A stretch of 64,000 nucleotides of DNA from a virus. Under the pieces are notes generated by a model, which saw only the letters and a program-made list of their open reading frames with translations, made no database searches and was not told the origin of the DNA. Positions 1 to 64,000 of this stretch are shown in pieces. The translations under genes and the position numbers were made by a program. The stretch spans positions 64,001 through 128,000 of the IMG/VR virus record IMGVR_UViG_3300017917_002228; one strand, written 5' to 3'. How positions within the stretch are numbered: the stretch's first letter is position 1; every line of letters begins with the position of its first letter.

Positions 1-1
1 T

Positions 2-589
2 GTAAAAGAATATCCAACTGCTTCTGCTGGATCAGCTCACTTTAGGCATTTGATCAATGAATTACGAATTAAACGAAACTTTACTCCAGACATTATATAC
101 ATTGACTATCTTAACATTTGCTGCAGTAGTCGTATTCGGGCTGGTTCTAACGTCAATAGCTATACGTACGTTAAAGCAATCGCGGAGGAACTACGCGGCC
201 TTGCAGTTGAGTTTAATGTACCCGTTGTTACTGCAACCCAGACAACAAGAAGCGGATACGGAAACTCAGACGTTGAACTCACAGACACATCAGAGTCGTT
301 CGGATTACCCGCAACAGCCGATTTAATGTTTGCTCTTATCAATAGCGAAGAGTTAGAACAGCTTGGACAGATTATGGTCAAGCAGTTAAAGAACCGCTAT
401 GCCGATCCTACTCTACATAAACGTTTTGTTGTGGGTGTAGACAGAGCAAAGATGCGTCTGTATAATACAGAACAGGAAGCTCAAGATGACATTATCAACG
501 ATGTTCCAGTCTTCAGTAAAAGTCAATTTGGCAACTCAGATGAAGAACGAAATGAACGTAAAGGCAAAATTAGGGCTCTCTTGGTGTGA
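2..589 (+). CDS. 41: T4-like replicative DNA helicase gp41, C-terminal part (5'-truncated)
   Basis: Frame open from base 2 (VKEYPTASAGSAHFRHL...); DnaB-family motifs IYIDYL, AEELRGLAVE, ATQTTRSG, SESFGLPATAD, KQLKNRY. Confidence 0.95.
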   Translation, partial: VKEYPTASAGSAHFRHLINELRIKRNFTPDIIYIDYLNICCSSRIRAGSNVNSYTYVKAIAEELRGLAVEFNVPVVTATQTTRSGYGNSDVELTDTSESFGLPATADLMFALINSEELEQLGQIMVKQLKNRYADPTLHKRFVVGVDRAKMRLYNTEQEAQDDIINDVPVFSKSQFGNSDEERNERKGKIRALLV

Positions 590-615
590 TAAGCCAGTAA
601 AGAAAAAAGAGAAAT

Positions 616-640
616 AAAAAAAGGGGGCTTAAGCCCCCTT
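616..640. terminator. Intrinsic terminator, perfect palindrome AAGGGGGCTTAAGCCCCCTT (621-640)
   Basis: Lies between convergent gp41 and the minus-strand mini-gene; the A-run at 616-622 gives a U-tract on the minus strand. Confidence 0.8.
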
Positions 641-862
641 AAACTTTTCCATTTCTTCTTTGTAAATATATTCTTTTTGAATTTTGATATAATATTTTGG
701 ATATTTTTTATTGAGTATGTTTTGTTCTGTTAGAAGATTTATTAATTTTTGATAGATAGGTTCCTGGTTAGGATCTTCTTTATACATAGTGTGGTTTATT
801 TGATCTGATAGAGAATTCCATTTTTGGAAATATTGTGAGTAAGTGATGTTGTATTTAGACAT
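629..862 (-). CDS. Small G-depleted early protein (77 aa, MSKYNITYSQ...)
   Basis: SD AAGGAG upstream of the ATG at 862; sigma70-like promoter at 890-918; terminator at its end. Confidence 0.6.
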   Translation of the reverse strand: MSKYNITYSQYFQKWNSLSDQINHTMYKEDPNQEPIYQKLINLLTEQNILNKKYPKYYIKIQKEYIYKEEMEKFKGA

Positions 863-889
863 TTTGTGCTCCTTTGTCATAGCCTTATA

Positions 890-918
890 ACGTTAGCATA
901 TCGAAGTAATTAAATCAA
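890..918 (-). promoter_or_regulatory. Early sigma70-like promoter TTGATT-N17-TAACGT
   Basis: Same (C/T)GTTG...GC-TA pattern as the other early promoters in the window. Confidence 0.5.
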
Positions 919-1038
919 CAGCTTTGTGCACATATAGAGATAAAGATATCTTTATATTAGATACTGCTAATATACGTGTGTTTTAAGCATATGCTATCAA
1001 TGTAGTGGTATCGCTATTCTGCTAAAGCACTTCTCCGC

Positions 1039-1212
1039 TAACTCATTGATATCATTGAAGATGTGTGAATCGCGAAGAGAAACACATATATCCTAACCTA
1101 TTGAAATCATTGATGTTTTTTCCATGTAGAATCCTATGATATCTATGAGAATCCATGGAAATACTAACATATTGAAATCATTGATGTTTTTATAAACCAT
1201 TGAAATCATTGA
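1039..1212 (+). repeat. Four copies of TAANNNATTGA(A/T)ATCATTGA (1039, 1094, 1165, 1193); IHF-consensus-like
   Basis: Direct repeats seen in sequence; the copy at 1039 (TAACTCATTGATA) matches YAANNNNTTGATW exactly; a fifth copy lies at 55414. Confidence 0.8.
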
Positions 1213-1235
1213 AGAAACTTTTTTCAAAAAAACAG

Positions 1236-1264
1236 TTGCACAAATAACCGATATAGACGAGTAT
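1236..1264 (+). promoter_or_regulatory. Early promoter CAG-TTGCAC-N17-GAGTAT
   Basis: Shared CAGTTG extended -35; upstream of SD AAGGAG and ORF 1296. Confidence 0.45.
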
Positions 1265-1295
1265 TAGGTATAAGGTCTTAACAAGGAGCACTGCA

Positions 1296-1706
1296 ATGTC
1301 TAATATCTCTAAAGTTATCAGCTTTATCCAAGCTGACCCTAACTTCGATAAAGCGGCTATGACGACCAAAATCGTCAACGAACTCGGAGTTACTAAGTCT
1401 AACGCTCAGGTTTATATCTATAACGCACTTAAGAAGATGAACGGTGCGACTCCTGTTCGCGTTAAGAAAGAGAAAGTTGCTAAGGAGCCTGTAGAAAGTA
1501 AGCGTGCTGCAAAGCGTCGTTTGACTGCAGAGCAGAAGGCTGCTGCTAAGCGCTTCTCTGACTACCATAATCAAAAGCTTACCGAGCAAATGGACGCAGA
1601 ACGTCCTATTATGGAAGCTGAGATCGAAGAATATGTGAATGAGGCTGAGCAGTATCTTCGGGAAAACCTCCCGATCTATGCTCGTAAAGAACTCGGTCTC
1701 GTCTAA
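1296..1706 (+). CDS. Early hypothetical protein, N-terminal HTH-like segment
   Basis: Strong SD AAGGAG; ELGVTKSNAQVYIYN segment followed by a basic linker. Confidence 0.75.
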   Translation: MSNISKVISFIQADPNFDKAAMTTKIVNELGVTKSNAQVYIYNALKKMNGATPVRVKKEKVAKEPVESKRAAKRRLTAEQKAAAKRFSDYHNQKLTEQMDAERPIMEAEIEEYVNEAEQYLRENLPIYARKELGLV

Positions 1707-1775
1707 GCGACACTCTTCCCTCTGCATCTCAAAAGGGTGCAGAGTATAGAATGCCGTTCAACCTAGAGGTAAACT

Positions 1776-1997
1776 ATGTCTGAACTCAACGCATACGAAC
1801 TCGACATGTTCGAGAGTCTATCTGAAGCTATGTTTAAGCTCGCAGAAGATAAGGAATGGTCTGTAGGGAATCTTGCTGACATCGTAGTCAAGCGCCATTG
1901 CGGTGATGGATACTTTTCCTATGATGGTATCTTGAACGACTTGCAAGAGCTCCTCAAGAATGATGAGCTCGCATCTGAAATCGTAAGCTTTATCTAA
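1776..1997 (+). CDS. Small acidic early hypothetical protein
   Basis: SD GAGG, 73 aa ORF. Confidence 0.7.
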   Translation: MSELNAYELDMFESLSEAMFKLAEDKEWSVGNLADIVVKRHCGDGYFSYDGILNDLQELLKNDELASEIVSFI

Positions 1998-2009
1998 GGA
2001 GAACGTAAA

Positions 2010-2318
2010 ATGGCTACAGTGCAACAATTAGTAGAGCTTCTCAAAGAATGGGATGCTCATCAAGATACAATAGACCAAATGGTCTCGTTTATTGACGAAA
2101 ATGGCCCTAACATCTACGCTATCTCTACAGAGTATAATTTGTACGAGATTGATGTAGCGTTAGAAGAGTCGCTAGAGGCTATTCGTGCAGATGCTCTTTC
2201 TGAAGAGAATATGGAATACTATGAGTATGACATCTTCGAAGATTTTGAAAACTCCGAAGAAGAAATGAAGCGTGGTTTTTTATACGGCGAAGGTTATTTC
2301 TTCGTTCGTATAGATTAA
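2010..2318 (+). CDS. Highly acidic early hypothetical protein
   Basis: SD AAGGAG; very D/E-rich 102 aa ORF. Confidence 0.75.
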   Translation: MATVQQLVELLKEWDAHQDTIDQMVSFIDENGPNIYAISTEYNLYEIDVALEESLEAIRADALSEENMEYYEYDIFEDFENSEEEMKRGFLYGEGYFFVRID

Positions 2319-2321
2319 CAG

Positions 2322-2349
2322 TTGCCTATTTTAGCAAACTAGCTATAAT
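2322..2349 (+). promoter_or_regulatory. Early sigma70-like promoter TTGCCT-N16-TATAAT
   Basis: Consensus -10 preceded by GC; CAGTTG -35 shared with other copies. Confidence 0.7.
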
Positions 2350-2379
2350 AGTACTGCAACGTTCAGATAGGATATACGT

Positions 2380-2604
2380 ATGATAGATGACAGCAAGATA
2401 CTGCATCATGTTAGAGAGCGTTTGTATGACAGACGTCAAGCACTACTCTCTGACATTGATGTGATGGAGCATGAGTGTAAAGAGTGGCTTAACCCTCATG
2501 ACTTTCAGTCAGGTTGGTATACCGGTAATATTAATACTATGAAATCAGAAGTAGAATTTCTCGAGAAGCTTATTAACGATCTAGAGAACGCATACTTCGC
2601 ATAA
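2380..2604 (+). CDS. Early hypothetical protein
   Basis: ORF downstream of promoter, SD AGGA. Confidence 0.7.
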   Translation: MIDDSKILHHVRERLYDRRQALLSDIDVMEHECKEWLNPHDFQSGWYTGNINTMKSEVEFLEKLINDLENAYFA

Positions 2605-2609
2605 CTAAT

Positions 2610-2684
2610 GGACCCTTAGCTCAATGGTAGAGCAAGCGGCTTTTAACCGAGAGGTTGCAGGTTCGAGTCCTGCAGGGTTCACCA
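2610..2684 (+). tRNA. tRNA-Lys(TTT)
   Basis: Acceptor GGACCCT/AGGGTTC, anticodon loop CTTTTAA, GTTCGA T-loop, encoded CCA. Confidence 0.9.
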
Positions 2685-2685
2685 G

Positions 2686-2714
2686 TTGCCTTTATCTGCG
2701 TTTAATGTTAGTAT
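2686..2714 (+). promoter_or_regulatory. Early sigma70-like promoter TTGCCT-N17-TAGTAT
   Basis: CAGTTGCC element abutting the tRNA CCA end; only 6 nt from the ATG at 2721 (possibly leaderless). Confidence 0.55.
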
Positions 2715-2720
2715 GAGAGT

Positions 2721-3008
2721 ATGATGAAAGCAGATCTTGAACTAGCCGTTAAACGTTTGCATGCAGCATATACATTGTATTATCTCAAGGCTACTCCTAA
2801 TGCCAAGATGAACGACGCTGTTGTGTATGCTAACGCATGTACTTCTGACTACGTAGACTATGCTGAAGAAGCTTGTAAAGATTATAAGTGGAAAAGTATG
2901 GCTAAGGTACTAGAGAACCAAGTTCGTATTCTTCTCGGTTTTGTAGAAGTGTACGATAAGATTATCGAACGAGATAGAGTAACTCAAAAAACGAGGTGGT
3001 CGCTATGA
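2721..3008 (+). CDS. Early hypothetical protein
   Basis: 95 aa ORF after promoter. Confidence 0.7.
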   Translation: MMKADLELAVKRLHAAYTLYYLKATPNAKMNDAVVYANACTSDYVDYAEEACKDYKWKSMAKVLENQVRILLGFVEVYDKIIERDRVTQKTRWSL

Positions 3009-3091
3009 TTAGTCGCTATGATGTTGTTCTTCGTCGCTGGGAATATGGTTTTTGGCGCGGTAGTCAGTTTGTGATTGTAGGTGTAATGTGA
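3005..3091 (+). CDS. Micro-protein, 28 aa (MISRYDVVLRRWEYGFWRGSQFVIVGVM)
   Basis: Not in ORF track; ATGA overlap upstream, GTGA overlap downstream, SD GAGGTGG. Confidence 0.6.
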   Translation: MISRYDVVLRRWEYGFWRGSQFVIVGVM

Positions 3092-3360
3092 AAAGCTATA
3101 CAATTAATATTGATTATAATATCGCAGATAAAATCTTCGTCGATGTTCTTAAAGACGATTATTTAATGCTGTGTAAAGAGATAGCTCACATTAACCAGAC
3201 ACAAGAAGGTAAAAAGCCAGAAGAATTTCCTCCTCATATTAAGGAAGATTTTGAAGCTTGCCATAACAATACAGTTGCAATGGAACAGCTTTTCTTCTAC
3301 TATATGATGCCTGAAGATGCATTGAACCTTATTAATGAAGGTAATGCAATCCGTTTCTAA
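3088..3360 (+). CDS. Early hypothetical protein
   Basis: GTG start coupled to the upstream stop. Confidence 0.7.
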   Translation: MKSYTINIDYNIADKIFVDVLKDDYLMLCKEIAHINQTQEGKKPEEFPPHIKEDFEACHNNTVAMEQLFFYYMMPEDALNLINEGNAIRF

Positions 3361-3382
3361 AGTTAGCCTATATAAAATGTAT

Positions 3383-3458
3383 TTCCCGATAGCTCAGTTG
3401 GTAGAGCATTCGACTGTTAATCGAATTGTCCCAGGTTCGAGCCCTGGTCGGGGAGCCA
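3383..3458 (+). tRNA. tRNA-Asn(GTT)
   Basis: Cloverleaf, anticodon arm TTCGA-CTGTTAA-TCGAA, CCA end. Confidence 0.95.
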
Positions 3459-3460
3459 GT

Positions 3461-3511
3461 TAGGTTCGTCGCTTAATAGACGCGCGAGAGGTCACGGTTA
3501 GCCTCTCACCA
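3461..3511 (+). ncRNA. Putative small two-hairpin RNA ending in ACCA, between two tRNAs
   Basis: CGTC-gcttaata-GACG and GAGAGGT-cacggtta-GCCTCTC-ACCA; GC-rich relative to the genome. Confidence 0.45.
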
Positions 3512-3516
3512 ATTTC

Positions 3517-3591
3517 GCCGGTGTAGCACAGCGGTAGTGCAGCGGTTTTGTAAACCGAAGGTCGGGAGTTCAATCCTCTCCACCGGCACCA
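3517..3591 (+). tRNA. tRNA-Thr(TGT)
   Basis: Acceptor GCCGGTG/CACCGGC, loop TTTGTAA, CCA. Confidence 0.93.
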
Positions 3592-3596
3592 TTAAT

Positions 3597-3671
3597 GCGG
3601 GTATAACTCAGGGGTAGAGTGTCAGCCTTCCAAGCTGTTCGTCGCAGGTTCGAATCCTGTTACCCGCTCCA
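3597..3671 (+). tRNA. tRNA-Gly(TCC)
   Basis: Acceptor GCGGGTA/TACCCGC, loop CTTCCAA, TCCA end. Confidence 0.93.
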
Positions 3672-3689
3672 ACTATCTAAAGGTGTGTC

Positions 3690-3917
3690 ATGTTTTGGTA
3701 TGTAATTCTAGTAGTGATCAATGCTAATGGTACAGTTAATGCTACCACACACTATCCAAAACTACCTCAGTATAACCATGAATCAAACTGTAAAGAAGCT
3801 GGTAAAGCTCTAGCAGACAAAGCACAACTTGAAGCAGGTACTAATAATGCTAAAGTGTTCTGGAGGTGTGAAGCACTTTCATATGAAACCGTAGCTAAAA
3901 CACTTCCGAGGACATAA
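3690..3917 (+). CDS. Small membrane-anchored/exported protein with two Cys
   Basis: Hydrophobic N-terminus MFWYVILVVI; C...C pair. Confidence 0.7.
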   Translation: MFWYVILVVINANGTVNATTHYPKLPQYNHESNCKEAGKALADKAQLEAGTNNAKVFWRCEALSYETVAKTLPRT

Positions 3918-4081
3918 TGGTTGAAGAAGATAAACTACTCAAAGTACACCACGATTGGATGCTAGATATTCTTAAACGAATGAAACAAACAATCGAATCT
4001 AAAGATGTTAACGAAACTCAAAAGCTTGCAGTGCTTGAATACTGGGTTAAGCAAGCACTTAAAGTAGAACGAGAAGACTGA
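3917..4081 (+). CDS. Small hypothetical protein, 54 aa (MVEEDKLLKVHHDW...)
   Basis: Not in ORF track; TAATG overlap, SD GAGG. Confidence 0.65.
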   Translation: MVEEDKLLKVHHDWMLDILKRMKQTIESKDVNETQKLAVLEYWVKQALKVERED

Positions 4082-4092
4082 TAAATACTTTT

Positions 4093-4302
4093 ATGGGTAC
4101 AGCGTCTGTAGAAGCTCGACAAGAATTAGTTGATAAAATTAAGCACCGTAGTGATATTAAAATTGTAGATATCACACACTTTGGTGAAGGTTTTTATCTA
4201 GTCAAAGTTGAGTCAGATGAACTCCCAGCAGGCTATCATGGAATGCAAAGTATTTACTTTGAAGATGATAGAGTAAAGTTTAGACGAGACTTAGACGTCT
4301 AA
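4093..4302 (+). CDS. Hypothetical protein
   Basis: 69 aa ORF following GATAAATA late-promoter-like motif at 4080. Confidence 0.6.
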   Translation: MGTASVEARQELVDKIKHRSDIKIVDITHFGEGFYLVKVESDELPAGYHGMQSIYFEDDRVKFRRDLDV

Positions 4303-4377
4303 GCGGAGGTAGCTCAGTGGTAGAGCTTCTGCTTGCCAAGCAGACGGTCGTGGGTTCGATCCCCATTCTCCGCTCCA
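4303..4377 (+). tRNA. tRNA-Gly(GCC)
   Basis: Anticodon arm TCTGC-TTGCCAA-GCAGA, TCCA end. Confidence 0.93.
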
Positions 4378-4393
4378 TTATTACAGGTGAACT

Positions 4394-4864
4394 ATGCGTA
4401 AATTTGACATTAACGAAGTCATCGACTTTATCAAGTCGCAATCTCCAGAAACAAAAATCTATCTAGGTGCAGATTCAGTTCGCCTTAATGTCAAAGACGT
4501 ATGGTATGCAGATTATACATTAGCAGTCGTTGTTCATTATGATGGCAACAAGGGCTGTAAAATATTTGGTGATGTAATACGTGAGCGTGATTTTGATCAA
4601 CGTCAAGATCGTCCTCGTATGCGTCTCATGAATGAAGTATATAAGATTGCCGAGCTCTATTTACAGCTTGCAGAAGTATTAGAAGACCGCTATATTGAAG
4701 TACATCTTGACATTAACCCTGATGAAATGCATGGTTCGTCTTGCGTAATTAATGAAGCAGTCGGCTATATAAGAGGTATGTGTAATGTTGTTCCGTTTGT
4801 TAAACCAAACGCGTTTGCAGCTTCTTATGCAGCAGATAGACTGAAAGAAGTTCTTTCAGCTTAA
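4394..4864 (+). CDS. RNase H-like YkuK-family protein
   Basis: IYLGADS ... RLMNEV ... EVHLDIN ... KPNAFAASYAAD. Confidence 0.85.
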   Translation: MRKFDINEVIDFIKSQSPETKIYLGADSVRLNVKDVWYADYTLAVVVHYDGNKGCKIFGDVIRERDFDQRQDRPRMRLMNEVYKIAELYLQLAEVLEDRYIEVHLDINPDEMHGSSCVINEAVGYIRGMCNVVPFVKPNAFAASYAADRLKEVLSA

Positions 4865-4871
4865 CAGTCAC

Positions 4872-4954
4872 GCGCTAGTGGCGGAATTGGTAGACGCACT
4901 GGTTTTAGGTACCAGCGGGCAACCGTGGGGGTTCGAGTCCCTCCTGGCGCACCA
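4872..4954 (+). tRNA. tRNA-Leu(TAG)
   Basis: CTGGT-TTTAGGT-ACCAG, long variable arm, CCA. Confidence 0.93.
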
Positions 4955-4959
4955 TAGTT

Positions 4960-5036
4960 CGGGGATTAGCACAGCCTGGTAGTGCGCTCGCTTTGGGAGC
5001 GAGAGGTCGCGAGTTCGAGTCCCGCATCCCCGACCA
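4960..5036 (+). tRNA. tRNA-Pro(TGG)
   Basis: CTCGC-TTTGGGA-GCGAG, C1 acceptor CGGGGAT/ATCCCCG, CCA. Confidence 0.93.
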
Positions 5037-5044
5037 TATAAATA
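5037..5044 (+). promoter_or_regulatory. T4-type late promoter TATAAATA
   Basis: Exact gp55 consensus, between tRNAs. Confidence 0.6.
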
Positions 5045-5051
5045 AGCTATT

Positions 5052-5135
5052 GGAGGATAGCGTGCAAGGTGCACAAACGGTCTTGAAAACCGTGCCACCG
5101 AAAGGTTGATGGTTCGATTCCTTTATCCTCCGCCA
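5052..5135 (+). tRNA. tRNA-Ser(TGA)
   Basis: ACGGT-CTTGAAA-ACCGT, long variable arm, GCCA end. Confidence 0.88.
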
Positions 5136-5137
5136 AT

Positions 5138-5211
5138 ATCAGTGTGATGTAACGGTAGCATAACGGTCTCCAAAACCGTTCGTCAGAGTTCGAATCCCTG
5201 CACTGATGCCA
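5138..5211 (+). tRNA. tRNA-Trp(CCA)
   Basis: Acceptor ATCAGTG/CACTGAT, loop CTCCAAA, GCCA end. Confidence 0.88.
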
Positions 5212-5226
5212 ATATACAGGTAGCAT

Positions 5227-5427
5227 ATGAAATTAAAAAAGCTTAAACTTACACATGAAGAGATTTTTGCTGAAGTTGAACGTCACGAATTAGTAATATG
5301 CCACCTAAGAAAAGAAGATGGATCACTTGAACCATTTTTAGTTTCTTACGATAATAAAAAATACGCCATGCCAGAAGGCTATATGGAATACGATAAGAAA
5401 CACTTTAGACGTTTCTTTAATATCTAA
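5227..5427 (+). CDS. Hypothetical protein
   Basis: 66 aa ORF filling the space between tRNAs, SD AGGT. Confidence 0.6.
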   Translation: MKLKKLKLTHEEIFAEVERHELVICHLRKEDGSLEPFLVSYDNKKYAMPEGYMEYDKKHFRRFFNI

Positions 5428-5428
5428 C

Positions 5429-5514
5429 GGAGCGTGGGCAGGACGGTAATGCAGCGGTTTGCTAAACCGTAGAACCGAAAGGTTCAATTGGTTCGACTCC
5501 AATACGCTCCGCCA
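5429..5514 (+). tRNA. tRNA-Ser(GCT)
   Basis: GCGGT-TTGCTAA-ACCGT, long variable arm, GCCA. Confidence 0.9.
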
Positions 5515-5516
5515 AG

Positions 5517-5594
5517 TTCTTCTTGGGAAGAAGTAAAAAGCACCCTGGTCGGAGTGGTGCAGAGGCGAGTGCGACGCCTCTGCCTTTTATTTTT
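5517..5594 (+). other. Three-hairpin structured element ending in a terminator-like stem, upstream of the glycosylation island
   Basis: TTCTTC/GAAGAA, GCACC/GGTGC and GCAGAGGCG/CGCCTCTGC followed by a U-tract. Confidence 0.5.
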
Positions 5595-5601
5595 GAGGTA
5601 T

Positions 5602-6303
5602 ATGATGAGTTATACTGTTGTTATTCCTACAATGTGGATGTTTGCACCATTCACTGCTTTCTTAAAAGATCTTGTAGAAGAATCTAGCGTGTCTATGATT
5701 AACATCATTAATAATGATGTGGATAGGACACCAGATGATCCAATCTTAAAACATAAAAAAATTCTTATGTATAACATGCCGGATAACATTGGGGTTAATC
5801 CGGCATGGAACTTTGGCGTTCAGTATTCAGGTGGTAACGAAAACATCTGTATAATGAATGATGATATTACGTTTGATCTTAAAGTTTTCAAGAAACTATA
5901 TGGCCGTCTTCGTAAAGGTTCTGGTGTATATGGACTGTGTCCAGGTGATCCAATTCACTACCAGCCTCCTGTAACGACCGGTATTATAGAATTCCAACAT
6001 ACACCTTTCCCATATCATTACAGTAAACATTTTGGTTTCGGACAGCTTATGTTTTTAAATAAACATGACTGGACGCCAATTCCTAATGGTCTAAAGATAT
6101 ATTGGGGTGATAATTTTATTTACGATACCTACTATCATAAATTTAATAACAATCACGTTATTACTAATATGTTCTTTCATACTCCTTGTGCTACTACAAC
6201 AAGCACTATTGAAAATCCAGGTGGCATTGTTCAACAAGAGGGTATAATATTTAATCAGGTTATGCCTCAGATAGTCAACGACATTTTAGCGAGCAAGCAA
6301 TGA
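5602..6303 (+). CDS. GT2-like glycosyltransferase
   Basis: YTVVIPT, NIGVNPAWN.G, IMNDD, YWGD; start re-set to the ATG after SD GAGG. Confidence 0.85.
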   Translation: MMSYTVVIPTMWMFAPFTAFLKDLVEESSVSMINIINNDVDRTPDDPILKHKKILMYNMPDNIGVNPAWNFGVQYSGGNENICIMNDDITFDLKVFKKLYGRLRKGSGVYGLCPGDPIHYQPPVTTGIIEFQHTPFPYHYSKHFGFGQLMFLNKHDWTPIPNGLKIYWGDNFIYDTYYHKFNNNHVITNMFFHTPCATTTSTIENPGGIVQQEGIIFNQVMPQIVNDILASKQ

Positions 6304-7139
6304 AAGATCTTATTCTAGCTAGCATAAGCAATTACACTTATGATAAAGTAAAACACTGGCTTAATTCTATCAAAAAGTCTGGTTTTTCTGGCGATGTTAT
6401 TATGATATGTGCTAGTGTTGATGTTGATACAATTAATAAGCTTGATCAAGAAGGTGTAATTGTATATCATTGTGATCTAGAACCTAACCAGCATATTGTT
6501 GTAGAGCGATTTCTTTATTACTGGAATATTCTAGATAATCTAGAAGAAGAATATCGATATGTTATTTGTACAGATGTATCAGATGTAGTATTTCAACGCA
6601 ACCCTTCTGACTGGCTCAGCAAAAATATTACAGAAGAAAAACTTATTGCTGCATCTGAGTCAATTACATATAAAAACGAAGCGTGGGGCTATCACAATAT
6701 CAGAGCATCTTTTGGTATTCAAATTGGTCAAGAGATGGATGATTGGGTTATTTACAATGCCGGTGTTATAGCCGGTGAACCTTTTTTTCTAAAGAAATTA
6801 TTTAAAATTTTATATTTTATGTGTGATGCTCGACCATCTCAAGTAGCTGGTGGAGGAGGACCCGATCAAGCAGCTTATAATATTATTCTTACTACTCAAC
6901 GTTATGAAGATATATTTTTTGCACCGTCTGAATCAGCATGGGCAGCTCAATTAGGTACTACTGGTGATCCTCATAAACTTCTTTACTATAATTCTCTTTT
7001 AGTAGAACCTAAGCCTATTTTTAGAGACGGTTATGTTTGTACAAGCAAAGGTGAACCTTTCTTTATAGTTCATCAATATAATAGGGTACCTGAAATTAAA
7101 AAAGCGTTTGAGGAAATATATGAAAGCGTCACGCAATAA
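6300..7139 (+). CDS. GT-A fold glycosyltransferase
   Basis: ICTDVSDVVFQ.NP, YNAGVIAG, DQAAYN, IVHQYNR. Confidence 0.8.
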   Translation: MKDLILASISNYTYDKVKHWLNSIKKSGFSGDVIMICASVDVDTINKLDQEGVIVYHCDLEPNQHIVVERFLYYWNILDNLEEEYRYVICTDVSDVVFQRNPSDWLSKNITEEKLIAASESITYKNEAWGYHNIRASFGIQIGQEMDDWVIYNAGVIAGEPFFLKKLFKILYFMCDARPSQVAGGGGPDQAAYNIILTTQRYEDIFFAPSESAWAAQLGTTGDPHKLLYYNSLLVEPKPIFRDGYVCTSKGEPFFIVHQYNRVPEIKKAFEEIYESVTQ

Positions 7140-7869
7140 TCTTATTATAGTTCCTGTAGGTCTAGATATTGATCATTTTGTTAAATTACATGAGCTAGAA
7201 TTTGACATGAATGATCATTGGCGTAATATTGCTAATGATCGTAACTATGATATCTTAGCAGTACAATATGGTGATTATGTTCCTCAAGAAGGTACATATG
7301 ATTATTTGCTTAAGGCAACAGGTAATAAATGGAAAATTCTTAAGTCAATTAAAAATGAAATTGACTTTGCTCAATGGGATTATATTGGTCTTTATGATGA
7401 CGATATTGTCACTACAACAGATTGTATCACAGCAGCTTTTAATTACGCTAAAATAAATAATATAGCAGCATATCAGCAAGCTCTTTCTCCAGGATCAGAA
7501 TCTAATTGGCCGGTTACTAGACAGCAAGAAGGATGGGCAGTATCGTTTACCAACTTTATGGAAATAATGTGCCCGGTCTTAAGACAGGACTGCTTATTTA
7601 AAGTGATTGATCTCATCGATAAATATGATGTAAATCATGGATGGGGACTTGATTTTATTTTTAGTGATTTGTTTGATAGCGATATTGGTATTATACATTT
7701 TGCTCCTATGTTTCATCCTTCCCGCCCAAGCACAGGTAGCTCTTACAAAAAAGATGACGCATTTAAAGAGATGGATTCTCTTCTCAATACCGTATATCCT
7801 TCTATTAAAGAAGGATGGGTATCGTCACCTGGCCATGTAAGATCGTTTTTAAAATACGATGAGGTTTGA
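7120..7869 (+). CDS. DUF707-like putative glycosyltransferase
   Basis: DYIGLYDDD, QQAL..GS, TNFMEIMCPV, GWGLD. Confidence 0.7.
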   Translation: MKASRNNLIIVPVGLDIDHFVKLHELEFDMNDHWRNIANDRNYDILAVQYGDYVPQEGTYDYLLKATGNKWKILKSIKNEIDFAQWDYIGLYDDDIVTTTDCITAAFNYAKINNIAAYQQALSPGSESNWPVTRQQEGWAVSFTNFMEIMCPVLRQDCLFKVIDLIDKYDVNHGWGLDFIFSDLFDSDIGIIHFAPMFHPSRPSTGSSYKKDDAFKEMDSLLNTVYPSIKEGWVSSPGHVRSFLKYDEV

Positions 7870-7870
7870 T

Positions 7871-8764
7871 ATGAAGTGTTTAGTAACAGGCGGAGCTGGA
7901 TTTATTGGTTCCCATATTGTAGATGCTCTAGTAGCTAAAGGTTATCAGGTATTAGTTATCGATAACGAGAGTTCTATTGTTCATAATAACTTTTACTACA
8001 ACGATAAAGCATCATATTTTAAAGAAGATATTGCTGACTATGATGCAACAAGACCTCTCTATGAAGGTGTTGATTATGTTTTTCATTGTGCAGCAGAGTC
8101 TCGTATTCAACCTGCTATCGAAAATCCTCTTCTAGCTATTCGTACAAATACTTTTGGTACTGGTGTTGTTTTGCAGTGTGCAAGAGAAGCTGGTGTTAAA
8201 AAGATTATGTACTCATCTACATCATCAGGTTATGGTCTCGTCAACACACCCCCTCTAGATGAGACTATGCCAGATGATTGTCTCAACCCATATTCAGTGT
8301 CAAAAGTATCTGGAGAAAAACTCTGCGGTATGTATGATAAACTGTTTGGAGTAAAAACAGTTATATTCAGATACTTTAACGTATATGGGCCTCGTGAACC
8401 TCTTAAAGGTCCATATGCTCCAGTTGTAGGTTTATTTCTAAGACAATTTAAGGCTCAAGAACCTATTACTATTGTTCCCGACGGACATCAGCGTAGAGAC
8501 TTCACTCACGTTAATGACGTTGTGCGCGCTAATCTATTAGCAATGGAAAGCGATGTTCACGGTGAACTATTTAATGTAGGTACTGGTGTAAATTACTCTG
8601 TATTAGAACTAGCTGATATGATATCAGACAACCAAGTTATGATTGCTCCTCGCCTAGGTGAAGCTAGAGTTACATTAGCTAATAATTCTAAAATTAGAGA
8701 TATGCTAGGTTGGGTCCCTACATATAAAATTACTGATTATATTAAGGAACAACTAAATGGCTAA
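7871..8764 (+). CDS. NAD-dependent nucleotide-sugar epimerase/dehydratase
   Basis: VTGGAGFIGSH, YSVSK (YxxxK), RYFNVYGP, RDFTHV. Confidence 0.95.
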   Translation: MKCLVTGGAGFIGSHIVDALVAKGYQVLVIDNESSIVHNNFYYNDKASYFKEDIADYDATRPLYEGVDYVFHCAAESRIQPAIENPLLAIRTNTFGTGVVLQCAREAGVKKIMYSSTSSGYGLVNTPPLDETMPDDCLNPYSVSKVSGEKLCGMYDKLFGVKTVIFRYFNVYGPREPLKGPYAPVVGLFLRQFKAQEPITIVPDGHQRRDFTHVNDVVRANLLAMESDVHGELFNVGTGVNYSVLELADMISDNQVMIAPRLGEARVTLANNSKIRDMLGWVPTYKITDYIKEQLNG

Positions 8765-9344
8765 TGTATTTTTAGACCTTGGTACTCACTTTGGCCAAGG
8801 TCTTTCTAACTTTATAAACAGATATAACATGGATGAGAGCTGGGTTGTTCATACATTTGAAGCCAACCCAACAACTTATGATATCTTTATGGAACAACAT
8901 AATAGTAGATCATGGGTTACTGCTCATAATAAAGCAGTATGTGCTGAAGATGGAACTATTACACTTCATCAAGAAACTCCTCCTAATGAAGGAGCAACAG
9001 GTCAAGGCTCATCTATTATTAATTTAGAATACTGGAATCCTTGGAATGGTACTATAAGAGAAAATTTTCAATCTGATATCGATGTAGAATCTATTTCACT
9101 CTCTAACTTTATTAAGAGCAACTTTAATATAGAAGATAATATTATTATTAAAATGGATATTGAAGGTGCTGAGTTTGAAACTTTGCAAGACCTTATAGAG
9201 ACTAAAGCTATAGAATATGTAAATGAAATATACGTTGAATGGCACCCTCATTTCTTTACCAATAAAGAAGAGATGGGTGTGTTAAAGAACAATATTTTAA
9301 ATAAACTAAAAGATTATAAAGTTGTTATGCATGAGTGGCATTGA
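8757..9344 (+). CDS. FkbM-family methyltransferase
   Basis: FLDLGTHFGQ, FEANP, IKMDIEGAEF, VEWH. Confidence 0.88.
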   Translation: MANVFLDLGTHFGQGLSNFINRYNMDESWVVHTFEANPTTYDIFMEQHNSRSWVTAHNKAVCAEDGTITLHQETPPNEGATGQGSSIINLEYWNPWNGTIRENFQSDIDVESISLSNFIKSNFNIEDNIIIKMDIEGAEFETLQDLIETKAIEYVNEIYVEWHPHFFTNKEEMGVLKNNILNKLKDYKVVMHEWH

Positions 9345-10138
9345 TGCAAGGTTATTTTTTTATTGCTCTGGGTGAACAATATATTGATGAATGTGTTATA
9401 TTAACACAAACGATTCGAAAACAGAACGATGAAAGGCCTGTAAGCCTTCTAATTCATCAAAGAGATATTGAATACGCTCAGCAGTATAATATGTTTGATA
9501 AGTTAGTAGTTTTTAATCCTAAAGATAAGCTTTGGGAAAACTGCACCACTAACTTTGAAAAATACTGTCTTTATCCTAGACTATATCTAAACTCATATAC
9601 ACCTTACGAAGAAAGCATTACAGTTGATTCTGACGTACTTTGTCAGTATAATGCAGATAAAGTATGGAAGTTTTGCTCACAATATACCAAGCCAGTTGTT
9701 ATGACTGGACGACATGATGATCCTTCTTGGCATTGGGGACATATCAACGAAGTATCAGAAGCATATGGTAAAAAAGTACCTCATGTTCATGGCGGGTTCT
9801 TCTATCTAAGAAAAGATCCATTTCTAGATACTTTTTTTGATTATTGTAAAGAAGTATTTTACAAGTATGATGACTACAACTGTAAGAGGATGTTTAGAGG
9901 TGGTAAAGTAGATGAGATTATATTTGCAATTGCTCATGCACACTTTGATATGCTACCTGTAGATTTTAGTCAGTTTCCAATTATGACATTCAACTACACT
10001 CCTGACATGGAAATACCTTCTAAGATACAAACTGAAGGTGGAAGAATAGAAGAGATGAAAGATTACATCCCATTTGTTCATATGTTTGATAAAATGGGTG
10101 GGCAAAATTACGAAACACTTCTTAGTAAAATTATATGA
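9344..10138 (+). CDS. GT-A fold (GT8-like) glycosyltransferase
   Basis: DSD motif, HGGFFY, DE..F, VHMF. Confidence 0.7.
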   Translation: MQGYFFIALGEQYIDECVILTQTIRKQNDERPVSLLIHQRDIEYAQQYNMFDKLVVFNPKDKLWENCTTNFEKYCLYPRLYLNSYTPYEESITVDSDVLCQYNADKVWKFCSQYTKPVVMTGRHDDPSWHWGHINEVSEAYGKKVPHVHGGFFYLRKDPFLDTFFDYCKEVFYKYDDYNCKRMFRGGKVDEIIFAIAHAHFDMLPVDFSQFPIMTFNYTPDMEIPSKIQTEGGRIEEMKDYIPFVHMFDKMGGQNYETLLSKII

Positions 10139-11232
10139 TTAAAAAATTTGATTATCTTATTGTAGGAGCCGGTATGTTCGGTTCCACATTTGCTCGTCTT
10201 GCTACAGATGAAGGTAAACGCTGTCTTATTATAGACAAGCGCAATCATATTGCTGGTAACTGTTATACAGAGAACAAAGACGGTATTAATATACACAAAT
10301 ACGGTCCTCATATCTTTCATACAAGTAATGATAAGATATGGAACTTTGTTAATCGCTTTGCTAAATTTAATAATTTTATTTTAAATCCTAAAGCGTATTA
10401 TGATGGTAAGCTATATTCACTACCATTTAATATGAATACATTTTATGAGATGTGGGGTACTATTAAACCTCAAGATGCTAAGTTTATAATAGAAAATCAA
10501 ACTAAAAAAATAGGCTCAGTTGACAATCTAGAAGATCATGCACTTAGCATGGTTGGTGAAGATATTTATAATAAGCTTATTAGAGGTTACACTAAGAAGC
10601 AGTGGATGAAAGATCCTAAAGAACTGCCTGCTTCTATTATTAAAAGACTACCTATACGTCTTACATACAACAATAACTACTTCAATGACACCTATCAGGG
10701 TATTCCAATAGGTGGTTATACTAAGATGTTTGAAAATATGCTTGAAGGTATTGAAGTAGTTTTAAATGAAGATTATTTTAATAAAAAATCAGAATGGGAT
10801 TCTATTGCTCATAAGGTAGTTTATACAGGATGTATAGATGAATTTTTTGATTACAAGTATGGTAAGCTGGAGTATAGAACGCTAGATTTTCAAACTCAAT
10901 TTTTAGAAGATACTGGTAACTTTCAAGGTTGTGCTATGGTCAACTATACAGAAGAAAGTGTACCTTACACACGTATTATTGAACATAAGCACTTTGAATT
11001 TGGTACACAACATTACACATACATTACACATGAATATCCAGTAAAGATGGAAGAAGGAAAGACGCCTTACTATCCCATTAATACTGATGCAAATCAAAAG
11101 ATTTTTCATCAATATGACTTGCTATCTAAACAATCTAATGTTATATTTGGTGGAAGACTAGCCAATTATCAATACTATGATATGCATCAAGTGATAGGAC
11201 AGGCTATGTCTATATACGAGTCCGCTAAATAA
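10135..11232 (+). CDS. glf: UDP-galactopyranose mutase
   Basis: IVGAGMFG, HKYGPHIFHT, YTKKQW, YQGIP.GGY, RIIEHKHF, GRLANYQYYDM. Confidence 0.97.
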   Translation: MIKKFDYLIVGAGMFGSTFARLATDEGKRCLIIDKRNHIAGNCYTENKDGINIHKYGPHIFHTSNDKIWNFVNRFAKFNNFILNPKAYYDGKLYSLPFNMNTFYEMWGTIKPQDAKFIIENQTKKIGSVDNLEDHALSMVGEDIYNKLIRGYTKKQWMKDPKELPASIIKRLPIRLTYNNNYFNDTYQGIPIGGYTKMFENMLEGIEVVLNEDYFNKKSEWDSIAHKVVYTGCIDEFFDYKYGKLEYRTLDFQTQFLEDTGNFQGCAMVNYTEESVPYTRIIEHKHFEFGTQHYTYITHEYPVKMEEGKTPYYPINTDANQKIFHQYDLLSKQSNVIFGGRLANYQYYDMHQVIGQAMSIYESAK

Positions 11233-11300
11233 ACAACCTGTTTTCTGAAACAGGGAAGCAGCCTGGATAGTATCCTTGCTGTCAACATTAAGGAGAAGTA

Positions 11301-11732
11301 ATGAAACAATTACTACATCTCCTAGTATTCTTTATGCTAGGAATGTGTGTGTTGTCTTCGAAGACTGTAGCAAATGATAAAATCCATTCACTTGTCACAC
11401 AGAAGGCAATAGAGCACAATGTGCCTCCTTCTTTTGCACACGGTGTTATAATTACGGAATCAAATTATAATCCTAATGCAAAAAATGGAAGCTCCATTGG
11501 CCTAGGGCAAATTCAATGTCGTACGGCTAAGGGAATCGGACTACAAGGGGATTGTAAAAGGTTATTTGACCCAGATACTAATCTCATGTATTCTATGAAA
11601 TACCTTAGAATGGCTCTTGATAGAGCGAAGGGAAATCAATGCTTTGCAGCTACCCTATACAATAGAGGATTAGGAGCTAAACCTGCTAATTCTAAGTATT
11701 GTAAAAAGGTATTCTCTAAAATAAAAACTTAG
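11301..11732 (+). CDS. SLT-family lytic transglycosylase with N-terminal signal/SAR segment (endolysin candidate)
   Basis: ESNYNPNA catalytic Glu, IGLGQI, YN.G; hydrophobic N-terminus. Confidence 0.88.
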   Translation: MKQLLHLLVFFMLGMCVLSSKTVANDKIHSLVTQKAIEHNVPPSFAHGVIITESNYNPNAKNGSSIGLGQIQCRTAKGIGLQGDCKRLFDPDTNLMYSMKYLRMALDRAKGNQCFAATLYNRGLGAKPANSKYCKKVFSKIKT

Positions 11733-11743
11733 TGATTATGAGT

Positions 11744-11817
11744 TGGGAGATCGTCTAATGGTAGGACAACGGACTTTGACTCCGTCAATCTAGGTTCGAG
11801 CCCTAGTCTCCCAGCCA
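11744..11817 (+). tRNA. tRNA-Gln(TTG)
   Basis: TGGGAGA/TCTCCCA acceptor, loop CTTTGAC, GCCA. Confidence 0.92.
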
Positions 11818-11876
11818 TAGTGATAACAAGGTAATAAATAATGTTTTACATCTATCCGGAAAGGTCTCAACCAATT

Positions 11877-12239
11877 ATGAACAACACATGGGGTTACCAT
11901 CTTCTTCTTGACTGCACAGCAGGTCATAAGGACGCTATCTCCTCAAAAGAAAATGTCTATAATTTTATTAAAGAACTAGTTCCAGCTATTGATATGGTCG
12001 CATTTGGTGAGCCTTGGATTGAGCATTTTGCTACTCATGATCCAGACAAGGCTGGTATTTCTCTCTGCCAAATGATCGAAACATCTAACATTACTGGTCA
12101 CTTTGTAGACAAGAATGGTAACTTCTATATTGATGTTTTTAGTTGCAAGCCTTTCGATAATGATGTAGTATTAGAAGTGGTCAGTAAGTACTTCAATCCA
12201 GAAAAGATTCGTGTACACTTTATTTCACGTGACGCATAA
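11877..12239 (+). CDS. speD: S-adenosylmethionine decarboxylase-like protein
   Basis: GYHLLLD, G.S..Q.IETSNITGH, YIDVFSCK.F. Confidence 0.85.
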   Translation: MNNTWGYHLLLDCTAGHKDAISSKENVYNFIKELVPAIDMVAFGEPWIEHFATHDPDKAGISLCQMIETSNITGHFVDKNGNFYIDVFSCKPFDNDVVLEVVSKYFNPEKIRVHFISRDA

Positions 12240-12245
12240 GTATAT

Positions 12246-12320
12246 CGCGGGGTAGCGCAGAGGTAGAGCACCTGGCTCATAATCAGGAGGTCGCCGGTTC
12301 AAATCCGGCCCCCGCAACCA
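12246..12320 (+). tRNA. tRNA-Met(CAT), initiator-like (C1:A72 mismatch)
   Basis: CGCGGGG/CCCCGCA acceptor, loop CTCATAA, ACCA. Confidence 0.9.
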
Positions 12321-12335
12321 ACTTTAGGATATATT

Positions 12336-13094
12336 ATGATTGAGCATGCATACATTCTTTATATTGATACTCCTGAAGCAACAAAATATATGGAAGAGTG
12401 TAAAGCTTCTTGTGAGCAATATGGCATTCCTGTTACACCCTTTATGGGTAAAAAACTTCCATGCACAGTAGAAGAAGTTAAGAATGATTGGGGATTTAAA
12501 GTAGACCCTGACGTTGAAATTAACAGTCGTGGTTTACCATGGATGGATAGCTGGTTTAAAGAGCAGCTCTGTTTAACTGGCCATATGAGTATATGGAAAA
12601 AGATTGCTACCGAGCACAAAGCAGCAGTAGCAGTATTTGAACATGATGCTATTGTGAAGCGAAACTTTAGTGATGTTCAAGTTCATGATATGGAATTTGT
12701 ATATCTAGGATATAGAGTAGATCATAGAGATGATTATGAATGTATCTCTGATCCGTTTATCAAAGTACCAGTTGATAAGTTTGAAGGTACACATGCCTAT
12801 GCTCTCACACCTCGTACAGCTGCAGCATGTTTGAATGCGCTAACTCAACTACCTGTATTACCATTAGGTACTTCTATCGATCATATGATGGGTGTTCGTA
12901 ATATGTTTAATCTACCTATGTGGGTAGTAGATCCAGCTCCAGTAGTAGCAGCTATTGAAGATAAGCAGTCTTTTACACAACCAGATCAAAAGACTGCTCG
13001 ATATAATATGGCACCTCCAGATGGGTTTCTGAAAGGGCTAAAAAATACAGATAAGTACATGTATGATCCTGAAAACAACTGGTTGGTATTCTGA
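12336..13094 (+). CDS. GT25-like glycosyltransferase
   Basis: C..GHMSIWKKI, VFEHDA, YLG, GTHAYALT..AA, ID. Confidence 0.8.
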   Translation: MIEHAYILYIDTPEATKYMEECKASCEQYGIPVTPFMGKKLPCTVEEVKNDWGFKVDPDVEINSRGLPWMDSWFKEQLCLTGHMSIWKKIATEHKAAVAVFEHDAIVKRNFSDVQVHDMEFVYLGYRVDHRDDYECISDPFIKVPVDKFEGTHAYALTPRTAAACLNALTQLPVLPLGTSIDHMMGVRNMFNLPMWVVDPAPVVAAIEDKQSFTQPDQKTARYNMAPPDGFLKGLKNTDKYMYDPENNWLVF

Positions 13095-13095
13095 T

Positions 13096-13278
13096 ATGGA
13101 TGATAATTACTCTGTAAACATGCTCAAAAAAGCAGCTTTTGTAGACGAAGTAAGAAATTATCTTGATATTATTATACAGAGTGCTCAGGATTATGATAAG
13201 GAAGTAGCTGATAAAGCTAAGATAGTCAAGCAATATCTCGAAGGTAGAATTGAGCACTTGACTAAAATATCAAAATAG
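13096..13278 (+). CDS. Small hypothetical protein
   Basis: ATG just after the GT25 stop; helical 60 aa. Confidence 0.6.
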   Translation: MDDNYSVNMLKKAAFVDEVRNYLDIIIQSAQDYDKEVADKAKIVKQYLEGRIEHLTKISK

Positions 13279-13286
13279 CCTATATT
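13258..13286 (+). promoter_or_regulatory. Sigma70-like promoter TTGACT-N17-TATATT
   Basis: Near-consensus boxes with 17 nt spacer upstream of the OMP gene. Confidence 0.6.
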
Positions 13287-13496
13287 ATCTTATAGAGAGG
13301 TGTTTTGTTATGAACATTGTGTTATGGACTAGATGTGATGTGCCTCCTCTATATCATACCGGTGATTGTTTTTATTCAATAGAACAAATGATCATCGAAA
13401 ACGAAATGCACTATCGTGCATATTCTCTGCGGGAAGATGTGATTGTATGGATTCCCGCACAACACATACTATTATTAACAACATTAGGAGAACAAA

Positions 13497-14015
13497 ATGA
13501 TTCGCAATACACTAGTCGCATTCCTCGCTATCGCCGGGGTTTCCTCAGCCGTGGCAGGAGATCTACCAAATCGGAAGCAGGCTCCAGCCGCTCCAGTAGT
13601 ATCCAGCGATAGTGGCTTCTATGCCGGCGTCCGTGGTGGCGTTGTCTTTACTGACAATATTACAATCGGTGCTGGTGCGGGTTATCAGTTTAACCGTTTT
13701 ATTCGTGCAGAAGCTAACTACGACTACCTTAATAACGACAATAATAAGACAAATGGTCTTTCGTCGTCATTAGCAACTGGTAATATTATTGGTCAATATC
13801 CTATTGCAGTTTGGGGATTGACTCCTTATACGCTCGCTGGTATCGGCTATCGTTGGAGCGATGCCAAAAACGAGCCAGTCTGGAACGTCGGTGCGGGTGT
13901 CCGCTACGATGTAACGAAGAACGTAGAGCTTGATGCTCGTTACCGCTACGTTTCTTCTTTCCAGAACGAACGTCAGGGTAATGCATTTACCCTCGGACTT
14001 AACTATAAGTTCTAA
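13497..14015 (+). CDS. Eight-stranded outer-membrane beta-barrel, RopB/Omp25-like
   Basis: Signal peptide, AGDLPNRKQAP motif, GFYAG..GG, PYTLAGIGY, AGVRYD, C-terminal YKF. Confidence 0.9.
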   Translation: MIRNTLVAFLAIAGVSSAVAGDLPNRKQAPAAPVVSSDSGFYAGVRGGVVFTDNITIGAGAGYQFNRFIRAEANYDYLNNDNNKTNGLSSSLATGNIIGQYPIAVWGLTPYTLAGIGYRWSDAKNEPVWNVGAGVRYDVTKNVELDARYRYVSSFQNERQGNAFTLGLNYKF

Positions 14016-14022
14016 TATTACT

Positions 14023-14046
14023 GAGGCGGCTTCGGCCGCCTCTTTT
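14023..14046 (+). terminator. Intrinsic terminator GAGGCGGC-TTCG-GCCGCCTC-TTTT
   Basis: 8 bp stem, cUUCGg tetraloop, U-tract. Confidence 0.92.
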
Positions 14047-14049
14047 AAC

Positions 14050-14126
14050 GGTCGCTTAGCTCAGCTGGACAGAGCAACAGCCTTCTAAGCTGTGGGTCAA
14101 TGGTTCGAATCCATTAGCGATCACCA
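14050..14126 (+). tRNA. tRNA-Arg(TCT)
   Basis: ACAGC-CTTCTAA-GCTGT, CCA. Confidence 0.94.
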
Positions 14127-14131
14127 ATTTT

Positions 14132-14216
14132 GTCCGCGTGGTGGAATTGGTAGACACAAGGGACTTAAAATCCCTCGCCATAGTGCATGCCGGTTCGAGT
14201 CCGGCCGCGGATACCA
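14132..14216 (+). tRNA. tRNA-Leu(TAA)
   Basis: AGGGA-CTTAAAA-TCCCT, long variable arm, CCA. Confidence 0.93.
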
Positions 14217-14230
14217 TTAAGGATGTAAAA

Positions 14231-14452
14231 ATGGCTTTTATCAAACTTACAAACAATCATGGAATTCAGAAAGGCAATCCTCTGTTGATTAATACAGAAT
14301 GGATTTCTTCTGTATATGAAGAGCACACACCTGACGGTGTCAAGACTCTTATTTTTGGTGGCCCATCTGGTGTAGTATGGGACGTTGAAGAATCGTTTAA
14401 AGAAGTTCACAATCTTTTGGAGAATGTTAGTGGCAAGTGTTCGTGTAATTAG
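14231..14452 (+). CDS. FlbD-like small protein
   Basis: MAFIKLTN...LINTEWI.SV.E......T.I......V.ES..EV pattern; start after SD AAGGA (the track ORF start lies inside tRNA-Leu). Confidence 0.6.
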   Translation: MAFIKLTNNHGIQKGNPLLINTEWISSVYEEHTPDGVKTLIFGGPSGVVWDVEESFKEVHNLLENVSGKCSCN

Positions 14453-15086
14453 TTATACCACTCCTGTAAATGAAACAATGGATCTTTCTGATCTCATTGC
14501 TTACATTGCACGGGTATCTAATCCTTCTAATCAGATGAACACTGCTACATCTGATAAACTTCTTAAGTATCTTGCTAAACATAAGCATTGGTCTCCTTTC
14601 GAGATGGTCAATGTTGTTATGGAAATTGAGACTACACGAGATATTGCTCGTCAAATTCTTCGTCATCGTTCATTCGCTTTTCAGGAGTTCAGTCAACGCT
14701 ATGCAGATCCGACCTCCGATCTGGGATTTGAGACGCGTGAATCCCGTCTCCAAGATCATAAGAACAGACAAAATTCCATCGAAACAGAAGATGCCAAACT
14801 TCTCGAAGAATGGAAAAACCGACAAGCCAAAGTCATCAACGAAGCCCGAGGAGCCTACAAGTGGGCAATAGAAAAGGGTATTGCTAAAGAGCAGGCTCGT
14901 GCAGTTCTTCCAGAAGGAAACACTGTTTCTCGTATGTACATGAACGGTACACTTCGCTCATGGATTCATTACTGTCTTCTTCGTATGGGTCCGGAGACTC
15001 AGAAGGAGCACCGAGAGATAGCACTTGCATGTTGGCGAGAAATCATTAAAATATATCCATCACTCGAAAATGTAGTGGAAAGCTAA
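14424..15086 (+). CDS. thyX: Flavin-dependent thymidylate synthase
   Basis: HWSPFE, ILRHRSF.FQEFSQRY, AKEQARAVLP, TQKEHR. Confidence 0.97.
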   Translation: MLVASVRVISYTTPVNETMDLSDLIAYIARVSNPSNQMNTATSDKLLKYLAKHKHWSPFEMVNVVMEIETTRDIARQILRHRSFAFQEFSQRYADPTSDLGFETRESRLQDHKNRQNSIETEDAKLLEEWKNRQAKVINEARGAYKWAIEKGIAKEQARAVLPEGNTVSRMYMNGTLRSWIHYCLLRMGPETQKEHREIALACWREIIKIYPSLENVVES

Positions 15087-15111
15087 ATATTGTGCACAAT
15101 GGAGCACTATA

Positions 15112-15600
15112 ATGATTCGTTTCCGTAATACTAAACTAGTGCAAAAAGAACACCTAGAACTTGCTAAAGATCTAGGTGATTATATAGAAGACTACTTCTT
15201 CACTCCTAAGCTCAAAAAGAAGCTTGAAACTACAGTCTTTTTTAAAGAGAACTACTTCAAAGAGACTGGTAACTATGCTGATTGTGTATGGGAAGATACA
15301 CATGTCAGACCTCTAGAGTTCACCATTAACTTTGAACCTAAGCAGAAGCTCCCTGTATTTCTAAATACATTTGCTCATGAAATGGTGCACGTCAAGCAAT
15401 GGGCTAAAGGTGAAATGTATGTGCACCAACGTGATATTAGTATTACATGTTTTCGTAAGCAACTTGTAGATACTAACAAGGTAAACTACTGGGATCAGCC
15501 TTGGGAAATTGAAGCATACGGTCGCTCAATCGGTCTTGTTGTGCAATGGGCACAAGATCGTAAACTTACTAACTGGAAAAAGCTGTTGCCTGATATGTGA
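15112..15600 (+). CDS. HExxH zinc metallopeptidase-like protein
   Basis: AHEMVHVKQ ... PWEIEAY. Confidence 0.75.
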   Translation: MIRFRNTKLVQKEHLELAKDLGDYIEDYFFTPKLKKKLETTVFFKENYFKETGNYADCVWEDTHVRPLEFTINFEPKQKLPVFLNTFAHEMVHVKQWAKGEMYVHQRDISITCFRKQLVDTNKVNYWDQPWEIEAYGRSIGLVVQWAQDRKLTNWKKLLPDM

Positions 15601-15614
15601 TCATATGCTATAAT
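15586..15614 (+). promoter_or_regulatory. Early sigma70-like promoter TTGCCT-N17-TATAAT
   Basis: Consensus boxes; matches other copies. Confidence 0.75.
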
Positions 15615-15640
15615 ATGGTTATATGTGATAGGAGATATCT

Positions 15641-15856
15641 ATGCAACGTCCTGGTAAAAAGCACAAAGCTGCTCTGTCTGACTACGATAACGTCAATCTG
15701 ACTTCGCTTATTCGTTTTTGTAAGGCTGCTCAAGCCGATCTCGAGAAGGCTGGCGATACTGATGCCGCACTTCGTTTCGAGATCTTTGGTGAGTATCTTC
15801 TTAACGACTTCAAAGGCGGCTTTCTCAAGTATAACTCTAAGGCTCTAGGTCTATAA
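15641..15856 (+). CDS. Hypothetical protein
   Basis: SD AGGAG, own early promoter. Confidence 0.75.
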   Translation: MQRPGKKHKAALSDYDNVNLTSLIRFCKAAQADLEKAGDTDAALRFEIFGEYLLNDFKGGFLKYNSKALGL

Positions 15857-15859
15857 ATA
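15852..15859 (+). promoter_or_regulatory. T4-type late promoter TATAAATA
   Basis: Exact consensus upstream of ORF 15886. Confidence 0.75.
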
Positions 15860-15885
15860 ATAGATCAATCTGATAGGAGAAAATT

Positions 15886-16275
15886 ATGAACGACAAAATC
15901 AATCCAGTAGATATCTATGCAAAAGCAATCTCAGAACAAGTTCGTAGAGAGCGCGGTTATGTAATAGAAGAATCACATTCTGAAGCTCAAAAGACAGTTG
16001 AGAAAAAAGAAAAAATAGGTGTAGGTCATGTAGCTTCACATGGTACCCATCACGTATTTTCTCCAGAAGATAGCAGCACAAACGATGATCATATAGCTTA
16101 TATTCATCATGATACTGCTACAGGTAAGAACCATCACATTCTTCTAGATACTAAAAAGCATTCAGTTGCTAGTGTTCATAAGCAAATGAACAAAGCAGTC
16201 CCAGGTGGTGTGCATAAAGATCTAGCTAAAAAAGTAGCTGATGCTCACAACGAAGACTTTGAACACGACGATTGA
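15886..16275 (+). CDS. His-rich late protein, putative internal head protein
   Basis: 15 His in 129 aa, all after a VIEE site; late promoter; SD AGGAG. Confidence 0.7.
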   Translation: MNDKINPVDIYAKAISEQVRRERGYVIEESHSEAQKTVEKKEKIGVGHVASHGTHHVFSPEDSSTNDDHIAYIHHDTATGKNHHILLDTKKHSVASVHKQMNKAVPGGVHKDLAKKVADAHNEDFEHDD

Positions 16276-16300
16276 TTTATAGTTAAACGTTAACCTAAAT

Positions 16301-16326
16301 ATAGGGGCTACGGCCCCTATTTCTTT
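16301..16326 (+). terminator. Intrinsic terminator ATAGGGGC-TACG-GCCCCTAT-TTCTTT
   Basis: 8 bp stem, UNCG loop, U-rich tail. Confidence 0.85.
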
Positions 16327-16337
16327 AGAGGGTGATT

Positions 16338-17594
16338 ATGAGTGATATTGTAAAGCTTTTGCTTAAGAAAAATAAATTTGAAGTTAAAAAGTTTACTTCT
16401 AAATCTACAGAAATTTTAGTTCGTCATGAGATGCGTCATAAGCTTAGAGATGATGTTCAAAAAGAACTAACATCTATGAAGATAGATTGGAAGCAAGAGC
16501 GAAAGTCTACGCTTTCTTCTTTTGATGTAACAACATTTACATATCAAAATAGAAACTATACTATAATTTACAAGCCTCCTCTAGAGGGTAAATTTGCTGG
16601 TGCTATCAAAACATCTAAACTAGAATCTGCTCAAGCTTATTATTGTGCAGCTGCTTGGAATGGTAGTACAGAGTTTACTGAAGAAGATCTTAAGAGTGCA
16701 GCTAGTAAAGTATTTGCTACAGAGACAGTAGATTATATACTTAAAAATCTCTCAGAAGATTGGATTGACGTTTCTATTAACGTAGCAAAGAAACTTCATA
16801 AAGAATTTGGTAATAAGCAATACTTCTTTCATAGAGGTAGTGATTGGGTATCGTCTCTAGAAGCAAACTTTAAAGCTTTAAATAGAGTTGAGAAAAGATT
16901 TAGTAATGTTAATAAGTGGAATCCAGCTGATATTTACTTAGTTTCATCAACAGAACAAAATAGAAATTTTAACTTTAAATCTATTTTAGAAATGAATTCC
17001 TATCTTAATAGTTGTATTAGCTCAGGTAATGTTATACCTGTATCACTTAAAAAAGCTCCTTCAGGGGAACCTAAAGTGTCTTATGTTAATTATAACACTA
17101 CTAGACCTTCCTTTAAATATACTGGATATGAGGTAGGTGGTTTCTTTAACTCTAAATCTGTATACTTAAAGTATGATGGTGGTATGATTCAATTTAGAAC
17201 ATTTCCTAACTATGCTGGTGAGGTTAGCGGTAAGTATGCAGTTCACGGAAAGATAGGATTGAATAATATTAATCAATATCTTCAAAAACACCTTAAATTA
17301 AATATTGAAAGTCAAAGATCTCTGAAGATTAAGTATCAGAAGGACCCTATTGATATTGCAGCTAATATGTATGAATATCATAAATACCTTAGTAACAACG
17401 TAGAACCTTTCGATAAGTTTATGGAAAAATTTAAAGCAGCAAAATATGATTGGGTAGAAAGTAAATACCTAGGATTACAAATTATATTTGCTATTGAATC
17501 TGGCAGAGAAAAAGCTGATAGAATTATATCTGATTTTCTTGCTTATGCATCATCTCAAACAGAATATAGCGCACCCTATGTTAAGGTAGAATAA
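16338..17594 (+). CDS. PD-(D/E)xK-like nuclease-fold protein
   Basis: KWNPADIYL ... IPVSLKK catalytic-type motif. Confidence 0.6.
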   Translation: MSDIVKLLLKKNKFEVKKFTSKSTEILVRHEMRHKLRDDVQKELTSMKIDWKQERKSTLSSFDVTTFTYQNRNYTIIYKPPLEGKFAGAIKTSKLESAQAYYCAAAWNGSTEFTEEDLKSAASKVFATETVDYILKNLSEDWIDVSINVAKKLHKEFGNKQYFFHRGSDWVSSLEANFKALNRVEKRFSNVNKWNPADIYLVSSTEQNRNFNFKSILEMNSYLNSCISSGNVIPVSLKKAPSGEPKVSYVNYNTTRPSFKYTGYEVGGFFNSKSVYLKYDGGMIQFRTFPNYAGEVSGKYAVHGKIGLNNINQYLQKHLKLNIESQRSLKIKYQKDPIDIAANMYEYHKYLSNNVEPFDKFMEKFKAAKYDWVESKYLGLQIIFAIESGREKADRIISDFLAYASSQTEYSAPYVKVE

Positions 17595-18241
17595 TGAAAC
17601 AGTTCTCACATTTTTTAGCAGAACAGGCTGGTAAAAAACTAAAGCATTTAGATCATCCAGAAGATAATGCTATGTTCTCTCATGAAGGGTTTACTCATGC
17701 CTTTCATGCTCTTCATGATGTTCATAATGCGCTAAAAGGTAAAAAGCACACATCTACTATCTCAGCCAAGCTTGATGGCGCGCCTTCTATGGTTGCAGGA
17801 CATCATCCGGAAACTGGTAAGTATTTTGTTGCTTCTAAGTCTGCATTTAATAAGAATCCAAAGATTAATTACACTCACGAAGACATAGATAAGAACCATA
17901 AAGACTCTCCTGGTTTAGCTCATAAGCTTCATCAAGCATTAGATCATATGCATAAGGTATTACCTAAGAAAGGTGTATACCAAATGGAGTTTATGCATTC
18001 ACATGATGACAGGCAGCATACTGATTCTCATGTAAAATTTAAACCAAACACAATTACATATTCGCTTCCTAAGCATTCAGAAGAAGGGAAGAAAGCAGAT
18101 AAGTCAAAAATCGGAGTAGCTGTCCATACAAAATACGAAGGCAACTCAATCGAAAATATGCATGCAACACCTGATGTAGATCATCATAAGTTTAAACAAC
18201 ACAAAGACGTGCATTTGATTTCGCCTGAGGTAAAGCTATGA
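17594..18241 (+). CDS. His-rich ligase-like (covalent nucleotidyltransferase) protein, N-terminal half (DUF6267-like)
   Basis: MKQFSHFLAE leader; motif I KLDG; 28 His in 215 aa. Confidence 0.7.
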   Translation: MKQFSHFLAEQAGKKLKHLDHPEDNAMFSHEGFTHAFHALHDVHNALKGKKHTSTISAKLDGAPSMVAGHHPETGKYFVASKSAFNKNPKINYTHEDIDKNHKDSPGLAHKLHQALDHMHKVLPKKGVYQMEFMHSHDDRQHTDSHVKFKPNTITYSLPKHSEEGKKADKSKIGVAVHTKYEGNSIENMHATPDVDHHKFKQHKDVHLISPEVKL

Positions 18242-18756
18242 ACAAAGATCAATCAGCTCAGTTTGAGCATCACATGGAACAAGCAAAGAAGTTGCATGAC
18301 TCTCAACCGCACAATTTTCATGAGATTGTGGGCAAGCATAAAGAACATTTATCTACTTACATCAATAAAACTGTACGTGATGATACTAAACCTACAACTA
18401 AAGGTTTAAGAGCTCACATATCAGAAAGAATGGCTAAAGAGGTAGATAAAGTATCTACCGAGAAAGCAAAGGCAGGCAAGAGAGCAAACCACATGGCAGC
18501 TCTCTTGCATCATGATGAAAATGAACATCATTTTGCAAACGCATTAAAGATTCATCACCATATTCAAGCTGCAAAAGACATATTAGTACACGGTCTTAAT
18601 CAGAAGAAGCATGGTGGAATGGAACATCATATTGACGGTAAAGAGACTAATCCAGAAGGCTATGTTGCTCGTCATAATGGTGAATCAATTAAACTAGTCA
18701 ACAGAGCAGAGTTTTCGAAAGCTAACTTTGCCGCTCCTAAAGAGTGGAAAAAGTAA
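18238..18756 (+). CDS. His-rich ligase-like protein, C-terminal half
   Basis: PEGYV (motif IV-like) and KLVNR..FS.ANF (motif V-like); ATGA overlap. Confidence 0.7.
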   Translation: MNKDQSAQFEHHMEQAKKLHDSQPHNFHEIVGKHKEHLSTYINKTVRDDTKPTTKGLRAHISERMAKEVDKVSTEKAKAGKRANHMAALLHHDENEHHFANALKIHHHIQAAKDILVHGLNQKKHGGMEHHIDGKETNPEGYVARHNGESIKLVNRAEFSKANFAAPKEWKK

Positions 18757-18759
18757 TTA

Positions 18760-19500
18760 ATGGATGAGAAGAAGCTTTTAGAACAATTTGCACAAGTTCT
18801 AGGGCCTGCAGCACAAGAAGCACTGTATGCATTAGAGAATAAAAAGCTCAAGCAGTTAAAGATGCTTGAAGCTTTTACTGCATCTTTGTCTAAAGTAGCT
18901 CAAATAGAAGTATCTCTTTCTGAAGAAGAAAAAGATAGAATCATTAATCCAGAACACTATAATAAAGCTAAAGCTGAGCCTCTTCAGGAATCTGGAAAAC
19001 CTGACGAGGCTCAACTACCAGTCAAGGACTTTGTCTCTCCTGCAGCCTATGAGCTATCTAAGCTTCCGCAGAAAGATATACAACAATATGCAGATGCTAT
19101 TCCTAATTCTATTAGAAAAGAGATAGATCTTATAAAGAAGGCTGTTGCAGATTTTCATAGATTTGCACAGCGTCATTCACAGCTCGGTGGTGGTGGTGAA
19201 GTAAGATTAGAACGTTTAGATGATGTTGACTATCAATCTATCAAGAATGCCACTGATGGGCAGGCTCTAGTTTGGGATGCAGCTCTTAAGAGATGGAAAG
19301 CTGGTAGCATCATTCCAGGCCCTGGTCCAGGTCCAGGTCCTTCTGGGACATCAGACTATTTTAATGAGAGAGAATTGTTTCAAGATCATGGGCTGGTTTC
19401 TGACCCGCTATATGATGCATTTGGAGTATTGCTATTAAGTTACGCAGATTTAAATCAAGGCAGCAGGCTGAATACCTATGATTGTGGTGTTATGCCATAG
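18760..19500 (+). CDS. Putative virion protein at the head of the fibre array
   Basis: GGGGEVRLERLDDVD, GQALVWD fibre-type motif, PG repeat linker. Confidence 0.7.
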   Translation: MDEKKLLEQFAQVLGPAAQEALYALENKKLKQLKMLEAFTASLSKVAQIEVSLSEEEKDRIINPEHYNKAKAEPLQESGKPDEAQLPVKDFVSPAAYELSKLPQKDIQQYADAIPNSIRKEIDLIKKAVADFHRFAQRHSQLGGGGEVRLERLDDVDYQSIKNATDGQALVWDAALKRWKAGSIIPGPGPGPGPSGTSDYFNERELFQDHGLVSDPLYDAFGVLLLSYADLNQGSRLNTYDCGVMP

Positions 19501-19512
19501 GTTTCTAGCACT

Positions 19513-19520
19513 TATAAATA
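19513..19520 (+). promoter_or_regulatory. T4-type late promoter TATAAATA
   Basis: Exact consensus before the fibre genes. Confidence 0.8.
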
Positions 19521-19548
19521 CCTATACAAATTATAAGGTTTTTAGCTA

Positions 19549-19926
19549 ATGCCTACAGTAATCCAGTTTAGACGTGGCAACACCGCTCAAAATGATGCTT
19601 TTCTAGGCGCAAACGGTGAGATCACAATTGACACGCAATTGCATATGGTGCGATTGCATGATGGTGTCACTGTGGGCGGTCACATCATATCTGGATATGC
19701 TGGTTCTCAAGGCATTCAAGGTTATACAGGATCTCAGGGCGCTACAGGCTTTGTAGGGTCCCAGGGTGTAAATAGGATAGATTTGTTAGAAGATGTGGTG
19801 GAAGGAACTCCGGCAAACGGTGCGATTTTGACTTACAACACATCAGATGATAAATATTATGTCTTACCAATTTCAGTTTCAGACACTACAATTTCAAACA
19901 CTGTTCTTGACGGAGGGCTATTTTAA
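19549..19926 (+). CDS. Short fibre protein with Mtd_N-like N-terminal domain
   Basis: IQFRRG...GEITIDT...RLHDGVTVGG; short GYTGSQG collagen; C-terminal LDGGLF. Confidence 0.8.
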   Translation: MPTVIQFRRGNTAQNDAFLGANGEITIDTQLHMVRLHDGVTVGGHIISGYAGSQGIQGYTGSQGATGFVGSQGVNRIDLLEDVVEGTPANGAILTYNTSDDKYYVLPISVSDTTISNTVLDGGLF

Positions 19927-21509
19927 TGGCTAGTAATAAGATTCAAATTAAACGTTCGTTGACGACAGCCATTCCGGCTTCGTTAGCTAACGGTGAGCTT
20001 GCGTATACCGCTGCTGGTGACGTGCTCTATATAGGTTCTAATAGCGATATTGTCGCTATTGGCGGTAAAAGAAATCCTGGTTTACTAACTGCTAACCAGG
20101 CACTAGTAACTAATAGCACTGCATGGGTAGATGAAATCCGCGTTGCTAATCTTGTTGCTACTAACATCTGGGCAAATGGTCAGAATGGCCCTGCCGGCAC
20201 AATTCTTGCATCTGACGGCGACAGTGTATATTGGTTGGACGTTGCTACAGTTTCTGTAGGACCTCAGTATGTAACCAATACAGATTCTCGTGTTCTATCT
20301 GGTAACCTACACTTTACAGGTGCCAATACTGTTATTGATAATCTAACTATCAATACAACAACCATTAAAGGTATTTCACCTACTATTGATCTTGCTGGTG
20401 ATCTATCTGGTTCTGTTACATTAACCGACCTTGCTAATGGTACTCTAACAGCAACTATCACTAAGACAATTGCTCTTGGTACAGATACATCAGGCGACTA
20501 CGTAGAAGATCTAACAGCTGGTGATGGTATTAGCGTAACATCTGGTACAGGTGTTGGCTCAAATCCAACCGTAGCAGTTGTTGCTGGTACAGGTATTACA
20601 TCTAACTCAACTGGCGTACATATCGGTCAGCCAGTTGCAACTACAGACAATGTTACATTTAATGACATTGTAGCTAACGGTAATACTACACTTGGTAGCT
20701 CAATCCAGGATAAGATTACAGTTAATGGTTCTATTACTGGAAGCCTACTTCCAACCGCAGACGTTACCTATGACCTAGGTGGCAGCGGCGCACGTTGGAA
20801 AGACTTGTGGTTGTCAGGTACATCAATTTACATTGGTGGAGCAACAATCACATCTACATCAGGTAATACTATCACAGTTGGTGGCGTTACAATTGGTGAT
20901 AATAATATTTCTGCTAACTCTGCAACTATCTTTAACAACTTGCAGGTTGGTGGTGATTTAATCGTCTCTGGTAACCTTGCATTCGTTAACGTAGAGACAG
21001 TCCAAGTTAAAGATCCTCTCATTCTTCTTGGCTCAAACAACACCGTAGGCGATACAGTTGACCTTGGCTTCTATGGCACATATAACTCAGGTACACAAGA
21101 CTATGCTGGTTTATTCCGTGATGCTTCTGATAATGGCACATTCAAGCTATTTAAAGGTCTAACAGCACAGCCTGGTTCAACAGTTGATACAACTGATCCT
21201 TCTTATCAGGTAGCAACTCTTGATGCATTCTTTAAAGCTGGTGCAGGTTTTACAGCTAATGCAACACATGCTGCACTAACTGCTAGCCCAACATATAACG
21301 TACAAATCACTGCAAACACTCTAACTCTTGCAACTGCTCTTGCTACATCTTCAGGTGGTACAGGTCAGTCAACATATAGTGAAGGTGACTTGCTAGTAGG
21401 TACAGGTGCTGGTTCTCTAGCCAAGCTTGCTCTAGGAACAGCCGGTTATGTACTACAATCAAATGGTACTGCTCTAGTTTATGATACACTAGACGGCGGC
21501 ACATTCTAA
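19926..21509 (+). CDS. Tail/capsid fibre protein
   Basis: KIQIKRS..LANGELAY N-terminus, T/G/S-rich beta repeats, VKDPLILL..N / YAGLFRDASD domain, C-terminal LDGGTF. Confidence 0.85.
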   Translation: MASNKIQIKRSLTTAIPASLANGELAYTAAGDVLYIGSNSDIVAIGGKRNPGLLTANQALVTNSTAWVDEIRVANLVATNIWANGQNGPAGTILASDGDSVYWLDVATVSVGPQYVTNTDSRVLSGNLHFTGANTVIDNLTINTTTIKGISPTIDLAGDLSGSVTLTDLANGTLTATITKTIALGTDTSGDYVEDLTAGDGISVTSGTGVGSNPTVAVVAGTGITSNSTGVHIGQPVATTDNVTFNDIVANGNTTLGSSIQDKITVNGSITGSLLPTADVTYDLGGSGARWKDLWLSGTSIYIGGATITSTSGNTITVGGVTIGDNNISANSATIFNNLQVGGDLIVSGNLAFVNVETVQVKDPLILLGSNNTVGDTVDLGFYGTYNSGTQDYAGLFRDASDNGTFKLFKGLTAQPGSTVDTTDPSYQVATLDAFFKAGAGFTANATHAALTASPTYNVQITANTLTLATALATSSGGTGQSTYSEGDLLVGTGAGSLAKLALGTAGYVLQSNGTALVYDTLDGGTF

Positions 21510-21518
21510 TACAACAAA

Positions 21519-21559
21519 ATGGTGGCAGTCTTTACCGGCTGCCACCATAATATTTTTTT
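21519..21559 (+). terminator. Intrinsic terminator ATGGTGGCAG.../...CTGCCACCAT with T-tract
   Basis: 10+ bp stem followed by a T-rich run. Confidence 0.75.
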
Positions 21560-21562
21560 ATT

Positions 21563-21793
21563 ATGGAGTATATTATGGGACCAGAGTTTTATAACCTTTA
21601 CGTCGATAAGTGTTTGAATGAAGCTCTTGAGTTAACTAAACTCAAGATCATGCTTAATACACAAGTTTCTTTTTATGAAAAGCAGATTGCAGCTCAAAAA
21701 GAGGAAATTGAACGGCTACAAAAAGATTTAGATAAAGCCTTAAATAAGGCTTCGTCAAAGAAGAAAACAGAAACTGAAACTGAAAATTTTTAA
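21563..21793 (+). CDS. Small coiled-coil protein (fibre assembly?)
   Basis: Heptad-like EKQIAAQKEEIERLQKDL. Confidence 0.7.
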   Translation: MEYIMGPEFYNLYVDKCLNEALELTKLKIMLNTQVSFYEKQIAAQKEEIERLQKDLDKALNKASSKKKTETETENF

Positions 21794-21832
21794 TTGATAA
21801 GGCAGTACATACTGCGTTTGTAAGAGGGCCAT

Positions 21833-23530
21833 ATGGCTAGTAACTTGATCCAGATCAAGCGCACCTCAGTGTCGGGTCGCGCTGCTAATACTACGACACT
21901 CCCAAATCCTGGCGAACTCGCACTCAATATGGCCGACGGAATTCTCTATTCCGGTAACGGCTCTTTTACTTTTGAGATAGGCGCCAACAATACAAATGCT
22001 CAAGTTACTAATCAGCTCTCTGTTAACAACGCAGTAGCTAACGTTATCACTTTTGCTAATTCAGGCTTTGTTGTCGGAGAAGGACAACTAGCCTGGAATA
22101 GTGTAGATGGTACTCTTGATCTCGGTATGGGTGGTGGAAATGTCACCCAGCAGATCGGTCAAGAAATCTATTATAGAGTAAAGAATCAGACAGGTCTTGC
22201 TATACCAGAAGGCACTGTCGTTATGGCCAACGGCACTATAGGTGCTTCTGGTATCATTAAAGTAACACCTGCTGTAGCAAATGGTGCTTTCCCATCTCAG
22301 TATATTATGGGTGTTACTACAGAAGAAATAGCTAATGATGGTGACGGTCTAGTTACAGCATTCGGTAAAGTAAGAAAAATAGACACCTCGATGTATACAG
22401 CAGGTGCTATTCTTTATGCTGATCCTGCAAACCCGGGCGGCCTTACCGCTACTAAACCAGCTGCTCCTAACTCTAAAACTATTGTAGCGTTAGTTGTTTC
22501 ATCACATAATAATAACGGCGAGTTGTTTATTCGTCCTACTTTTGGTTCATCCATTGCAGATGACGAAAAGGTTGAACTTAATAATATATCTAACGGTCAG
22601 ATCCTAGTTTATAGCAGTCAAAATGGCCGTTTTGAGAATAGTAACAATCTAGTCTATCTACACGCAACTGAAATGCTATCAGTTGGTAATGCTGTAGTTA
22701 ACACGCAGATTACAGCTGGTATTATTAGACTAAACGGTTCTGAAATCTTCGTCGGTAATAACACAACAATTTCTGGCAGTAGCGTTCAGGTCGGTAATGT
22801 AGAACTCCAGACTGATGCTGTAGTTATTAATGGCTTATATGCTCTTACATCAGAAACAGCTGGTGTTGCAAACGATGCATTTTACCTAGGCGGTTTTGCT
22901 GCTAATACCTATGTTAGATTTGATAACTTAACACCTACATTTTCAGACGTATTTACAGCGTCAGGCTCTCAAAACAATTTCGTAATCAGTACTTCTATTC
23001 CAGATGCTAATTCTGTTATGGTGACATTGAACGGTATGGTTCAAGCACCAGGCATTCACTACACTGCAACAGGCACTTCACTTAATCTTGCCTTTACTCC
23101 TCCAAATGGCACAGTAGTAGAAGTAAGAAGTTTGGGTGGCACACTTATAGCTGGTGGTAGCTACCCAACTTCTGACGCCCGTCTTAAGACTATGTTTGCA
23201 CCTATTGATGAAAAGCAAGCTGTAGCATTTGTTAATAATATTGAAACAAGCTGGTACATGTTATCAGATGATCCAGAAAAAAGAGTTAAGCCAGGCTTTA
23301 CTGCGCAGGATCTTATTAAAAACGATTTATCTTCTTTGGTATACTCTGAACGTAAAAAGGGTATGAAAGAAGTTATAGATGATAATGGTGTAGTTTCTCC
23401 ATCAGGAACAAAGTATACGGTTGATTATGATTCTACTATTCCGCTTCTTACTGCTGCTTTGAGAAGCGCATTAAAGCGTATAGATAAGCTCGAAAAAGAG
23501 CTCAAGACAATAAAGAAAAAACCTAAATAG
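21833..23530 (+). CDS. Fibre protein with C-terminal intramolecular chaperone (peptidase S74-like)
   Basis: LIQIKRT..GELALN N-terminus; TSDARLK ... GFTAQD ... VDY...IPLL..A coiled-coil end. Confidence 0.85.
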   Translation: MASNLIQIKRTSVSGRAANTTTLPNPGELALNMADGILYSGNGSFTFEIGANNTNAQVTNQLSVNNAVANVITFANSGFVVGEGQLAWNSVDGTLDLGMGGGNVTQQIGQEIYYRVKNQTGLAIPEGTVVMANGTIGASGIIKVTPAVANGAFPSQYIMGVTTEEIANDGDGLVTAFGKVRKIDTSMYTAGAILYADPANPGGLTATKPAAPNSKTIVALVVSSHNNNGELFIRPTFGSSIADDEKVELNNISNGQILVYSSQNGRFENSNNLVYLHATEMLSVGNAVVNTQITAGIIRLNGSEIFVGNNTTISGSSVQVGNVELQTDAVVINGLYALTSETAGVANDAFYLGGFAANTYVRFDNLTPTFSDVFTASGSQNNFVISTSIPDANSVMVTLNGMVQAPGIHYTATGTSLNLAFTPPNGTVVEVRSLGGTLIAGGSYPTSDARLKTMFAPIDEKQAVAFVNNIETSWYMLSDDPEKRVKPGFTAQDLIKNDLSSLVYSERKKGMKEVIDDNGVVSPSGTKYTVDYDSTIPLLTAALRSALKRIDKLEKELKTIKKKPK

Positions 23531-23567
23531 GTGTAAGTAACACCTAACAACTAAAGAGAGAGCTTAA

Positions 23568-25271
23568 ATGGCTGGTTATCAACAAATAGGTCTATTTCAG
23601 ATCAATACCGATGGTAGTGCCAACGGCCAGGTATTAGTATCTAATGGTACATCAGTACAATGGAGTACAGTCTACGGCTTTGCAGGTTCGCAAGGTGATA
23701 TAGGCTACGTTGGTTCACAAGGTATTCAAGGTACTACAGGTTTCGTAGGCTCACAAGGTACTACAGGATTTGTTGGTAGCCAAGGCGCTACAGGTTTTGC
23801 CGGCTCTGCTGGTACAATAGGTGTTGATGGATATACTGGCTCTCAAGGTATTCAAGGTTATACAGGTAGCCAGGGTATCCAAGGTGATACTGGTTACACA
23901 GGCTCACAAGGTGATCAAGGTCTAACCGGTTATACTGGTTCTTTTGGTGATACAGGTTATACTGGATCTCAAGGTGACCAAGGTATAACAGGTTATACTG
24001 GTTCAGCTGGATATACAGGTTCTTTTGGTGATACTGGTTTTACCGGATCTAGAGGTGATATTGGATTTACCGGTTCTAAGGGTGATTCTGGGTTTGTAGG
24101 ATCACAAGGTGATATCGGCTATGCAGGCTCAAAAGGTGATATTGGTTATGCTGGTAGCTTAGGTACAGTAGGTTACACAGGATCTAAAGGTGAAAAAGGC
24201 GACTTTGGTGGTGCTGCTTTCCTCTATGATTTTGATACTTCAGGAACAGAAATATTAGCGACAGGTCAGCTAGCATTTAACAATGCAAATTTTGCAAATG
24301 CTACCTTTATGTTCATTAAAGAGACGGACCTGTCTAATACTAACATAGGTAATTTCTTAACTACTATTGATGACTCTACATCACCTATTAAGGGTCATTT
24401 CTCTGTAAGATCAAACTCTAATACTAACTTGTACGCTATGTTTGCTATAACTGCAAACTCAACGTATAGCAGTTTTACTCAAACATATACTATACCAGTA
24501 TCATATCTAAGTGGTGCTACTTCAATAGCAGATGATACAGATATAGTTATTACTTTTGCAAGAACTGGTGATATTGGCGCTACTGGTTTTACTGGATCTA
24601 GAGGTGATGTAGGGTTTACCGGCTCGGTAGGCGCTACTGGGTTTGTAGGCTCTAGGGGTGATGTAGGCTTTACAGGTTCAGTAGGCTTTGCTGGATCTAA
24701 AGGCGATACTGGTTTCACAGGATCGATAGGTACAACCGGTTTTGTAGGTTCTAAAGGTGATATCGGTTATACTGGATCTCAAGGTAACCTAGGATACGCT
24801 GGTTCTAAAGGTGATGCGGGTTATACCGGATCTACAGGCTATGATGGTTCACAAGGTACTACAGGATATACAGGTTCAATAGGTGCACAGGGCTACTCAG
24901 GTTCTATTGGTGCCTCTGGTTATACAGGTTCTTATGGATATACCGGTTCTGAAGGCGGAATAGGTTATACTGGATCAAAAGGTGATACAGCTACAGCTAA
25001 TGCTCTATCACAGTCATTTACTGCAAATGGTTCTCAAACACAGTTTACATTAGGTACAAGTGTAGTTAATCAAAACAACATAATCGTTACAATTAATGGT
25101 CTAGTTCAAACCCCAGTAACGCATTATACTATTACAGGTACTATACTAACAATTAATGCACCCCCTTATGCAAATAGTATAGTAGAAGCACGCAACTTTG
25201 AAGTTGGTGCAGGAACTAATACTCCAGACTTCACAAACTCAATTGTCGCTAACTTCTTAATGGGATTATAA
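23568..25271 (+). CDS. Collagen-like fibre 'anchor' protein, cassette 1
   Basis: QI..G..GQVL.SNG..V.W head; long G-X-Y GYTGSQG tracts; FTANGSQTQFTL domain; hydrophobic tail. Confidence 0.85.
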   Translation: MAGYQQIGLFQINTDGSANGQVLVSNGTSVQWSTVYGFAGSQGDIGYVGSQGIQGTTGFVGSQGTTGFVGSQGATGFAGSAGTIGVDGYTGSQGIQGYTGSQGIQGDTGYTGSQGDQGLTGYTGSFGDTGYTGSQGDQGITGYTGSAGYTGSFGDTGFTGSRGDIGFTGSKGDSGFVGSQGDIGYAGSKGDIGYAGSLGTVGYTGSKGEKGDFGGAAFLYDFDTSGTEILATGQLAFNNANFANATFMFIKETDLSNTNIGNFLTTIDDSTSPIKGHFSVRSNSNTNLYAMFAITANSTYSSFTQTYTIPVSYLSGATSIADDTDIVITFARTGDIGATGFTGSRGDVGFTGSVGATGFVGSRGDVGFTGSVGFAGSKGDTGFTGSIGTTGFVGSKGDIGYTGSQGNLGYAGSKGDAGYTGSTGYDGSQGTTGYTGSIGAQGYSGSIGASGYTGSYGYTGSEGGIGYTGSKGDTATANALSQSFTANGSQTQFTLGTSVVNQNNIIVTINGLVQTPVTHYTITGTILTINAPPYANSIVEARNFEVGAGTNTPDFTNSIVANFLMGL

Positions 25272-25280
25272 GAGGATAAA

Positions 25281-25610
25281 ATGCCAAACACATTCAAAGT
25301 ACTAGGTCAACAAGCTCCATCTGCTACAACACAGACGCAACTATATGCAGTTCCATCAGGTAAATCTGCAGTAGTTTCTTCTGTAAATGTCTGCAATAGA
25401 GGTGCTGCAAATGCTACATTTAGAGTAGCAGTACAACCTGCTAATGCTGCTATTTCTAACACACATTATATTGCTTATGATACAATAGTACCTTCTAACG
25501 ATACTATATCACTAGCTCTAGGTTTATCTTTAAGTGCAACAGATGTAGTTTCTGTTTATGCTAATAGTGCAACAGTAACATTCAGTGCATTTGGTTCGGA
25601 GATTAGCTAA
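25281..25610 (+). CDS. Small fibre adaptor protein, cassette 1
   Basis: 109 aa beta-rich; related in layout to 27779, 33963 and 37901. Confidence 0.75.
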   Translation: MPNTFKVLGQQAPSATTQTQLYAVPSGKSAVVSSVNVCNRGAANATFRVAVQPANAAISNTHYIAYDTIVPSNDTISLALGLSLSATDVVSVYANSATVTFSAFGSEIS

Positions 25611-26518
25611 TGCCATTTAAAAAAGCCACCAGTTCTAGCATATCCTCTAGTGTAGTTAATCCTGTTGTAGCTTCTACAGGTGGAGGAGCCGTATCTTCTA
25701 ATCCAGTTGTTGAGTATCTAGTCGTAGGAGGTGGTGGTGGAGGCGGTGCATTTGTTGGAAGTGGTGGAGGAGCAGGAGGTGTACAAACTGGTTATGCTTC
25801 TGTTAACACAGGTGTTACATACACAGTTGCTGTTGGATCTGGAGGTGCAAATCAAGCTGGTAGTTACGGTCTAAAAGGTGGATTTTCTATTTTTGGTAAA
25901 ATTTATGGGTATGGAGGTGGTGGTGGTAAATCAACATATGGAAGCAATCCTAATGATACTCGAGAGTATGACGGAGCAAGCGGTGGAGGTGTTACCGGAG
26001 CCTCTAATCCCGGTTTAGGTCTATTAGGACAAGGTGCAAACGGAGGTGTTGTGGTCTCTGGTGATAATGTCCCAGCTGGAGGTGGCGGAGCATCAGAAGT
26101 AGGCAAATCTTCGAATACTACACAGGCAGGTTATGGTGGAAACGGTATTTCCAGCTCTATTACAGGAACATCGCTATACTATGCTGGAGGTGGCGGGGGA
26201 GCTGCACACGGATCTTCAAGTAGAAAAGCAGGTAACGGAGGCGCAGGGGGTGGAGGCGCTGGTGGTGTATCATCAGGCGCTACAGGAGGTACAGGTGTAA
26301 TTAATGCTGCATCTGGATCAGTTAACTCTGGTGGAGGTGGAGGAGGAGGTGGATATACAGGGGCTATAGGCTCAGGTGGTTCTGGTGGCTCAGGTGTAGT
26401 GATTCTCTCTTATTCAACTTCTTTTGCTAACGCAACCACGACAGGTACACCCGAATATTCTGAATCAGGTGGAAATAGGATCTTTAAATTTACTGGTACT
26501 GGCTCAATAACATTCTAA
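25610..26518 (+). CDS. Glycine-rich (polyglycine-II type) tip protein
   Basis: VEYLVVGGGGGGG ... YAGGGGG ... GGSGVVILSY ... FTGTGSITF. Confidence 0.85.
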   Translation: MPFKKATSSSISSSVVNPVVASTGGGAVSSNPVVEYLVVGGGGGGGAFVGSGGGAGGVQTGYASVNTGVTYTVAVGSGGANQAGSYGLKGGFSIFGKIYGYGGGGGKSTYGSNPNDTREYDGASGGGVTGASNPGLGLLGQGANGGVVVSGDNVPAGGGGASEVGKSSNTTQAGYGGNGISSSITGTSLYYAGGGGGAAHGSSSRKAGNGGAGGGGAGGVSSGATGGTGVINAASGSVNSGGGGGGGGYTGAIGSGGSGGSGVVILSYSTSFANATTTGTPEYSESGGNRIFKFTGTGSITF

Positions 26519-26530
26519 TAGAGGATAACA

Positions 26531-26902
26531 ATGGCACATTTTGCAGAACTTGATGGTAATAATATAGTAACGAGAGTTATCGTTGTAGGCAACCAAGACA
26601 TTCTCGATGCAAACGGTAATGAGAGTGAAGCAGTAGGCATTGCTTTCTGTCAAAATCTCCTAGGTGGCATCTGGAAGCAAACCAGCTACAATGGTAATTT
26701 TAGAAAGAACTATGCTGGTATCGGTTATACATATCGTGAAGATATCGATGCATTTGTTCCACCACAGCCTTATCCTAGCTGGATTCTAAATACAGATACA
26801 GCACGATGGGAAGCACCAGTTCCTTATCCTACAGATGGTAAGTATTATTACTGGGATGAAGCTACTACATCTTGGGTAGAGATTCCAACTCAGCCAGAAT
26901 AA
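26531..26902 (+). CDS. Conserved MAHFAEL... protein associated with glycine-rich tips
   Basis: WKQTSYN..FRKNYAGIGY.Y....DAF.PPQPYPSW. Confidence 0.8.
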   Translation: MAHFAELDGNNIVTRVIVVGNQDILDANGNESEAVGIAFCQNLLGGIWKQTSYNGNFRKNYAGIGYTYREDIDAFVPPQPYPSWILNTDTARWEAPVPYPTDGKYYYWDEATTSWVEIPTQPE

Positions 26903-26930
26903 TACCATCATTTTAATATGACATCGCGCT

Positions 26931-26938
26931 CATAAATA
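26931..26938 (+). promoter_or_regulatory. Late promoter CATAAATA; equivalent motifs at 23522, 30264, 32424, 37466, 40343, 41364, 44570, 53597
   Basis: TAAATA core precedes every anchor-type gene of the array. Confidence 0.7.
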
Positions 26939-26961
26939 CTAATAAACATATAGGCTTTTAG

Positions 26962-27777
26962 ATGTCAGATATTAAGCAGCAGATTTATTCCGATCAAATT
27001 ACAGTAGAGGGCGTACCTTCAGGTTACGTTCTCTCTTCTAATGGCTCGGCTGCTGTTTGGTCTGCAACTACTGGTTATGCAGGATCTCAAGGTTCTCTAG
27101 GTTATACTGGCTCTAAAGGTGATGCTGGTGCATTTGGCTTTACAGGCTCACAAGGTGAAATAGGTTATACTGGTTCTGTAGGCGATACAGGCTATACTGG
27201 ATCGGTAGGCTTTGTAGGCTCTGCTGGTTATACTGGCTCTCAAGGCGATCAAGGACAGTTTGGTTATACAGGTTCTCTAGGTCCTCTTGGTTATACCGGC
27301 TCAGTTGGTAATCAAGGTACAACAGGTTATACAGGTAGCACCGGCTTTGTAGGTTCGTTTGGCTATACAGGATCTAAAGGCGATCTCGGTTATACCGGTT
27401 CTATTGGTTTCACAGGATCGGCTGGTGCAGGTTATACTGGATCATCAGGTACAGCAACTGCTAACCTCTCTTCACAAGCATTTACTGCAAACGGCACTCA
27501 AACAACATTTGCATTACAAGCAAGTATAGCAGTTCAAAACAACACTATTGTATCTGTTAACGGATTAGTTCTTACCCCATCTATTGATTATACTATATCC
27601 GGTTCTACTTTAACTCTCACATTTACTCCGCAAAACGGAGATGATGTAGAAGTAAGAAACATATCAGATGTAATTACCAGTGGGGTAGGATATACTGGTT
27701 CTGCAGGCACTGGAGGCGGCGGTGGTACTAACACAGCTGTAGTATATACGTACAGTATCATTTTAGGTAGAGGATAA
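26962..27777 (+). CDS. Collagen-like fibre anchor protein, cassette 2
   Basis: QI head, GYTGS repeats, FTANGTQTTFAL domain, tail VYTYSIILGRG. Confidence 0.85.
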   Translation: MSDIKQQIYSDQITVEGVPSGYVLSSNGSAAVWSATTGYAGSQGSLGYTGSKGDAGAFGFTGSQGEIGYTGSVGDTGYTGSVGFVGSAGYTGSQGDQGQFGYTGSLGPLGYTGSVGNQGTTGYTGSTGFVGSFGYTGSKGDLGYTGSIGFTGSAGAGYTGSSGTATANLSSQAFTANGTQTTFALQASIAVQNNTIVSVNGLVLTPSIDYTISGSTLTLTFTPQNGDDVEVRNISDVITSGVGYTGSAGTGGGGGTNTAVVYTYSIILGRG

Positions 27778-27778
27778 A

Positions 27779-28138
27779 ATGGCAAATCCTAATCTCTTAA
27801 GCATAACAACAGTAAGTGGTAAAACAGCTGTTGCAAACGTAAGCAATCTTGCATCTTCTAACGTAGTTGTTAATGCATCAGGAAGCAATACACTAGTCAA
27901 GATTAATAGTCTTGTTATTACTAATACAGATACAGCAAATAACATTGCAATCAATGCTGGTGTTCTCAGATCATCTGTTGTTTATAAAGTAACGTCAAAC
28001 ATTACTGTTCCTGCTAACTCATCACTTATCGCTATTTCTAAAGATGCAAACATCTATCTAGAAGAAGGTGATGCATTAAACGTTATTGCAAGTGCAAATA
28101 ATCTACAAGCCGTGTGTTCATACGAAATAATTGGATAA
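27779..28138 (+). CDS. Fibre adaptor protein, cassette 2
   Basis: MANPNLLSITTV...VPANSSL...IYLEEGD...CSYE. Confidence 0.8.
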   Translation: MANPNLLSITTVSGKTAVANVSNLASSNVVVNASGSNTLVKINSLVITNTDTANNIAINAGVLRSSVVYKVTSNITVPANSSLIAISKDANIYLEEGDALNVIASANNLQAVCSYEIIG

Positions 28139-28141
28139 TAA

Positions 28142-30268
28142 ATGCCTGTATTTTATCCTGGTAATATTTTAAGCTCATCTGAACCTAATCCAGGCTCTGG
28201 TATGTGGAGTATGACTACTCACATGCAGAAACGTAGATCAGGTACATGGCCTGCTACAACTCCTGCAGTAGTACGTGATAGTGAGTTTGAGTATACTACA
28301 TTACTATTAAAAGCAATAGGTGCAAATACAGCTCAAAATGCTACATTTTTAGATAGTTCATCATATAATCTATCAGTAACAAGAAACGGTGACGTTACTC
28401 AAGGTGCATTTTCACCTTATGGTATTGATGATGGAGAATGGTCAGCTTATTTTGATGGTACAGGTGATTATCTGCTAACAAATACATCAGATTTATTAGC
28501 ATTTGGTACTGGAGATTATACTGTTGAATTTTGGGTTTATGGATTATCTTTTGCTTCAGCTCCATACATATACTCGTCTACTAAAGGTGTGTCAACTTGG
28601 TGGCCCAGGTATGCAATTCAAATTGCTGCAAACGGTACACTTAATCTCTATAGTCGCGATTCTACAGGTGAAAGCACTCAAAGTACTTCAGGTACCTTAT
28701 TAGTAAATAGGTGGTATCATGTAGCAGTTTCAAGATCAGGTGGAACTACAAAAGCTTTTCTAGATGGTACTCAAGTATATAGTGGATTTAAAGCAAATGA
28801 TAATATAAACGTTAATCAACGTTTAGAAATAGGAGCTGCATTCGCTTTTAATAGTAATTATTTTAACGGTTATATATCTAACATAAGAGTTATAAAAGGT
28901 ACAGCGTTATATACCACAGGTTTTACACCTACAACTTCACCTTTAACTGCAATATCGGATACCTCAATTCTTATATGTCAAAGTAATCGTTTTATAGACA
29001 AATCTACTAATAACCTTACTGTTACTAAAAACGGTGATGCTAAAATATCAGCATTTACTGCGTTCAATCAAAGCAGTTCTTACTCTGCTGCTACTTATGG
29101 TGGCTCAGCTTACTTTGATGGAACTGGTGATTATTTAACAGCAACTTATAGTACTACCAATCATGATTGGTGGACTTCTGATTATACTATAGAAGCATGG
29201 ATATATTTAACCACATTAACAGGATGGTCGTTCAATGATGCTACGAGAGATATTCCTACCTTAGTGGGAAATATGAACGTAGGAAACAATACTGATTACT
29301 GGTCGTTTGGTCCAATAGCTGGTGGTACTGTAAGATTTTATTACTTTAATGGTGCTGGTAATATAGTAACATCTACTGAAACCGTTAAGTTAGGTCAATG
29401 GAATCATATTGCCATGACTAAAACTAGCTCAGGAGTAACCATATTTGTAAACGGTATTGCTTCAACCGTCACTGCTATATCCGGAACACCTCAATCTTCT
29501 GCAGCAACAGCATTAACTGTAGGAGGTTATAGCAGTACGGTTATTAATGGTTATGTCTCTAATTTAAGAATAGTAAAGGGTACTGCAGTATATTCAGGTA
29601 ACTTTACTCCTCCTACTGCTCCGTTAACTGCAATTACTAACACTTCTCTCTTACTTAATGCATCAAACGCTGGTATTGTTGATGCAAGTAGAAAGTTTCC
29701 ATTATATGTTGTAGGAGATGCAAAGGTCTCTACAAACGTATTTAAATATGATAAGTCAGTAGCTTTTGATGGTACTGGAGATTATGTATTAGTTCCAGCT
29801 GCTTCATATACCGATGAGTTTTTATTTGGTTCAGGAAACTTTACTGTAGAAACCTGGGTTAGATTTACTGCACTTGGCCAAAATAGATGTTTAGTAGATG
29901 CTTGGGTATCCGGTCAATCAGCATCGTGGCAACTATACTACAGCAATTCTAGTCAAAAAATATTATGGTATGTTGGAAGTTCTGCACTATTAACCAGTAC
30001 CACTACTCCGTTAGTTGATACATGGTATCATGTAGCAGTCACTAGAAGTGGTACCACTTCTAGAATGTTTATCAACGGGGTGCTAGAATCAACAGAACCT
30101 TCTATTTCGCCTAACTATAACTACAAAGCACCTCTTGCTTTAGGAGTTCAGTATTCTACCTTAACTAACTACTTAAACGGTTATATGGAAGATACAAGAA
30201 TAACCAGAGGTGTTGCACGCTATACAGGTGCATTTACCCCACCTACAACTTCACTACCTACTGCATAA
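28142..30268 (+). CDS. Triple LamG/ConA-like domain tip protein
   Basis: Three repeats of YFDGTGDY..FG.GD(F/Y)TVE.W ... W.H.A..R ... GY.S..R..KG.A.Y. Confidence 0.9.
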   Translation: MPVFYPGNILSSSEPNPGSGMWSMTTHMQKRRSGTWPATTPAVVRDSEFEYTTLLLKAIGANTAQNATFLDSSSYNLSVTRNGDVTQGAFSPYGIDDGEWSAYFDGTGDYLLTNTSDLLAFGTGDYTVEFWVYGLSFASAPYIYSSTKGVSTWWPRYAIQIAANGTLNLYSRDSTGESTQSTSGTLLVNRWYHVAVSRSGGTTKAFLDGTQVYSGFKANDNINVNQRLEIGAAFAFNSNYFNGYISNIRVIKGTALYTTGFTPTTSPLTAISDTSILICQSNRFIDKSTNNLTVTKNGDAKISAFTAFNQSSSYSAATYGGSAYFDGTGDYLTATYSTTNHDWWTSDYTIEAWIYLTTLTGWSFNDATRDIPTLVGNMNVGNNTDYWSFGPIAGGTVRFYYFNGAGNIVTSTETVKLGQWNHIAMTKTSSGVTIFVNGIASTVTAISGTPQSSAATALTVGGYSSTVINGYVSNLRIVKGTAVYSGNFTPPTAPLTAITNTSLLLNASNAGIVDASRKFPLYVVGDAKVSTNVFKYDKSVAFDGTGDYVLVPAASYTDEFLFGSGNFTVETWVRFTALGQNRCLVDAWVSGQSASWQLYYSNSSQKILWYVGSSALLTSTTTPLVDTWYHVAVTRSGTTSRMFINGVLESTEPSISPNYNYKAPLALGVQYSTLTNYLNGYMEDTRITRGVARYTGAFTPPTTSLPTA

Positions 30269-30293
30269 ATATTATTAAAATGTAAGAGAAACA

Positions 30294-30647
30294 ATGCCAG
30301 TAAAACAAATTAAACCATATCAGATTAGCGCTAATGGTAGTTTAAACGGACAGATACTTTCGTCCAACGGAAGCGCTGTATACTGGGCTAATAATACTGG
30401 CGGAGGCGGTGGTCCTGGTGTTAATGCTGATTCATCATATACCTGGACTAATACCCATATCTTTACCAATCAGACTAACTCTCAGAACGATGTGTCAGGC
30501 GCCGTTATTATACAAGGTGGTTTAGCTGTTAATAATAACATTAGCACTGGTGGAAGAATTGCTTTCTCTAACTCAGTAAATATCACCGTAGCCTATCTGG
30601 TTTATAACGTAAGTACAAATAGTATTGATACAGTGTTTGGTTCATAA
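30294..30647 (+). CDS. Short fibre anchor protein, cassette 3
   Basis: QISANGS.NGQILSSNGSAVYW head; tail YNVSTNSIDTVFGS. Confidence 0.8.
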   Translation: MPVKQIKPYQISANGSLNGQILSSNGSAVYWANNTGGGGGPGVNADSSYTWTNTHIFTNQTNSQNDVSGAVIIQGGLAVNNNISTGGRIAFSNSVNITVAYLVYNVSTNSIDTVFGS

Positions 30648-32428
30648 TGCCTATTGTTTCAAAACAATATTCAAATGGCACATATTACGCTGCTGAATTT
30701 GATGAAACTCCCTTTATAGTAGACATATTAGGTGTGGGTGCCGGAGGTGGTGGCGGCTCTATTCACCCTGGATTATATCCAGGAGGCGGTGGTGGTGGAG
30801 GTGCTGGTGGCTTATTTTATAGAAAATTTAGCTTACAACAGGGTAGTTATACTGTAGTTGTAGGTGGTGGTGGTGTAGGTGGTGTGCAGGGTACTACTGC
30901 GTCTGGTAACGGCTCTAATACTTCTATATCAGGTATAATTAATGGTTCTTCTAATACTTGGATAGGTATTGGAGGTGGAGGCGGGGGCACTCAAGGGTTT
31001 AATAGAACACAAGGTGTTAATGGTGGATCTGGTGGAGGAGCTGCTGTTGATATAACTTTTTATGACAATACAGCAGGTTCAGGACTACAGCCAGAGTCAG
31101 TAGTAGGAGGTTTAGGTAACAGAGGTGGTTATCATAACAGTTCTGGTGGTGGTGGTGGAGGCGCAGGAGCAGTAGGTGGCAACGGCAGAGGCAGTGGCGC
31201 TGGCGGACTAGGCGGTAACGGAGTATTCTTTAATATTACTGGCAACAATACCCCATACGCAGGCGGCGGAGGTGCTGGAGGAGGCTATTCAGTAGCTACA
31301 GGTGGTGTAGGAGGCGGCGGAAATACAGACACATCTGGTGTAGTTAATACAGGAGGAGGTGGTGGTGGCGCAACAGGAGCAGGTACTGGTGGATCAGGCG
31401 GATCTGGTATTCTAATTATATCTTACCCTGGTGCTCAATTTGCTACTGGTGGTACTATAACTACTAATGGTTCTAATACCGTTCATACATTTACTTCTAC
31501 AGGAACATTTACTATAGGACAAGTCAGTAAACTTTATAGTAATGGTTCTTTAAGAATAGCATCTCAGTTAGATGAAAGTAATACAAGTTTTACAGGCTCA
31601 GTCAAACTTAACGCTAACGGTACACTATCAGTCAAACAAATAGATGAAATAGGACCGGTATATGTTGCTAATATTTTAGTAGCCGGAGGCGGAGGGGGAG
31701 GAGGAGGATCCTCCTTGTCTAGCTTATCAGCTATCGGTGGAGGAGGCGGTGCTGGTGGTTTATATGTAAGTAACACTCTAATTATGATGTCCGGGTTAGA
31801 ATATGCAGTAGTAATAGGAAGCGGGGGTGCAGGAGGCACTCAAACTGTTGCAGGATCACCAGGATCTAATACTACATTTACAGGTCAGGTATCTGCAAGT
31901 GCTTATAGATTGTTTTCTAATACCATTACTGCTATAGGTGGTGGAGGTGCACAATCATATACCGGATCTGGTAGAGTATCTATTCAAAATGATGGTGGAA
32001 GTGGTGCTGGCGGCACATATGCTTTTGGCAGTGTAGGTGGAAGAGGTTCTGGTTTACAACCTTCATCTTTATGGGGAGGTTTAGGTAATCAAGGTGGATT
32101 AGGAAGTAGCGGAGGTTCAGCTGGAGGAGGTGGTGGTGCTGGTGGTGTAGGGTTTAATGGAGAAGCAGGTGCTGGATATTCTTCTACTATTACCGGTACA
32201 TCTGTGACTTACTGCAGAGGTGGTGATACTAATAACGGTGTTCCTACTACCTGGGGTGGAGGCGGAGGAGGTAGAAATGCTGGTAGCGGTGGTAATGGCA
32301 TTAGCGGTAATAATGGTATTGTAATTATAGCATACAATGGACCTCAGCGCGGAACAGGTGGTACAGTATCAACTAATAGCACCTATACTGTTCATACGTT
32401 TACATCTAGTGGAACTTATATAGCATAA
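30647..32428 (+). CDS. Double glycine-rich domain tip protein
   Basis: Two GGGGG/GGSG.II.Y/HTFTS.GT units, each preceded by an SNG...DE linker. Confidence 0.85.
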   Translation: MPIVSKQYSNGTYYAAEFDETPFIVDILGVGAGGGGGSIHPGLYPGGGGGGGAGGLFYRKFSLQQGSYTVVVGGGGVGGVQGTTASGNGSNTSISGIINGSSNTWIGIGGGGGGTQGFNRTQGVNGGSGGGAAVDITFYDNTAGSGLQPESVVGGLGNRGGYHNSSGGGGGGAGAVGGNGRGSGAGGLGGNGVFFNITGNNTPYAGGGGAGGGYSVATGGVGGGGNTDTSGVVNTGGGGGGATGAGTGGSGGSGILIISYPGAQFATGGTITTNGSNTVHTFTSTGTFTIGQVSKLYSNGSLRIASQLDESNTSFTGSVKLNANGTLSVKQIDEIGPVYVANILVAGGGGGGGGSSLSSLSAIGGGGGAGGLYVSNTLIMMSGLEYAVVIGSGGAGGTQTVAGSPGSNTTFTGQVSASAYRLFSNTITAIGGGGAQSYTGSGRVSIQNDGGSGAGGTYAFGSVGGRGSGLQPSSLWGGLGNQGGLGSSGGSAGGGGGAGGVGFNGEAGAGYSSTITGTSVTYCRGGDTNNGVPTTWGGGGGGRNAGSGGNGISGNNGIVIIAYNGPQRGTGGTVSTNSTYTVHTFTSSGTYIA

Positions 32429-32455
32429 ATATAACGATATTCTAATAGGGTTAAG

Positions 32456-33961
32456 ATGGCTAAGTTACAAGACGGCACACGAATTTTTGGATCTGCTAAT
32501 GTCGACAATCAAGTGGTTGCCGGCAATTCATTTAATGTTGGCACATCTACTCTTAACTCTACATCTCTTGCTGTAAGATCTATTGTTGCAAACGGATCGA
32601 TAGGAACTGCTAGTCAAGTACTATCATCTAATGGTTCTGCTATCTACTGGAGCACAACAGTAGGTTATGCAGGTTCAGCTGGTACTACTGGATTTACTGG
32701 TAGTGTTGGATTTGTTGGATCCGCAGGCACTAACGGGTTTACTGGTTCAATAGGTTTTACGGGCTCTGTAGGCTTTGTTGGTTCTACTGGTGTAGGTTTT
32801 GCAGGTTCTGCAGGCACTAATGGTTTTACCGGCTCAATAGGCCCTATTGGTTATACCGGCTCTCCTGGTACTGGTGGCGGCGGTGGAGGTGGTACTATAA
32901 TAGGTAATGCTGTTATTGATAACTATACAGGCAACGGTTCCAATACAGTTTATACGTTAACTACGGGCGTAACTAATCAAAATAACATTATTGTAAGCGT
33001 TAATGGTCTAGTCTTAACTCCTGCAGTTCACTTTACAGTTTCTAATACAACTCTTACATTTACCTTTACTCCTGCTAATAATGATTACATAACAGTTCGC
33101 AATCAAGAGCAAGGCACTGGTGTTACTGGTTTTACAGGATCTGCAGGTGCTGGTTTTACTGGCTCTTCTGGGTTTACAGGATCAGCAGGGGCTGTAACTC
33201 TTAGTACTAACAATAATATTTTTTATTGGAATTCTATTATAAACGGTAACGTAGTTACCGGTAATATTCAAACAGGTGCGGTTAGTGGTGGTTCTGCTAC
33301 TACTTATAGTGGTTTAGCAAATGGTTTTATTTTAACTAATACAACCGGACAAAGAGGCGCAGTATATTGGGATGCTAATACATCTTCTTGGATTAATCAG
33401 GAATTTACAATAGAAGCAAGTTTTGCAGCAGCAAATGGAACTGCAGTACCAGCAGATTGGATGCAGGTTATAGTTGGTGCTAATACTATAAACTTACCTA
33501 ACAGTAGCACACTATCTGTAACTGGCGGTTACGGTATATATGTAGATTATTATAATAAAAGGTTTGCAGTAGAATTTAATCAAAGCAATACAGTTTTTAT
33601 ACCTTTTATTCCATTAGGTAATTCTACTACCTCTGCTGCAGCTCCAGGCGGTATTAGTGTTTATAATACAACACAGCAATTTTATACTTTAAGTTTAAAA
33701 TTTTTAAATGTAAATAATAGAAGAAGATTAGATATTTACTTAAATGAATCGTTCCAAGCATCTGCAAATTTAGAAAGCTATACTCCTCTTGGTAATCTTT
33801 TAGGAGTAGCAGCCGCTACAGGTGGTGCATCTGCAACTACTTATTTTAGACAACTAAAAGTAACTAGAGATGGTGGTGTAATAGGATTTACAGGATCGGC
33901 AGGAACAGGTGGTATAACTACAGGCAAAACTATTGCAATGGCAATAGTCTTCGGAGGATAA
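32456..33961 (+). CDS. Fibre anchor with collagen tracts and a lectin-like domain, cassette 4
   Basis: MAKLQDGTRIFG; GFTGS repeats; YTGNG..T.YTL domain; LT....Q.GAVYW...AATGG legume-lectin-like insert; tail GKTIAMAIVFGG. Confidence 0.85.
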   Translation: MAKLQDGTRIFGSANVDNQVVAGNSFNVGTSTLNSTSLAVRSIVANGSIGTASQVLSSNGSAIYWSTTVGYAGSAGTTGFTGSVGFVGSAGTNGFTGSIGFTGSVGFVGSTGVGFAGSAGTNGFTGSIGPIGYTGSPGTGGGGGGGTIIGNAVIDNYTGNGSNTVYTLTTGVTNQNNIIVSVNGLVLTPAVHFTVSNTTLTFTFTPANNDYITVRNQEQGTGVTGFTGSAGAGFTGSSGFTGSAGAVTLSTNNNIFYWNSIINGNVVTGNIQTGAVSGGSATTYSGLANGFILTNTTGQRGAVYWDANTSSWINQEFTIEASFAAANGTAVPADWMQVIVGANTINLPNSSTLSVTGGYGIYVDYYNKRFAVEFNQSNTVFIPFIPLGNSTTSAAAPGGISVYNTTQQFYTLSLKFLNVNNRRRLDIYLNESFQASANLESYTPLGNLLGVAAATGGASATTYFRQLKVTRDGGVIGFTGSAGTGGITTGKTIAMAIVFGG

Positions 33962-33962
33962 A

Positions 33963-34319
33963 ATGGCTAACCCTAATATAGTGAATGTTACTACTATTTT
34001 CGGTAATGTTGTAGCACAGGCAGTAACAACTACAGCAGCTGCCATTGTAACTAATCCAGCAAGCTCAGGAGCTGTATATAAAATAAACAGCTTAAGTGTT
34101 GCTAACATTAATACAGCAGCTGCAGCTATTACTTTAGAAATTAATATTGGCGGTGTTAATACCTTTATTGCTAGAGCTGTTTCTGTTCCTGCTAACTCTG
34201 CATTAGCAGTCATAGGTAAAGATACTGGTATATACCTAACAGAAAATAGCTCACTTCAAGTAACAGCTTCGGCAAACTCTTATCTACAAGCAGTATGCAG
34301 TTTCGAACAGATAAGTTAA
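33963..34319 (+). CDS. Fibre adaptor protein, cassette 4
   Basis: MANPNIVNVTTI...KINSL.VAN...VPANSAL...IYL.E...CSFE. Confidence 0.8.
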   Translation: MANPNIVNVTTIFGNVVAQAVTTTAAAIVTNPASSGAVYKINSLSVANINTAAAAITLEINIGGVNTFIARAVSVPANSALAVIGKDTGIYLTENSSLQVTASANSYLQAVCSFEQIS

Positions 34320-34320
34320 T

Positions 34321-36501
34321 ATGCGTTATAGACTTAATGGCGGAGTCATTGGACCAGTAAACGATCCTAATCTTTACACTGCCCCTGGCATGTGGAGTAT
34401 GACTGATGTTTACAATGGTGGCCTATCTATGTTGTGGCCTGGCCGTTTTTCTATAGAAGCTAATACCAATCTTTATTCTATAATGTACCATAATGATGGT
34501 GCAAATACAGCTACAGTAGGCACCTTTACTGATAGCTCAACAAATAACCTTACAATTAATAGAGTAGGTAACGCTTCTCAAGGGTCAGCTAGCCCATGGT
34601 CTGTTAAAGAAGGTTATTGGGGTGCTGCTTTTGTTAATAGAAGTTATATTAATTCAGTAACTGGTTCAGGAATGTATGCATATGTTCCTAACGGTACTCA
34701 ATTTGATATGGGTACTGGTGACTTTACATTAGAATGCTGGATTAATCCTTCATCTTTACCCGCTGCTGATACTTGGCCTACAAATTGGTTTAACCATTCG
34801 TCATTAATAGGAAGAGGTACACCTAACGCTGGTGATGGTTATAATCTTATTTTAGGCGCTACCAAGCTTATATTTCAGAATAACGATGTGCTGATAGCTT
34901 CAGGCAACCATAACATGTCTGTTGCTAGATGGTATCATGTTGCAGCATGTAGATCAAGCGGCACATTAAGATTGTTTGTTAACGGTGTTACTGTAGCTAA
35001 CGTTGCTTTCTCTTCTTCTGTGGGTGCTGGATCTAACTTTTATATTGGATGTGAGACTGGACAAGGTGCTTTTTTTGATGGCTTAATGAGTAACATAAGA
35101 GTTACTAAGTCGGCTCTTTATACTGCTGATTTTACTCCATCTACTACACCATTAACTAAAGTAACCAATACTTCACTTCTTACTTTCCAAAGCAATAGAT
35201 TTGTTGATAACAGCGATAATGGGGCAGCAGTAACATACGTAAATAACTGCGGTGCTACTCCTATGAGCCCGTTCTTACCAGACTGGAAATATACTCCATC
35301 TATACATGGAGGAGCGGCATATTTAGATGGTGATGGTGATAATTTTACTGTAGATGATAATGCAGTGTTTGAGTTTGGTAGCGGAGCGTTTAGCATAGAG
35401 TGTTGGATATATCCTACTTCTCTCAAAGGCTATCAGGGTATATTGGGTAAAACTGGTACAGTCGACCAGCAAGGATGGGTTCTTACATTTGAAACTAATA
35501 ACAGAGTTTATTTTTATGCAGGTAACGGTTCTTGGACTGTTGCTATGGATTCTGGTTGGACACCTCCACCTTATCAATGGTCTCATATTGTAGTAACTAG
35601 AGATACAAGCAACGTCTGGCGCATATTCTCTAACGGAATATTAAGAGCATCTACTACCAATAGCGTAACCTTATCTGATTATGGTGGTGCATTCTATATT
35701 GGTAAATGGCCTTATTTTCCAAGCTACTCTACTAACAAAGATTTTGGACCTGGATTCTTTACCGGGGTAAGAGTAGTAAAAGGTGGAATGATATCTGCTT
35801 ATAACACTGCTAGTACTACTGCAGGCACTAAAATTTACGACGTTCCTACAACTCCTCCATCTATTAATGATGGAGTAACAGCAGGTAGTATTGTCTTACT
35901 AGCAGGATTTACAGGTGCACAAGTATATGATGCTACAGGAAGATCAGCTGTATCCCCTATTAATGATGCTAAACTAATAGCTGGACAAGCTAAGTTTGGT
36001 ACCGCATCTATGTATTTTGACGGTACTACCGACTACTATAATCTTCTAACATATCCAGGTGTACTTCCTAACGGTAATGATCTTTATACTATTGAAATGT
36101 GGATAAAACCATTAGGTTATGGTGCTTATACTATGTTTGGTTTTAACGGAGGTGGTACTAATAACTTAGCTAATACATTTAGAATGACTACTACCGGTCT
36201 AATGAACTATTGGTGGGGTAATGATTTGTCTGCTACTGTTGCAGGCTTAACTGATGGTAACTGGCATCATGTAGTAGCTCAATTTGATGGTACTACAAGA
36301 GCTATTTACGTTGATGGTACTAGAGTAGCATCTGATACTCCTGGAACTTCTCATAACGTACCATTTGCTACCACTTATACTATAGGTAGAGGCTATAGTA
36401 CAGAAGACTTCTTTGGTTATATTGACGAGTTGGTTATTCATAGATATGCCAAATATTCTGGAACATCTTATACTGTACCAACAAGGGCTTATGACATCTA
36501 A
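34321..36501 (+). CDS. Triple LamG/ConA-like domain tip protein
   Basis: FTLECW, WYHVAA.R, KFGTASMYFDGT, WHHVV, GYIDE. Confidence 0.9.
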   Translation: MRYRLNGGVIGPVNDPNLYTAPGMWSMTDVYNGGLSMLWPGRFSIEANTNLYSIMYHNDGANTATVGTFTDSSTNNLTINRVGNASQGSASPWSVKEGYWGAAFVNRSYINSVTGSGMYAYVPNGTQFDMGTGDFTLECWINPSSLPAADTWPTNWFNHSSLIGRGTPNAGDGYNLILGATKLIFQNNDVLIASGNHNMSVARWYHVAACRSSGTLRLFVNGVTVANVAFSSSVGAGSNFYIGCETGQGAFFDGLMSNIRVTKSALYTADFTPSTTPLTKVTNTSLLTFQSNRFVDNSDNGAAVTYVNNCGATPMSPFLPDWKYTPSIHGGAAYLDGDGDNFTVDDNAVFEFGSGAFSIECWIYPTSLKGYQGILGKTGTVDQQGWVLTFETNNRVYFYAGNGSWTVAMDSGWTPPPYQWSHIVVTRDTSNVWRIFSNGILRASTTNSVTLSDYGGAFYIGKWPYFPSYSTNKDFGPGFFTGVRVVKGGMISAYNTASTTAGTKIYDVPTTPPSINDGVTAGSIVLLAGFTGAQVYDATGRSAVSPINDAKLIAGQAKFGTASMYFDGTTDYYNLLTYPGVLPNGNDLYTIEMWIKPLGYGAYTMFGFNGGGTNNLANTFRMTTTGLMNYWWGNDLSATVAGLTDGNWHHVVAQFDGTTRAIYVDGTRVASDTPGTSHNVPFATTYTIGRGYSTEDFFGYIDELVIHRYAKYSGTSYTVPTRAYDI

Positions 36502-37463
36502 TGCCAAGATCTAGAGGTAATGGAGGCATCACCGGGTCTATATCAAGCGCTAGTTCTACAGCAGCTAGTGGTATGTTTGGGTTATCAGATGCTGATAATA
36601 ATATTAAAAAAAGCAAATGGCCAGAAACTGTTATTCCAGCTTTTGTAGCTAACTATCTTATAGTAGCCGGAGGTGGTGGTGGTGGCGGTCCTAATTTAGC
36701 TGCAAGCGGTGGTGGTGGTGGTGGAGGAGTTTTATCTGGTAACGTTAATCTAACAGGTCTCACTTCAGCAACTATAACAATAGGCGGCGGAGGTGCAGCA
36801 GATATAAACGGCTCTAACAGCTCTATAGCATTTGCAGGTTCAAATACTTCTACGCTTAATGCAATAGGTGGTGGTGCTGGTGGCAACTTTGTTGCTTGGA
36901 ATAGTGGTGATAATGGTAGCGCTGGTGGTTCTGGTGGTGGAGGTTCTGGTAACTATTATGGTGGTTATGCAGGAGGAGCAGGAACTGCTGGACAAGGATT
37001 TGATGGTGGTTCTGGTGCTATTTTTAGTAATGGTGTTTATAAAGGTGGAGGAGGCGGTGGTGCAGGAGCTGTAGGAGGAAATGCTGGAGCAACTTCACAA
37101 GGCAATGGTGGTGATGGTCGCTATAGCTCTATATCTGGCACTAGTACAGCTTACGCCGGAGGCGGAGGTGGTGGTGCTATTAACGAAAGCGGTGGTACTT
37201 CCGGAGGTTCTGCGGGTGTAGGGGGCGGTGGTGTAGGAGGAAGAGGTAACGGCACTCAGTTAGGCACAAACGGTGGTACTAATACAGGCGGTGGAGGTGG
37301 TGGAGGTGGAAACCCAGCATGTTCTGGAGGCTCCGGGGTTATTATATTCTCTTATCCTACACTGTTTAATAATGTAGCTTCAACTACAGGTACAGTCACA
37401 TATTCAGAGGCTGCAAGAAATAGAATCTTTACATTTACCGGTACTGGTAGTATAACATTCTAA
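36501..37463 (+). CDS. Glycine-rich tip protein
   Basis: NYLIVAGGGGGG ... YAGGGGGG ... FTGTGSITF; N-terminal GGI.G...GMF.L....W shared with the LamG tips. Confidence 0.85.
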   Translation: MPRSRGNGGITGSISSASSTAASGMFGLSDADNNIKKSKWPETVIPAFVANYLIVAGGGGGGGPNLAASGGGGGGGVLSGNVNLTGLTSATITIGGGGAADINGSNSSIAFAGSNTSTLNAIGGGAGGNFVAWNSGDNGSAGGSGGGGSGNYYGGYAGGAGTAGQGFDGGSGAIFSNGVYKGGGGGGAGAVGGNAGATSQGNGGDGRYSSISGTSTAYAGGGGGGAINESGGTSGGSAGVGGGGVGGRGNGTQLGTNGGTNTGGGGGGGGNPACSGGSGVIIFSYPTLFNNVASTTGTVTYSEAARNRIFTFTGTGSITF

Positions 37464-37494
37464 TGCATAAATACATAAAACATATGGATAACTA

Positions 37495-37899
37495 ATGCCC
37501 GAATTATTTTTAAGACCATCACAGATTAGTGCAAACGGATCATCTAGTGGACAGATACTAACGTCCAACGGGTCTGTAGTTTATTGGGCAAATAATGCAG
37601 GTGGTTCTGGTGGTGGTACTATAGAAGCTATTGCTTATGATACGTTTACTGCTAACGGCACACAAAATACATTTACATTATCCACCAGTGTTTCTAATCA
37701 AAATAATACACTAGTAACTATTAATGGTCTTCTGATGACTCCATCGCAAGACTATACTGTATCTGGTACTACACTATCATTATTATTTACACCCCTTGCT
37801 AATGCTGAGATTGAAGTTAAAAAGTTTACAATAGGATCGGCAGGACCGTCAGGTTCTTCTAAACAATCATTTTTCTATAGTACAATAATAGGCGGATAA
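37495..37899 (+). CDS. Short fibre anchor protein, cassette 5
   Basis: QISANGSSSGQILTSNGSVVYW; FTANGTQNTFTL domain; tail FFYSTIIGG. Confidence 0.8.
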   Translation: MPELFLRPSQISANGSSSGQILTSNGSVVYWANNAGGSGGGTIEAIAYDTFTANGTQNTFTLSTSVSNQNNTLVTINGLLMTPSQDYTVSGTTLSLLFTPLANAEIEVKKFTIGSAGPSGSSKQSFFYSTIIGG

Positions 37900-37900
37900 A

Positions 37901-38263
37901 ATGGCAGCCCCTAATCTTTTAAATTTAACAACAGCAATTGGTGTAACAACATTTGCAAACGTTACACAGTCAGCGGCAAACGTAGTAACTAATCCTGCAG
38001 CAAGTAACAAAGCATTTAGGCTAAACAGTCTTATGTTTGTAAGCACTGGTGTTAACACATCTGTGACAGCTTATATTAACAGTCCTGGAAGAACACCTTC
38101 AAATACATTTGTGGTAGATGAGACTGTTCTAGTATCTAATGCTATATTTGTTGCATTAGATAAGAATACAGTAATATATTTACAAGAAGGTGAATCTCTA
38201 TTTGCTGTCGCAGCTGCAAATAATGCTGCTCATGCTATATTGACTTATGAGGATCTTTCATAA
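37901..38263 (+). CDS. Fibre adaptor protein, cassette 5
   Basis: MAAPNLLNLTT...NSL...IYLQEGE...TYE. Confidence 0.8.
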   Translation: MAAPNLLNLTTAIGVTTFANVTQSAANVVTNPAASNKAFRLNSLMFVSTGVNTSVTAYINSPGRTPSNTFVVDETVLVSNAIFVALDKNTVIYLQEGESLFAVAAANNAAHAILTYEDLS

Positions 38264-40347
38264 TGCCTAATATGGGTTTTAGAGGCATATATGCTGGTGC
38301 TAATAGTGCAATAGGCGGTAGAATTATATCTGGCGATTTAATTCCTGCAATACGAGGTAATTTTTATCCTACCTATGCTATAGGATTTACACCTTCTGAT
38401 ACTAATTTTAACTACACAACACTATTACTTAAAGCTGTAGGCTCTAATACTCAACAAAACTATACTTTCCTAGATTCTTCTACTAATAATTTTACAGTCA
38501 CACGAAACGGTGATGTTACCCAAGGCTCATTTTCTCCTTACGGTTTAGATGACGGGTCATGGTCAGTTTACTTTGATGGTTCAGGAGATTATTTAAGCAA
38601 CGCTTCTGCTGCAGCAGCTAATTTTGGTACCGGTGATTTTACATTTGAATGTTGGGTATATTTTACAGATATGGCTTCCGCATCTTATTATCAAATATTT
38701 GCAGCATCTAATTCTACCGGTGGTTTTCAAATTTATAAAAATACAGGATCTTCTAACTTAGTTTGGGATATTAATTCTACAAGTACAGATTTAATAGCAA
38801 CTAATATTGTTGCAAATAGATGGTATCATATAGCAGTTACTAGAAGCGGCTCGACTGTAAGAACATTTTTAGATGGTGCATTGACTTATACGTATACAAA
38901 CAGTTTTAATTTTACTATTACTGGTGCATATATAGGAGCATTTCCCACTGGAGCTAGCTATTTTCCAGGCTATATAAGCAATTTGAGAATAGTTAAAGGG
39001 ACAGCAGTTTATACTTCTGCTTTTACACCTTCTACAACAGGTCTAACAGCTATTTCCGGTACGTCACTCTTAACATGTCAAAGCAATCGTTTCAGGGATA
39101 GTTCAACAAATAACTTTACTGTTACTCGAAACGGCGACACTAAAATATCTGCTATGACTCCATTTAATCAAAATGCTCCGTATACTACAACAACATATGG
39201 CGGATCAGCATTTTTTGATGGAACTGGAGATTATTTAAGCTGTGCTGCAAACACTGCATTTGCATTTGGCACTGGTGATTTTACAGTAGAAGCTTGGATT
39301 ATGAGAACTGGAGGTTCGGGTAATCAACCTATCATGCAAAGTGATGCAATCGGATCTTCTACAAATGATAAATGGTGGTTTGCTGTTGCAAGTGGAGGTT
39401 TATTTTTTGGTACACATGCAAGTGGTGGATTTAACGTAGTAACTACTACTACATTTAACGTTAACGAATGGTATCATGTAGCGGTTACTCGTTCTTCTGG
39501 TACTATGAGAATGTTTGTTAACGGTGCAAATACAGCATTTACTACTACCGGTACACCTAGCGGATATAGCTTATCACAAAATGGTCTAGTAATTGGTGGT
39601 ATGAGTACTCCTAGTTATTGGACGGGCTACATAAGTGATGCTCGTGTAATAAAAGGAACAGCGCTGTATACTAATAGTTTTACTATTCCTACTGCTCCTT
39701 TAACAGCAGTAGCTAATACCTCTTTATTATTTAATGCTTCAAATGCTGGTATAGTTGATGCAAGTAGAAAGTTTAATTTATACACAGATGGTGATGTTAA
39801 AGTAGCCACAAACATATTTAAATATGATAAATCTTTTGCATATGATGGTACTGGTGATATAGTTAAAGTTTTATCTCCTCCTGAAGAATTAAATCTAACT
39901 ACTGCTACATTTACTTTAGAGGCATGGGTATACGTATCATCACTGGCAGCAATTAGAGGTATAGCCGGTTGTGCAACTACTGCTATTGTTAATAATGCTA
40001 GTATTGATTGGGGCTTTAGAATTAATACTAATGGTACTGTATCTTTTCTAACATGTTCTAGTACTGCTATTTTACAGGTAACCTCTACAGCTACAGTACC
40101 TTTAAATACATGGGTTCATGTTGCTGTAGTAAGAGAAGATGCTACAGCAAACGTTTACGTTAACGGTGTTGGAGTATCAGGTACTGTACATGCAACTACA
40201 AATTCAAATAGAGGTGTATTTACTGTAGGGTCAATATCAGATATTAATCCTATGTTAGGTTATATTGAAGATTTACGACTAACTAAAAATTTCAAGCGAT
40301 ATACTGCTAACTTTACTCCTCCTACAGCTTCTCTACCTACACGATAA
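38263..40347 (+). CDS. Triple LamG/ConA-like domain tip protein, paralogue of 28142
   Basis: Same scaffold motifs YTTLLLKA.G.NT.QN, NASNAGIVDASRKF, FKYDKS. Confidence 0.9.
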   Translation: MPNMGFRGIYAGANSAIGGRIISGDLIPAIRGNFYPTYAIGFTPSDTNFNYTTLLLKAVGSNTQQNYTFLDSSTNNFTVTRNGDVTQGSFSPYGLDDGSWSVYFDGSGDYLSNASAAAANFGTGDFTFECWVYFTDMASASYYQIFAASNSTGGFQIYKNTGSSNLVWDINSTSTDLIATNIVANRWYHIAVTRSGSTVRTFLDGALTYTYTNSFNFTITGAYIGAFPTGASYFPGYISNLRIVKGTAVYTSAFTPSTTGLTAISGTSLLTCQSNRFRDSSTNNFTVTRNGDTKISAMTPFNQNAPYTTTTYGGSAFFDGTGDYLSCAANTAFAFGTGDFTVEAWIMRTGGSGNQPIMQSDAIGSSTNDKWWFAVASGGLFFGTHASGGFNVVTTTTFNVNEWYHVAVTRSSGTMRMFVNGANTAFTTTGTPSGYSLSQNGLVIGGMSTPSYWTGYISDARVIKGTALYTNSFTIPTAPLTAVANTSLLFNASNAGIVDASRKFNLYTDGDVKVATNIFKYDKSFAYDGTGDIVKVLSPPEELNLTTATFTLEAWVYVSSLAAIRGIAGCATTAIVNNASIDWGFRINTNGTVSFLTCSSTAILQVTSTATVPLNTWVHVAVVREDATANVYVNGVGVSGTVHATTNSNRGVFTVGSISDINPMLGYIEDLRLTKNFKRYTANFTPPTASLPTR

Positions 40348-40369
40348 ATATTAATAAAAAGAGATATAG

Positions 40370-41362
40370 ATGTCTGGTAAAAAAATTGGTTCAGATCAAA
40401 TAGACGGTTCTAGAGGGTTTGTTCTCCCAACCTGGACTACGGCAGGTCGTCCTGCTAACCCTGTTAATGGTGCTATGGGATTTAATTCTAATACCGGTAC
40501 TATTGAGTGGTATAGTAACGCTTACTCTAATTGGTATGGTATTAATAGCGTTCCATCATCAAATATAGAATATCTTGTTGTTGCTGGAGGAGGAGCTGGA
40601 GGATCTGGGTCTGCAGGCGGAGGGGGAGCTGGTGGATTTAGAACTGGTAGTCAATCAGTTTCATCAGCTACGTCATTCACTGTGGTTGTAGGTGCTGGAG
40701 GAGCTGGTTCTACCACTACTCCTTTTGCAACTAACGGGGCAAATTCTTCTTTTGATGTTTTTGTCTCTAATGGTGGAGGAAGAGGTGGAACTAGAGCAAC
40801 ACCTGATGTAGCACCAGCAACAGGTGGATCAGGAGGTGGAGGATTAGGTGATTTAGCAGCAACTTCTGCAGGTGCTGTTGGTAATACTCCAAGCACTACA
40901 CCATCACAGGGAAATCAAGGCGGAAGCAATTTAAACGGCGGGGGTTATGGGTCCGGAGGGGGAGGAGGTGCCGGAAGTGCTGGTGGTACTGCAAGCGGCT
41001 CTCTTTCTGGCAATGGTGGTGATGGTGCATATAATTCATTCTCAGGAGCAAACACAGCTTATGCAGGAGGAGGTGGTGGTGGGTCATCTGACAATGGCGC
41101 CACAAGAGGTACAGGCGGTGTAGGTGGTGGAGGTAATGGAGGCACTAGCGGTTCTGGAAGCCCTGGTGCTACAAACAGTGGAGGAGGCGGCGGAGGAGCT
41201 GGAGGGGCTGTAGGTGGTGGAAAGACTGGAGGTAACGGTGGTTCTGGTATAGTTATAGTTAGATATCAAGGAAACCAAAAAGCAACTGGCGGTACAGTAA
41301 CTAGTGCAGGTGGTTATACTGTACACACCTTTACAAGCTCAGGTACCTTTACTACGTATTAA
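40370..41362 (+). CDS. Glycine-rich tip protein with its own anchor peptide
   Basis: KKIGSDQI, LPTWTTAGRP..G..GFN, IEYLVVAGGG, HTFTSSGTF. Confidence 0.85.
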   Translation: MSGKKIGSDQIDGSRGFVLPTWTTAGRPANPVNGAMGFNSNTGTIEWYSNAYSNWYGINSVPSSNIEYLVVAGGGAGGSGSAGGGGAGGFRTGSQSVSSATSFTVVVGAGGAGSTTTPFATNGANSSFDVFVSNGGGRGGTRATPDVAPATGGSGGGGLGDLAATSAGAVGNTPSTTPSQGNQGGSNLNGGGYGSGGGGGAGSAGGTASGSLSGNGGDGAYNSFSGANTAYAGGGGGGSSDNGATRGTGGVGGGGNGGTSGSGSPGATNSGGGGGGAGGAVGGGKTGGNGGSGIVIVRYQGNQKATGGTVTSAGGYTVHTFTSSGTFTTY

Positions 41363-41380
41363 TAATAAATAGGTTATATT

Positions 41381-44113
41381 ATGTCAGAACCATATATGAA
41401 TAGACCATTAAGTCCAGGAAGAAAAATGGAAAGTCCAAATAAGACTAAAGATAAAAAGCTTAAGACCACTAAGGTCAAGGATGAGATTTCTGAAAAAGGT
41501 CGTACCATAGATGGTAACAGACCTGATCAGATAATTATTAATCCAGTACAAGAAGCTGTTGAAAAGCGTGCAGTATTTGCATATGGACGTTTTAACCCAC
41601 CTACAACTGGACATGAAAAGCTTATTCATAAGGTAGAATCAGTAGCAAAAGAACAAGGCGCGCAAGCCCATATTGTAGCATCTCATTCTGAAGGTAAGTC
41701 TAAAGATCCACTCCCTAAAGAAAAGAAGGTTGAGTATCTTAAAAAAGTAGCCGCTAAAGGCACTCACGTATCTCATTCAACAAGCGAACATCCTACTCTT
41801 CTACATCAGTTATCAAAGTTACATAAAAGCGGTGTAGAACATGTTACTCTAGTTTCAGATAAAGAAAAAGAGTTCGGTGATCTAGTACACAAGTATAATG
41901 GTGTAGAAGGAAGACACGGACATTTTAATTTTAAAACTATCAAGTCAGTATCGTCTGGTATGAGAGATCCAGATGCAGAAGGCACTGAAGGCATCTCTGG
42001 TACTAAGATGAGAGCTCATGCTCGTTCTGGTAATATGGAAGAATTTAAAAAAGGTCTTCCTACAGCTCTCCATAAGCATGCAGAAGAAATAGCCAAACAT
42101 ATTAGATCAGTAAAAGAAGATATTGATGAAGAGTTTGAAGATTTCTTAGATGAGTCTATCTCAATGGCTTCTCGTCTCAAAAAAGCATCATCAATGAGAA
42201 GATATGAGGCTAAGTTACAAGCAGCCCGTAAACGTTCTATGATGAGAAGAGCTGGCACTAAGGTAATTACTCAACGTGCTACTAAACTCGCTATTGGTAA
42301 GATGAAGACTAGATTTGCTGGTGGAAGAGATCCTAGCACTTTATCTGCAATGGAAAAACAAAGAATAGAAGATATAGTTCATAAGCGTAAACAGGCTGTT
42401 CGCCGTTTAGCTATGAGATTGATTCCTACAGTTCGTAAGACAGAAGCTCAACGTCTTATGAAACATATTCATGTTCAAGAAGAAACATATACTGTTGATA
42501 TGGATCTTATGAATGAATTATATGATGTTGCTCTAGAAGAAGTTAACTCGGTAGGAGCTGGTGGTTTTAGAGGTATGGGTAACGTAACTGGTAATGTTGG
42601 TATGGAAGGATCTCCAGTCAACAATTATACTTTATTTAACGCTGATAACGCAGATACCAGAAGTGATGAGCTTAAAAAAATAAAGAAGATGTTCCATGAT
42701 AAGCATCATGCTTCTAAAGCTGTCAAAGAAGAGTTAGAAGAAAACTTTATGGATGGTAAGAATCCAGAAGATAAAGGTGATATGGCTCGCCATGGTCTAA
42801 AAGGTAAGTCAATATCTCAGCTTAAGAAGATTAGATCTTCTGATGATGCTTCTCCTAGAAAGAAGCAACTAGCTCACTGGTATATTAATATGCACAAGGA
42901 AGAAATAGATCGTGCAAATACACATGCACGAGATGAAGGCACTTCTTCTTTAGTTGACATTTATGCTAAGGATACACCAGGACAGGGTAAAAAGCAAGTT
43001 AAAGAAGATACTGATAGAACTGCTTTTGTTTATATGGCTCCTCAGCCTCCTAAAGAGATATTTGCCCAGTGTGGTTCTTGTGCGCACTTTATGCCTGAAT
43101 CACAAAGATGTACTTTGTTTGGTAAAGACGATAAGGTAGTAGCAGAAGCATCTTGTACTCTTTATGCACATGGTGTTCCATCAGACGAACAAGAGATTTT
43201 AGAATCTACTACACCAAAAGAAGCTGGTTACGTAACTGGCAAGGTACGTTGTGAGAATTGCTCTTGGTTTGATGAAGAAAAAAGTACTTGTGGTTTATTC
43301 CAATCACTCAATAAGAAGATGAAAGATACATTTAAGCTTCAAGAAAAAGTAGACAAGTACGGATGCTGTAACGGTTTTTATCGTAAAGAAGAAGAGATGT
43401 CTGAAGATATTAACGTTCTATTCCAAGAAGCAGTCAAGGCTACTGACAAAGAAGCTATTCCACGCTCTGGTCAACCAAGAAAATCTATTGACTACGTAGT
43501 ACGTTCACAGGTTAATAGATTTGTTTCTGATAAGCCTTATCGTCAACAAGCTCTGCAAAAACAAAAGATTGACGAAGAGGTAATCGAAGAAGAAAAGCCA
43601 GTATGGGAAAAAGAGCCTCCTAAAGATGGTGGTAGTAAATTATCCCCAGCAGCAAAAGCAAAAGCAAAGGCTCGTGCAAAGGCAGCAGGTCGTCCTTATC
43701 CAAACTTAGTAGACAATATGTGGGCTGCTAAGAATGAAGAGGTAGAAGATGAAGGCTGTCCTCTTCTAGATGAAGATTATGAAGAAGAACTTCATGAGTA
43801 TATCGAAGAAGATTTTATTCCAACAGGTACCGAGCTCTATGAGAGCTGGGGAGAGCTTACAGAAGAAGCAGTAAAGAATGGTAAGAGAGTTCAGCTTAAT
43901 AAACCATTCCTAACACCTGGTGGTCCAAAGAAGAGAGCTGTTTATGTTAGACATCCAGAAACTGGCAACATTGTTAAAGTTGGTTTTGGTGATCCTAACA
44001 TGAGAATTAAGAAATCTAATCCTGAAAGACGTAAGTCATTTAGAGCTAGACATAATTGTGAAAATCCTGGACCTAAACATAAGGCCAGATATTGGTCATG
44101 TAAAGCATGGTAA
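41381..44113 (+). CDS. Multi-module protein with cytidylyltransferase-like (HxGH) domain; putative packaged polyprotein
   Basis: GRFNPPTTGHEKL and ISGTKMR; further modules separated by Glu-rich spacers; two CxxC..C..C units; C-terminal NKPF..PGGPKK...ARYWSC module. Confidence 0.8.
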   Translation: MSEPYMNRPLSPGRKMESPNKTKDKKLKTTKVKDEISEKGRTIDGNRPDQIIINPVQEAVEKRAVFAYGRFNPPTTGHEKLIHKVESVAKEQGAQAHIVASHSEGKSKDPLPKEKKVEYLKKVAAKGTHVSHSTSEHPTLLHQLSKLHKSGVEHVTLVSDKEKEFGDLVHKYNGVEGRHGHFNFKTIKSVSSGMRDPDAEGTEGISGTKMRAHARSGNMEEFKKGLPTALHKHAEEIAKHIRSVKEDIDEEFEDFLDESISMASRLKKASSMRRYEAKLQAARKRSMMRRAGTKVITQRATKLAIGKMKTRFAGGRDPSTLSAMEKQRIEDIVHKRKQAVRRLAMRLIPTVRKTEAQRLMKHIHVQEETYTVDMDLMNELYDVALEEVNSVGAGGFRGMGNVTGNVGMEGSPVNNYTLFNADNADTRSDELKKIKKMFHDKHHASKAVKEELEENFMDGKNPEDKGDMARHGLKGKSISQLKKIRSSDDASPRKKQLAHWYINMHKEEIDRANTHARDEGTSSLVDIYAKDTPGQGKKQVKEDTDRTAFVYMAPQPPKEIFAQCGSCAHFMPESQRCTLFGKDDKVVAEASCTLYAHGVPSDEQEILESTTPKEAGYVTGKVRCENCSWFDEEKSTCGLFQSLNKKMKDTFKLQEKVDKYGCCNGFYRKEEEMSEDINVLFQEAVKATDKEAIPRSGQPRKSIDYVVRSQVNRFVSDKPYRQQALQKQKIDEEVIEEEKPVWEKEPPKDGGSKLSPAAKAKAKARAKAAGRPYPNLVDNMWAAKNEEVEDEGCPLLDEDYEEELHEYIEEDFIPTGTELYESWGELTEEAVKNGKRVQLNKPFLTPGGPKKRAVYVRHPETGNIVKVGFGDPNMRIKKSNPERRKSFRARHNCENPGPKHKARYWSCKAW

Positions 44114-44139
44114 AATAATAATAACAAAAAAGGTGTATC

Positions 44140-44574
44140 ATGGAACAACTAATAGAAAAAATGAAAGTATTACTAGCAACTCAGTTTGCTTTTTATCTCA
44201 AAGTCCATTCTTTTCATTGGAATGTAACTGGACCTAACTTTCCGCAATATCATGATTTTTGGGGTGATCTTTATGGAGAGCTTCACGGAGCTATTGATGA
44301 TATAGCCGAACATATAAGAGCAATCCAAGGTTTTGCTCCTGGTGCTTTAGCACGTATGCAGTCACTATCTAGAGTATCGGATCAGATAGAGGTTCCTAAT
44401 GCTGCAGAAATGTTTAGAATAGCACTTATAGATAATAATACTATGATAGCTGTATTAACTGATGCGTTTAGAGAAGCAGAAGCAGCAGGTGAAGTGGGTC
44501 TTGCTAATTTCCTACAAGATCGTATTGATATCCACAAGAAACACGGCTGGATGTTGAGAGCTACAGCTTCATAA
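44140..44574 (+). CDS. dps: Dps family DNA-binding ferritin-like protein
   Basis: HWNVTGPNF...H, D.IAE.IR, H.K..WML. Confidence 0.92.
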   Translation: MEQLIEKMKVLLATQFAFYLKVHSFHWNVTGPNFPQYHDFWGDLYGELHGAIDDIAEHIRAIQGFAPGALARMQSLSRVSDQIEVPNAAEMFRIALIDNNTMIAVLTDAFREAEAAGEVGLANFLQDRIDIHKKHGWMLRATAS

Positions 44575-44615
44575 ATACTATACGTGAATACGTATAATTA
44601 TAAAGGGGAAAACAT

Positions 44616-45461
44616 ATGTCTCAATGGGGCAAAACAGATAACGCAGCTAACTCAGTACTTTGGGGCGTTTCAGGTTTTAATAAAACCGCTAACTCAGTAA
44701 ACCAGACAGACTTCTATAATAATACCACGATTGGTGCTTTTGTAACCAATCTACAAGTAGGTCAGTTTGCTGTAGACACAACTGAAATGGGCTTAAATTC
44801 AGGTAACGTAGCCCAGATCTTTATTACATCTGCAGGTTCAGGATACACTGCTAACGGTAATCTAACATTTACCGGTGGTGGCGGTTCTGGTGCTTCTGCT
44901 AATGCTGTTGCTAATAACACAGGTAAGATTGAATCAATCAATATTGTTTCTGTTGGTTCTTCTTATGAAACCAATCCAACAGTAGCAATTTCTGCACCTG
45001 TTGCAACTACATTTAATGCTAACTCAGCGGTTACAGCTGGTGCTGGTGGTGGTGCTAATAGCGTTATTGCATTATCAACTGCTGGTGTATTTGTTGTAAA
45101 TGATCCTATCATCTACGCAGTTGCTGCTGGTAATACAGCTCTAGCCGGTTTAACATCTGGCACAACATACTACGTACAGTTTGCTAACGTCACACACGTT
45201 GCACTATCTCAGACAGTAGGCGGTGCAAGAATTACACTAACTAAAGGTCTAACAGAAACTGGTCACTCACTACAGGGTGCTACAGCTACTGCTTATGCTG
45301 TTGTTGGTGGTGCTAACAACAAGGGTGTTCAACACGCCGGTTGGGTAGTTAGAAAAGTAGGTACTGGTGGCCGCGCTGGCCGTGTCCAGTATGAAACATT
45401 AGTCGCTATGGGTTCAATTGCATCTGATGGTTCAGATGATACAATTCTACCTGATGCTTAA
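44616..45461 (+). CDS. Virion structural protein
   Basis: MSQWGKTD ... GSGYT repeats ... HAGWV....G.GGRAGRV..E.LVAM; late promoter at 44570. Confidence 0.75.
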   Translation: MSQWGKTDNAANSVLWGVSGFNKTANSVNQTDFYNNTTIGAFVTNLQVGQFAVDTTEMGLNSGNVAQIFITSAGSGYTANGNLTFTGGGGSGASANAVANNTGKIESINIVSVGSSYETNPTVAISAPVATTFNANSAVTAGAGGGANSVIALSTAGVFVVNDPIIYAVAAGNTALAGLTSGTTYYVQFANVTHVALSQTVGGARITLTKGLTETGHSLQGATATAYAVVGGANNKGVQHAGWVVRKVGTGGRAGRVQYETLVAMGSIASDGSDDTILPDA

Positions 45462-45484
45462 TTGATATAAAGAGGGCGCATCAT

Positions 45485-45823
45485 ATGCCTAAGATTTCAG
45501 AATTAACCGCAATCAGTAATGTCAGCACAGATGATCTAATGCTGGTTGTTAATGATCCAGGTGGTGCGCCCTCTTCTAATAAAATTACAGTACAAGGTTT
45601 TGCTACTGCTGTTACAGGAATGCTACGCTATGCTAATAGCACTGTAACAGGTACTGTAAGAACTGGAGAATATCTTACAGCCAACAGTACCGGCTATCTA
45701 ACGTTATCTTTTAACAATCTTCCAGGCCCATATGCGAATGATGCTGTTGCAAACACAGCAGGAGTTTCTCAATTTGGAATATATTATGATAGCTCAGGTA
45801 ATGTTAAAATTAGATTAACGTAA
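45485..45823 (+). CDS. Putative small structural protein
   Basis: KISELTA ... NKIT fibre-type N-terminus. Confidence 0.7.
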   Translation: MPKISELTAISNVSTDDLMLVVNDPGGAPSSNKITVQGFATAVTGMLRYANSTVTGTVRTGEYLTANSTGYLTLSFNNLPGPYANDAVANTAGVSQFGIYYDSSGNVKIRLT

Positions 45824-45824
45824 T

Positions 45825-46217
45825 ATGCATGATAGGCTAGACGAAGCTAATTTTCTTCTCTACGCAGCGAAACATTATGAGAACCCTCAGTGTCACGATA
45901 CTGTTGAATTCTATGATGATTTGAAACGTATTAAATATATTAAGCGCCTCTTCAATAGATATCAAGAAGAAGGTGATCTTAAAGAACGGCTAATTCTCAA
46001 TCATATTATAGTGCTTAATAACGTTTTTGGTCCTATACCAACAGCGCGTATGTTATTTTTAAAGTGTAAAGGTATGGAAGAGCTTCTTAAACCATTCCTA
46101 CTATTCCTTAATATATTACCTGAAAAAATAGAAGGTATAGGAATAGAAAATAAAATTATAAATACTAAAGACATACAAACTAATCAAGAAATATTAGCAC
46201 GTCTAAGGAATATCTAA
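45825..46217 (+). CDS. Conserved T4-like hypothetical protein
   Basis: NFLLYAAKHY.NP.C...EFYDDLKR.KYIKRL...ERLILNH. Confidence 0.85.
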   Translation: MHDRLDEANFLLYAAKHYENPQCHDTVEFYDDLKRIKYIKRLFNRYQEEGDLKERLILNHIIVLNNVFGPIPTARMLFLKCKGMEELLKPFLLFLNILPEKIEGIGIENKIINTKDIQTNQEILARLRNI

Positions 46218-46741
46218 TGCTTATCGATGCATATCTTACATACCAGTTTATAAAGAAGCTCGTTACACCTTTTGAAGATATGCCTGCTTATAAGCTTGGT
46301 CTTATCGATAAGGATGGCAATTTCCTAAGACCCCGTAAATATTATAGCCCAGAAGATAAAAAAGCTCTAGGCTATTTTGATGTGCTCATTATTAATCTTA
46401 AAAAGCTTATTTCTAAACTTCCAGGTGGTAGTGCAAGAATAGGTACTATTGCAGCTGCAATGTTATTACTGAAATCTGATCCTAAGAAGAGAGTAATGGA
46501 AAGTGCAGATGGTGAGTTAGATTGTTCATGGTTAGAAGAAGAATATATTAAGTATGTAAAAGCACTAGAAGAAGATGCTCCTCCTGTTAATGCTACTGCA
46601 GGTGTTGCAGGTTTGACTCCTGACAGTCTAAAGATTCCAGAAAAAGCTCGTAAGAAGTATAAAGCCGCTAATGCAGCAGGATCTCCTGACGGCGTTTTAA
46701 AAAGAAACGTACCAGATGTTGACTCTTCTAGGGCCCTATAA
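46217..46741 (+). CDS. Conserved T4-like hypothetical protein
   Basis: YQFIKKLVTPF...AYKLG.ID.DG; LEEDAPPVN..AGVAGL tail. Confidence 0.8.
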   Translation: MLIDAYLTYQFIKKLVTPFEDMPAYKLGLIDKDGNFLRPRKYYSPEDKKALGYFDVLIINLKKLISKLPGGSARIGTIAAAMLLLKSDPKKRVMESADGELDCSWLEEEYIKYVKALEEDAPPVNATAGVAGLTPDSLKIPEKARKKYKAANAAGSPDGVLKRNVPDVDSSRAL

Positions 46742-47087
46742 GTGGCCAGCCATTATAGGCGCTGTATTAGTAGGGTTGCTAGCTCTTTGGGGCTACCTTG
46801 CTATTCGCGACTATAATACTGAACAAAGAGCACTTGCTGAGTTTAATCGTAAACAGCTTGAACAAGTAGTTCAACAACAGCAGCAATATATCAAACAGCT
46901 TGAGCAAATAGGTGAAATGCAAAGAGAACTATCTAAGTCTCTACAAGCAAAAAACGATGAGCTCAATAGTAAGATTGATAATATACAGAAAGAACTAGAA
47001 GTTAAAGCTCCTGGTGCTCAAAATCAATCATCACCTTATTTAAAAGAAACTATCAATCAGCTTAATAAAACATTTGGTCCTAAATGA
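46716..47087 (+). CDS. Putative i-spanin (Rz-like)
   Basis: N-terminal TM helix plus long coiled coil, adjacent to a lipoprotein gene. Confidence 0.7.
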   Translation: MLTLLGPYKWPAIIGAVLVGLLALWGYLAIRDYNTEQRALAEFNRKQLEQVVQQQQQYIKQLEQIGEMQRELSKSLQAKNDELNSKIDNIQKELEVKAPGAQNQSSPYLKETINQLNKTFGPK

Positions 47088-47359
47088 AAAAGCTACTATT
47101 ATTATCAGTCTTAGTACTAGCTGGATGTCAGAGCTCACAGGTTGTGACTGCTCCTGAGGTAAAAACTATTTCTATTCCAGAAGAATATTTTGACTGTCCT
47201 GTGATTAAAAGCTTTCCTAAAGCTGATACACTTACAGATGCACAAGTATCTAATCTTCTTATTACAGCTATTCGTAATAATCGTAGGTGTAAGAACTCTC
47301 TTGACGCAATCAAAGAATATCAAGATAGTGTAAATCAGACACTAAAAACAGTTGATTAA
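47084..47359 (+). CDS. Putative o-spanin lipoprotein (Rz1-like)
   Basis: Lipobox LAGC, Pro-rich segment, further Cys residues. Confidence 0.75.
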   Translation: MKKLLLLSVLVLAGCQSSQVVTAPEVKTISIPEEYFDCPVIKSFPKADTLTDAQVSNLLITAIRNNRRCKNSLDAIKEYQDSVNQTLKTVD

Positions 47360-47379
47360 TTCTCTCATTCAGCTATAAT
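47352..47379 (+). promoter_or_regulatory. Sigma70-like promoter TTGATT-N16-TATAAT
   Basis: CAGTTG / GCTATAAT pattern upstream of the primase gene. Confidence 0.7.
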
Positions 47380-47411
47380 AACTCTGTTCTAATCAAATAG
47401 GTTATATTGTT

Positions 47412-48449
47412 ATGAATGCTGTGTGGATCGATCAGAAGTATGCGTCATTGCTTAGCTCACAACTAGAGCAATTTAAAGTAATAAAACACTCTCCTTATAA
47501 TGCCCGCTTTAGATGTCCCATATGTGGTGACTCTGCTACTAACAAGTTTAAGACGCGTGGCTATTTCTATCAGATAAAAGATCATATTAACGTTAAGTGC
47601 CATAACTGTGGTTATAGCTCTACACTTAAGACGTTTCTTAAGACGCTTAATCCTGGCCTTTACACGGAATATAGACTAGAATGTTTGAAAGAGTCTGGTG
47701 AAGAAGAGAAGCCAGAGAAGTTTGTATCAGATATTACTAAGTTTGCTACTAAGCGTGTAGATCACTTTGAACCCTTTAAAGAGCTGAAAAAAATATCTCA
47801 GCTACCATGGGATCATCCTGCAAAAACATATGTTACCCAAAGAAAAATACCATCTAACACGCACTATCGAATATACTATGCAGCTACATATTGTCACTGG
47901 GTGAATCAAATCCTACCTGGTAAGTTTAGCGAAAAATCTCTCGCTCTAGACGAGCCACGAATCGTGTTACCTTTCATTGACACGAACGGATATGTATTTG
48001 GTTTTACCGGTCGCGCTATTCGTAAGTCAACAAGCTTACGATACTCCACAATTATGTTAGATAATAATAAGGAAAAGGTTTTCGGTCTCGATACAATTGA
48101 CAGTAATAAAACTGTTTACTTAGTAGAGGGACCGATCGATAGCCTTTTCCTTTCTAATTGTGTTGCGATGGCTGGTTCTGATGTTAAGTTTGAGAATATT
48201 GCAACGCAAGATAAACTGGTAGTAGTATACGATAATGAACCACGTAACAGCGAAATTGTTAAAAAGATTGAAAAGGCAATTGATCAAGGTTACAAAGTCT
48301 GTATATGGCCAGATGATATTCAACACAAAGATATTAACGACATGGTTGCTTCAGAACTTAGCGGTGCTGAAGTGCAGCATATTATTGATCAAAATACCTA
48401 CCAGGGGTTAGCTGCTAAGCTAAGATTACAATCATGGAAAAAGATTTAA
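47412..48449 (+). CDS. 61: DNA primase gp61
   Basis: RCPICGDS, KCHNCG zinc ribbon; VEGPIDS, YDNEPR, KDIND TOPRIM motifs. Confidence 0.96.
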   Translation: MNAVWIDQKYASLLSSQLEQFKVIKHSPYNARFRCPICGDSATNKFKTRGYFYQIKDHINVKCHNCGYSSTLKTFLKTLNPGLYTEYRLECLKESGEEEKPEKFVSDITKFATKRVDHFEPFKELKKISQLPWDHPAKTYVTQRKIPSNTHYRIYYAATYCHWVNQILPGKFSEKSLALDEPRIVLPFIDTNGYVFGFTGRAIRKSTSLRYSTIMLDNNKEKVFGLDTIDSNKTVYLVEGPIDSLFLSNCVAMAGSDVKFENIATQDKLVVVYDNEPRNSEIVKKIEKAIDQGYKVCIWPDDIQHKDINDMVASELSGAEVQHIIDQNTYQGLAAKLRLQSWKKI

Positions 48450-48640
48450 GTTATGTGACTGAAGTGCAATATGATGGTATAACTGGTGAATATTATATTG
48501 AATTGAAGCGCGAGATGTTACAAGCACTTGAATGGCGCGTTGGTGATGATTTAGAGTGGTTGACCGTTGGTGATACGTATATGTTAGTAAACAAAAGTAA
48601 AGAAGAACGAGATAGAGGCAATAATGACGACAGCTTATAA
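48434..48640 (+). CDS. AbrB/SpoVT-like small protein
   Basis: GEYYIEL..EML..L.W..GD.LEW. Confidence 0.6.
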   Translation: MEKDLSYVTEVQYDGITGEYYIELKREMLQALEWRVGDDLEWLTVGDTYMLVNKSKEERDRGNNDDSL

Positions 48641-50837
48641 AGATACAAAAAAACTATTATCCGACGCAAAGTTCTATGAGGGGTATGCTAGATTTGTAGA
48701 CGAAGAAAAACGATTTGAGACTTGGTCAGAAGCTGTCGATCGTGTTATGAAAATGCATATCGGTTTTTATGCCGATAAAATGTCTACCAAGTTGATGGAT
48801 GCAATCAACGATGCTACCAAAGCATATAAGCAAAAGCTAGTACTCGGCGCCCAGCGTGCATTGCAGTTCGGTGGTGACCAATTACTCAAGCATCAAATGA
48901 AGATGTATAATTGCACTTCTTCTTATGCAGACCGCCCTGCATTTTTTGGTGAGATTTTTTATATTCTTCTCTGCGGTGCTGGTGCTGGTTTTTCAGTTCA
49001 AAAGCATCACATTGAAAAGTTACCAAAGATTGCACCACGTACAAAAGCTCCTAAGACCCACCTCGTAGAAGATTCTATTGAGGGTTGGGCTACGGCTCTG
49101 GATGTTCTTATGTCATCTTTCTTTGAAGATGGTGGTAAGTATCCAGATTATAAAGGCCGTAAAGTTTATTTTGATCTTAGCCAAATTCGTCCGAAGGGTG
49201 CTAAGATCTCCGGAGGGTTTAAAGCACCAGGCTCAGAACCTCTTCGTCGTTCACTGGACCGTATTGAGTATATTTTGACCGGTCTTACTATCCATGAAAA
49301 AACTGTAGCTTTGAGGCCTATTCATGTTTATGATATTGTTATGCATGCTGCTGATGCTGTACTTTCTGGTGGTGTTCGTCGCAGTGCTACTATTTGTCTG
49401 TTCTCAGCAGACGACGACGAAATGGCTATGGCTAAAACTGGCGATTGGTGGACAACTAACCCTCAGCGTGGCCGCTCTAACAACAGTGCTGTTATTGTAC
49501 GTAATGAAATTACAAGGGATCAGTTTGCCTCCCTTATGAACAGCATTAAGCAGTTTGGTGAACCAGGCTTCTTCTTTGTTGATCATAAAGACATTACAAC
49601 TAATCCATGCGTTGAGATTGGTATGTGGCCTCAGATTGATGGACGATCTGGATGGCAGGGTTGTAACTTGACTGAAATTAATGGCGGGATGTGTGATGAC
49701 GAAGAAACTTTCTATAGGGCTTGTCGCGCTGCTGCTGTTCTTGGAACACTACAGGCAGGCTATACAAATTTCACCTTTCTATCCGACACAACTAAAGCAA
49801 TCTTTGATCGTGAAGCACTTCTAGGTGTATCGATCACTGGTTGGATGAACAATCCTAAGACTCTTTTTGATGCTGCTATTTTGGAAAAAGGTGCTGAGAT
49901 TGTAAAGCAAACCAATAAAGAAATTGCTGAACTGATCGGTATTAATCCAGCAGCAAGAACAACATGTGTTAAACCATCAGGTAATGCATCTGTTCTTCTC
50001 ATGACTGCTTCAGGTATTCATGCCGATCACTCACCGATGTATATTCGTAACATTCAGCTTAATAAAGAGACTGAAGTTGCTAAACTCATCAAGCGTATTA
50101 ATCCTAATATGGTTGAAGAGTCTGCTTGGTCAGCTGGTAAGACAGACTATGTTGTCTCTTTCCCAGTTGTATCTAAGACTGGTTCTATCTTTAAAGATGA
50201 ACTCATTGGTGTTAAGCATCTTGACCTTATTAAGAAGGCTCAAGAGCATTGGGTCAATGCTGGTACTAATGTTGATCGCTGTTCACATCCTGGTATTCGT
50301 CATAACGTATCTAATACGGTTATTGTTGATAATTGGGATGAGATTGAAGAGTATGTATTTGCAAATAAAGAATACTTTGCTGGCATCTCATTCCTTCCTA
50401 TGACCGGTGATAAGGATTATTTCCAAGCGCCTAATACACAGGTCTTAAAAGCATCCGAGTTGACCGAGAAGTATGGTGCTGGTGCTATTATGGCAGCTGG
50501 TTTGGTTGTTGAAGCTCTTAAGTGCTTTGATAATCTCTGGATTGCTTGTATGACAGCTCACGGCTACGGTGAAGATCTATCTGCAGACAATCACACTAAT
50601 ACCATGAAGAAAGACTGGGTCAGACGCTTTAATAAGTTTGCCCAGAACTATTTTGATGGTGATGTCAAGAAGACTGAATACTGCTTCAAGGATGTTTACC
50701 TGCTACATAAATGGGAGAAGATCCAACAAAGCATTCAAGACATCAAATGGGATGAAGAGTTGAAGGAAGTTAGATTCGTAGATGTCGATACATTAGGCGC
50801 TGCAGCTTGTGTAGGTGGTGGATGCGAACTATTCTAA
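48624..50837 (+). CDS. nrdJ: Class II (adenosylcobalamin-dependent) ribonucleotide reductase
   Basis: YNC, GGVRRSA, TNPCVEI, CNLTE, TCVKPSG, C-terminal ACVGGGCE; no adjacent nrdB. Confidence 0.88.
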   Translation: MTTAYKDTKKLLSDAKFYEGYARFVDEEKRFETWSEAVDRVMKMHIGFYADKMSTKLMDAINDATKAYKQKLVLGAQRALQFGGDQLLKHQMKMYNCTSSYADRPAFFGEIFYILLCGAGAGFSVQKHHIEKLPKIAPRTKAPKTHLVEDSIEGWATALDVLMSSFFEDGGKYPDYKGRKVYFDLSQIRPKGAKISGGFKAPGSEPLRRSLDRIEYILTGLTIHEKTVALRPIHVYDIVMHAADAVLSGGVRRSATICLFSADDDEMAMAKTGDWWTTNPQRGRSNNSAVIVRNEITRDQFASLMNSIKQFGEPGFFFVDHKDITTNPCVEIGMWPQIDGRSGWQGCNLTEINGGMCDDEETFYRACRAAAVLGTLQAGYTNFTFLSDTTKAIFDREALLGVSITGWMNNPKTLFDAAILEKGAEIVKQTNKEIAELIGINPAARTTCVKPSGNASVLLMTASGIHADHSPMYIRNIQLNKETEVAKLIKRINPNMVEESAWSAGKTDYVVSFPVVSKTGSIFKDELIGVKHLDLIKKAQEHWVNAGTNVDRCSHPGIRHNVSNTVIVDNWDEIEEYVFANKEYFAGISFLPMTGDKDYFQAPNTQVLKASELTEKYGAGAIMAAGLVVEALKCFDNLWIACMTAHGYGEDLSADNHTNTMKKDWVRRFNKFAQNYFDGDVKKTEYCFKDVYLLHKWEKIQQSIQDIKWDEELKEVRFVDVDTLGAAACVGGGCELF

Positions 50838-50998
50838 CACCTTGTAGTGATAACTGTCTGCTAGACGTCTACACCCAGGTTTGTGAAGGGTGTGGACGTA
50901 CAGCAGAAGACATCTATAAGTGGTCTTCTTATACTAATGAAAAACGTAAAGAGATTATGAAGGAGTTAAAGAAGAAGAGAAATCAGTCTTCTTTATGA
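50822..50998 (+). CDS. DUF1289-like small Cys protein
   Basis: TPC..C......CEGCGRT..DI..W. Confidence 0.7.
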   Translation: MRTILTPCSDNCLLDVYTQVCEGCGRTAEDIYKWSSYTNEKRKEIMKELKKKRNQSSL

Positions 50999-51624
50999 GG
51001 TATCATATGGTGAAGAGTGTAAGAACTATGTTCGTGCTTAACCTCTTCACTGCCTACATGTTTCCACTTTTGGCCATGAGCTAGAATATATTCATGCTCT
51101 GGATCCATAGTTACCTGAGATCTATTTAAACCATCAGCATAGATGCCGTGTTTAGATCCTTTAGCTAAATGAAAATGAATAACATGACCACCGTGTGCTT
51201 TACCGCTAAATTCGGCTGCATGTTGTGGATTTAAAGATGTAGATGTATAATTTTTATTCATCCATACTTTATCGTGAGTATCTTTTCTAGGATCAACAGA
51301 TACACCATGATAAACGTGAACTGAACTATTTAATGGTTTTGTTTTAGTAATAGCATGATCTAATCTTATTCTAGTTCTATCATTTTTAGTAGAAAGAACT
51401 TCACTAGGATGTTTACCTTCATTATAAGCTTTTCTTATCTGCTTATTAATATTCTTACTATCATCGGTATAGTGTTGTAATGCACCAATATGATTACCGG
51501 TAAAGTCTTTAGGGTCAACTGATTTAGATAACACCTGATGTGCTTTAGTTAGATATTTTTCTTTTGCTAATATATCTAAACGTCTTATATTAGCGTTTTC
51601 TAAAAACATTTTAAACGTAATCAT
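50983..51624 (-). CDS. ADP-ribosyltransferase (VIP2/Alt-like)
   Basis: YT..S..IN..R, VYHG, YTSTS, EHEYIL; MITFKMFLE leader; own late promoter. Confidence 0.82.
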   Translation of the reverse strand: MITFKMFLENANIRRLDILAKEKYLTKAHQVLSKSVDPKDFTGNHIGALQHYTDDSKNINKQIRKAYNEGKHPSEVLSTKNDRTRIRLDHAITKTKPLNSSVHVYHGVSVDPRKDTHDKVWMNKNYTSTSLNPQHAAEFSGKAHGGHVIHFHLAKGSKHGIYADGLNRSQVTMDPEHEYILAHGQKWKHVGSEEVKHEHSSYTLHHMIPHKED

Positions 51625-51643
51625 TCTAATCTCCGTTTAAAAA

Positions 51644-51651
51644 TATTTATA
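51644..51651 (-). promoter_or_regulatory. Late promoter TATAAATA for the ART gene
   Basis: Exact consensus on the minus strand, followed by SD GGAG. Confidence 0.75.
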
Positions 51652-51685
51652 TATATTTGTGATCCACTAATAAAAGAGGATGTAA

Positions 51686-51922
51686 ATGGACTGGGAAGAA
51701 GTAGTACAAATAATTTCTGATTCTGTAAAAGAGCATGAAGTGCGTAGAGCAATCTATAAGAGAATGCTAGAAACACTTGCTGATGATGAACGTGATATTA
51801 AAGCAGCCTTAGAAATTGATACCGTATTCGATGAAGAGGCTGAAGAATATATCGATTTAGAAGCTTATGATCATGATCTATTTGAAGATGAAGCTTACGA
51901 CTACGATCAAGAAGATGAATAA
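51686..51922 (+). CDS. Acidic hypothetical protein
   Basis: SD GAGGA. Confidence 0.7.
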   Translation: MDWEEVVQIISDSVKEHEVRRAIYKRMLETLADDERDIKAALEIDTVFDEEAEEYIDLEAYDHDLFEDEAYDYDQEDE

Positions 51923-51930
51923 ATATCTTC

Positions 51931-52479
51931 ATGAGAGTAATAGGAATAGATTATAGTTTAACATCTCCGAGTATCTGTGTTTATGACTTAAGCGATGAGT
52001 TTAAGTTAGATAGTTGCAAGTTTTACTATCTAACATCAAATAAGAAGCTTGACATAGACACAGATAACATCCATGGTGATCTTCATACTGATTATAAGTC
52101 AAATGAAGAGAGATATTATAATATCACCAAATGGGTAATGGATAAGTTACAAGAAGACGATAAAGTCTTTATTGAAGGTTATTCATTAGGTTCTACAGGA
52201 ATGGTATTTAACATTGCTGAGAACTGCGGACTGTTAAAACACTATTTGTGGAAAAATAACTATTCATATGAAATTATACCTCCTACCGTTATCAAGAAAT
52301 TTGCTACTGGTAAGGGGAATGCTAACAAAGAAAAAATGCAAGATGCATTTATAAATGAAACAGGATATGATGTGAAGAAGAGATTGAATTTGACTGATAA
52401 GCAGTGGAATCCATCTTCTGATATTATTGACAGTTTCTTTATTTGCAAGTATGGAGTAAAATATGTTACAGAAACTTAA
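51931..52479 (+). CDS. RuvC-like Holliday junction resolvase
   Basis: IGIDYS, IEGYS, KKFATGKGNA.K, D..DS. Confidence 0.85.
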   Translation: MRVIGIDYSLTSPSICVYDLSDEFKLDSCKFYYLTSNKKLDIDTDNIHGDLHTDYKSNEERYYNITKWVMDKLQEDDKVFIEGYSLGSTGMVFNIAENCGLLKHYLWKNNYSYEIIPPTVIKKFATGKGNANKEKMQDAFINETGYDVKKRLNLTDKQWNPSSDIIDSFFICKYGVKYVTET

Positions 52480-52657
52480 AGCAGTCTGGGACAAAATTGT
52501 ACATTTCTTTGTCGGTGATTCTGGAACTCAGGTTGTTGTGACTGCTAAGGTCAAGAAACCAAGAGCAACAAAAGGCGCTAAAAAGCCTGCTGCTAAGCCA
52601 GAAAAGCCAGCTAAGGAAGTAAAGAGTGTCAGAACAACAAAGAAAACTTCTAAGTAA
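52463..52657 (+). CDS. Small Lys/Ala-rich protein
   Basis: SD GGAG; histone-H1-like basic tail. Confidence 0.6.
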   Translation: MLQKLKAVWDKIVHFFVGDSGTQVVVTAKVKKPRATKGAKKPAAKPEKPAKEVKSVRTTKKTSK

Positions 52658-52853
52658 TACTATAGCTGTACAAGAGATGGGCCTCCCTATATTACACGGG
52701 GAGTGCCCACATTGTAAAAGAGGAAACAGATCACTAGTAATAGTTGATTTCGTTCCTAATAAAAAGCATAATACTGAGAGTACAATGTATATACAATGCA
52801 TTGCATGTTCTGGATTATTTCAATCTAAAGTGAAACACGTAGCTCAGGAATAG
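52626..52853 (+). CDS. Zinc-ribbon protein (start uncertain)
   Basis: CPHC ... CIAC. Confidence 0.55.
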   Translation: MSEQQRKLLSNTIAVQEMGLPILHGECPHCKRGNRSLVIVDFVPNKKHNTESTMYIQCIACSGLFQSKVKHVAQE

Positions 52854-52856
52854 ATC

Positions 52857-53132
52857 ATGGCTAAGAAAAAAATCCGCTCAAAGTATACCTCTAAAGGTCA
52901 ACGTGCTAATTCCAGTGAAGAGCTTTCGAAAGCTGTTCGTCGTGATATTGCATACCTTGATCGTCTTACTAATCAGCTCAAAGCCTGGTCAAGAGGTCGT
53001 AAGACTATGGTGACGATCGAAAATCCAAATCCAAATGAAACAAACAAGCGCTTTATTAAGGTCGAAGGAAACGTATTCTTTGGTCCGTGGAAGCGTACAG
53101 GCGACGTAATGGGTAAGAATTCTAATGATTGA
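52857..53132 (+). CDS. Conserved T4-like basic hypothetical protein
   Basis: SKGQR ... AW..G...VTIENPNPNETNKRFIKV. Confidence 0.8.
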   Translation: MAKKKIRSKYTSKGQRANSSEELSKAVRRDIAYLDRLTNQLKAWSRGRKTMVTIENPNPNETNKRFIKVEGNVFFGPWKRTGDVMGKNSND

Positions 53133-53373
53133 AGTATACGGGAAACCTGATTGTGGCTACTGCATCAAAGCAAAAAACATCCTCAAAGAACACGAAATCC
53201 CGTTTAAGTATTACACCGTGGGTCAAGATATTGATGTCGGATCAGTCCTTGAAAGATTCCCTGGTGCTCGTACTGTTCCTATTATCGTTGTCAACGGTAA
53301 TTGGATTGGTGGCTATGATGATTTAAAAGAACATTTAGAGGATACTAGTAATGGATTCGGTGATGATTTCTAA
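53125..53373 (+). CDS. nrdC: Glutaredoxin
   Basis: CGYC, TVP, IGGY.DL. Confidence 0.93.
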   Translation: MIEVYGKPDCGYCIKAKNILKEHEIPFKYYTVGQDIDVGSVLERFPGARTVPIIVVNGNWIGGYDDLKEHLEDTSNGFGDDF

Positions 53374-53605
53374 AGGTGAATTGGTTGAAATGCTGCACGA
53401 AGGTGTTATCAGTGTAGCGTTTGAAAAGACTGATGGTACAATGCGCACTATGCGTTGTACTCTACGTGAAGACTATATTACTTCTCATGAAAAGAAGACT
53501 GATCGTACTAAGAAGTCTAATGAAGAAGTTCTTCCAGTATGGGATTTAGACGCTAATAGTTGGCGTTCATTCAGAGTATCTTCAGTTAAAGACGTTTATA
53601 AATAA
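53363..53605 (+). CDS. WYL_2/SH3-fold conserved phage protein
   Basis: F.K.DGT.R.MRCTL ... VWD.D...WRSFR. Confidence 0.8.
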   Translation: MISKGELVEMLHEGVISVAFEKTDGTMRTMRCTLREDYITSHEKKTDRTKKSNEEVLPVWDLDANSWRSFRVSSVKDVYK

Positions 53606-53624
53606 TACAACGTAAACGTTTTCA

Positions 53625-53966
53625 ATGGAAATTACAATGTCTGAACCAACATTCTCTGCACCAGTAATGGCAAAAATCATTGCTGGGCTCGGCGGATTAG
53701 TAGGTGGGACTTTGTTTATGGCATTCTATAGACCAAAGAACGTCTGGGATGCAGCTGTTAGATCCAGTGTTAGCACAACAATGGCTATCATTGGATCAGC
53801 CCCTCTTCTAAATTATCTTAATCTTTCTTTAAAAACAGATAATATCATAGCTGCAGCTGTATTCATTGGCTTTATATCATGGTCATGTATATCATTATTA
53901 GCTAAGCTTCTATTAAAAGCACATGATGATAAGGTAAAATGGAAAATACCTTTCATTGAAAAATAA
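53625..53966 (+). CDS. Three-TM membrane protein, holin candidate
   Basis: Three hydrophobic segments, basic C-terminus, TATAAATA late promoter at 53597. Confidence 0.55.
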   Translation: MEITMSEPTFSAPVMAKIIAGLGGLVGGTLFMAFYRPKNVWDAAVRSSVSTTMAIIGSAPLLNYLNLSLKTDNIIAAAVFIGFISWSCISLLAKLLLKAHDDKVKWKIPFIEK

Positions 53967-53987
53967 TTAACAACGTGAGATTTTGTT

Positions 53988-54965
53988 ATGGAAAAGAATG
54001 AGTTGAATAAAAACGCCCGTGGCGGTACTGAGCTTATGCAAGAACGTCTGCATAAGTCACTTCCTTCTGAACTGTTAGAGCAGTTTCAGATTATTCCATC
54101 TCGCGTTAGAGAATTAGAACCTAACAAGAAGCATATTCTTTGGCTTCACGATCTTCCTCAAGATCCAGAATCAGCACACTTATCAGATATAGCATCTAGA
54201 GCACGTTTTAGTCGCATTGTGTGTGTATCTGATTGGCAAATGCAGATGTATAACTTGATTGCTGGTGTTCCTTATAACGAATGTGCTGTTATTAAGAACG
54301 CCATCTATCCAATCCCAGTAGAATCTAAACCGTATGATGGTACAGTTCGTCTCATCTATCACACTACTCCTCATCGTGGTCTAGAGATTCTAGTACCAGT
54401 CTTTGAAGAGCTGTGCAAGATGCATGATAATATTCATCTTGACGTTTATTCAAGCTTTAAAATTTACGGATGGGAAGAGCGTGATCAGCAGTATGCTGAC
54501 TTAATTGAACGCTGCAAGAATCATCCTAACATTACCTATCATGGATCAGTATCGAATGAAGAAGTAAGAGAAGCTCTTACAAAGAGCCATATCTTTGCTT
54601 ACCCTTGCATTTGGCCTGAGACGTCTTGCTTGGCTGTTATTGAAGCGATGTCTGCAATGAATTTGGTAGTGTGTCCTAATTTTGCTGCACTACCAGAAAC
54701 GTGCGCAAACTTTGCAATGATGTATCCGTTTAGAGAAAATAAAAACGTGCATGCAGTTCAATTTGCACACACGTTGAATAATGCTATCGATACTGTTAAA
54801 AATTATTACGACACAGTTAAGCCGCTCCTTGTGTTCCAGAAGCAGTACTTTGACTACTTCTACAACTGGGAACGGCGTAAGTTAGAATGGCAGTATTTGT
54901 TAGAGTCGCTAGTACCAGCAGCTGAGAGTACTGATATGGGAGAGTTACCCGCCGTTGGCGAGTAA
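53988..54965 (+). CDS. GT-B (GT4-like) glycosyltransferase
   Basis: GGTE, WLHD, VSDWQ, TPHRGL, ETSCLAVIEAM. Confidence 0.88.
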   Translation: MEKNELNKNARGGTELMQERLHKSLPSELLEQFQIIPSRVRELEPNKKHILWLHDLPQDPESAHLSDIASRARFSRIVCVSDWQMQMYNLIAGVPYNECAVIKNAIYPIPVESKPYDGTVRLIYHTTPHRGLEILVPVFEELCKMHDNIHLDVYSSFKIYGWEERDQQYADLIERCKNHPNITYHGSVSNEEVREALTKSHIFAYPCIWPETSCLAVIEAMSAMNLVVCPNFAALPETCANFAMMYPFRENKNVHAVQFAHTLNNAIDTVKNYYDTVKPLLVFQKQYFDYFYNWERRKLEWQYLLESLVPAAESTDMGELPAVGE

Positions 54966-55343
54966 GTCTTTCTTGAGAGACTCAACAGCCCATTTGCCGA
55001 GCTCGGTAAACAAAATACCGCGCTCCCAAACCCAATGCTCAATATCCTGTCCATGTTGAAACTCCTCAATAGGAGTCATCCAGCGAAGAGCTGTCTCTCT
55101 ATCACAGCCCTTGCCTACTTTCATAATTTCAGTGAGCTCACGCTCAAACTCTGCAACAGCTTCTGCTTCAATACGCTGATCTTCTTGCCAACGATATTCG
55201 AGTTCAACAGCAAGACCATCCCAGATCTTCTGCTTTCGAGCATCATCAGCCTTATTCCACATATACCAGAAGTCCTCACGAGGACGCCAGCCACGAGCAT
55301 CTTTGTGAAGATCTGAAATAATGCTCTCATCGAATGTGTACAT
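54945..55343 (-). CDS. Early hypothetical protein (MYTFDESIISDLHKDARGWRPR...)
   Basis: SD AAGGAGAG; minus-strand early promoter 55367-55395. Confidence 0.75.
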   Translation of the reverse strand: MYTFDESIISDLHKDARGWRPREDFWYMWNKADDARKQKIWDGLAVELEYRWQEDQRIEAEAVAEFERELTEIMKVGKGCDRETALRWMTPIEEFQHGQDIEHWVWERGILFTELGKWAVESLKKDLLANGG

Positions 55344-55366
55344 ATCATCTCTCCTTATCATAACAT

Positions 55367-55506
55367 ATAATATGATATGCTCAAAATTAGTGCAACTGTT
55401 TTTATAAAAAAACTAACCCATTGAAATCATTGAGTTTTTTAGATTTAAACTGTTGAAAAACGTGTATTTTTACGTAGTTGCACTAATTTCATAGATATGC
55501 TATGAT
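55367..55506. promoter_or_regulatory. Divergent early promoter pair (minus 55367-55395 TTGCAC-N17-TATTAT; plus 55478-55506 TTGCAC-N17-TATGAT) with IHF-like sites at 55414 and 55446
   Basis: Both promoters share AGTTGCACTAATTT; TAACCCATTGAAATCATTGA lies between them. Confidence 0.75.
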
Positions 55507-55534
55507 ATATGTCTAGGTAGCTATGGAGAGTAAA

Positions 55535-55717
55535 ATGTTTAACAACTACTTCACAAACTACTTCTCAAACTTCAAAAATGCACTAACAGACTACTACAAC
55601 GATCCTTTCTTTCCTCTCTCAGAAGAAAAATGGTATAAAAAACCAGTAGTAGTAGTAGATGGTTTCTTTTACATACTCCTCAACAAAAAAGAAACCAGAG
55701 ATATCTATAACGATTAA
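55535..55717 (+). CDS. Small G-depleted early protein (60 aa, MFNNYFTNY...)
   Basis: SD GGAGAG, own promoter and downstream hairpin. Confidence 0.55.
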   Translation: MFNNYFTNYFSNFKNALTDYYNDPFFPLSEEKWYKKPVVVVDGFFYILLNKKETRDIYND

Positions 55718-55729
55718 TCATATAATAAT

Positions 55730-55756
55730 AGAGAGGGATAATACCCTCTCTTCCTT
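55730..55756 (+). terminator. Hairpin AGAGAGGG-ATAATA-CCCTCTCT with pyrimidine tail
   Basis: 8 bp stem just after the mini-gene. Confidence 0.6.
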
Positions 55757-55773
55757 CCTCTATAGGGTGTACT

Positions 55774-56907
55774 ATGGCTAAAAAACCAGTTCTGCAAAAA
55801 CGTGTAAAGAAAACAGCACGGAAGTCTCACAATGAAGTCTATCTGGTTAACCGTAAGTATCTGGGTGATGAGCCTTTGTTTGATGGCCCCGTTCTTCGCA
55901 CTGAGCTTGCTCGTGCGTTGACATGGTACAATTATATGTGCGATTACGACGAGGCTCGTGAGTACATTATTGACTATCTAAAGTCAGTAAAGAAAGATCA
56001 GCTGATTAAAAAGATCAAGCGAGTTCCTAATAATCGTCTACCTACTACTGCTGCATGGGTGTTTCGTTTATCTATGCGTGGTGCTAAACTTGAAGGTGAT
56101 TCTGTTGAGCAGGCTATGACTTTGCTTCAGAACTCTTTTAAGTATATGGAAGAGGAAAAGAAAGAAGAAGAGACTATTGTAATAGAAAAGCCTACGATTC
56201 AAGATCGTATTGCCGATAAAATGAGTGAATACATCGGAGATATCGAGAATATTATCGATAATCCTCCTGCTGACTTTTCTATGTACAAACATCTTGTATC
56301 GACTGAGTTTCCTGCCAAACTCACTACTAAGGTAGCTGAGTACTATAAACCTATGGTTGTAGAACTTGCAGAAGCTGTTCTTGGTAAGGATGAGCAGGTA
56401 CGAGAAGGCTATAAGTCGTTTACTAAAGCACAGCTCAAAGAACGTCTTGCACTCTATACTATGATTGTAGATGATTGTGAACGGTATTCTGGTAATATCA
56501 AGAAGTCTCGTGCTCCTCGTAAGTCTAAACCTATTACAGCAGAGAAGAAACTGAAACACTTTAAGTACCTCAAGGAAGATAATGCACTTAAGCTTAAGTC
56601 AGTTAATCCGGAAACTATTCTGGGTGCGCAAGAGCTTTGGACTTATAACAACAAGTATAAGACTCTGACTGTGTTTCGTGCACGAGGTCCTGCTGGTCTA
56701 GATGTAAATCGTATGTCCATCATTGGCTTTGATGTTGAGTCATCTACATCTAAACGTATCGGTCGAAAGACAGAAGATGTATTGAACCGTGTACTTACAG
56801 GAGGTAAGATCGTGCTTCGTAAAATCTTTGATGAGATCACTTCTGAGGCTGCAGAGGTTAACGAACGCCTAAATAATAATGTAATCCTCCTCAAAACGGT
56901 GAGGTAA
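55774..56907 (+). CDS. Conserved T4-like hypothetical protein
   Basis: 377 aa; ALTWYNY, KLKSVNP..ILGAQELW.YN.K. Confidence 0.85.
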   Translation: MAKKPVLQKRVKKTARKSHNEVYLVNRKYLGDEPLFDGPVLRTELARALTWYNYMCDYDEAREYIIDYLKSVKKDQLIKKIKRVPNNRLPTTAAWVFRLSMRGAKLEGDSVEQAMTLLQNSFKYMEEEKKEEETIVIEKPTIQDRIADKMSEYIGDIENIIDNPPADFSMYKHLVSTEFPAKLTTKVAEYYKPMVVELAEAVLGKDEQVREGYKSFTKAQLKERLALYTMIVDDCERYSGNIKKSRAPRKSKPITAEKKLKHFKYLKEDNALKLKSVNPETILGAQELWTYNNKYKTLTVFRARGPAGLDVNRMSIIGFDVESSTSKRIGRKTEDVLNRVLTGGKIVLRKIFDEITSEAAEVNERLNNNVILLKTVR

Positions 56908-57275
56908 TGACTGAAAATATAGTCAAGTTCCCAAAGCAGCCTTTTGAATCTTTTCCAGCAAATATTGAAGAATCTGTAACGCATATTGAAGCCGTAAGGC
57001 GTGACTACTGTGATCAAGTAAGCGCCGATGTATTCGAAGCTGCTTTATCAGTAGTGCACAATTATGGTTTTATGACTCGTACTGATGAAGATAATTACAT
57101 AAAAGATTTAATCTTCTTAGAAGAAACTATTAAAGCTTTTGTGTATAGATATAAACATCTTAATCATCAGTTTCATGATATGATAGAGCATGCTATCAAT
57201 ATGCCTGGTGAATTAAAAACACCAGATACAGATGAAGAAAAGTCTACAGAGACAGTTGAAAGTTTAAAACAATAA
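56907..57275 (+). CDS. Hypothetical protein
   Basis: NIVKFP N-terminus; TAATG coupling. Confidence 0.75.
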   Translation: MTENIVKFPKQPFESFPANIEESVTHIEAVRRDYCDQVSADVFEAALSVVHNYGFMTRTDEDNYIKDLIFLEETIKAFVYRYKHLNHQFHDMIEHAINMPGELKTPDTDEEKSTETVESLKQ

Positions 57276-57284
57276 CTATATAAT
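57256..57284 (+). promoter_or_regulatory. Sigma70-like promoter TTGAAA-N17-TATAAT
   Basis: CAGTTG -35 with consensus -10 upstream of rnh. Confidence 0.65.
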
Positions 57285-57311
57285 ATATAGAATGATTAAA
57301 GTGGATTCGAA

Positions 57312-58148
57312 ATGATCATCGTAGATTTTAATCAGGTTATGATCTCAAACCTGATGACGCAACTTGGTAATCATACAAACGTTCCTCTAGAAGAGGGACT
57401 GTTTCGACATATGGTTATTAACTCTATTCGTAGCTACAAACAAAAGTTTGGCCACGAATATGGAGAGATCGTTATCGCCTGTGATGATAAAAATTACTGG
57501 CGCAAAAAAGTATTTCCCTATTACAAAGCTAACCGTAAAAAGAACAGAGAAGCTTCTGAGCTTAACTGGACAACGGTGTTTAATATCTTTGATAAGATTA
57601 AACAAGAGCTTCGTGAATACTTCCCTTATAGAGTCATTCAAGTTGAATCTGCAGAAGCAGATGATATTATTGCGACATTAGTTCGCCATTCAGAAGATGA
57701 GAAAGTTCTCATTCTATCTGGTGATAAAGACTTTGTGCAACTTCAGACTGACTCTCGTGTTAAACAATACGATCCAGTCAGAAAGAAGTGGTTAGCACAT
57801 GACGATCCTGGCCGATATCTTACCGAGCATATCCTCAAAGGCGATACTGGTGACGGTATACCTAACGTGTTGTCTGATGATGATACGTTCGTTGCTAACA
57901 AGCGGCAAAAGCCGCTTACGCAAAAGAAGATAGATTCGTTCTTAGATAGTGATAGTCTACCTTCCGAGATCATGCGTAACTTCCAGCGCAATAAACAGGT
58001 AGTAGATCTCTCACTTATACCTCTAGACATCTCAACACAAATACTTGATAAATATAACCAAGAAGCAGGTAAGGGTAGAGAAAAGATCTTCGTCTATTTT
58101 ATGTTGTTTAAACTGAAACACCTTATGGAAAACTTGAGTGACTTTTAA
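57312..58148 (+). CDS. rnh: T4-type RNase H (5'-3' exonuclease)
   Basis: IVDFNQ, YWRK..FPYYKANR, EADDII, SGDKDF.QL, GD.GDGIPN. Confidence 0.95.
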   Translation: MIIVDFNQVMISNLMTQLGNHTNVPLEEGLFRHMVINSIRSYKQKFGHEYGEIVIACDDKNYWRKKVFPYYKANRKKNREASELNWTTVFNIFDKIKQELREYFPYRVIQVESAEADDIIATLVRHSEDEKVLILSGDKDFVQLQTDSRVKQYDPVRKKWLAHDDPGRYLTEHILKGDTGDGIPNVLSDDDTFVANKRQKPLTQKKIDSFLDSDSLPSEIMRNFQRNKQVVDLSLIPLDISTQILDKYNQEAGKGREKIFVYFMLFKLKHLMENLSDF

Positions 58149-58564
58149 TGGCTAAACCTTCACTATCATCTATTCTAAAAGAAGCAGCTAAACAAGAAAC
58201 GTTGACTGATAAAGTTAACTTCTTAAAAAGAAACGATTCCCCATCTTTAAGATCTCTTGTAGCACATATTTTTGATCCTCGTATCAAATTCTTGCTACCT
58301 GAAGGTGATCCTCCTTATCAACCATCTCAATTTGATACTCAGATGAGACTCTATACAGAGATTAGAAAACTTTATATCTGGGTTGAAGGTGTTGGTCCTC
58401 AAATGCCAACCGTTAAAAGAGAAAAACTGTTTATTGATCTTCTGGAAGCAGTTGATCCAGAAGATGCAAAAGTGCTTCTGTCCATGAAGGATAAGAAGAG
58501 TCCTTATGAAGGGCTTACGTCTGAAGTCGCGTATACTGCTTTTCCGGAGTTGTTTCCAACATGA
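58148..58564 (+). CDS. Conserved T4-like hypothetical protein (DUF6433-like)
   Basis: LLPEGDPPY, KREKLFI.LLE. Confidence 0.8.
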   Translation: MAKPSLSSILKEAAKQETLTDKVNFLKRNDSPSLRSLVAHIFDPRIKFLLPEGDPPYQPSQFDTQMRLYTEIRKLYIWVEGVGPQMPTVKREKLFIDLLEAVDPEDAKVLLSMKDKKSPYEGLTSEVAYTAFPELFPT

Positions 58565-58755
58565 GTAAGGCTACTAAATTTCACTTTACAAATGTGAAAA
58601 ATAAAAAGAAGTCTTTTAACTACAACTACACAGATGAAGAACATGTTTCTCTAAAAGAAATTAGGCGTGACAGAGAACATAAACAGTATCGTAATTATGA
58701 AAATGCTCTTAGGTCGAAAAATCTAGATCGACTTATGGAGTATGAGGACGATTAA
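58561..58755 (+). CDS. Hypothetical protein
   Basis: ATGA-coupled. Confidence 0.65.
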   Translation: MSKATKFHFTNVKNKKKSFNYNYTDEEHVSLKEIRRDREHKQYRNYENALRSKNLDRLMEYEDD

Positions 58756-58943
58756 TGGAATTATTTCAAAATTTGTGGTTTACTCTAGGAATAACTTCCA
58801 TTATGGCAGTTGTTGCTTGCATCTATTATTTCAAAGGTAGAAGTGCAGGCATCATGGAAGTTCTAGAGAAATTTAATGAGCTTGAGCCAGAAGCTTATAA
58901 GCGTGTTATCAACAAACTGAGAGCAAGATTAGAAAATGACTAA
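58755..58943 (+). CDS. Small single-TM protein
   Basis: TAATG-coupled; hydrophobic N-terminal half. Confidence 0.65.
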   Translation: MELFQNLWFTLGITSIMAVVACIYYFKGRSAGIMEVLEKFNELEPEAYKRVINKLRARLEND

Positions 58944-59121
58944 GCAACCAGAATTTCTTATTGATGGTGTACACCCTTACGATAATCCTAACCTCAAAAA
59001 GACTTCTAAGCCTCTAGAAGAAACTGTTAAGGAAGAGATGCGTGCGCAAGGACTTGATCCGCTAAATAAACAAGACGTTCAGAAGTTCTGGTCGTCTAAA
59101 GGCATAGGTATTAATGGCTAA
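58936..59121 (+). CDS. Hypothetical protein
   Basis: Overlap-coupled ORF. Confidence 0.65.
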   Translation: MTKQPEFLIDGVHPYDNPNLKKTSKPLEETVKEEMRAQGLDPLNKQDVQKFWSSKGIGING

Positions 59122-59350
59122 TTATACGTTTTTCAATACCGAAACAAATAGAGAGGAAGACCTCTCTATGCCTATCTCTGAGCTTGATGAATTCAAAGCT
59201 CGTAACCCTCACATGCAACAAATAATCAAGACAGCTCCTGCTATTGCAGACCCAACTCGTCTCGGGCTAAAAAAGCCTGATGCGGGTTTTCGTGATGTCT
59301 TAAAGAAGGTGAAGAGAGCACATGTAAGGAGCACTGTCAATACCTGGTAA
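59114..59350 (+). CDS. FmdB-like small protein lacking the Cys ligands
   Basis: M.NY.F.N.ET......M.ISE ... KPDAGFRDVLKK. Confidence 0.7.
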   Translation: MANYTFFNTETNREEDLSMPISELDEFKARNPHMQQIIKTAPAIADPTRLGLKKPDAGFRDVLKKVKRAHVRSTVNTW

Positions 59351-59359
59351 GAGGCAATC

Positions 59360-60109
59360 ATGGAAAGACTCTCACGCGCTGAAAAGAGATTAATGAAGCA
59401 ACAAAAGCGTCAAGAGGCCAATATTAATAAAAACAATCTATCGTTAAAACAAGTAACACCGAAGACTAAAAATCAGGAGATTGTATTCAGAGATTTTTCA
59501 AACGGTAAAAATCTACTAATCCATGGACTACCAGGTACAGGCAAATCGTTTGTATCACTCTACCTCGCTCTATCAGAGATAGACGATTTTAAAACCTACC
59601 ATAACGTAACTATTATACGTTCAGTCGTCCCATCTAGAGACATGGGATTCCTTCCTGGCAATATCAAAGAAAAGTCAAAGATCTACGAACTACCATATCA
59701 AGCAATTTGTAATGAGCTTTATGGTAGAGGAGATGCTTACGAGATACTAAAGAGCAAAGGCATCATTGACTTTCAAACATCATCATTCCTAAGAGGTCTA
59801 ACTCTAGATCATTCTATTATTATCGTAGATGAATGTCAGAATATGACCTTCCAAGAACTATCAACCATTATTACTAGAACCGGCCAGAATGCTCGCATAA
59901 TTTTCTGTGGAGATTATAGACAAACGGATCTAAAATTTAATGATGAGAAGAGAGGCATTCTAGACTTTATGAACATTCTTCATAAGATGAATAAATACTT
60001 TACCAGTATCGAATTCAACGAAGAAGATATTGTTCGTTCAGGTCTAGTAAAAGACTTTATTATTAAGAAGGCTGCTTTCGAAAGTAAAGTTCCTTCGTTT
60101 ATGTCATAA
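59360..60109 (+). CDS. phoH: PhoH-family ATPase
   Basis: GLPGTGKS, MGFLPG, FLRG.T, VDECQN, GD..Q.D, DIVRSGLV. Confidence 0.95.
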   Translation: MERLSRAEKRLMKQQKRQEANINKNNLSLKQVTPKTKNQEIVFRDFSNGKNLLIHGLPGTGKSFVSLYLALSEIDDFKTYHNVTIIRSVVPSRDMGFLPGNIKEKSKIYELPYQAICNELYGRGDAYEILKSKGIIDFQTSSFLRGLTLDHSIIIVDECQNMTFQELSTIITRTGQNARIIFCGDYRQTDLKFNDEKRGILDFMNILHKMNKYFTSIEFNEEDIVRSGLVKDFIIKKAAFESKVPSFMS

Positions 60110-60123
60110 GGGTATTTTTTGTT

Positions 60124-60822
60124 ATGAATATGAGTGAAGAAGAAACCCGAGCTCGTCTTTTAGAGCTCCACAACATGCGATTACTCCCGCAGACTACCGT
60201 AAACTATCTCTATAATATTAGAGACAATTATGGTGTGTATCCGGGAGTAATCTATGATATAGGTGCTTGTGTTCTTCATTGGACAAATGAAGCGGTAAAC
60301 GTCTGGCCAGAATCAGAATATTATTGTTTCGAAGCAATGCCAGAAACAGCTTTTCTTTATAATAAACCTCACATCAAAGGTTTTCATAATGGAGTTCTTA
60401 CCGGTGAAGATAATATTCCAGTTACCTTTTATCAAAACACATATCACCCGGGTGGTAATTCCTACTACAAAGAAAACGTAGAAATTAATCCAGAAGCAGA
60501 GCAATACTTTAATGAGTCTCATAGAAGAGACTATATTGGCTTTACTCTTGACACTATAGTAAAACAAAAGAATTTTAAACTCCCTGATCTTATTAAAATG
60601 GATGTACAAGGTGCTGAGATGGATATTATTAAAGGTGCAGAGTTGTGTTTAGCACATGCTAGCCATCTTATACTAGAACTCCAAATTGTAGAATATAACA
60701 AAGGTGCACCGCTTCGTAATGAAGTGGTTGAATATCTTAAATCTAAAAATTACTTTATGGTAGAAGGTAGCCCTTTCACTAATGCAGGACCTGATGGTGA
60801 CTACCATTTTGTTAAAGAATGA
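60124..60822 (+). CDS. FkbM-family methyltransferase
   Basis: YDIGA, FEA, TLD, IKMDVQGAE. Confidence 0.85.
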   Translation: MNMSEEETRARLLELHNMRLLPQTTVNYLYNIRDNYGVYPGVIYDIGACVLHWTNEAVNVWPESEYYCFEAMPETAFLYNKPHIKGFHNGVLTGEDNIPVTFYQNTYHPGGNSYYKENVEINPEAEQYFNESHRRDYIGFTLDTIVKQKNFKLPDLIKMDVQGAEMDIIKGAELCLAHASHLILELQIVEYNKGAPLRNEVVEYLKSKNYFMVEGSPFTNAGPDGDYHFVKE

Positions 60823-61487
60823 AAATATTTAACCACTTATCTCCAAAAGAAATACCTCAACTAGAACAAGTCAATACTGATTCAGGTCGTTATTATAAAT
60901 CACCAACAGGCGTATTATACCCTTCAGTAACTACTGTAACAGGTTTGATGAATGTCGACTCAATCAAAAAGTGGCGTAAAGCCGTCGGTGAGGAAGCTGC
61001 GAATGCGATCTCTTCGAAAGCAGCTCGACGCGGAACACGAATTCACTCTATTTGCGAAGACTACCTCAATAATAAACTTGATACTAGCAAGCATTCTATT
61101 ATTGATCTTGATAATTTCAATTCTTTGAAAGAGTATATGGATGAGCATATTGACAACATTCACCTCCAAGAAACAAGACTCTACTCAGACTTCTTGCAGA
61201 TGGCAGGAACTGTGGACTGTATTGCCGAGTATGCAGGACGCTTATCTATCATCGATTTTAAAACAGCAAGAAAAGCTAAAAATAGAGACTACATACAAAA
61301 TTACTTTTGTCAGGCAACTGCATACGCAATAATGTATGAAGAACTAACTGGAATACCAGTACCTAATATAGTGATTATGATTTGTGTTGACGATGATTAC
61401 CCGCAGATATTCACAGATAAAAGAGACTACCATGTTAAACCTCTCCTAGAGATTAGGAAAAAATATAAGGAAATCTACAATGTTTAG
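60819..61487 (+). CDS. PD-(D/E)xK (Cas4/RecB-like) exonuclease
   Basis: YPSVTTV, RGTRIH, AGTVDCIA, IDFKT, Q..AY. Confidence 0.9.
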   Translation: MKIFNHLSPKEIPQLEQVNTDSGRYYKSPTGVLYPSVTTVTGLMNVDSIKKWRKAVGEEAANAISSKAARRGTRIHSICEDYLNNKLDTSKHSIIDLDNFNSLKEYMDEHIDNIHLQETRLYSDFLQMAGTVDCIAEYAGRLSIIDFKTARKAKNRDYIQNYFCQATAYAIMYEELTGIPVPNIVIMICVDDDYPQIFTDKRDYHVKPLLEIRKKYKEIYNV

Positions 61488-61818
61488 AGCAATGTTAAGT
61501 GCATTGTTCGTAATGATTTCAAGTGCTGCTTATGCACAGCAAAAACAACCTATATGTATGCCGCTTCCTGAGATGATGACATTAATGAATCAAACAGGAT
61601 TTTCTCATCTACTATCTACACACTCAGTAGAAGATAAAAAAGGTACAATCGTGTTTGTTAATTCAGATGATAAAGTTACTGCTATTGTAGTATTTGATAT
61701 GTCTAGCGACGACCCTAAAACAGCAGGTGCTTGTGTAGCTTCTATCCAAAAAAATCTAAGATTTAATCGTGATGGTTTAGATGTTATTTCTAAAAGGGAA
61801 CTAGGTATTAGAGTATGA
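61480..61818 (+). CDS. Exported protein with signal peptide and two Cys
   Basis: AAYA-Q cleavage site; PICM ... ACV. Confidence 0.7.
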   Translation: MFRAMLSALFVMISSAAYAQQKQPICMPLPEMMTLMNQTGFSHLLSTHSVEDKKGTIVFVNSDDKVTAIVVFDMSSDDPKTAGACVASIQKNLRFNRDGLDVISKRELGIRV

Positions 61819-62168
61819 AAGTTATCATTGCTGGGTCGCGTAATATCAATAGCCCGGGTCCTGTTGGCAGGGCTATTGAATCTTCTAATTTTGAAATAAC
61901 AGAGATCGTATCTGGTAATGCAAGAGGTGTAGATTCTCTTGCAGAAAACTATGCTGGAAGAAAAGGTATTCCTACTAAACTCTTTCCAGCTGACTGGGAT
62001 AAATATGGTAAGCCGGCTGGTGCAATTCGTAACCAGCAAATGGCACAATATGCAGATGCTTTGATTGCAGTATGGGATGGGCAATCAAAAGGTACTAAGA
62101 TGATGATTCAGATGATGAACAAGCAAAACAAGCCTGTTCATCTTTATTTGGTAGATAATAATGACTAA
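61815..62168 (+). CDS. SLOG-superfamily (YspA-like) protein
   Basis: IIAGSR, SGNARGVD, ADW.KYG..AG.IRN, WDG.S.GT. Confidence 0.88.
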   Translation: MKVIIAGSRNINSPGPVGRAIESSNFEITEIVSGNARGVDSLAENYAGRKGIPTKLFPADWDKYGKPAGAIRNQQMAQYADALIAVWDGQSKGTKMMIQMMNKQNKPVHLYLVDNND

Positions 62169-62607
62169 GAATGTTTTAATCTGGTGGCTATTCTTTTGCT
62201 TGCAAGCCTTTGGCGCAGCAATAGCATACTACTATGGCATCTTTGGAATTCTTCAGCTTGCTGATCCAACATACATTTCTTTTTGTATATTAATACTGCA
62301 CGTATTTACAGTATTATGGATCGGTCTTCTTACCTATAATAAAAACAATAACAATAATGAGATACTATGGTTTATTTCTGAGACTCAGCTAGGTCTTGGA
62401 ATGCTTGGCACTCTTATAGGGTTTATTATTATGTTCTCAGGTGTATTCGGTCACGAAATTACTCCTGAAAACCTTAAAGATGCTATAGCTTCTATTGCAG
62501 TCGGAGTCAGTACTGCAATATGGACCACTCTGGTTGGTCTTGCCTCTGGATTGATTTTGAAAACTCTAATCATCAATCTAGAAAGAACTAATGGTAGACA
62601 GAAGTAG
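62161..62607 (+). CDS. MotA/TolQ/ExbB proton-channel family protein
   Basis: Four TM segments; LGMLGTLIGF ... GVSTAIWTTLVGL signature. Confidence 0.85.
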   Translation: MTKNVLIWWLFFCLQAFGAAIAYYYGIFGILQLADPTYISFCILILHVFTVLWIGLLTYNKNNNNNEILWFISETQLGLGMLGTLIGFIIMFSGVFGHEITPENLKDAIASIAVGVSTAIWTTLVGLASGLILKTLIINLERTNGRQK

Positions 62608-63178
62608 ATACGCAACAACTCTATCATTTATAGATTTTTTATTTAATCTTGTCATTGCTCTGACAGCTCTTTTCTTATTGGCCATTCTTCTTATTAATCC
62701 ACCTAAGCAAGAAACGACGCAAAAAAGAGAAGCAGAATATTTTATAGCTATTAAATGGCAAGATAATAATAATAATGATGTTGATCTATGGGTCACTGAT
62801 GGTGAAAACACTGTAAACTTTATTACAAGACAGCAATCAAATATGTCTTTAGATAGAGATGATGTTGGTCCAGATGATCCTATTACACACACACATTTTC
62901 TCCCTGCTAACGAAGAAATAGTAACTATCAGATCTAAAAGTAGAGCTGTATATACTGCTAATATTCACCTCTACAATTTGAGAGATAAAAATAATCTACC
63001 TATGGTAGCATGGGCACTGATAAATGCTCGTACAAACAAAATAGTTGCAACTGGTGCAAAAGTACTTCAATTTCCAGGTCAAGAAGTTACATTATTCAGA
63101 GTCTATATTAATGGTTCAGGAGAAGTAGATATGATTGATAAAGAAATAGATTATCCTTTTGTAAATGGTAAAAAATGA
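62591..63178 (+). CDS. MotB/TolR/ExbD-like single-TM partner with periplasmic domain
   Basis: Intramembrane Asp in SFIDFLFNL; W....DVDLW ... LDRDD.G ... E periplasmic domain. Confidence 0.7.
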   Translation: MVDRSRYATTLSFIDFLFNLVIALTALFLLAILLINPPKQETTQKREAEYFIAIKWQDNNNNDVDLWVTDGENTVNFITRQQSNMSLDRDDVGPDDPITHTHFLPANEEIVTIRSKSRAVYTANIHLYNLRDKNNLPMVAWALINARTNKIVATGAKVLQFPGQEVTLFRVYINGSGEVDMIDKEIDYPFVNGKK

Positions 63179-63621
63179 CAACGTTTTATATTTTACTACT
63201 TCTTCTCTCTATTCCTATTATAACAATGCTTGTGATGCTATCACAGGATAAAAAATGGCGAAAATTTATCTTTATTCTTATACCATTAGTTCTTATACTG
63301 GTATTTAAATTATGGTATGCGATTGAATATATAAAGACAGCTCCTACCGAAAAAATGCCAGACAAATATACTTTTATTCATAGCGTTGAAAAGCAAAAGA
63401 AACACATCTACATATGGGCAGTAGAAGATGGTATGGAATATCCAATCACTATAGTTATTCCATGGACAGAGAAAGCATCAAAAGAAGTAGAGAAGGCTAA
63501 AAGAGGTGTAAGAGAAGGCCGTCGTATAGTCAGGGATAAAACTCAAGACAGAGAAAACGGCACTCCTACAGATGAATTTAAATTTTATGAGTTTCAATTA
63601 AGCAAACAATATGTGAAGTGA
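63175..63621 (+). CDS. Two-TM membrane protein, third member of the motor module
   Basis: ATGA-coupled; two N-terminal TMs, PT...P....IYIW soluble domain. Confidence 0.7.
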   Translation: MTTFYILLLLLSIPIITMLVMLSQDKKWRKFIFILIPLVLILVFKLWYAIEYIKTAPTEKMPDKYTFIHSVEKQKKHIYIWAVEDGMEYPITIVIPWTEKASKEVEKAKRGVREGRRIVRDKTQDRENGTPTDEFKFYEFQLSKQYVK

Positions 63622-63627
63622 AGTGAT

Positions 63628-64000
63628 ATGATAGATAGTAAAGTTAATGAATACATGCGAGCATGGCTTAGAGAATATATTAATGAGAATTGCATAGTTA
63701 GAGTTAAGCCAGGTGAGCCTCTACTACCAGGAAGAAAATCAGGTGTAGAATATAGCTGGCAATTCTATTTACGTAGAGGTTTATTTAATAGTAAATTTTT
63801 AAACTACACAGGATGTTTATTCTGGAACATATTTGCAGATAAACATAGAGAAAATCCTTTTCAGATTGCTGGGTTAGAGACAGGTTCTACTCCTCTTATT
63901 GTAGGACTTACTATGACTGCTCCGTTATTTGATATTAATGTTAATAGTTTTAGTATTAGATCACAGCGCAAAACATATGGATTAAAAAACATATTTGAAG
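63628..64000 (+). CDS. Orotate-PRTase (PyrE)-like phosphoribosyltransferase, 3'-truncated
   Basis: Not in ORF track; MIDSKVNEY...WQFYLRRGL...QIAGLETGSTP...SIR.QRKTYGLKNIFE. Confidence 0.65.
   Translation, partial: MIDSKVNEYMRAWLREYINENCIVRVKPGEPLLPGRKSGVEYSWQFYLRRGLFNSKFLNYTGCLFWNIFADKHRENPFQIAGLETGSTPLIVGLTMTAPLFDINVNSFSIRSQRKTYGLKNIFE

Follow-up and report, generated by a model that had tools for sequence, protein, structure and literature searches.

A candidate minimal ion-driven membrane machine encoded by three overlapping genes in a T4-like phage

Why does a phage carry three overlapping genes for membrane proteins, the first of which has the channel signature of the ExbB/TolQ/MotA proteins? 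Ion-driven motors of the 5:2 type (MotAB, ExbBD, TolQR, ZorAB, GldLM) are at work in flagella, in Ton/Tol transport, in gliding and in Zorya defence, and the original prediction, made from the letters of the DNA, was that the three genes (here p1, p2 and p3) form a motor of this kind. The genes are located at positions 62161-63621 on the plus strand of the window, i.e. the whole stretch of 64,000 nucleotides that was analysed. The predicted overlaps were found in the list of open reading frames, with 17 nt shared by p1 and p2 and 4 nt by p2 and p3; in addition, the gene upstream overlaps p1 by 8 nt. The predicted phage origin was also correct, the source being a complete 160-kb record of a T4-like phage of marine type. 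When compared with an 82%-identical relative, dN/dS was 0.04 for p1 and 0.09 for p2, which indicated purifying selection and hence that p1 and p2 are real genes and not chance open reading frames. The trio is surrounded by a run of DNA-metabolism genes in the source phage. The T4 late promoter motif TATAAATA was not found near the trio nor was it enriched across the window, and scans for sigma-70 promoters and terminators gave only chance-level matches.

The first protein, p1 (62161-62607, plus strand; 148 aa), matched the Pfam family MotA_ExbB (PF01618) with 32.5 bits against a cut-off of 22.9 (32.3 bits in the scan of its own genome). A profile of the p1 family matched MotA (8gqy), ZorA (8vvn), PomA, TolQ and ExbB in the PDB over TM3-TM4, the best sequence match being 8gqy (E = 3e-4). 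Hydropathy and charge analysis gave four hydrophobic segments with an N-in/C-in topology. The spacing between TM2 and TM3 is only about 17 residues and the C-terminus lies 10 residues past TM4, so that there is almost no cytoplasmic domain, in agreement with the prediction. The channel core (TM3-loop-TM4, residues 75-138, positions 62383-62574, plus strand), delimited by alignment conservation, includes the signatures LGLGMLGT in TM3 and STAIWTTLVGL in TM4 and can be aligned with the MotA TM3/TM4 motifs GMIGTLIG and ALITTLYG, with Thr at the GT and TT positions. Residues G80, G83, T84, G87, T122, T123 and G126 were nearly invariant among 48-57 relatives, and the channel Thr residues were kept in 47/48 (T84), 45/48 (T122) and 48/48 (T123) relatives. 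Among the 50% clusters 874 relatives of p1 were found, nearly all of 110-240 aa. The NCBIfam models of the known motors scored far lower than their cut-offs, with 14.3 bits for PomA (cut-off 341), 13 bits for MotP (cut-off 373) and 10-14 bits for the ZorA models (cut-offs 100-700). At the level of sequence p1 is therefore confirmed as a member of the MotA/ExbB/TolQ superfamily, and it is only distantly related to every host motor family. We know of no solved precedent for a ring without a cytoplasmic domain.

The second protein, p2 (62591-63178, plus strand; 195 aa), has a single TM helix, which spans residues 17-35 by hydropathy and 8-35 in the AF2 model (pLDDT 85). Asp15 is found in the motif SFIDFLF, 7 residues into the modelled helix and in its cytoplasmic half (GAT codon at 62633-62635, plus strand, as read from the sequence), with Arg residues towards the N-terminus. 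ExbD, TolR and MotB show the same arrangement. As anticipated, this Asp is conserved, being invariant in two alignments (49/49 and 51/51 relatives). The ectodomain (residues 46-183, positions 62726-63139, plus strand), as defined by the AF2 model, fold matches and alignment, is a beta-sandwich resembling TerD, a tellurite-resistance protein (2qz7_B, Z = 9.8; 2kxt, Z = 9.7; over 127-130 residues, with the next best match at 5.7), and TerD matches were also obtained for the p2 model with Foldseek (E = 4e-4 to 2e-3). Ten residues of the ectodomain were invariant (W56, D63, D65, L87, D90, D91, G93, N107, E109 and R114). The acidic motifs among them recall the Ca2+ sites of TerD, and by analogy the domain is probably Ca2+-binding. 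TerD is soluble and cytoplasmic, whereas the p2 domain is periplasmic and anchored by a stator-type TM helix.

Scans with the single sequence and with its relatives assigned p2 to no Pfam family, including TerD (PF02342), and for DUF2135 (YfaP) there were only weak matches, in 4/51 relatives and with E = 0.004 at best. Neither Pfam nor NCBIfam matched p2 to ExbD/TolR (PF02472), the modelled fold being TerD-like, and of the MotB, PomB and ZorB features no OmpA or MotB_plug match was found, the ectodomain being a beta-sandwich. The proposal of a MotAB/TolQR/ExbBD-like set thus held for the superfamily of p1 but not for p2, which has a TerD-like fold and is no homologue of ExbD, TolR or MotB. An identity of p2 with PDC-M64B was suggested by PADLOC for 2/51 relatives (E = 1e-3) and was rejected as noise.

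The third protein, p3 (63175-63621, plus strand; 148 aa), has two TM segments by hydropathy (residues 4-22 and 32-50). In the AF2 model (pLDDT 84) there are helices at 2-23 and 26-54, forming a hairpin, and a small domain of a beta-sheet plus helix at 64-113, which is followed by a variable Gly/charged linker and then a conserved short C-terminal motif. The loop between the TM segments is positively charged, which indicated an N-out/C-out topology. At 10 loci p3 was fused to a full-length GH24 Phage_lysozyme (E = 1e-45 to 1e-50), giving proteins of about 300 aa in which the lysozyme starts directly past the C-terminal motif and the E/D/T catalytic motif context is present. Taken together, the fused lysozyme and the charge of the loop place the C-terminus of p3 in the periplasm, at the cell wall. 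The fusion was limited to one closely related phage lineage and most p3 proteins carry no enzyme. Fusions longer than 413 aa were not found, which is weak evidence. Fold searches with p3 returned only TM-hairpin look-alikes, with no structural match for the soluble domain and neither TonB nor TolA among the matches, which taken alone says little; there was no Pfam match and no SHLS-type motif was seen. A transducer role like that of TonB/TolA had been suggested for p3. Such a role is plausible from the two-TM anchor, the linker, the C-terminal motif and the lysozyme fusion, but a homology to TonB or TolA was not found, and p3 has two TM segments where TonB and TolA have a single N-terminal TM anchor, and lacks a TonB_C or TolA domain.

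If the three proteins work together, one would expect that the genes are inherited together. About 135 phage loci were examined, in two independent sets. In the first set p1 and p2 were adjacent in 57/58 loci (with one gene between them in the remaining locus) and p3 was present in 56/58, and in the second set all three genes were found in 75/79 loci, three of the four exceptions being cut at a contig end and the last, L099, having no p3-like open reading frame. The gene p3 adjoins p2 in 56/58 and 78/79 loci, respectively. The predicted co-occurrence elsewhere is thus near-universal. All other gene families were confined to 9 loci or fewer, and the flanks vary to the extent that even the 82%-identical relative has different ones. 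At least 354 IMG/VR contigs carry the trio, which occurs in jumbo, T4-like and temperate phages and also on bacterial replicons, and among cultured phages it is carried by Rhizobium/Sinorhizobium phages, including 16-3, and by the RHph phages. An Azospirillum chromid has two copies, one of which is located between a TPR-methyltransferase gene and a purU-like gene, a setting that speaks for an autonomous cellular function. The module is not phage-specific but is present in phages and some bacteria. When p1 was used in a tblastn search of 50,697 phage records no match was obtained, and the cultured carriers were reached via p2 only. A scan of bacterial contigs with a narrow p1 pattern returned one MAG contig, which is an undercount, as seen from the Azospirillum copies.

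Given these findings, we consider that the trio is a self-contained inner-membrane machine of the MotA/ExbB superfamily of 5:2 ion-driven motors, Ton/Tol-like and acting on the envelope, with a rough probability of 0.6. Directly observed are the superfamily to which p1 belongs, the invariant Asp of p2 and the TerD-like fold of its ectodomain, the way in which p3 is placed in the membrane, the conserved gene order and the purifying selection. The scheme that follows, including the stoichiometry, any rotation and the contacts among p1, p2 and p3, is proposed on these grounds. The ring would be formed by p1, which has four TMs arranged as in MotA and conserved Thr residues in the channel but lacks a cytoplasmic domain, and p2 would be the central axle, with the TM Asp accepting the proton and the beta-sandwich in the periplasm, where it may grip the cell wall. 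The hairpin of p3 would dock on the ring while its flexible linker and end motif reach into the periplasm. Ion flow would then move p1 relative to p2 and p3 would be pulled or moved, as TonB is by ExbBD and TolA by TolQR. Since p3 would be pulled in the periplasm, the machine would exert its force on the cell wall or the outer envelope and not in the cytoplasm. The trio would in that case be the most reduced known form of the MotA/ExbB motor. It is a mobile cassette that the phage has in common with Alphaproteobacteria. As to the biological role and the target of p3, we infer that the phage most likely uses the trio for remodelling or holding the envelope during infection. Several points weigh against this reading: p2 and p3 are unrelated in sequence to ExbD/TolR/MotB and TonB/TolA, a ring of this reduced kind is without known structural precedent, the soluble domain of p3 matched no structure, the lysozyme fusion is limited to one lineage, the gene neighbourhood in the source phage gives no hint of timing or role, and no GH24 lysozyme was found elsewhere in the source phage genome.

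The known motors share different parts of this design. Like the Ton and Tol systems, the trio consists of three translationally coupled genes for a MotA/ExbB-family channel, a single-TM partner whose helix has an Asp towards its cytoplasmic end, and a membrane-anchored third protein with an extended linker into the periplasm and an output to the envelope, not the cytoplasm. ExbB and TolQ, however, have three TMs and a cytoplasmic domain of 2-3 helices, whereas p1 spans the membrane four times and leaves about 17 residues in the cytoplasm, and the ectodomain of p2 is a TerD-like beta-sandwich instead of the ExbD/TolR fold; in Pfam and NCBIfam none of the trio proteins matched ExbD, TolR, TonB or TolA. 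With MotAB and PomAB (8gqy, 8brd/8bri, 6ykm) the trio has in common the four-TM N-in/C-in arrangement, the Gly/Thr motifs of TM3 and TM4 and the partner TM Asp. In the MotA/PomA stators the torque-generating interface, which is cytoplasmic and lies between TM2 and TM3, is expanded, and ExbB-ExbD-TonB and TolQ-TolR-TolA are counted as "generic ion transporters" (PMC12505986). In contrast to MotAB and PomAB, p1 has no torque-generating cytoplasmic domain, p2 has neither a plug nor an OmpA-like peptidoglycan-binding domain, and the trio has an obligatory third protein and is carried by phages.

A more far-reaching version, which we offer tentatively, makes the trio the smallest ion-driven rotary motor in nature, coupled to the cell wall, in which p2 is anchored to the wall, p1 turns around it and p3 is dragged along with a peptidoglycan-active payload that its periplasmic arm carries or recruits, the payload being a lysozyme in one phage lineage. 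If this were true, phages and Alphaproteobacteria would use the PMF for work on peptidoglycan, e.g. in motor-assisted lysis, egress or local remodelling. To our knowledge, mechanical work on peptidoglycan is the function of no known 5:2 motor.

The lysozyme fusions could also be read as a sign of PMF-gated control of lysis or of a hydrolase. The complex would then be a sensor or latch, with p3 held inactive at the energised membrane by its two TMs and freed on depolarisation, much as SAR endolysins are released from the membrane when it is depolarised. The complete GH24 domain at 10 phage loci and the common occurrence of the module in lytic and temperate phages are compatible with this idea. 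However, with most p3 proteins enzyme-free and the fusion confined to a single lineage, it is an unlikely explanation. Furthermore, no lysis genes were found adjoining the trio in the source phage or in phage 16-3, and the Azospirillum copies, in a housekeeping context, are hard to square with a lysis device.

The same two copies, kept in bacteria, also weigh against interference with host motors, in which p1 and/or p2 would mix or compete with TolQR, ExbBD or MotAB and thereby block motility or the Tol/Ton-dependent entry of phages and colicins. Phages often exclude competitors that use Tol/Ton entry, and the channel core is common to p1, TolQ, ExbB and MotA. We regard the idea as improbable given that the module supplies an Asp-bearing partner of its own for p1 along with p3, all three being co-inherited and under purifying selection, that p1 is distant from the host families (10-14 bits in NCBIfam against 100-700) and that a mimic needs no invariant proton-accepting Asp. 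A dominant-negative mimic, which the original prediction had allowed for, is a poor fit for a self-contained trio under purifying selection that is found also in an ordinary bacterial chromosomal context. Of the uses put forward in the original prediction, namely superinfection exclusion, jamming of TonB-dependent entry, nutrient import and countering Zorya, none received support from the analysis.

A relation to Zorya, either as a defence module on the phage or as a decoy against it, is suggested by the top PADLOC matches of p1, which were ZorA2 models (E = 1e-6 to 3e-5), and by the ZorA chains among the PDB profile matches. As with the ZorA-ZorB core (8vvn, 8qyd), the relation of p1 to the MotA/ExbB family is remote, the profile matches being weak, and the setting is one of conflict between phage and bacterium. 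It lacks the long coiled-coil cytoplasmic tail of ZorA, p2 lacks the peptidoglycan-binding ZorB-type domain, genes for ZorC/D/E-like effectors were not conserved nearby, the NCBIfam ZorA scores were far below the cut-offs and only 2/51 p2 relatives touched any PADLOC model, and weakly, which together make this relation very doubtful. A plain ion channel or leak without mechanical output, serving as a depolarising, holin-like or ion-homeostasis device, would suit small proteins without a cytoplasmic domain in which Asp and Thr merely line a pore, but is highly improbable since it does not need the conserved periplasmic domains of two partners and leaves the variable linker with its conserved end motif and the lysozyme fusion unexplained.

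If the trio is indeed a motor, it would add to the 5:2 motors a family with a ring subunit of 148 aa and no cytoplasmic domain, and would offer a minimal system, made by nature, in which to ask what is required for ion flow to be converted into movement. The lysozyme fusion provides a lead on function, towards the cell wall. Although the module is widespread it has no name, there is no PHROG family for p1, p2 or p3, and we found no publication that deals with its function or with any MotA/ExbB module encoded by a phage or linked to TerD/DUF2135. With phage 16-3, the RHph phages and Azospirillum as cultured carriers, a role in infection is open to direct test. In phage 16-3 the neighbourhood of the trio contained only two recognised genes, encoding a trypsin-like protease and a NADAR-like protein.

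The three overlapping + strand membrane genes at 62161-63621, here called the trio, encode a MotA/ExbB-type channel subunit (p1, 62161-62607, 148 aa), a single-TM protein with a membrane Asp (p2, 62591-63178, 195 aa) and a 2-TM hairpin protein (p3, 63175-63621, 148 aa), with overlaps of 17 nt between p1 and p2 and 4 nt (ATGA) between p2 and p3. The p1 protein passed the Pfam MotA_ExbB model (32.5 bits, cut-off 22.9) and scored just 10-14 bits against the NCBIfam PomA, MotP and ZorA models, for which the cut-offs are 100-700; PADLOC gave weak ZorA2 matches. A profile built from 57 relatives matched MotA (8gqy, E 3e-4), ZorA (8vvn), PomA, TolQ and ExbB in the PDB, in every case across the last two helices. 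Four TM segments were found by hydropathy (5-23, 39-57, 77-95 and 120-138) with only ~17 residues between TM2 and TM3, and the charge distribution is consistent with a MotA-like N-in/C-in topology. The near-invariant residues were G80, G83, T84, G87, T122, T123, G126 and, in the first periplasmic loop, D35. In the scheme of PMC12505986 the A subunits fall into two kinds, flagellar ones with an expanded torque interface and ExbB/TolQ/AglR with a condensed cytoplasmic domain of 2-3 helices; p1 has neither. An exhaustive search of 1.84 billion cluster representatives returned 874 relatives of p1 at E <=1e-3, nearly all 110-240 aa long.

For p2 no family was found in Pfam, NCBIfam or PHROG, and 4 of its 51 relatives weakly matched Pfam DUF2135 (YfaP). 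The AF2 model (51 sequences, pLDDT 85) has a TM helix (8-35) joined by a short linker of low confidence to a beta-sandwich (50-183). In an all-against-all structural search the TerD proteins 2qz7_B and 2kxt scored Z 9.8 and Z 9.7 over 130 and 127 aligned residues, respectively, far ahead of the next match (Z 5.7), and Foldseek agreed on TerD against both the PDB and viral models. D15 in the TM helix is invariant, as are W56, D63, D65, L87, D90, D91, G93, N107, E109 and R114 in the beta-sandwich, where the acidic cluster would be a putative TerD-like Ca2+ site.

Pfam and PHROG searches assigned p3 to no known family, and fold searches with its AF2 model (pLDDT 84; TM hairpin 2-23 and 26-54, small sheet-plus-helix domain 64-113, low-confidence tail) matched the TM hairpin only. 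Given that the short inter-TM loop is positively charged, an N-out/C-out topology is predicted. In the family alignment a Gly/Glu/Lys-rich linker of highly variable length leads to a conserved terminal motif; many members have F/Y-x-L-P-P-x-x-L-P-x-K there, and the source phage a divergent version. At 10 of the 79 loci obtained with a p2 pattern, all closely related and of one lineage only, p3 is ~300 aa long, and all six of the long proteins tested contained a full-length Phage_lysozyme domain (E 1e-45 to 1e-50), joined immediately behind the C-terminal motif and with the sequence context EG...D...T-I-G-Y-G-H seen in active GH24 enzymes. This fusion settles the p3 C-terminus as periplasmic and directs attention to the cell wall. 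A lysozyme profile search found no separate copy close to any other trio, and the whole genome of the source phage contains no GH24 lysozyme.

An IMG/VR scan with a p1 pattern gave 53 loci, which together with other loci made a set of 58 with p1 and p2. The two genes were adjacent in all except one (L004), and p3 was found by profile iteration in 56/58; of the two exceptions, one lies where its contig stops and the other carries an additional gene. An independent scan with the p2 pattern gave 354 viral contigs; among its 79 new loci the trio was complete in 75 and interrupted by a contig end in three, and in the last (L099) no p3-like ORF was present within the remaining 850 bp. The contigs ranged from 4 kb to 342 kb, and when all flanking ORFs were clustered no other family exceeded 9 of the clustered loci. 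In a relative at 82% identity the trio instead has a SegE-type endonuclease region on one side and a baseplate gene on the other. Since the three genes co-occur while their flanks differ, the trio travels as a cassette. In a few loci unrelated cargo genes are inserted between p2 and p3 (L014 5053-6128, L051 4424-5290), one lineage carrying OMP decarboxylase and a 132-aa gene and another a TET-associated glycosyltransferase (TAGT)-like gene. Comparison with the 82%-identical relative indicated purifying selection on p1 (dN/dS 0.04) and p2 (dN/dS 0.09); p3 had a dN of 0.15 and a saturated dS. Another trio-bearing phage contig (L005) has at 1288-3327 a gene for a 679-aa protein combining CHASE2 with a guanylate/adenylate cyclase, adjoined by a FecR-like gene.

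Among 50,697 phage records, relatives of p2 were found in 29, all Rhizobium/Sinorhizobium phages (59-69-kb phages, 152-171-kb myophages and temperate phage 16-3, where the trio is p038, p040 and p042), and the trio genes were annotated "hypothetical" throughout. Relatives were also found on seven Azospirillum chromids (mutual identity 98.5-100%), one of which carries two complete trios ~24 kb apart; one trio is flanked by a TPR-methyltransferase and a purU-like gene in a setting that is not prophage-like. The module is therefore common to phages and Alphaproteobacteria. A GTDB-species genome scan with a narrow p1 pattern, which undercounts bacterial carriers, matched only the Fischerella MAG contig JANZYY010000114.1 (L059/L146). 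Both p1 and p2 are present on this 11.4-kb, low-coverage contig, which may be phage DNA that was binned with a cyanobacterium. A gene for a trypsin-like serine protease, probably periplasmic, is found within 1-3 kb of the trio in two rhizobiophage groups that are unrelated to each other (L060 1747-2646, phage 16-3 p036; L001 5456-6148, RHph_N3_13), possibly by coincidence.

The best-supported reading is that the trio is an autonomous Ton/Tol-like ion-driven machine, in which p1 would form the ring, the Asp-bearing p2 the axle with its TerD-like head in the periplasm, and p3 an arm passing the motion on to the wall or the outer envelope. The analysis shows directly the family membership of p1, the invariance of the p2 Asp, the fold of p2, the topology of p3, joint inheritance and selection; stoichiometry, rotation, contacts and role are what we infer. 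Full-text literature searches turned up no account of a module of this kind. The original prediction had also considered a dominant-negative mimic, as well as uses in exclusion, nutrient import or countering Zorya; none of these gained support in the present analysis, and a mimic fits poorly with a cassette that is self-sufficient, under selection and also kept by bacteria.

The source record in IMG/VR, of which the window is bases 64001-128000, is a complete phage of 160,495 bp with direct terminal repeats. Given the baseplate-wedge, tail-fibre-like and ribonucleotide reductase genes of the window (GC ~34-42%), its tRNAs, and the gp59- and gp32-type genes directly downstream of the trio in a close relative, it is a T4-like myophage. 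The trio lies inside an uninterrupted, closely packed + strand gene run that begins at a FEN/RNase H-like gene (57312) and includes PhoH (called by homology to a syntenic 249-aa PhoH gene in a close relative), an FkbM methyltransferase and a PD-(D/E)XK nuclease. No T4-type late promoter motif marks the trio, and sigma-70 promoter and terminator scans gave no signal above chance there. Directly upstream are a 112-aa protein whose N-terminus resembles a signal peptide (61480-61818) and a 117-aa SLOG/YspA (YAcAr) protein (61815-62168) that adjoins p1 with an 8-nt overlap; their synteny is kept in one close relative, and in the flanking-ORF clustering they were not conserved beside the trio in other loci. 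The 14 tRNA genes (2610-14216, +; Lys, Asn, Thr, Gly x2, Leu x2, Pro, Ser x2, Trp, Gln, Met, Arg) are interleaved with small ORFs. Three paralogues of ~700 aa (28142-30268, 34321-36501 and 38263-40347) matched PHROGs 3545, 24074 and 13163 (baseplate wedge / virion structural protein) and contain at most three internal repeats apiece, and a 910-aa protein (41381-44113) combines a cytidyltransferase-like N-terminal region with two more PHROG-matching C-terminal pieces.
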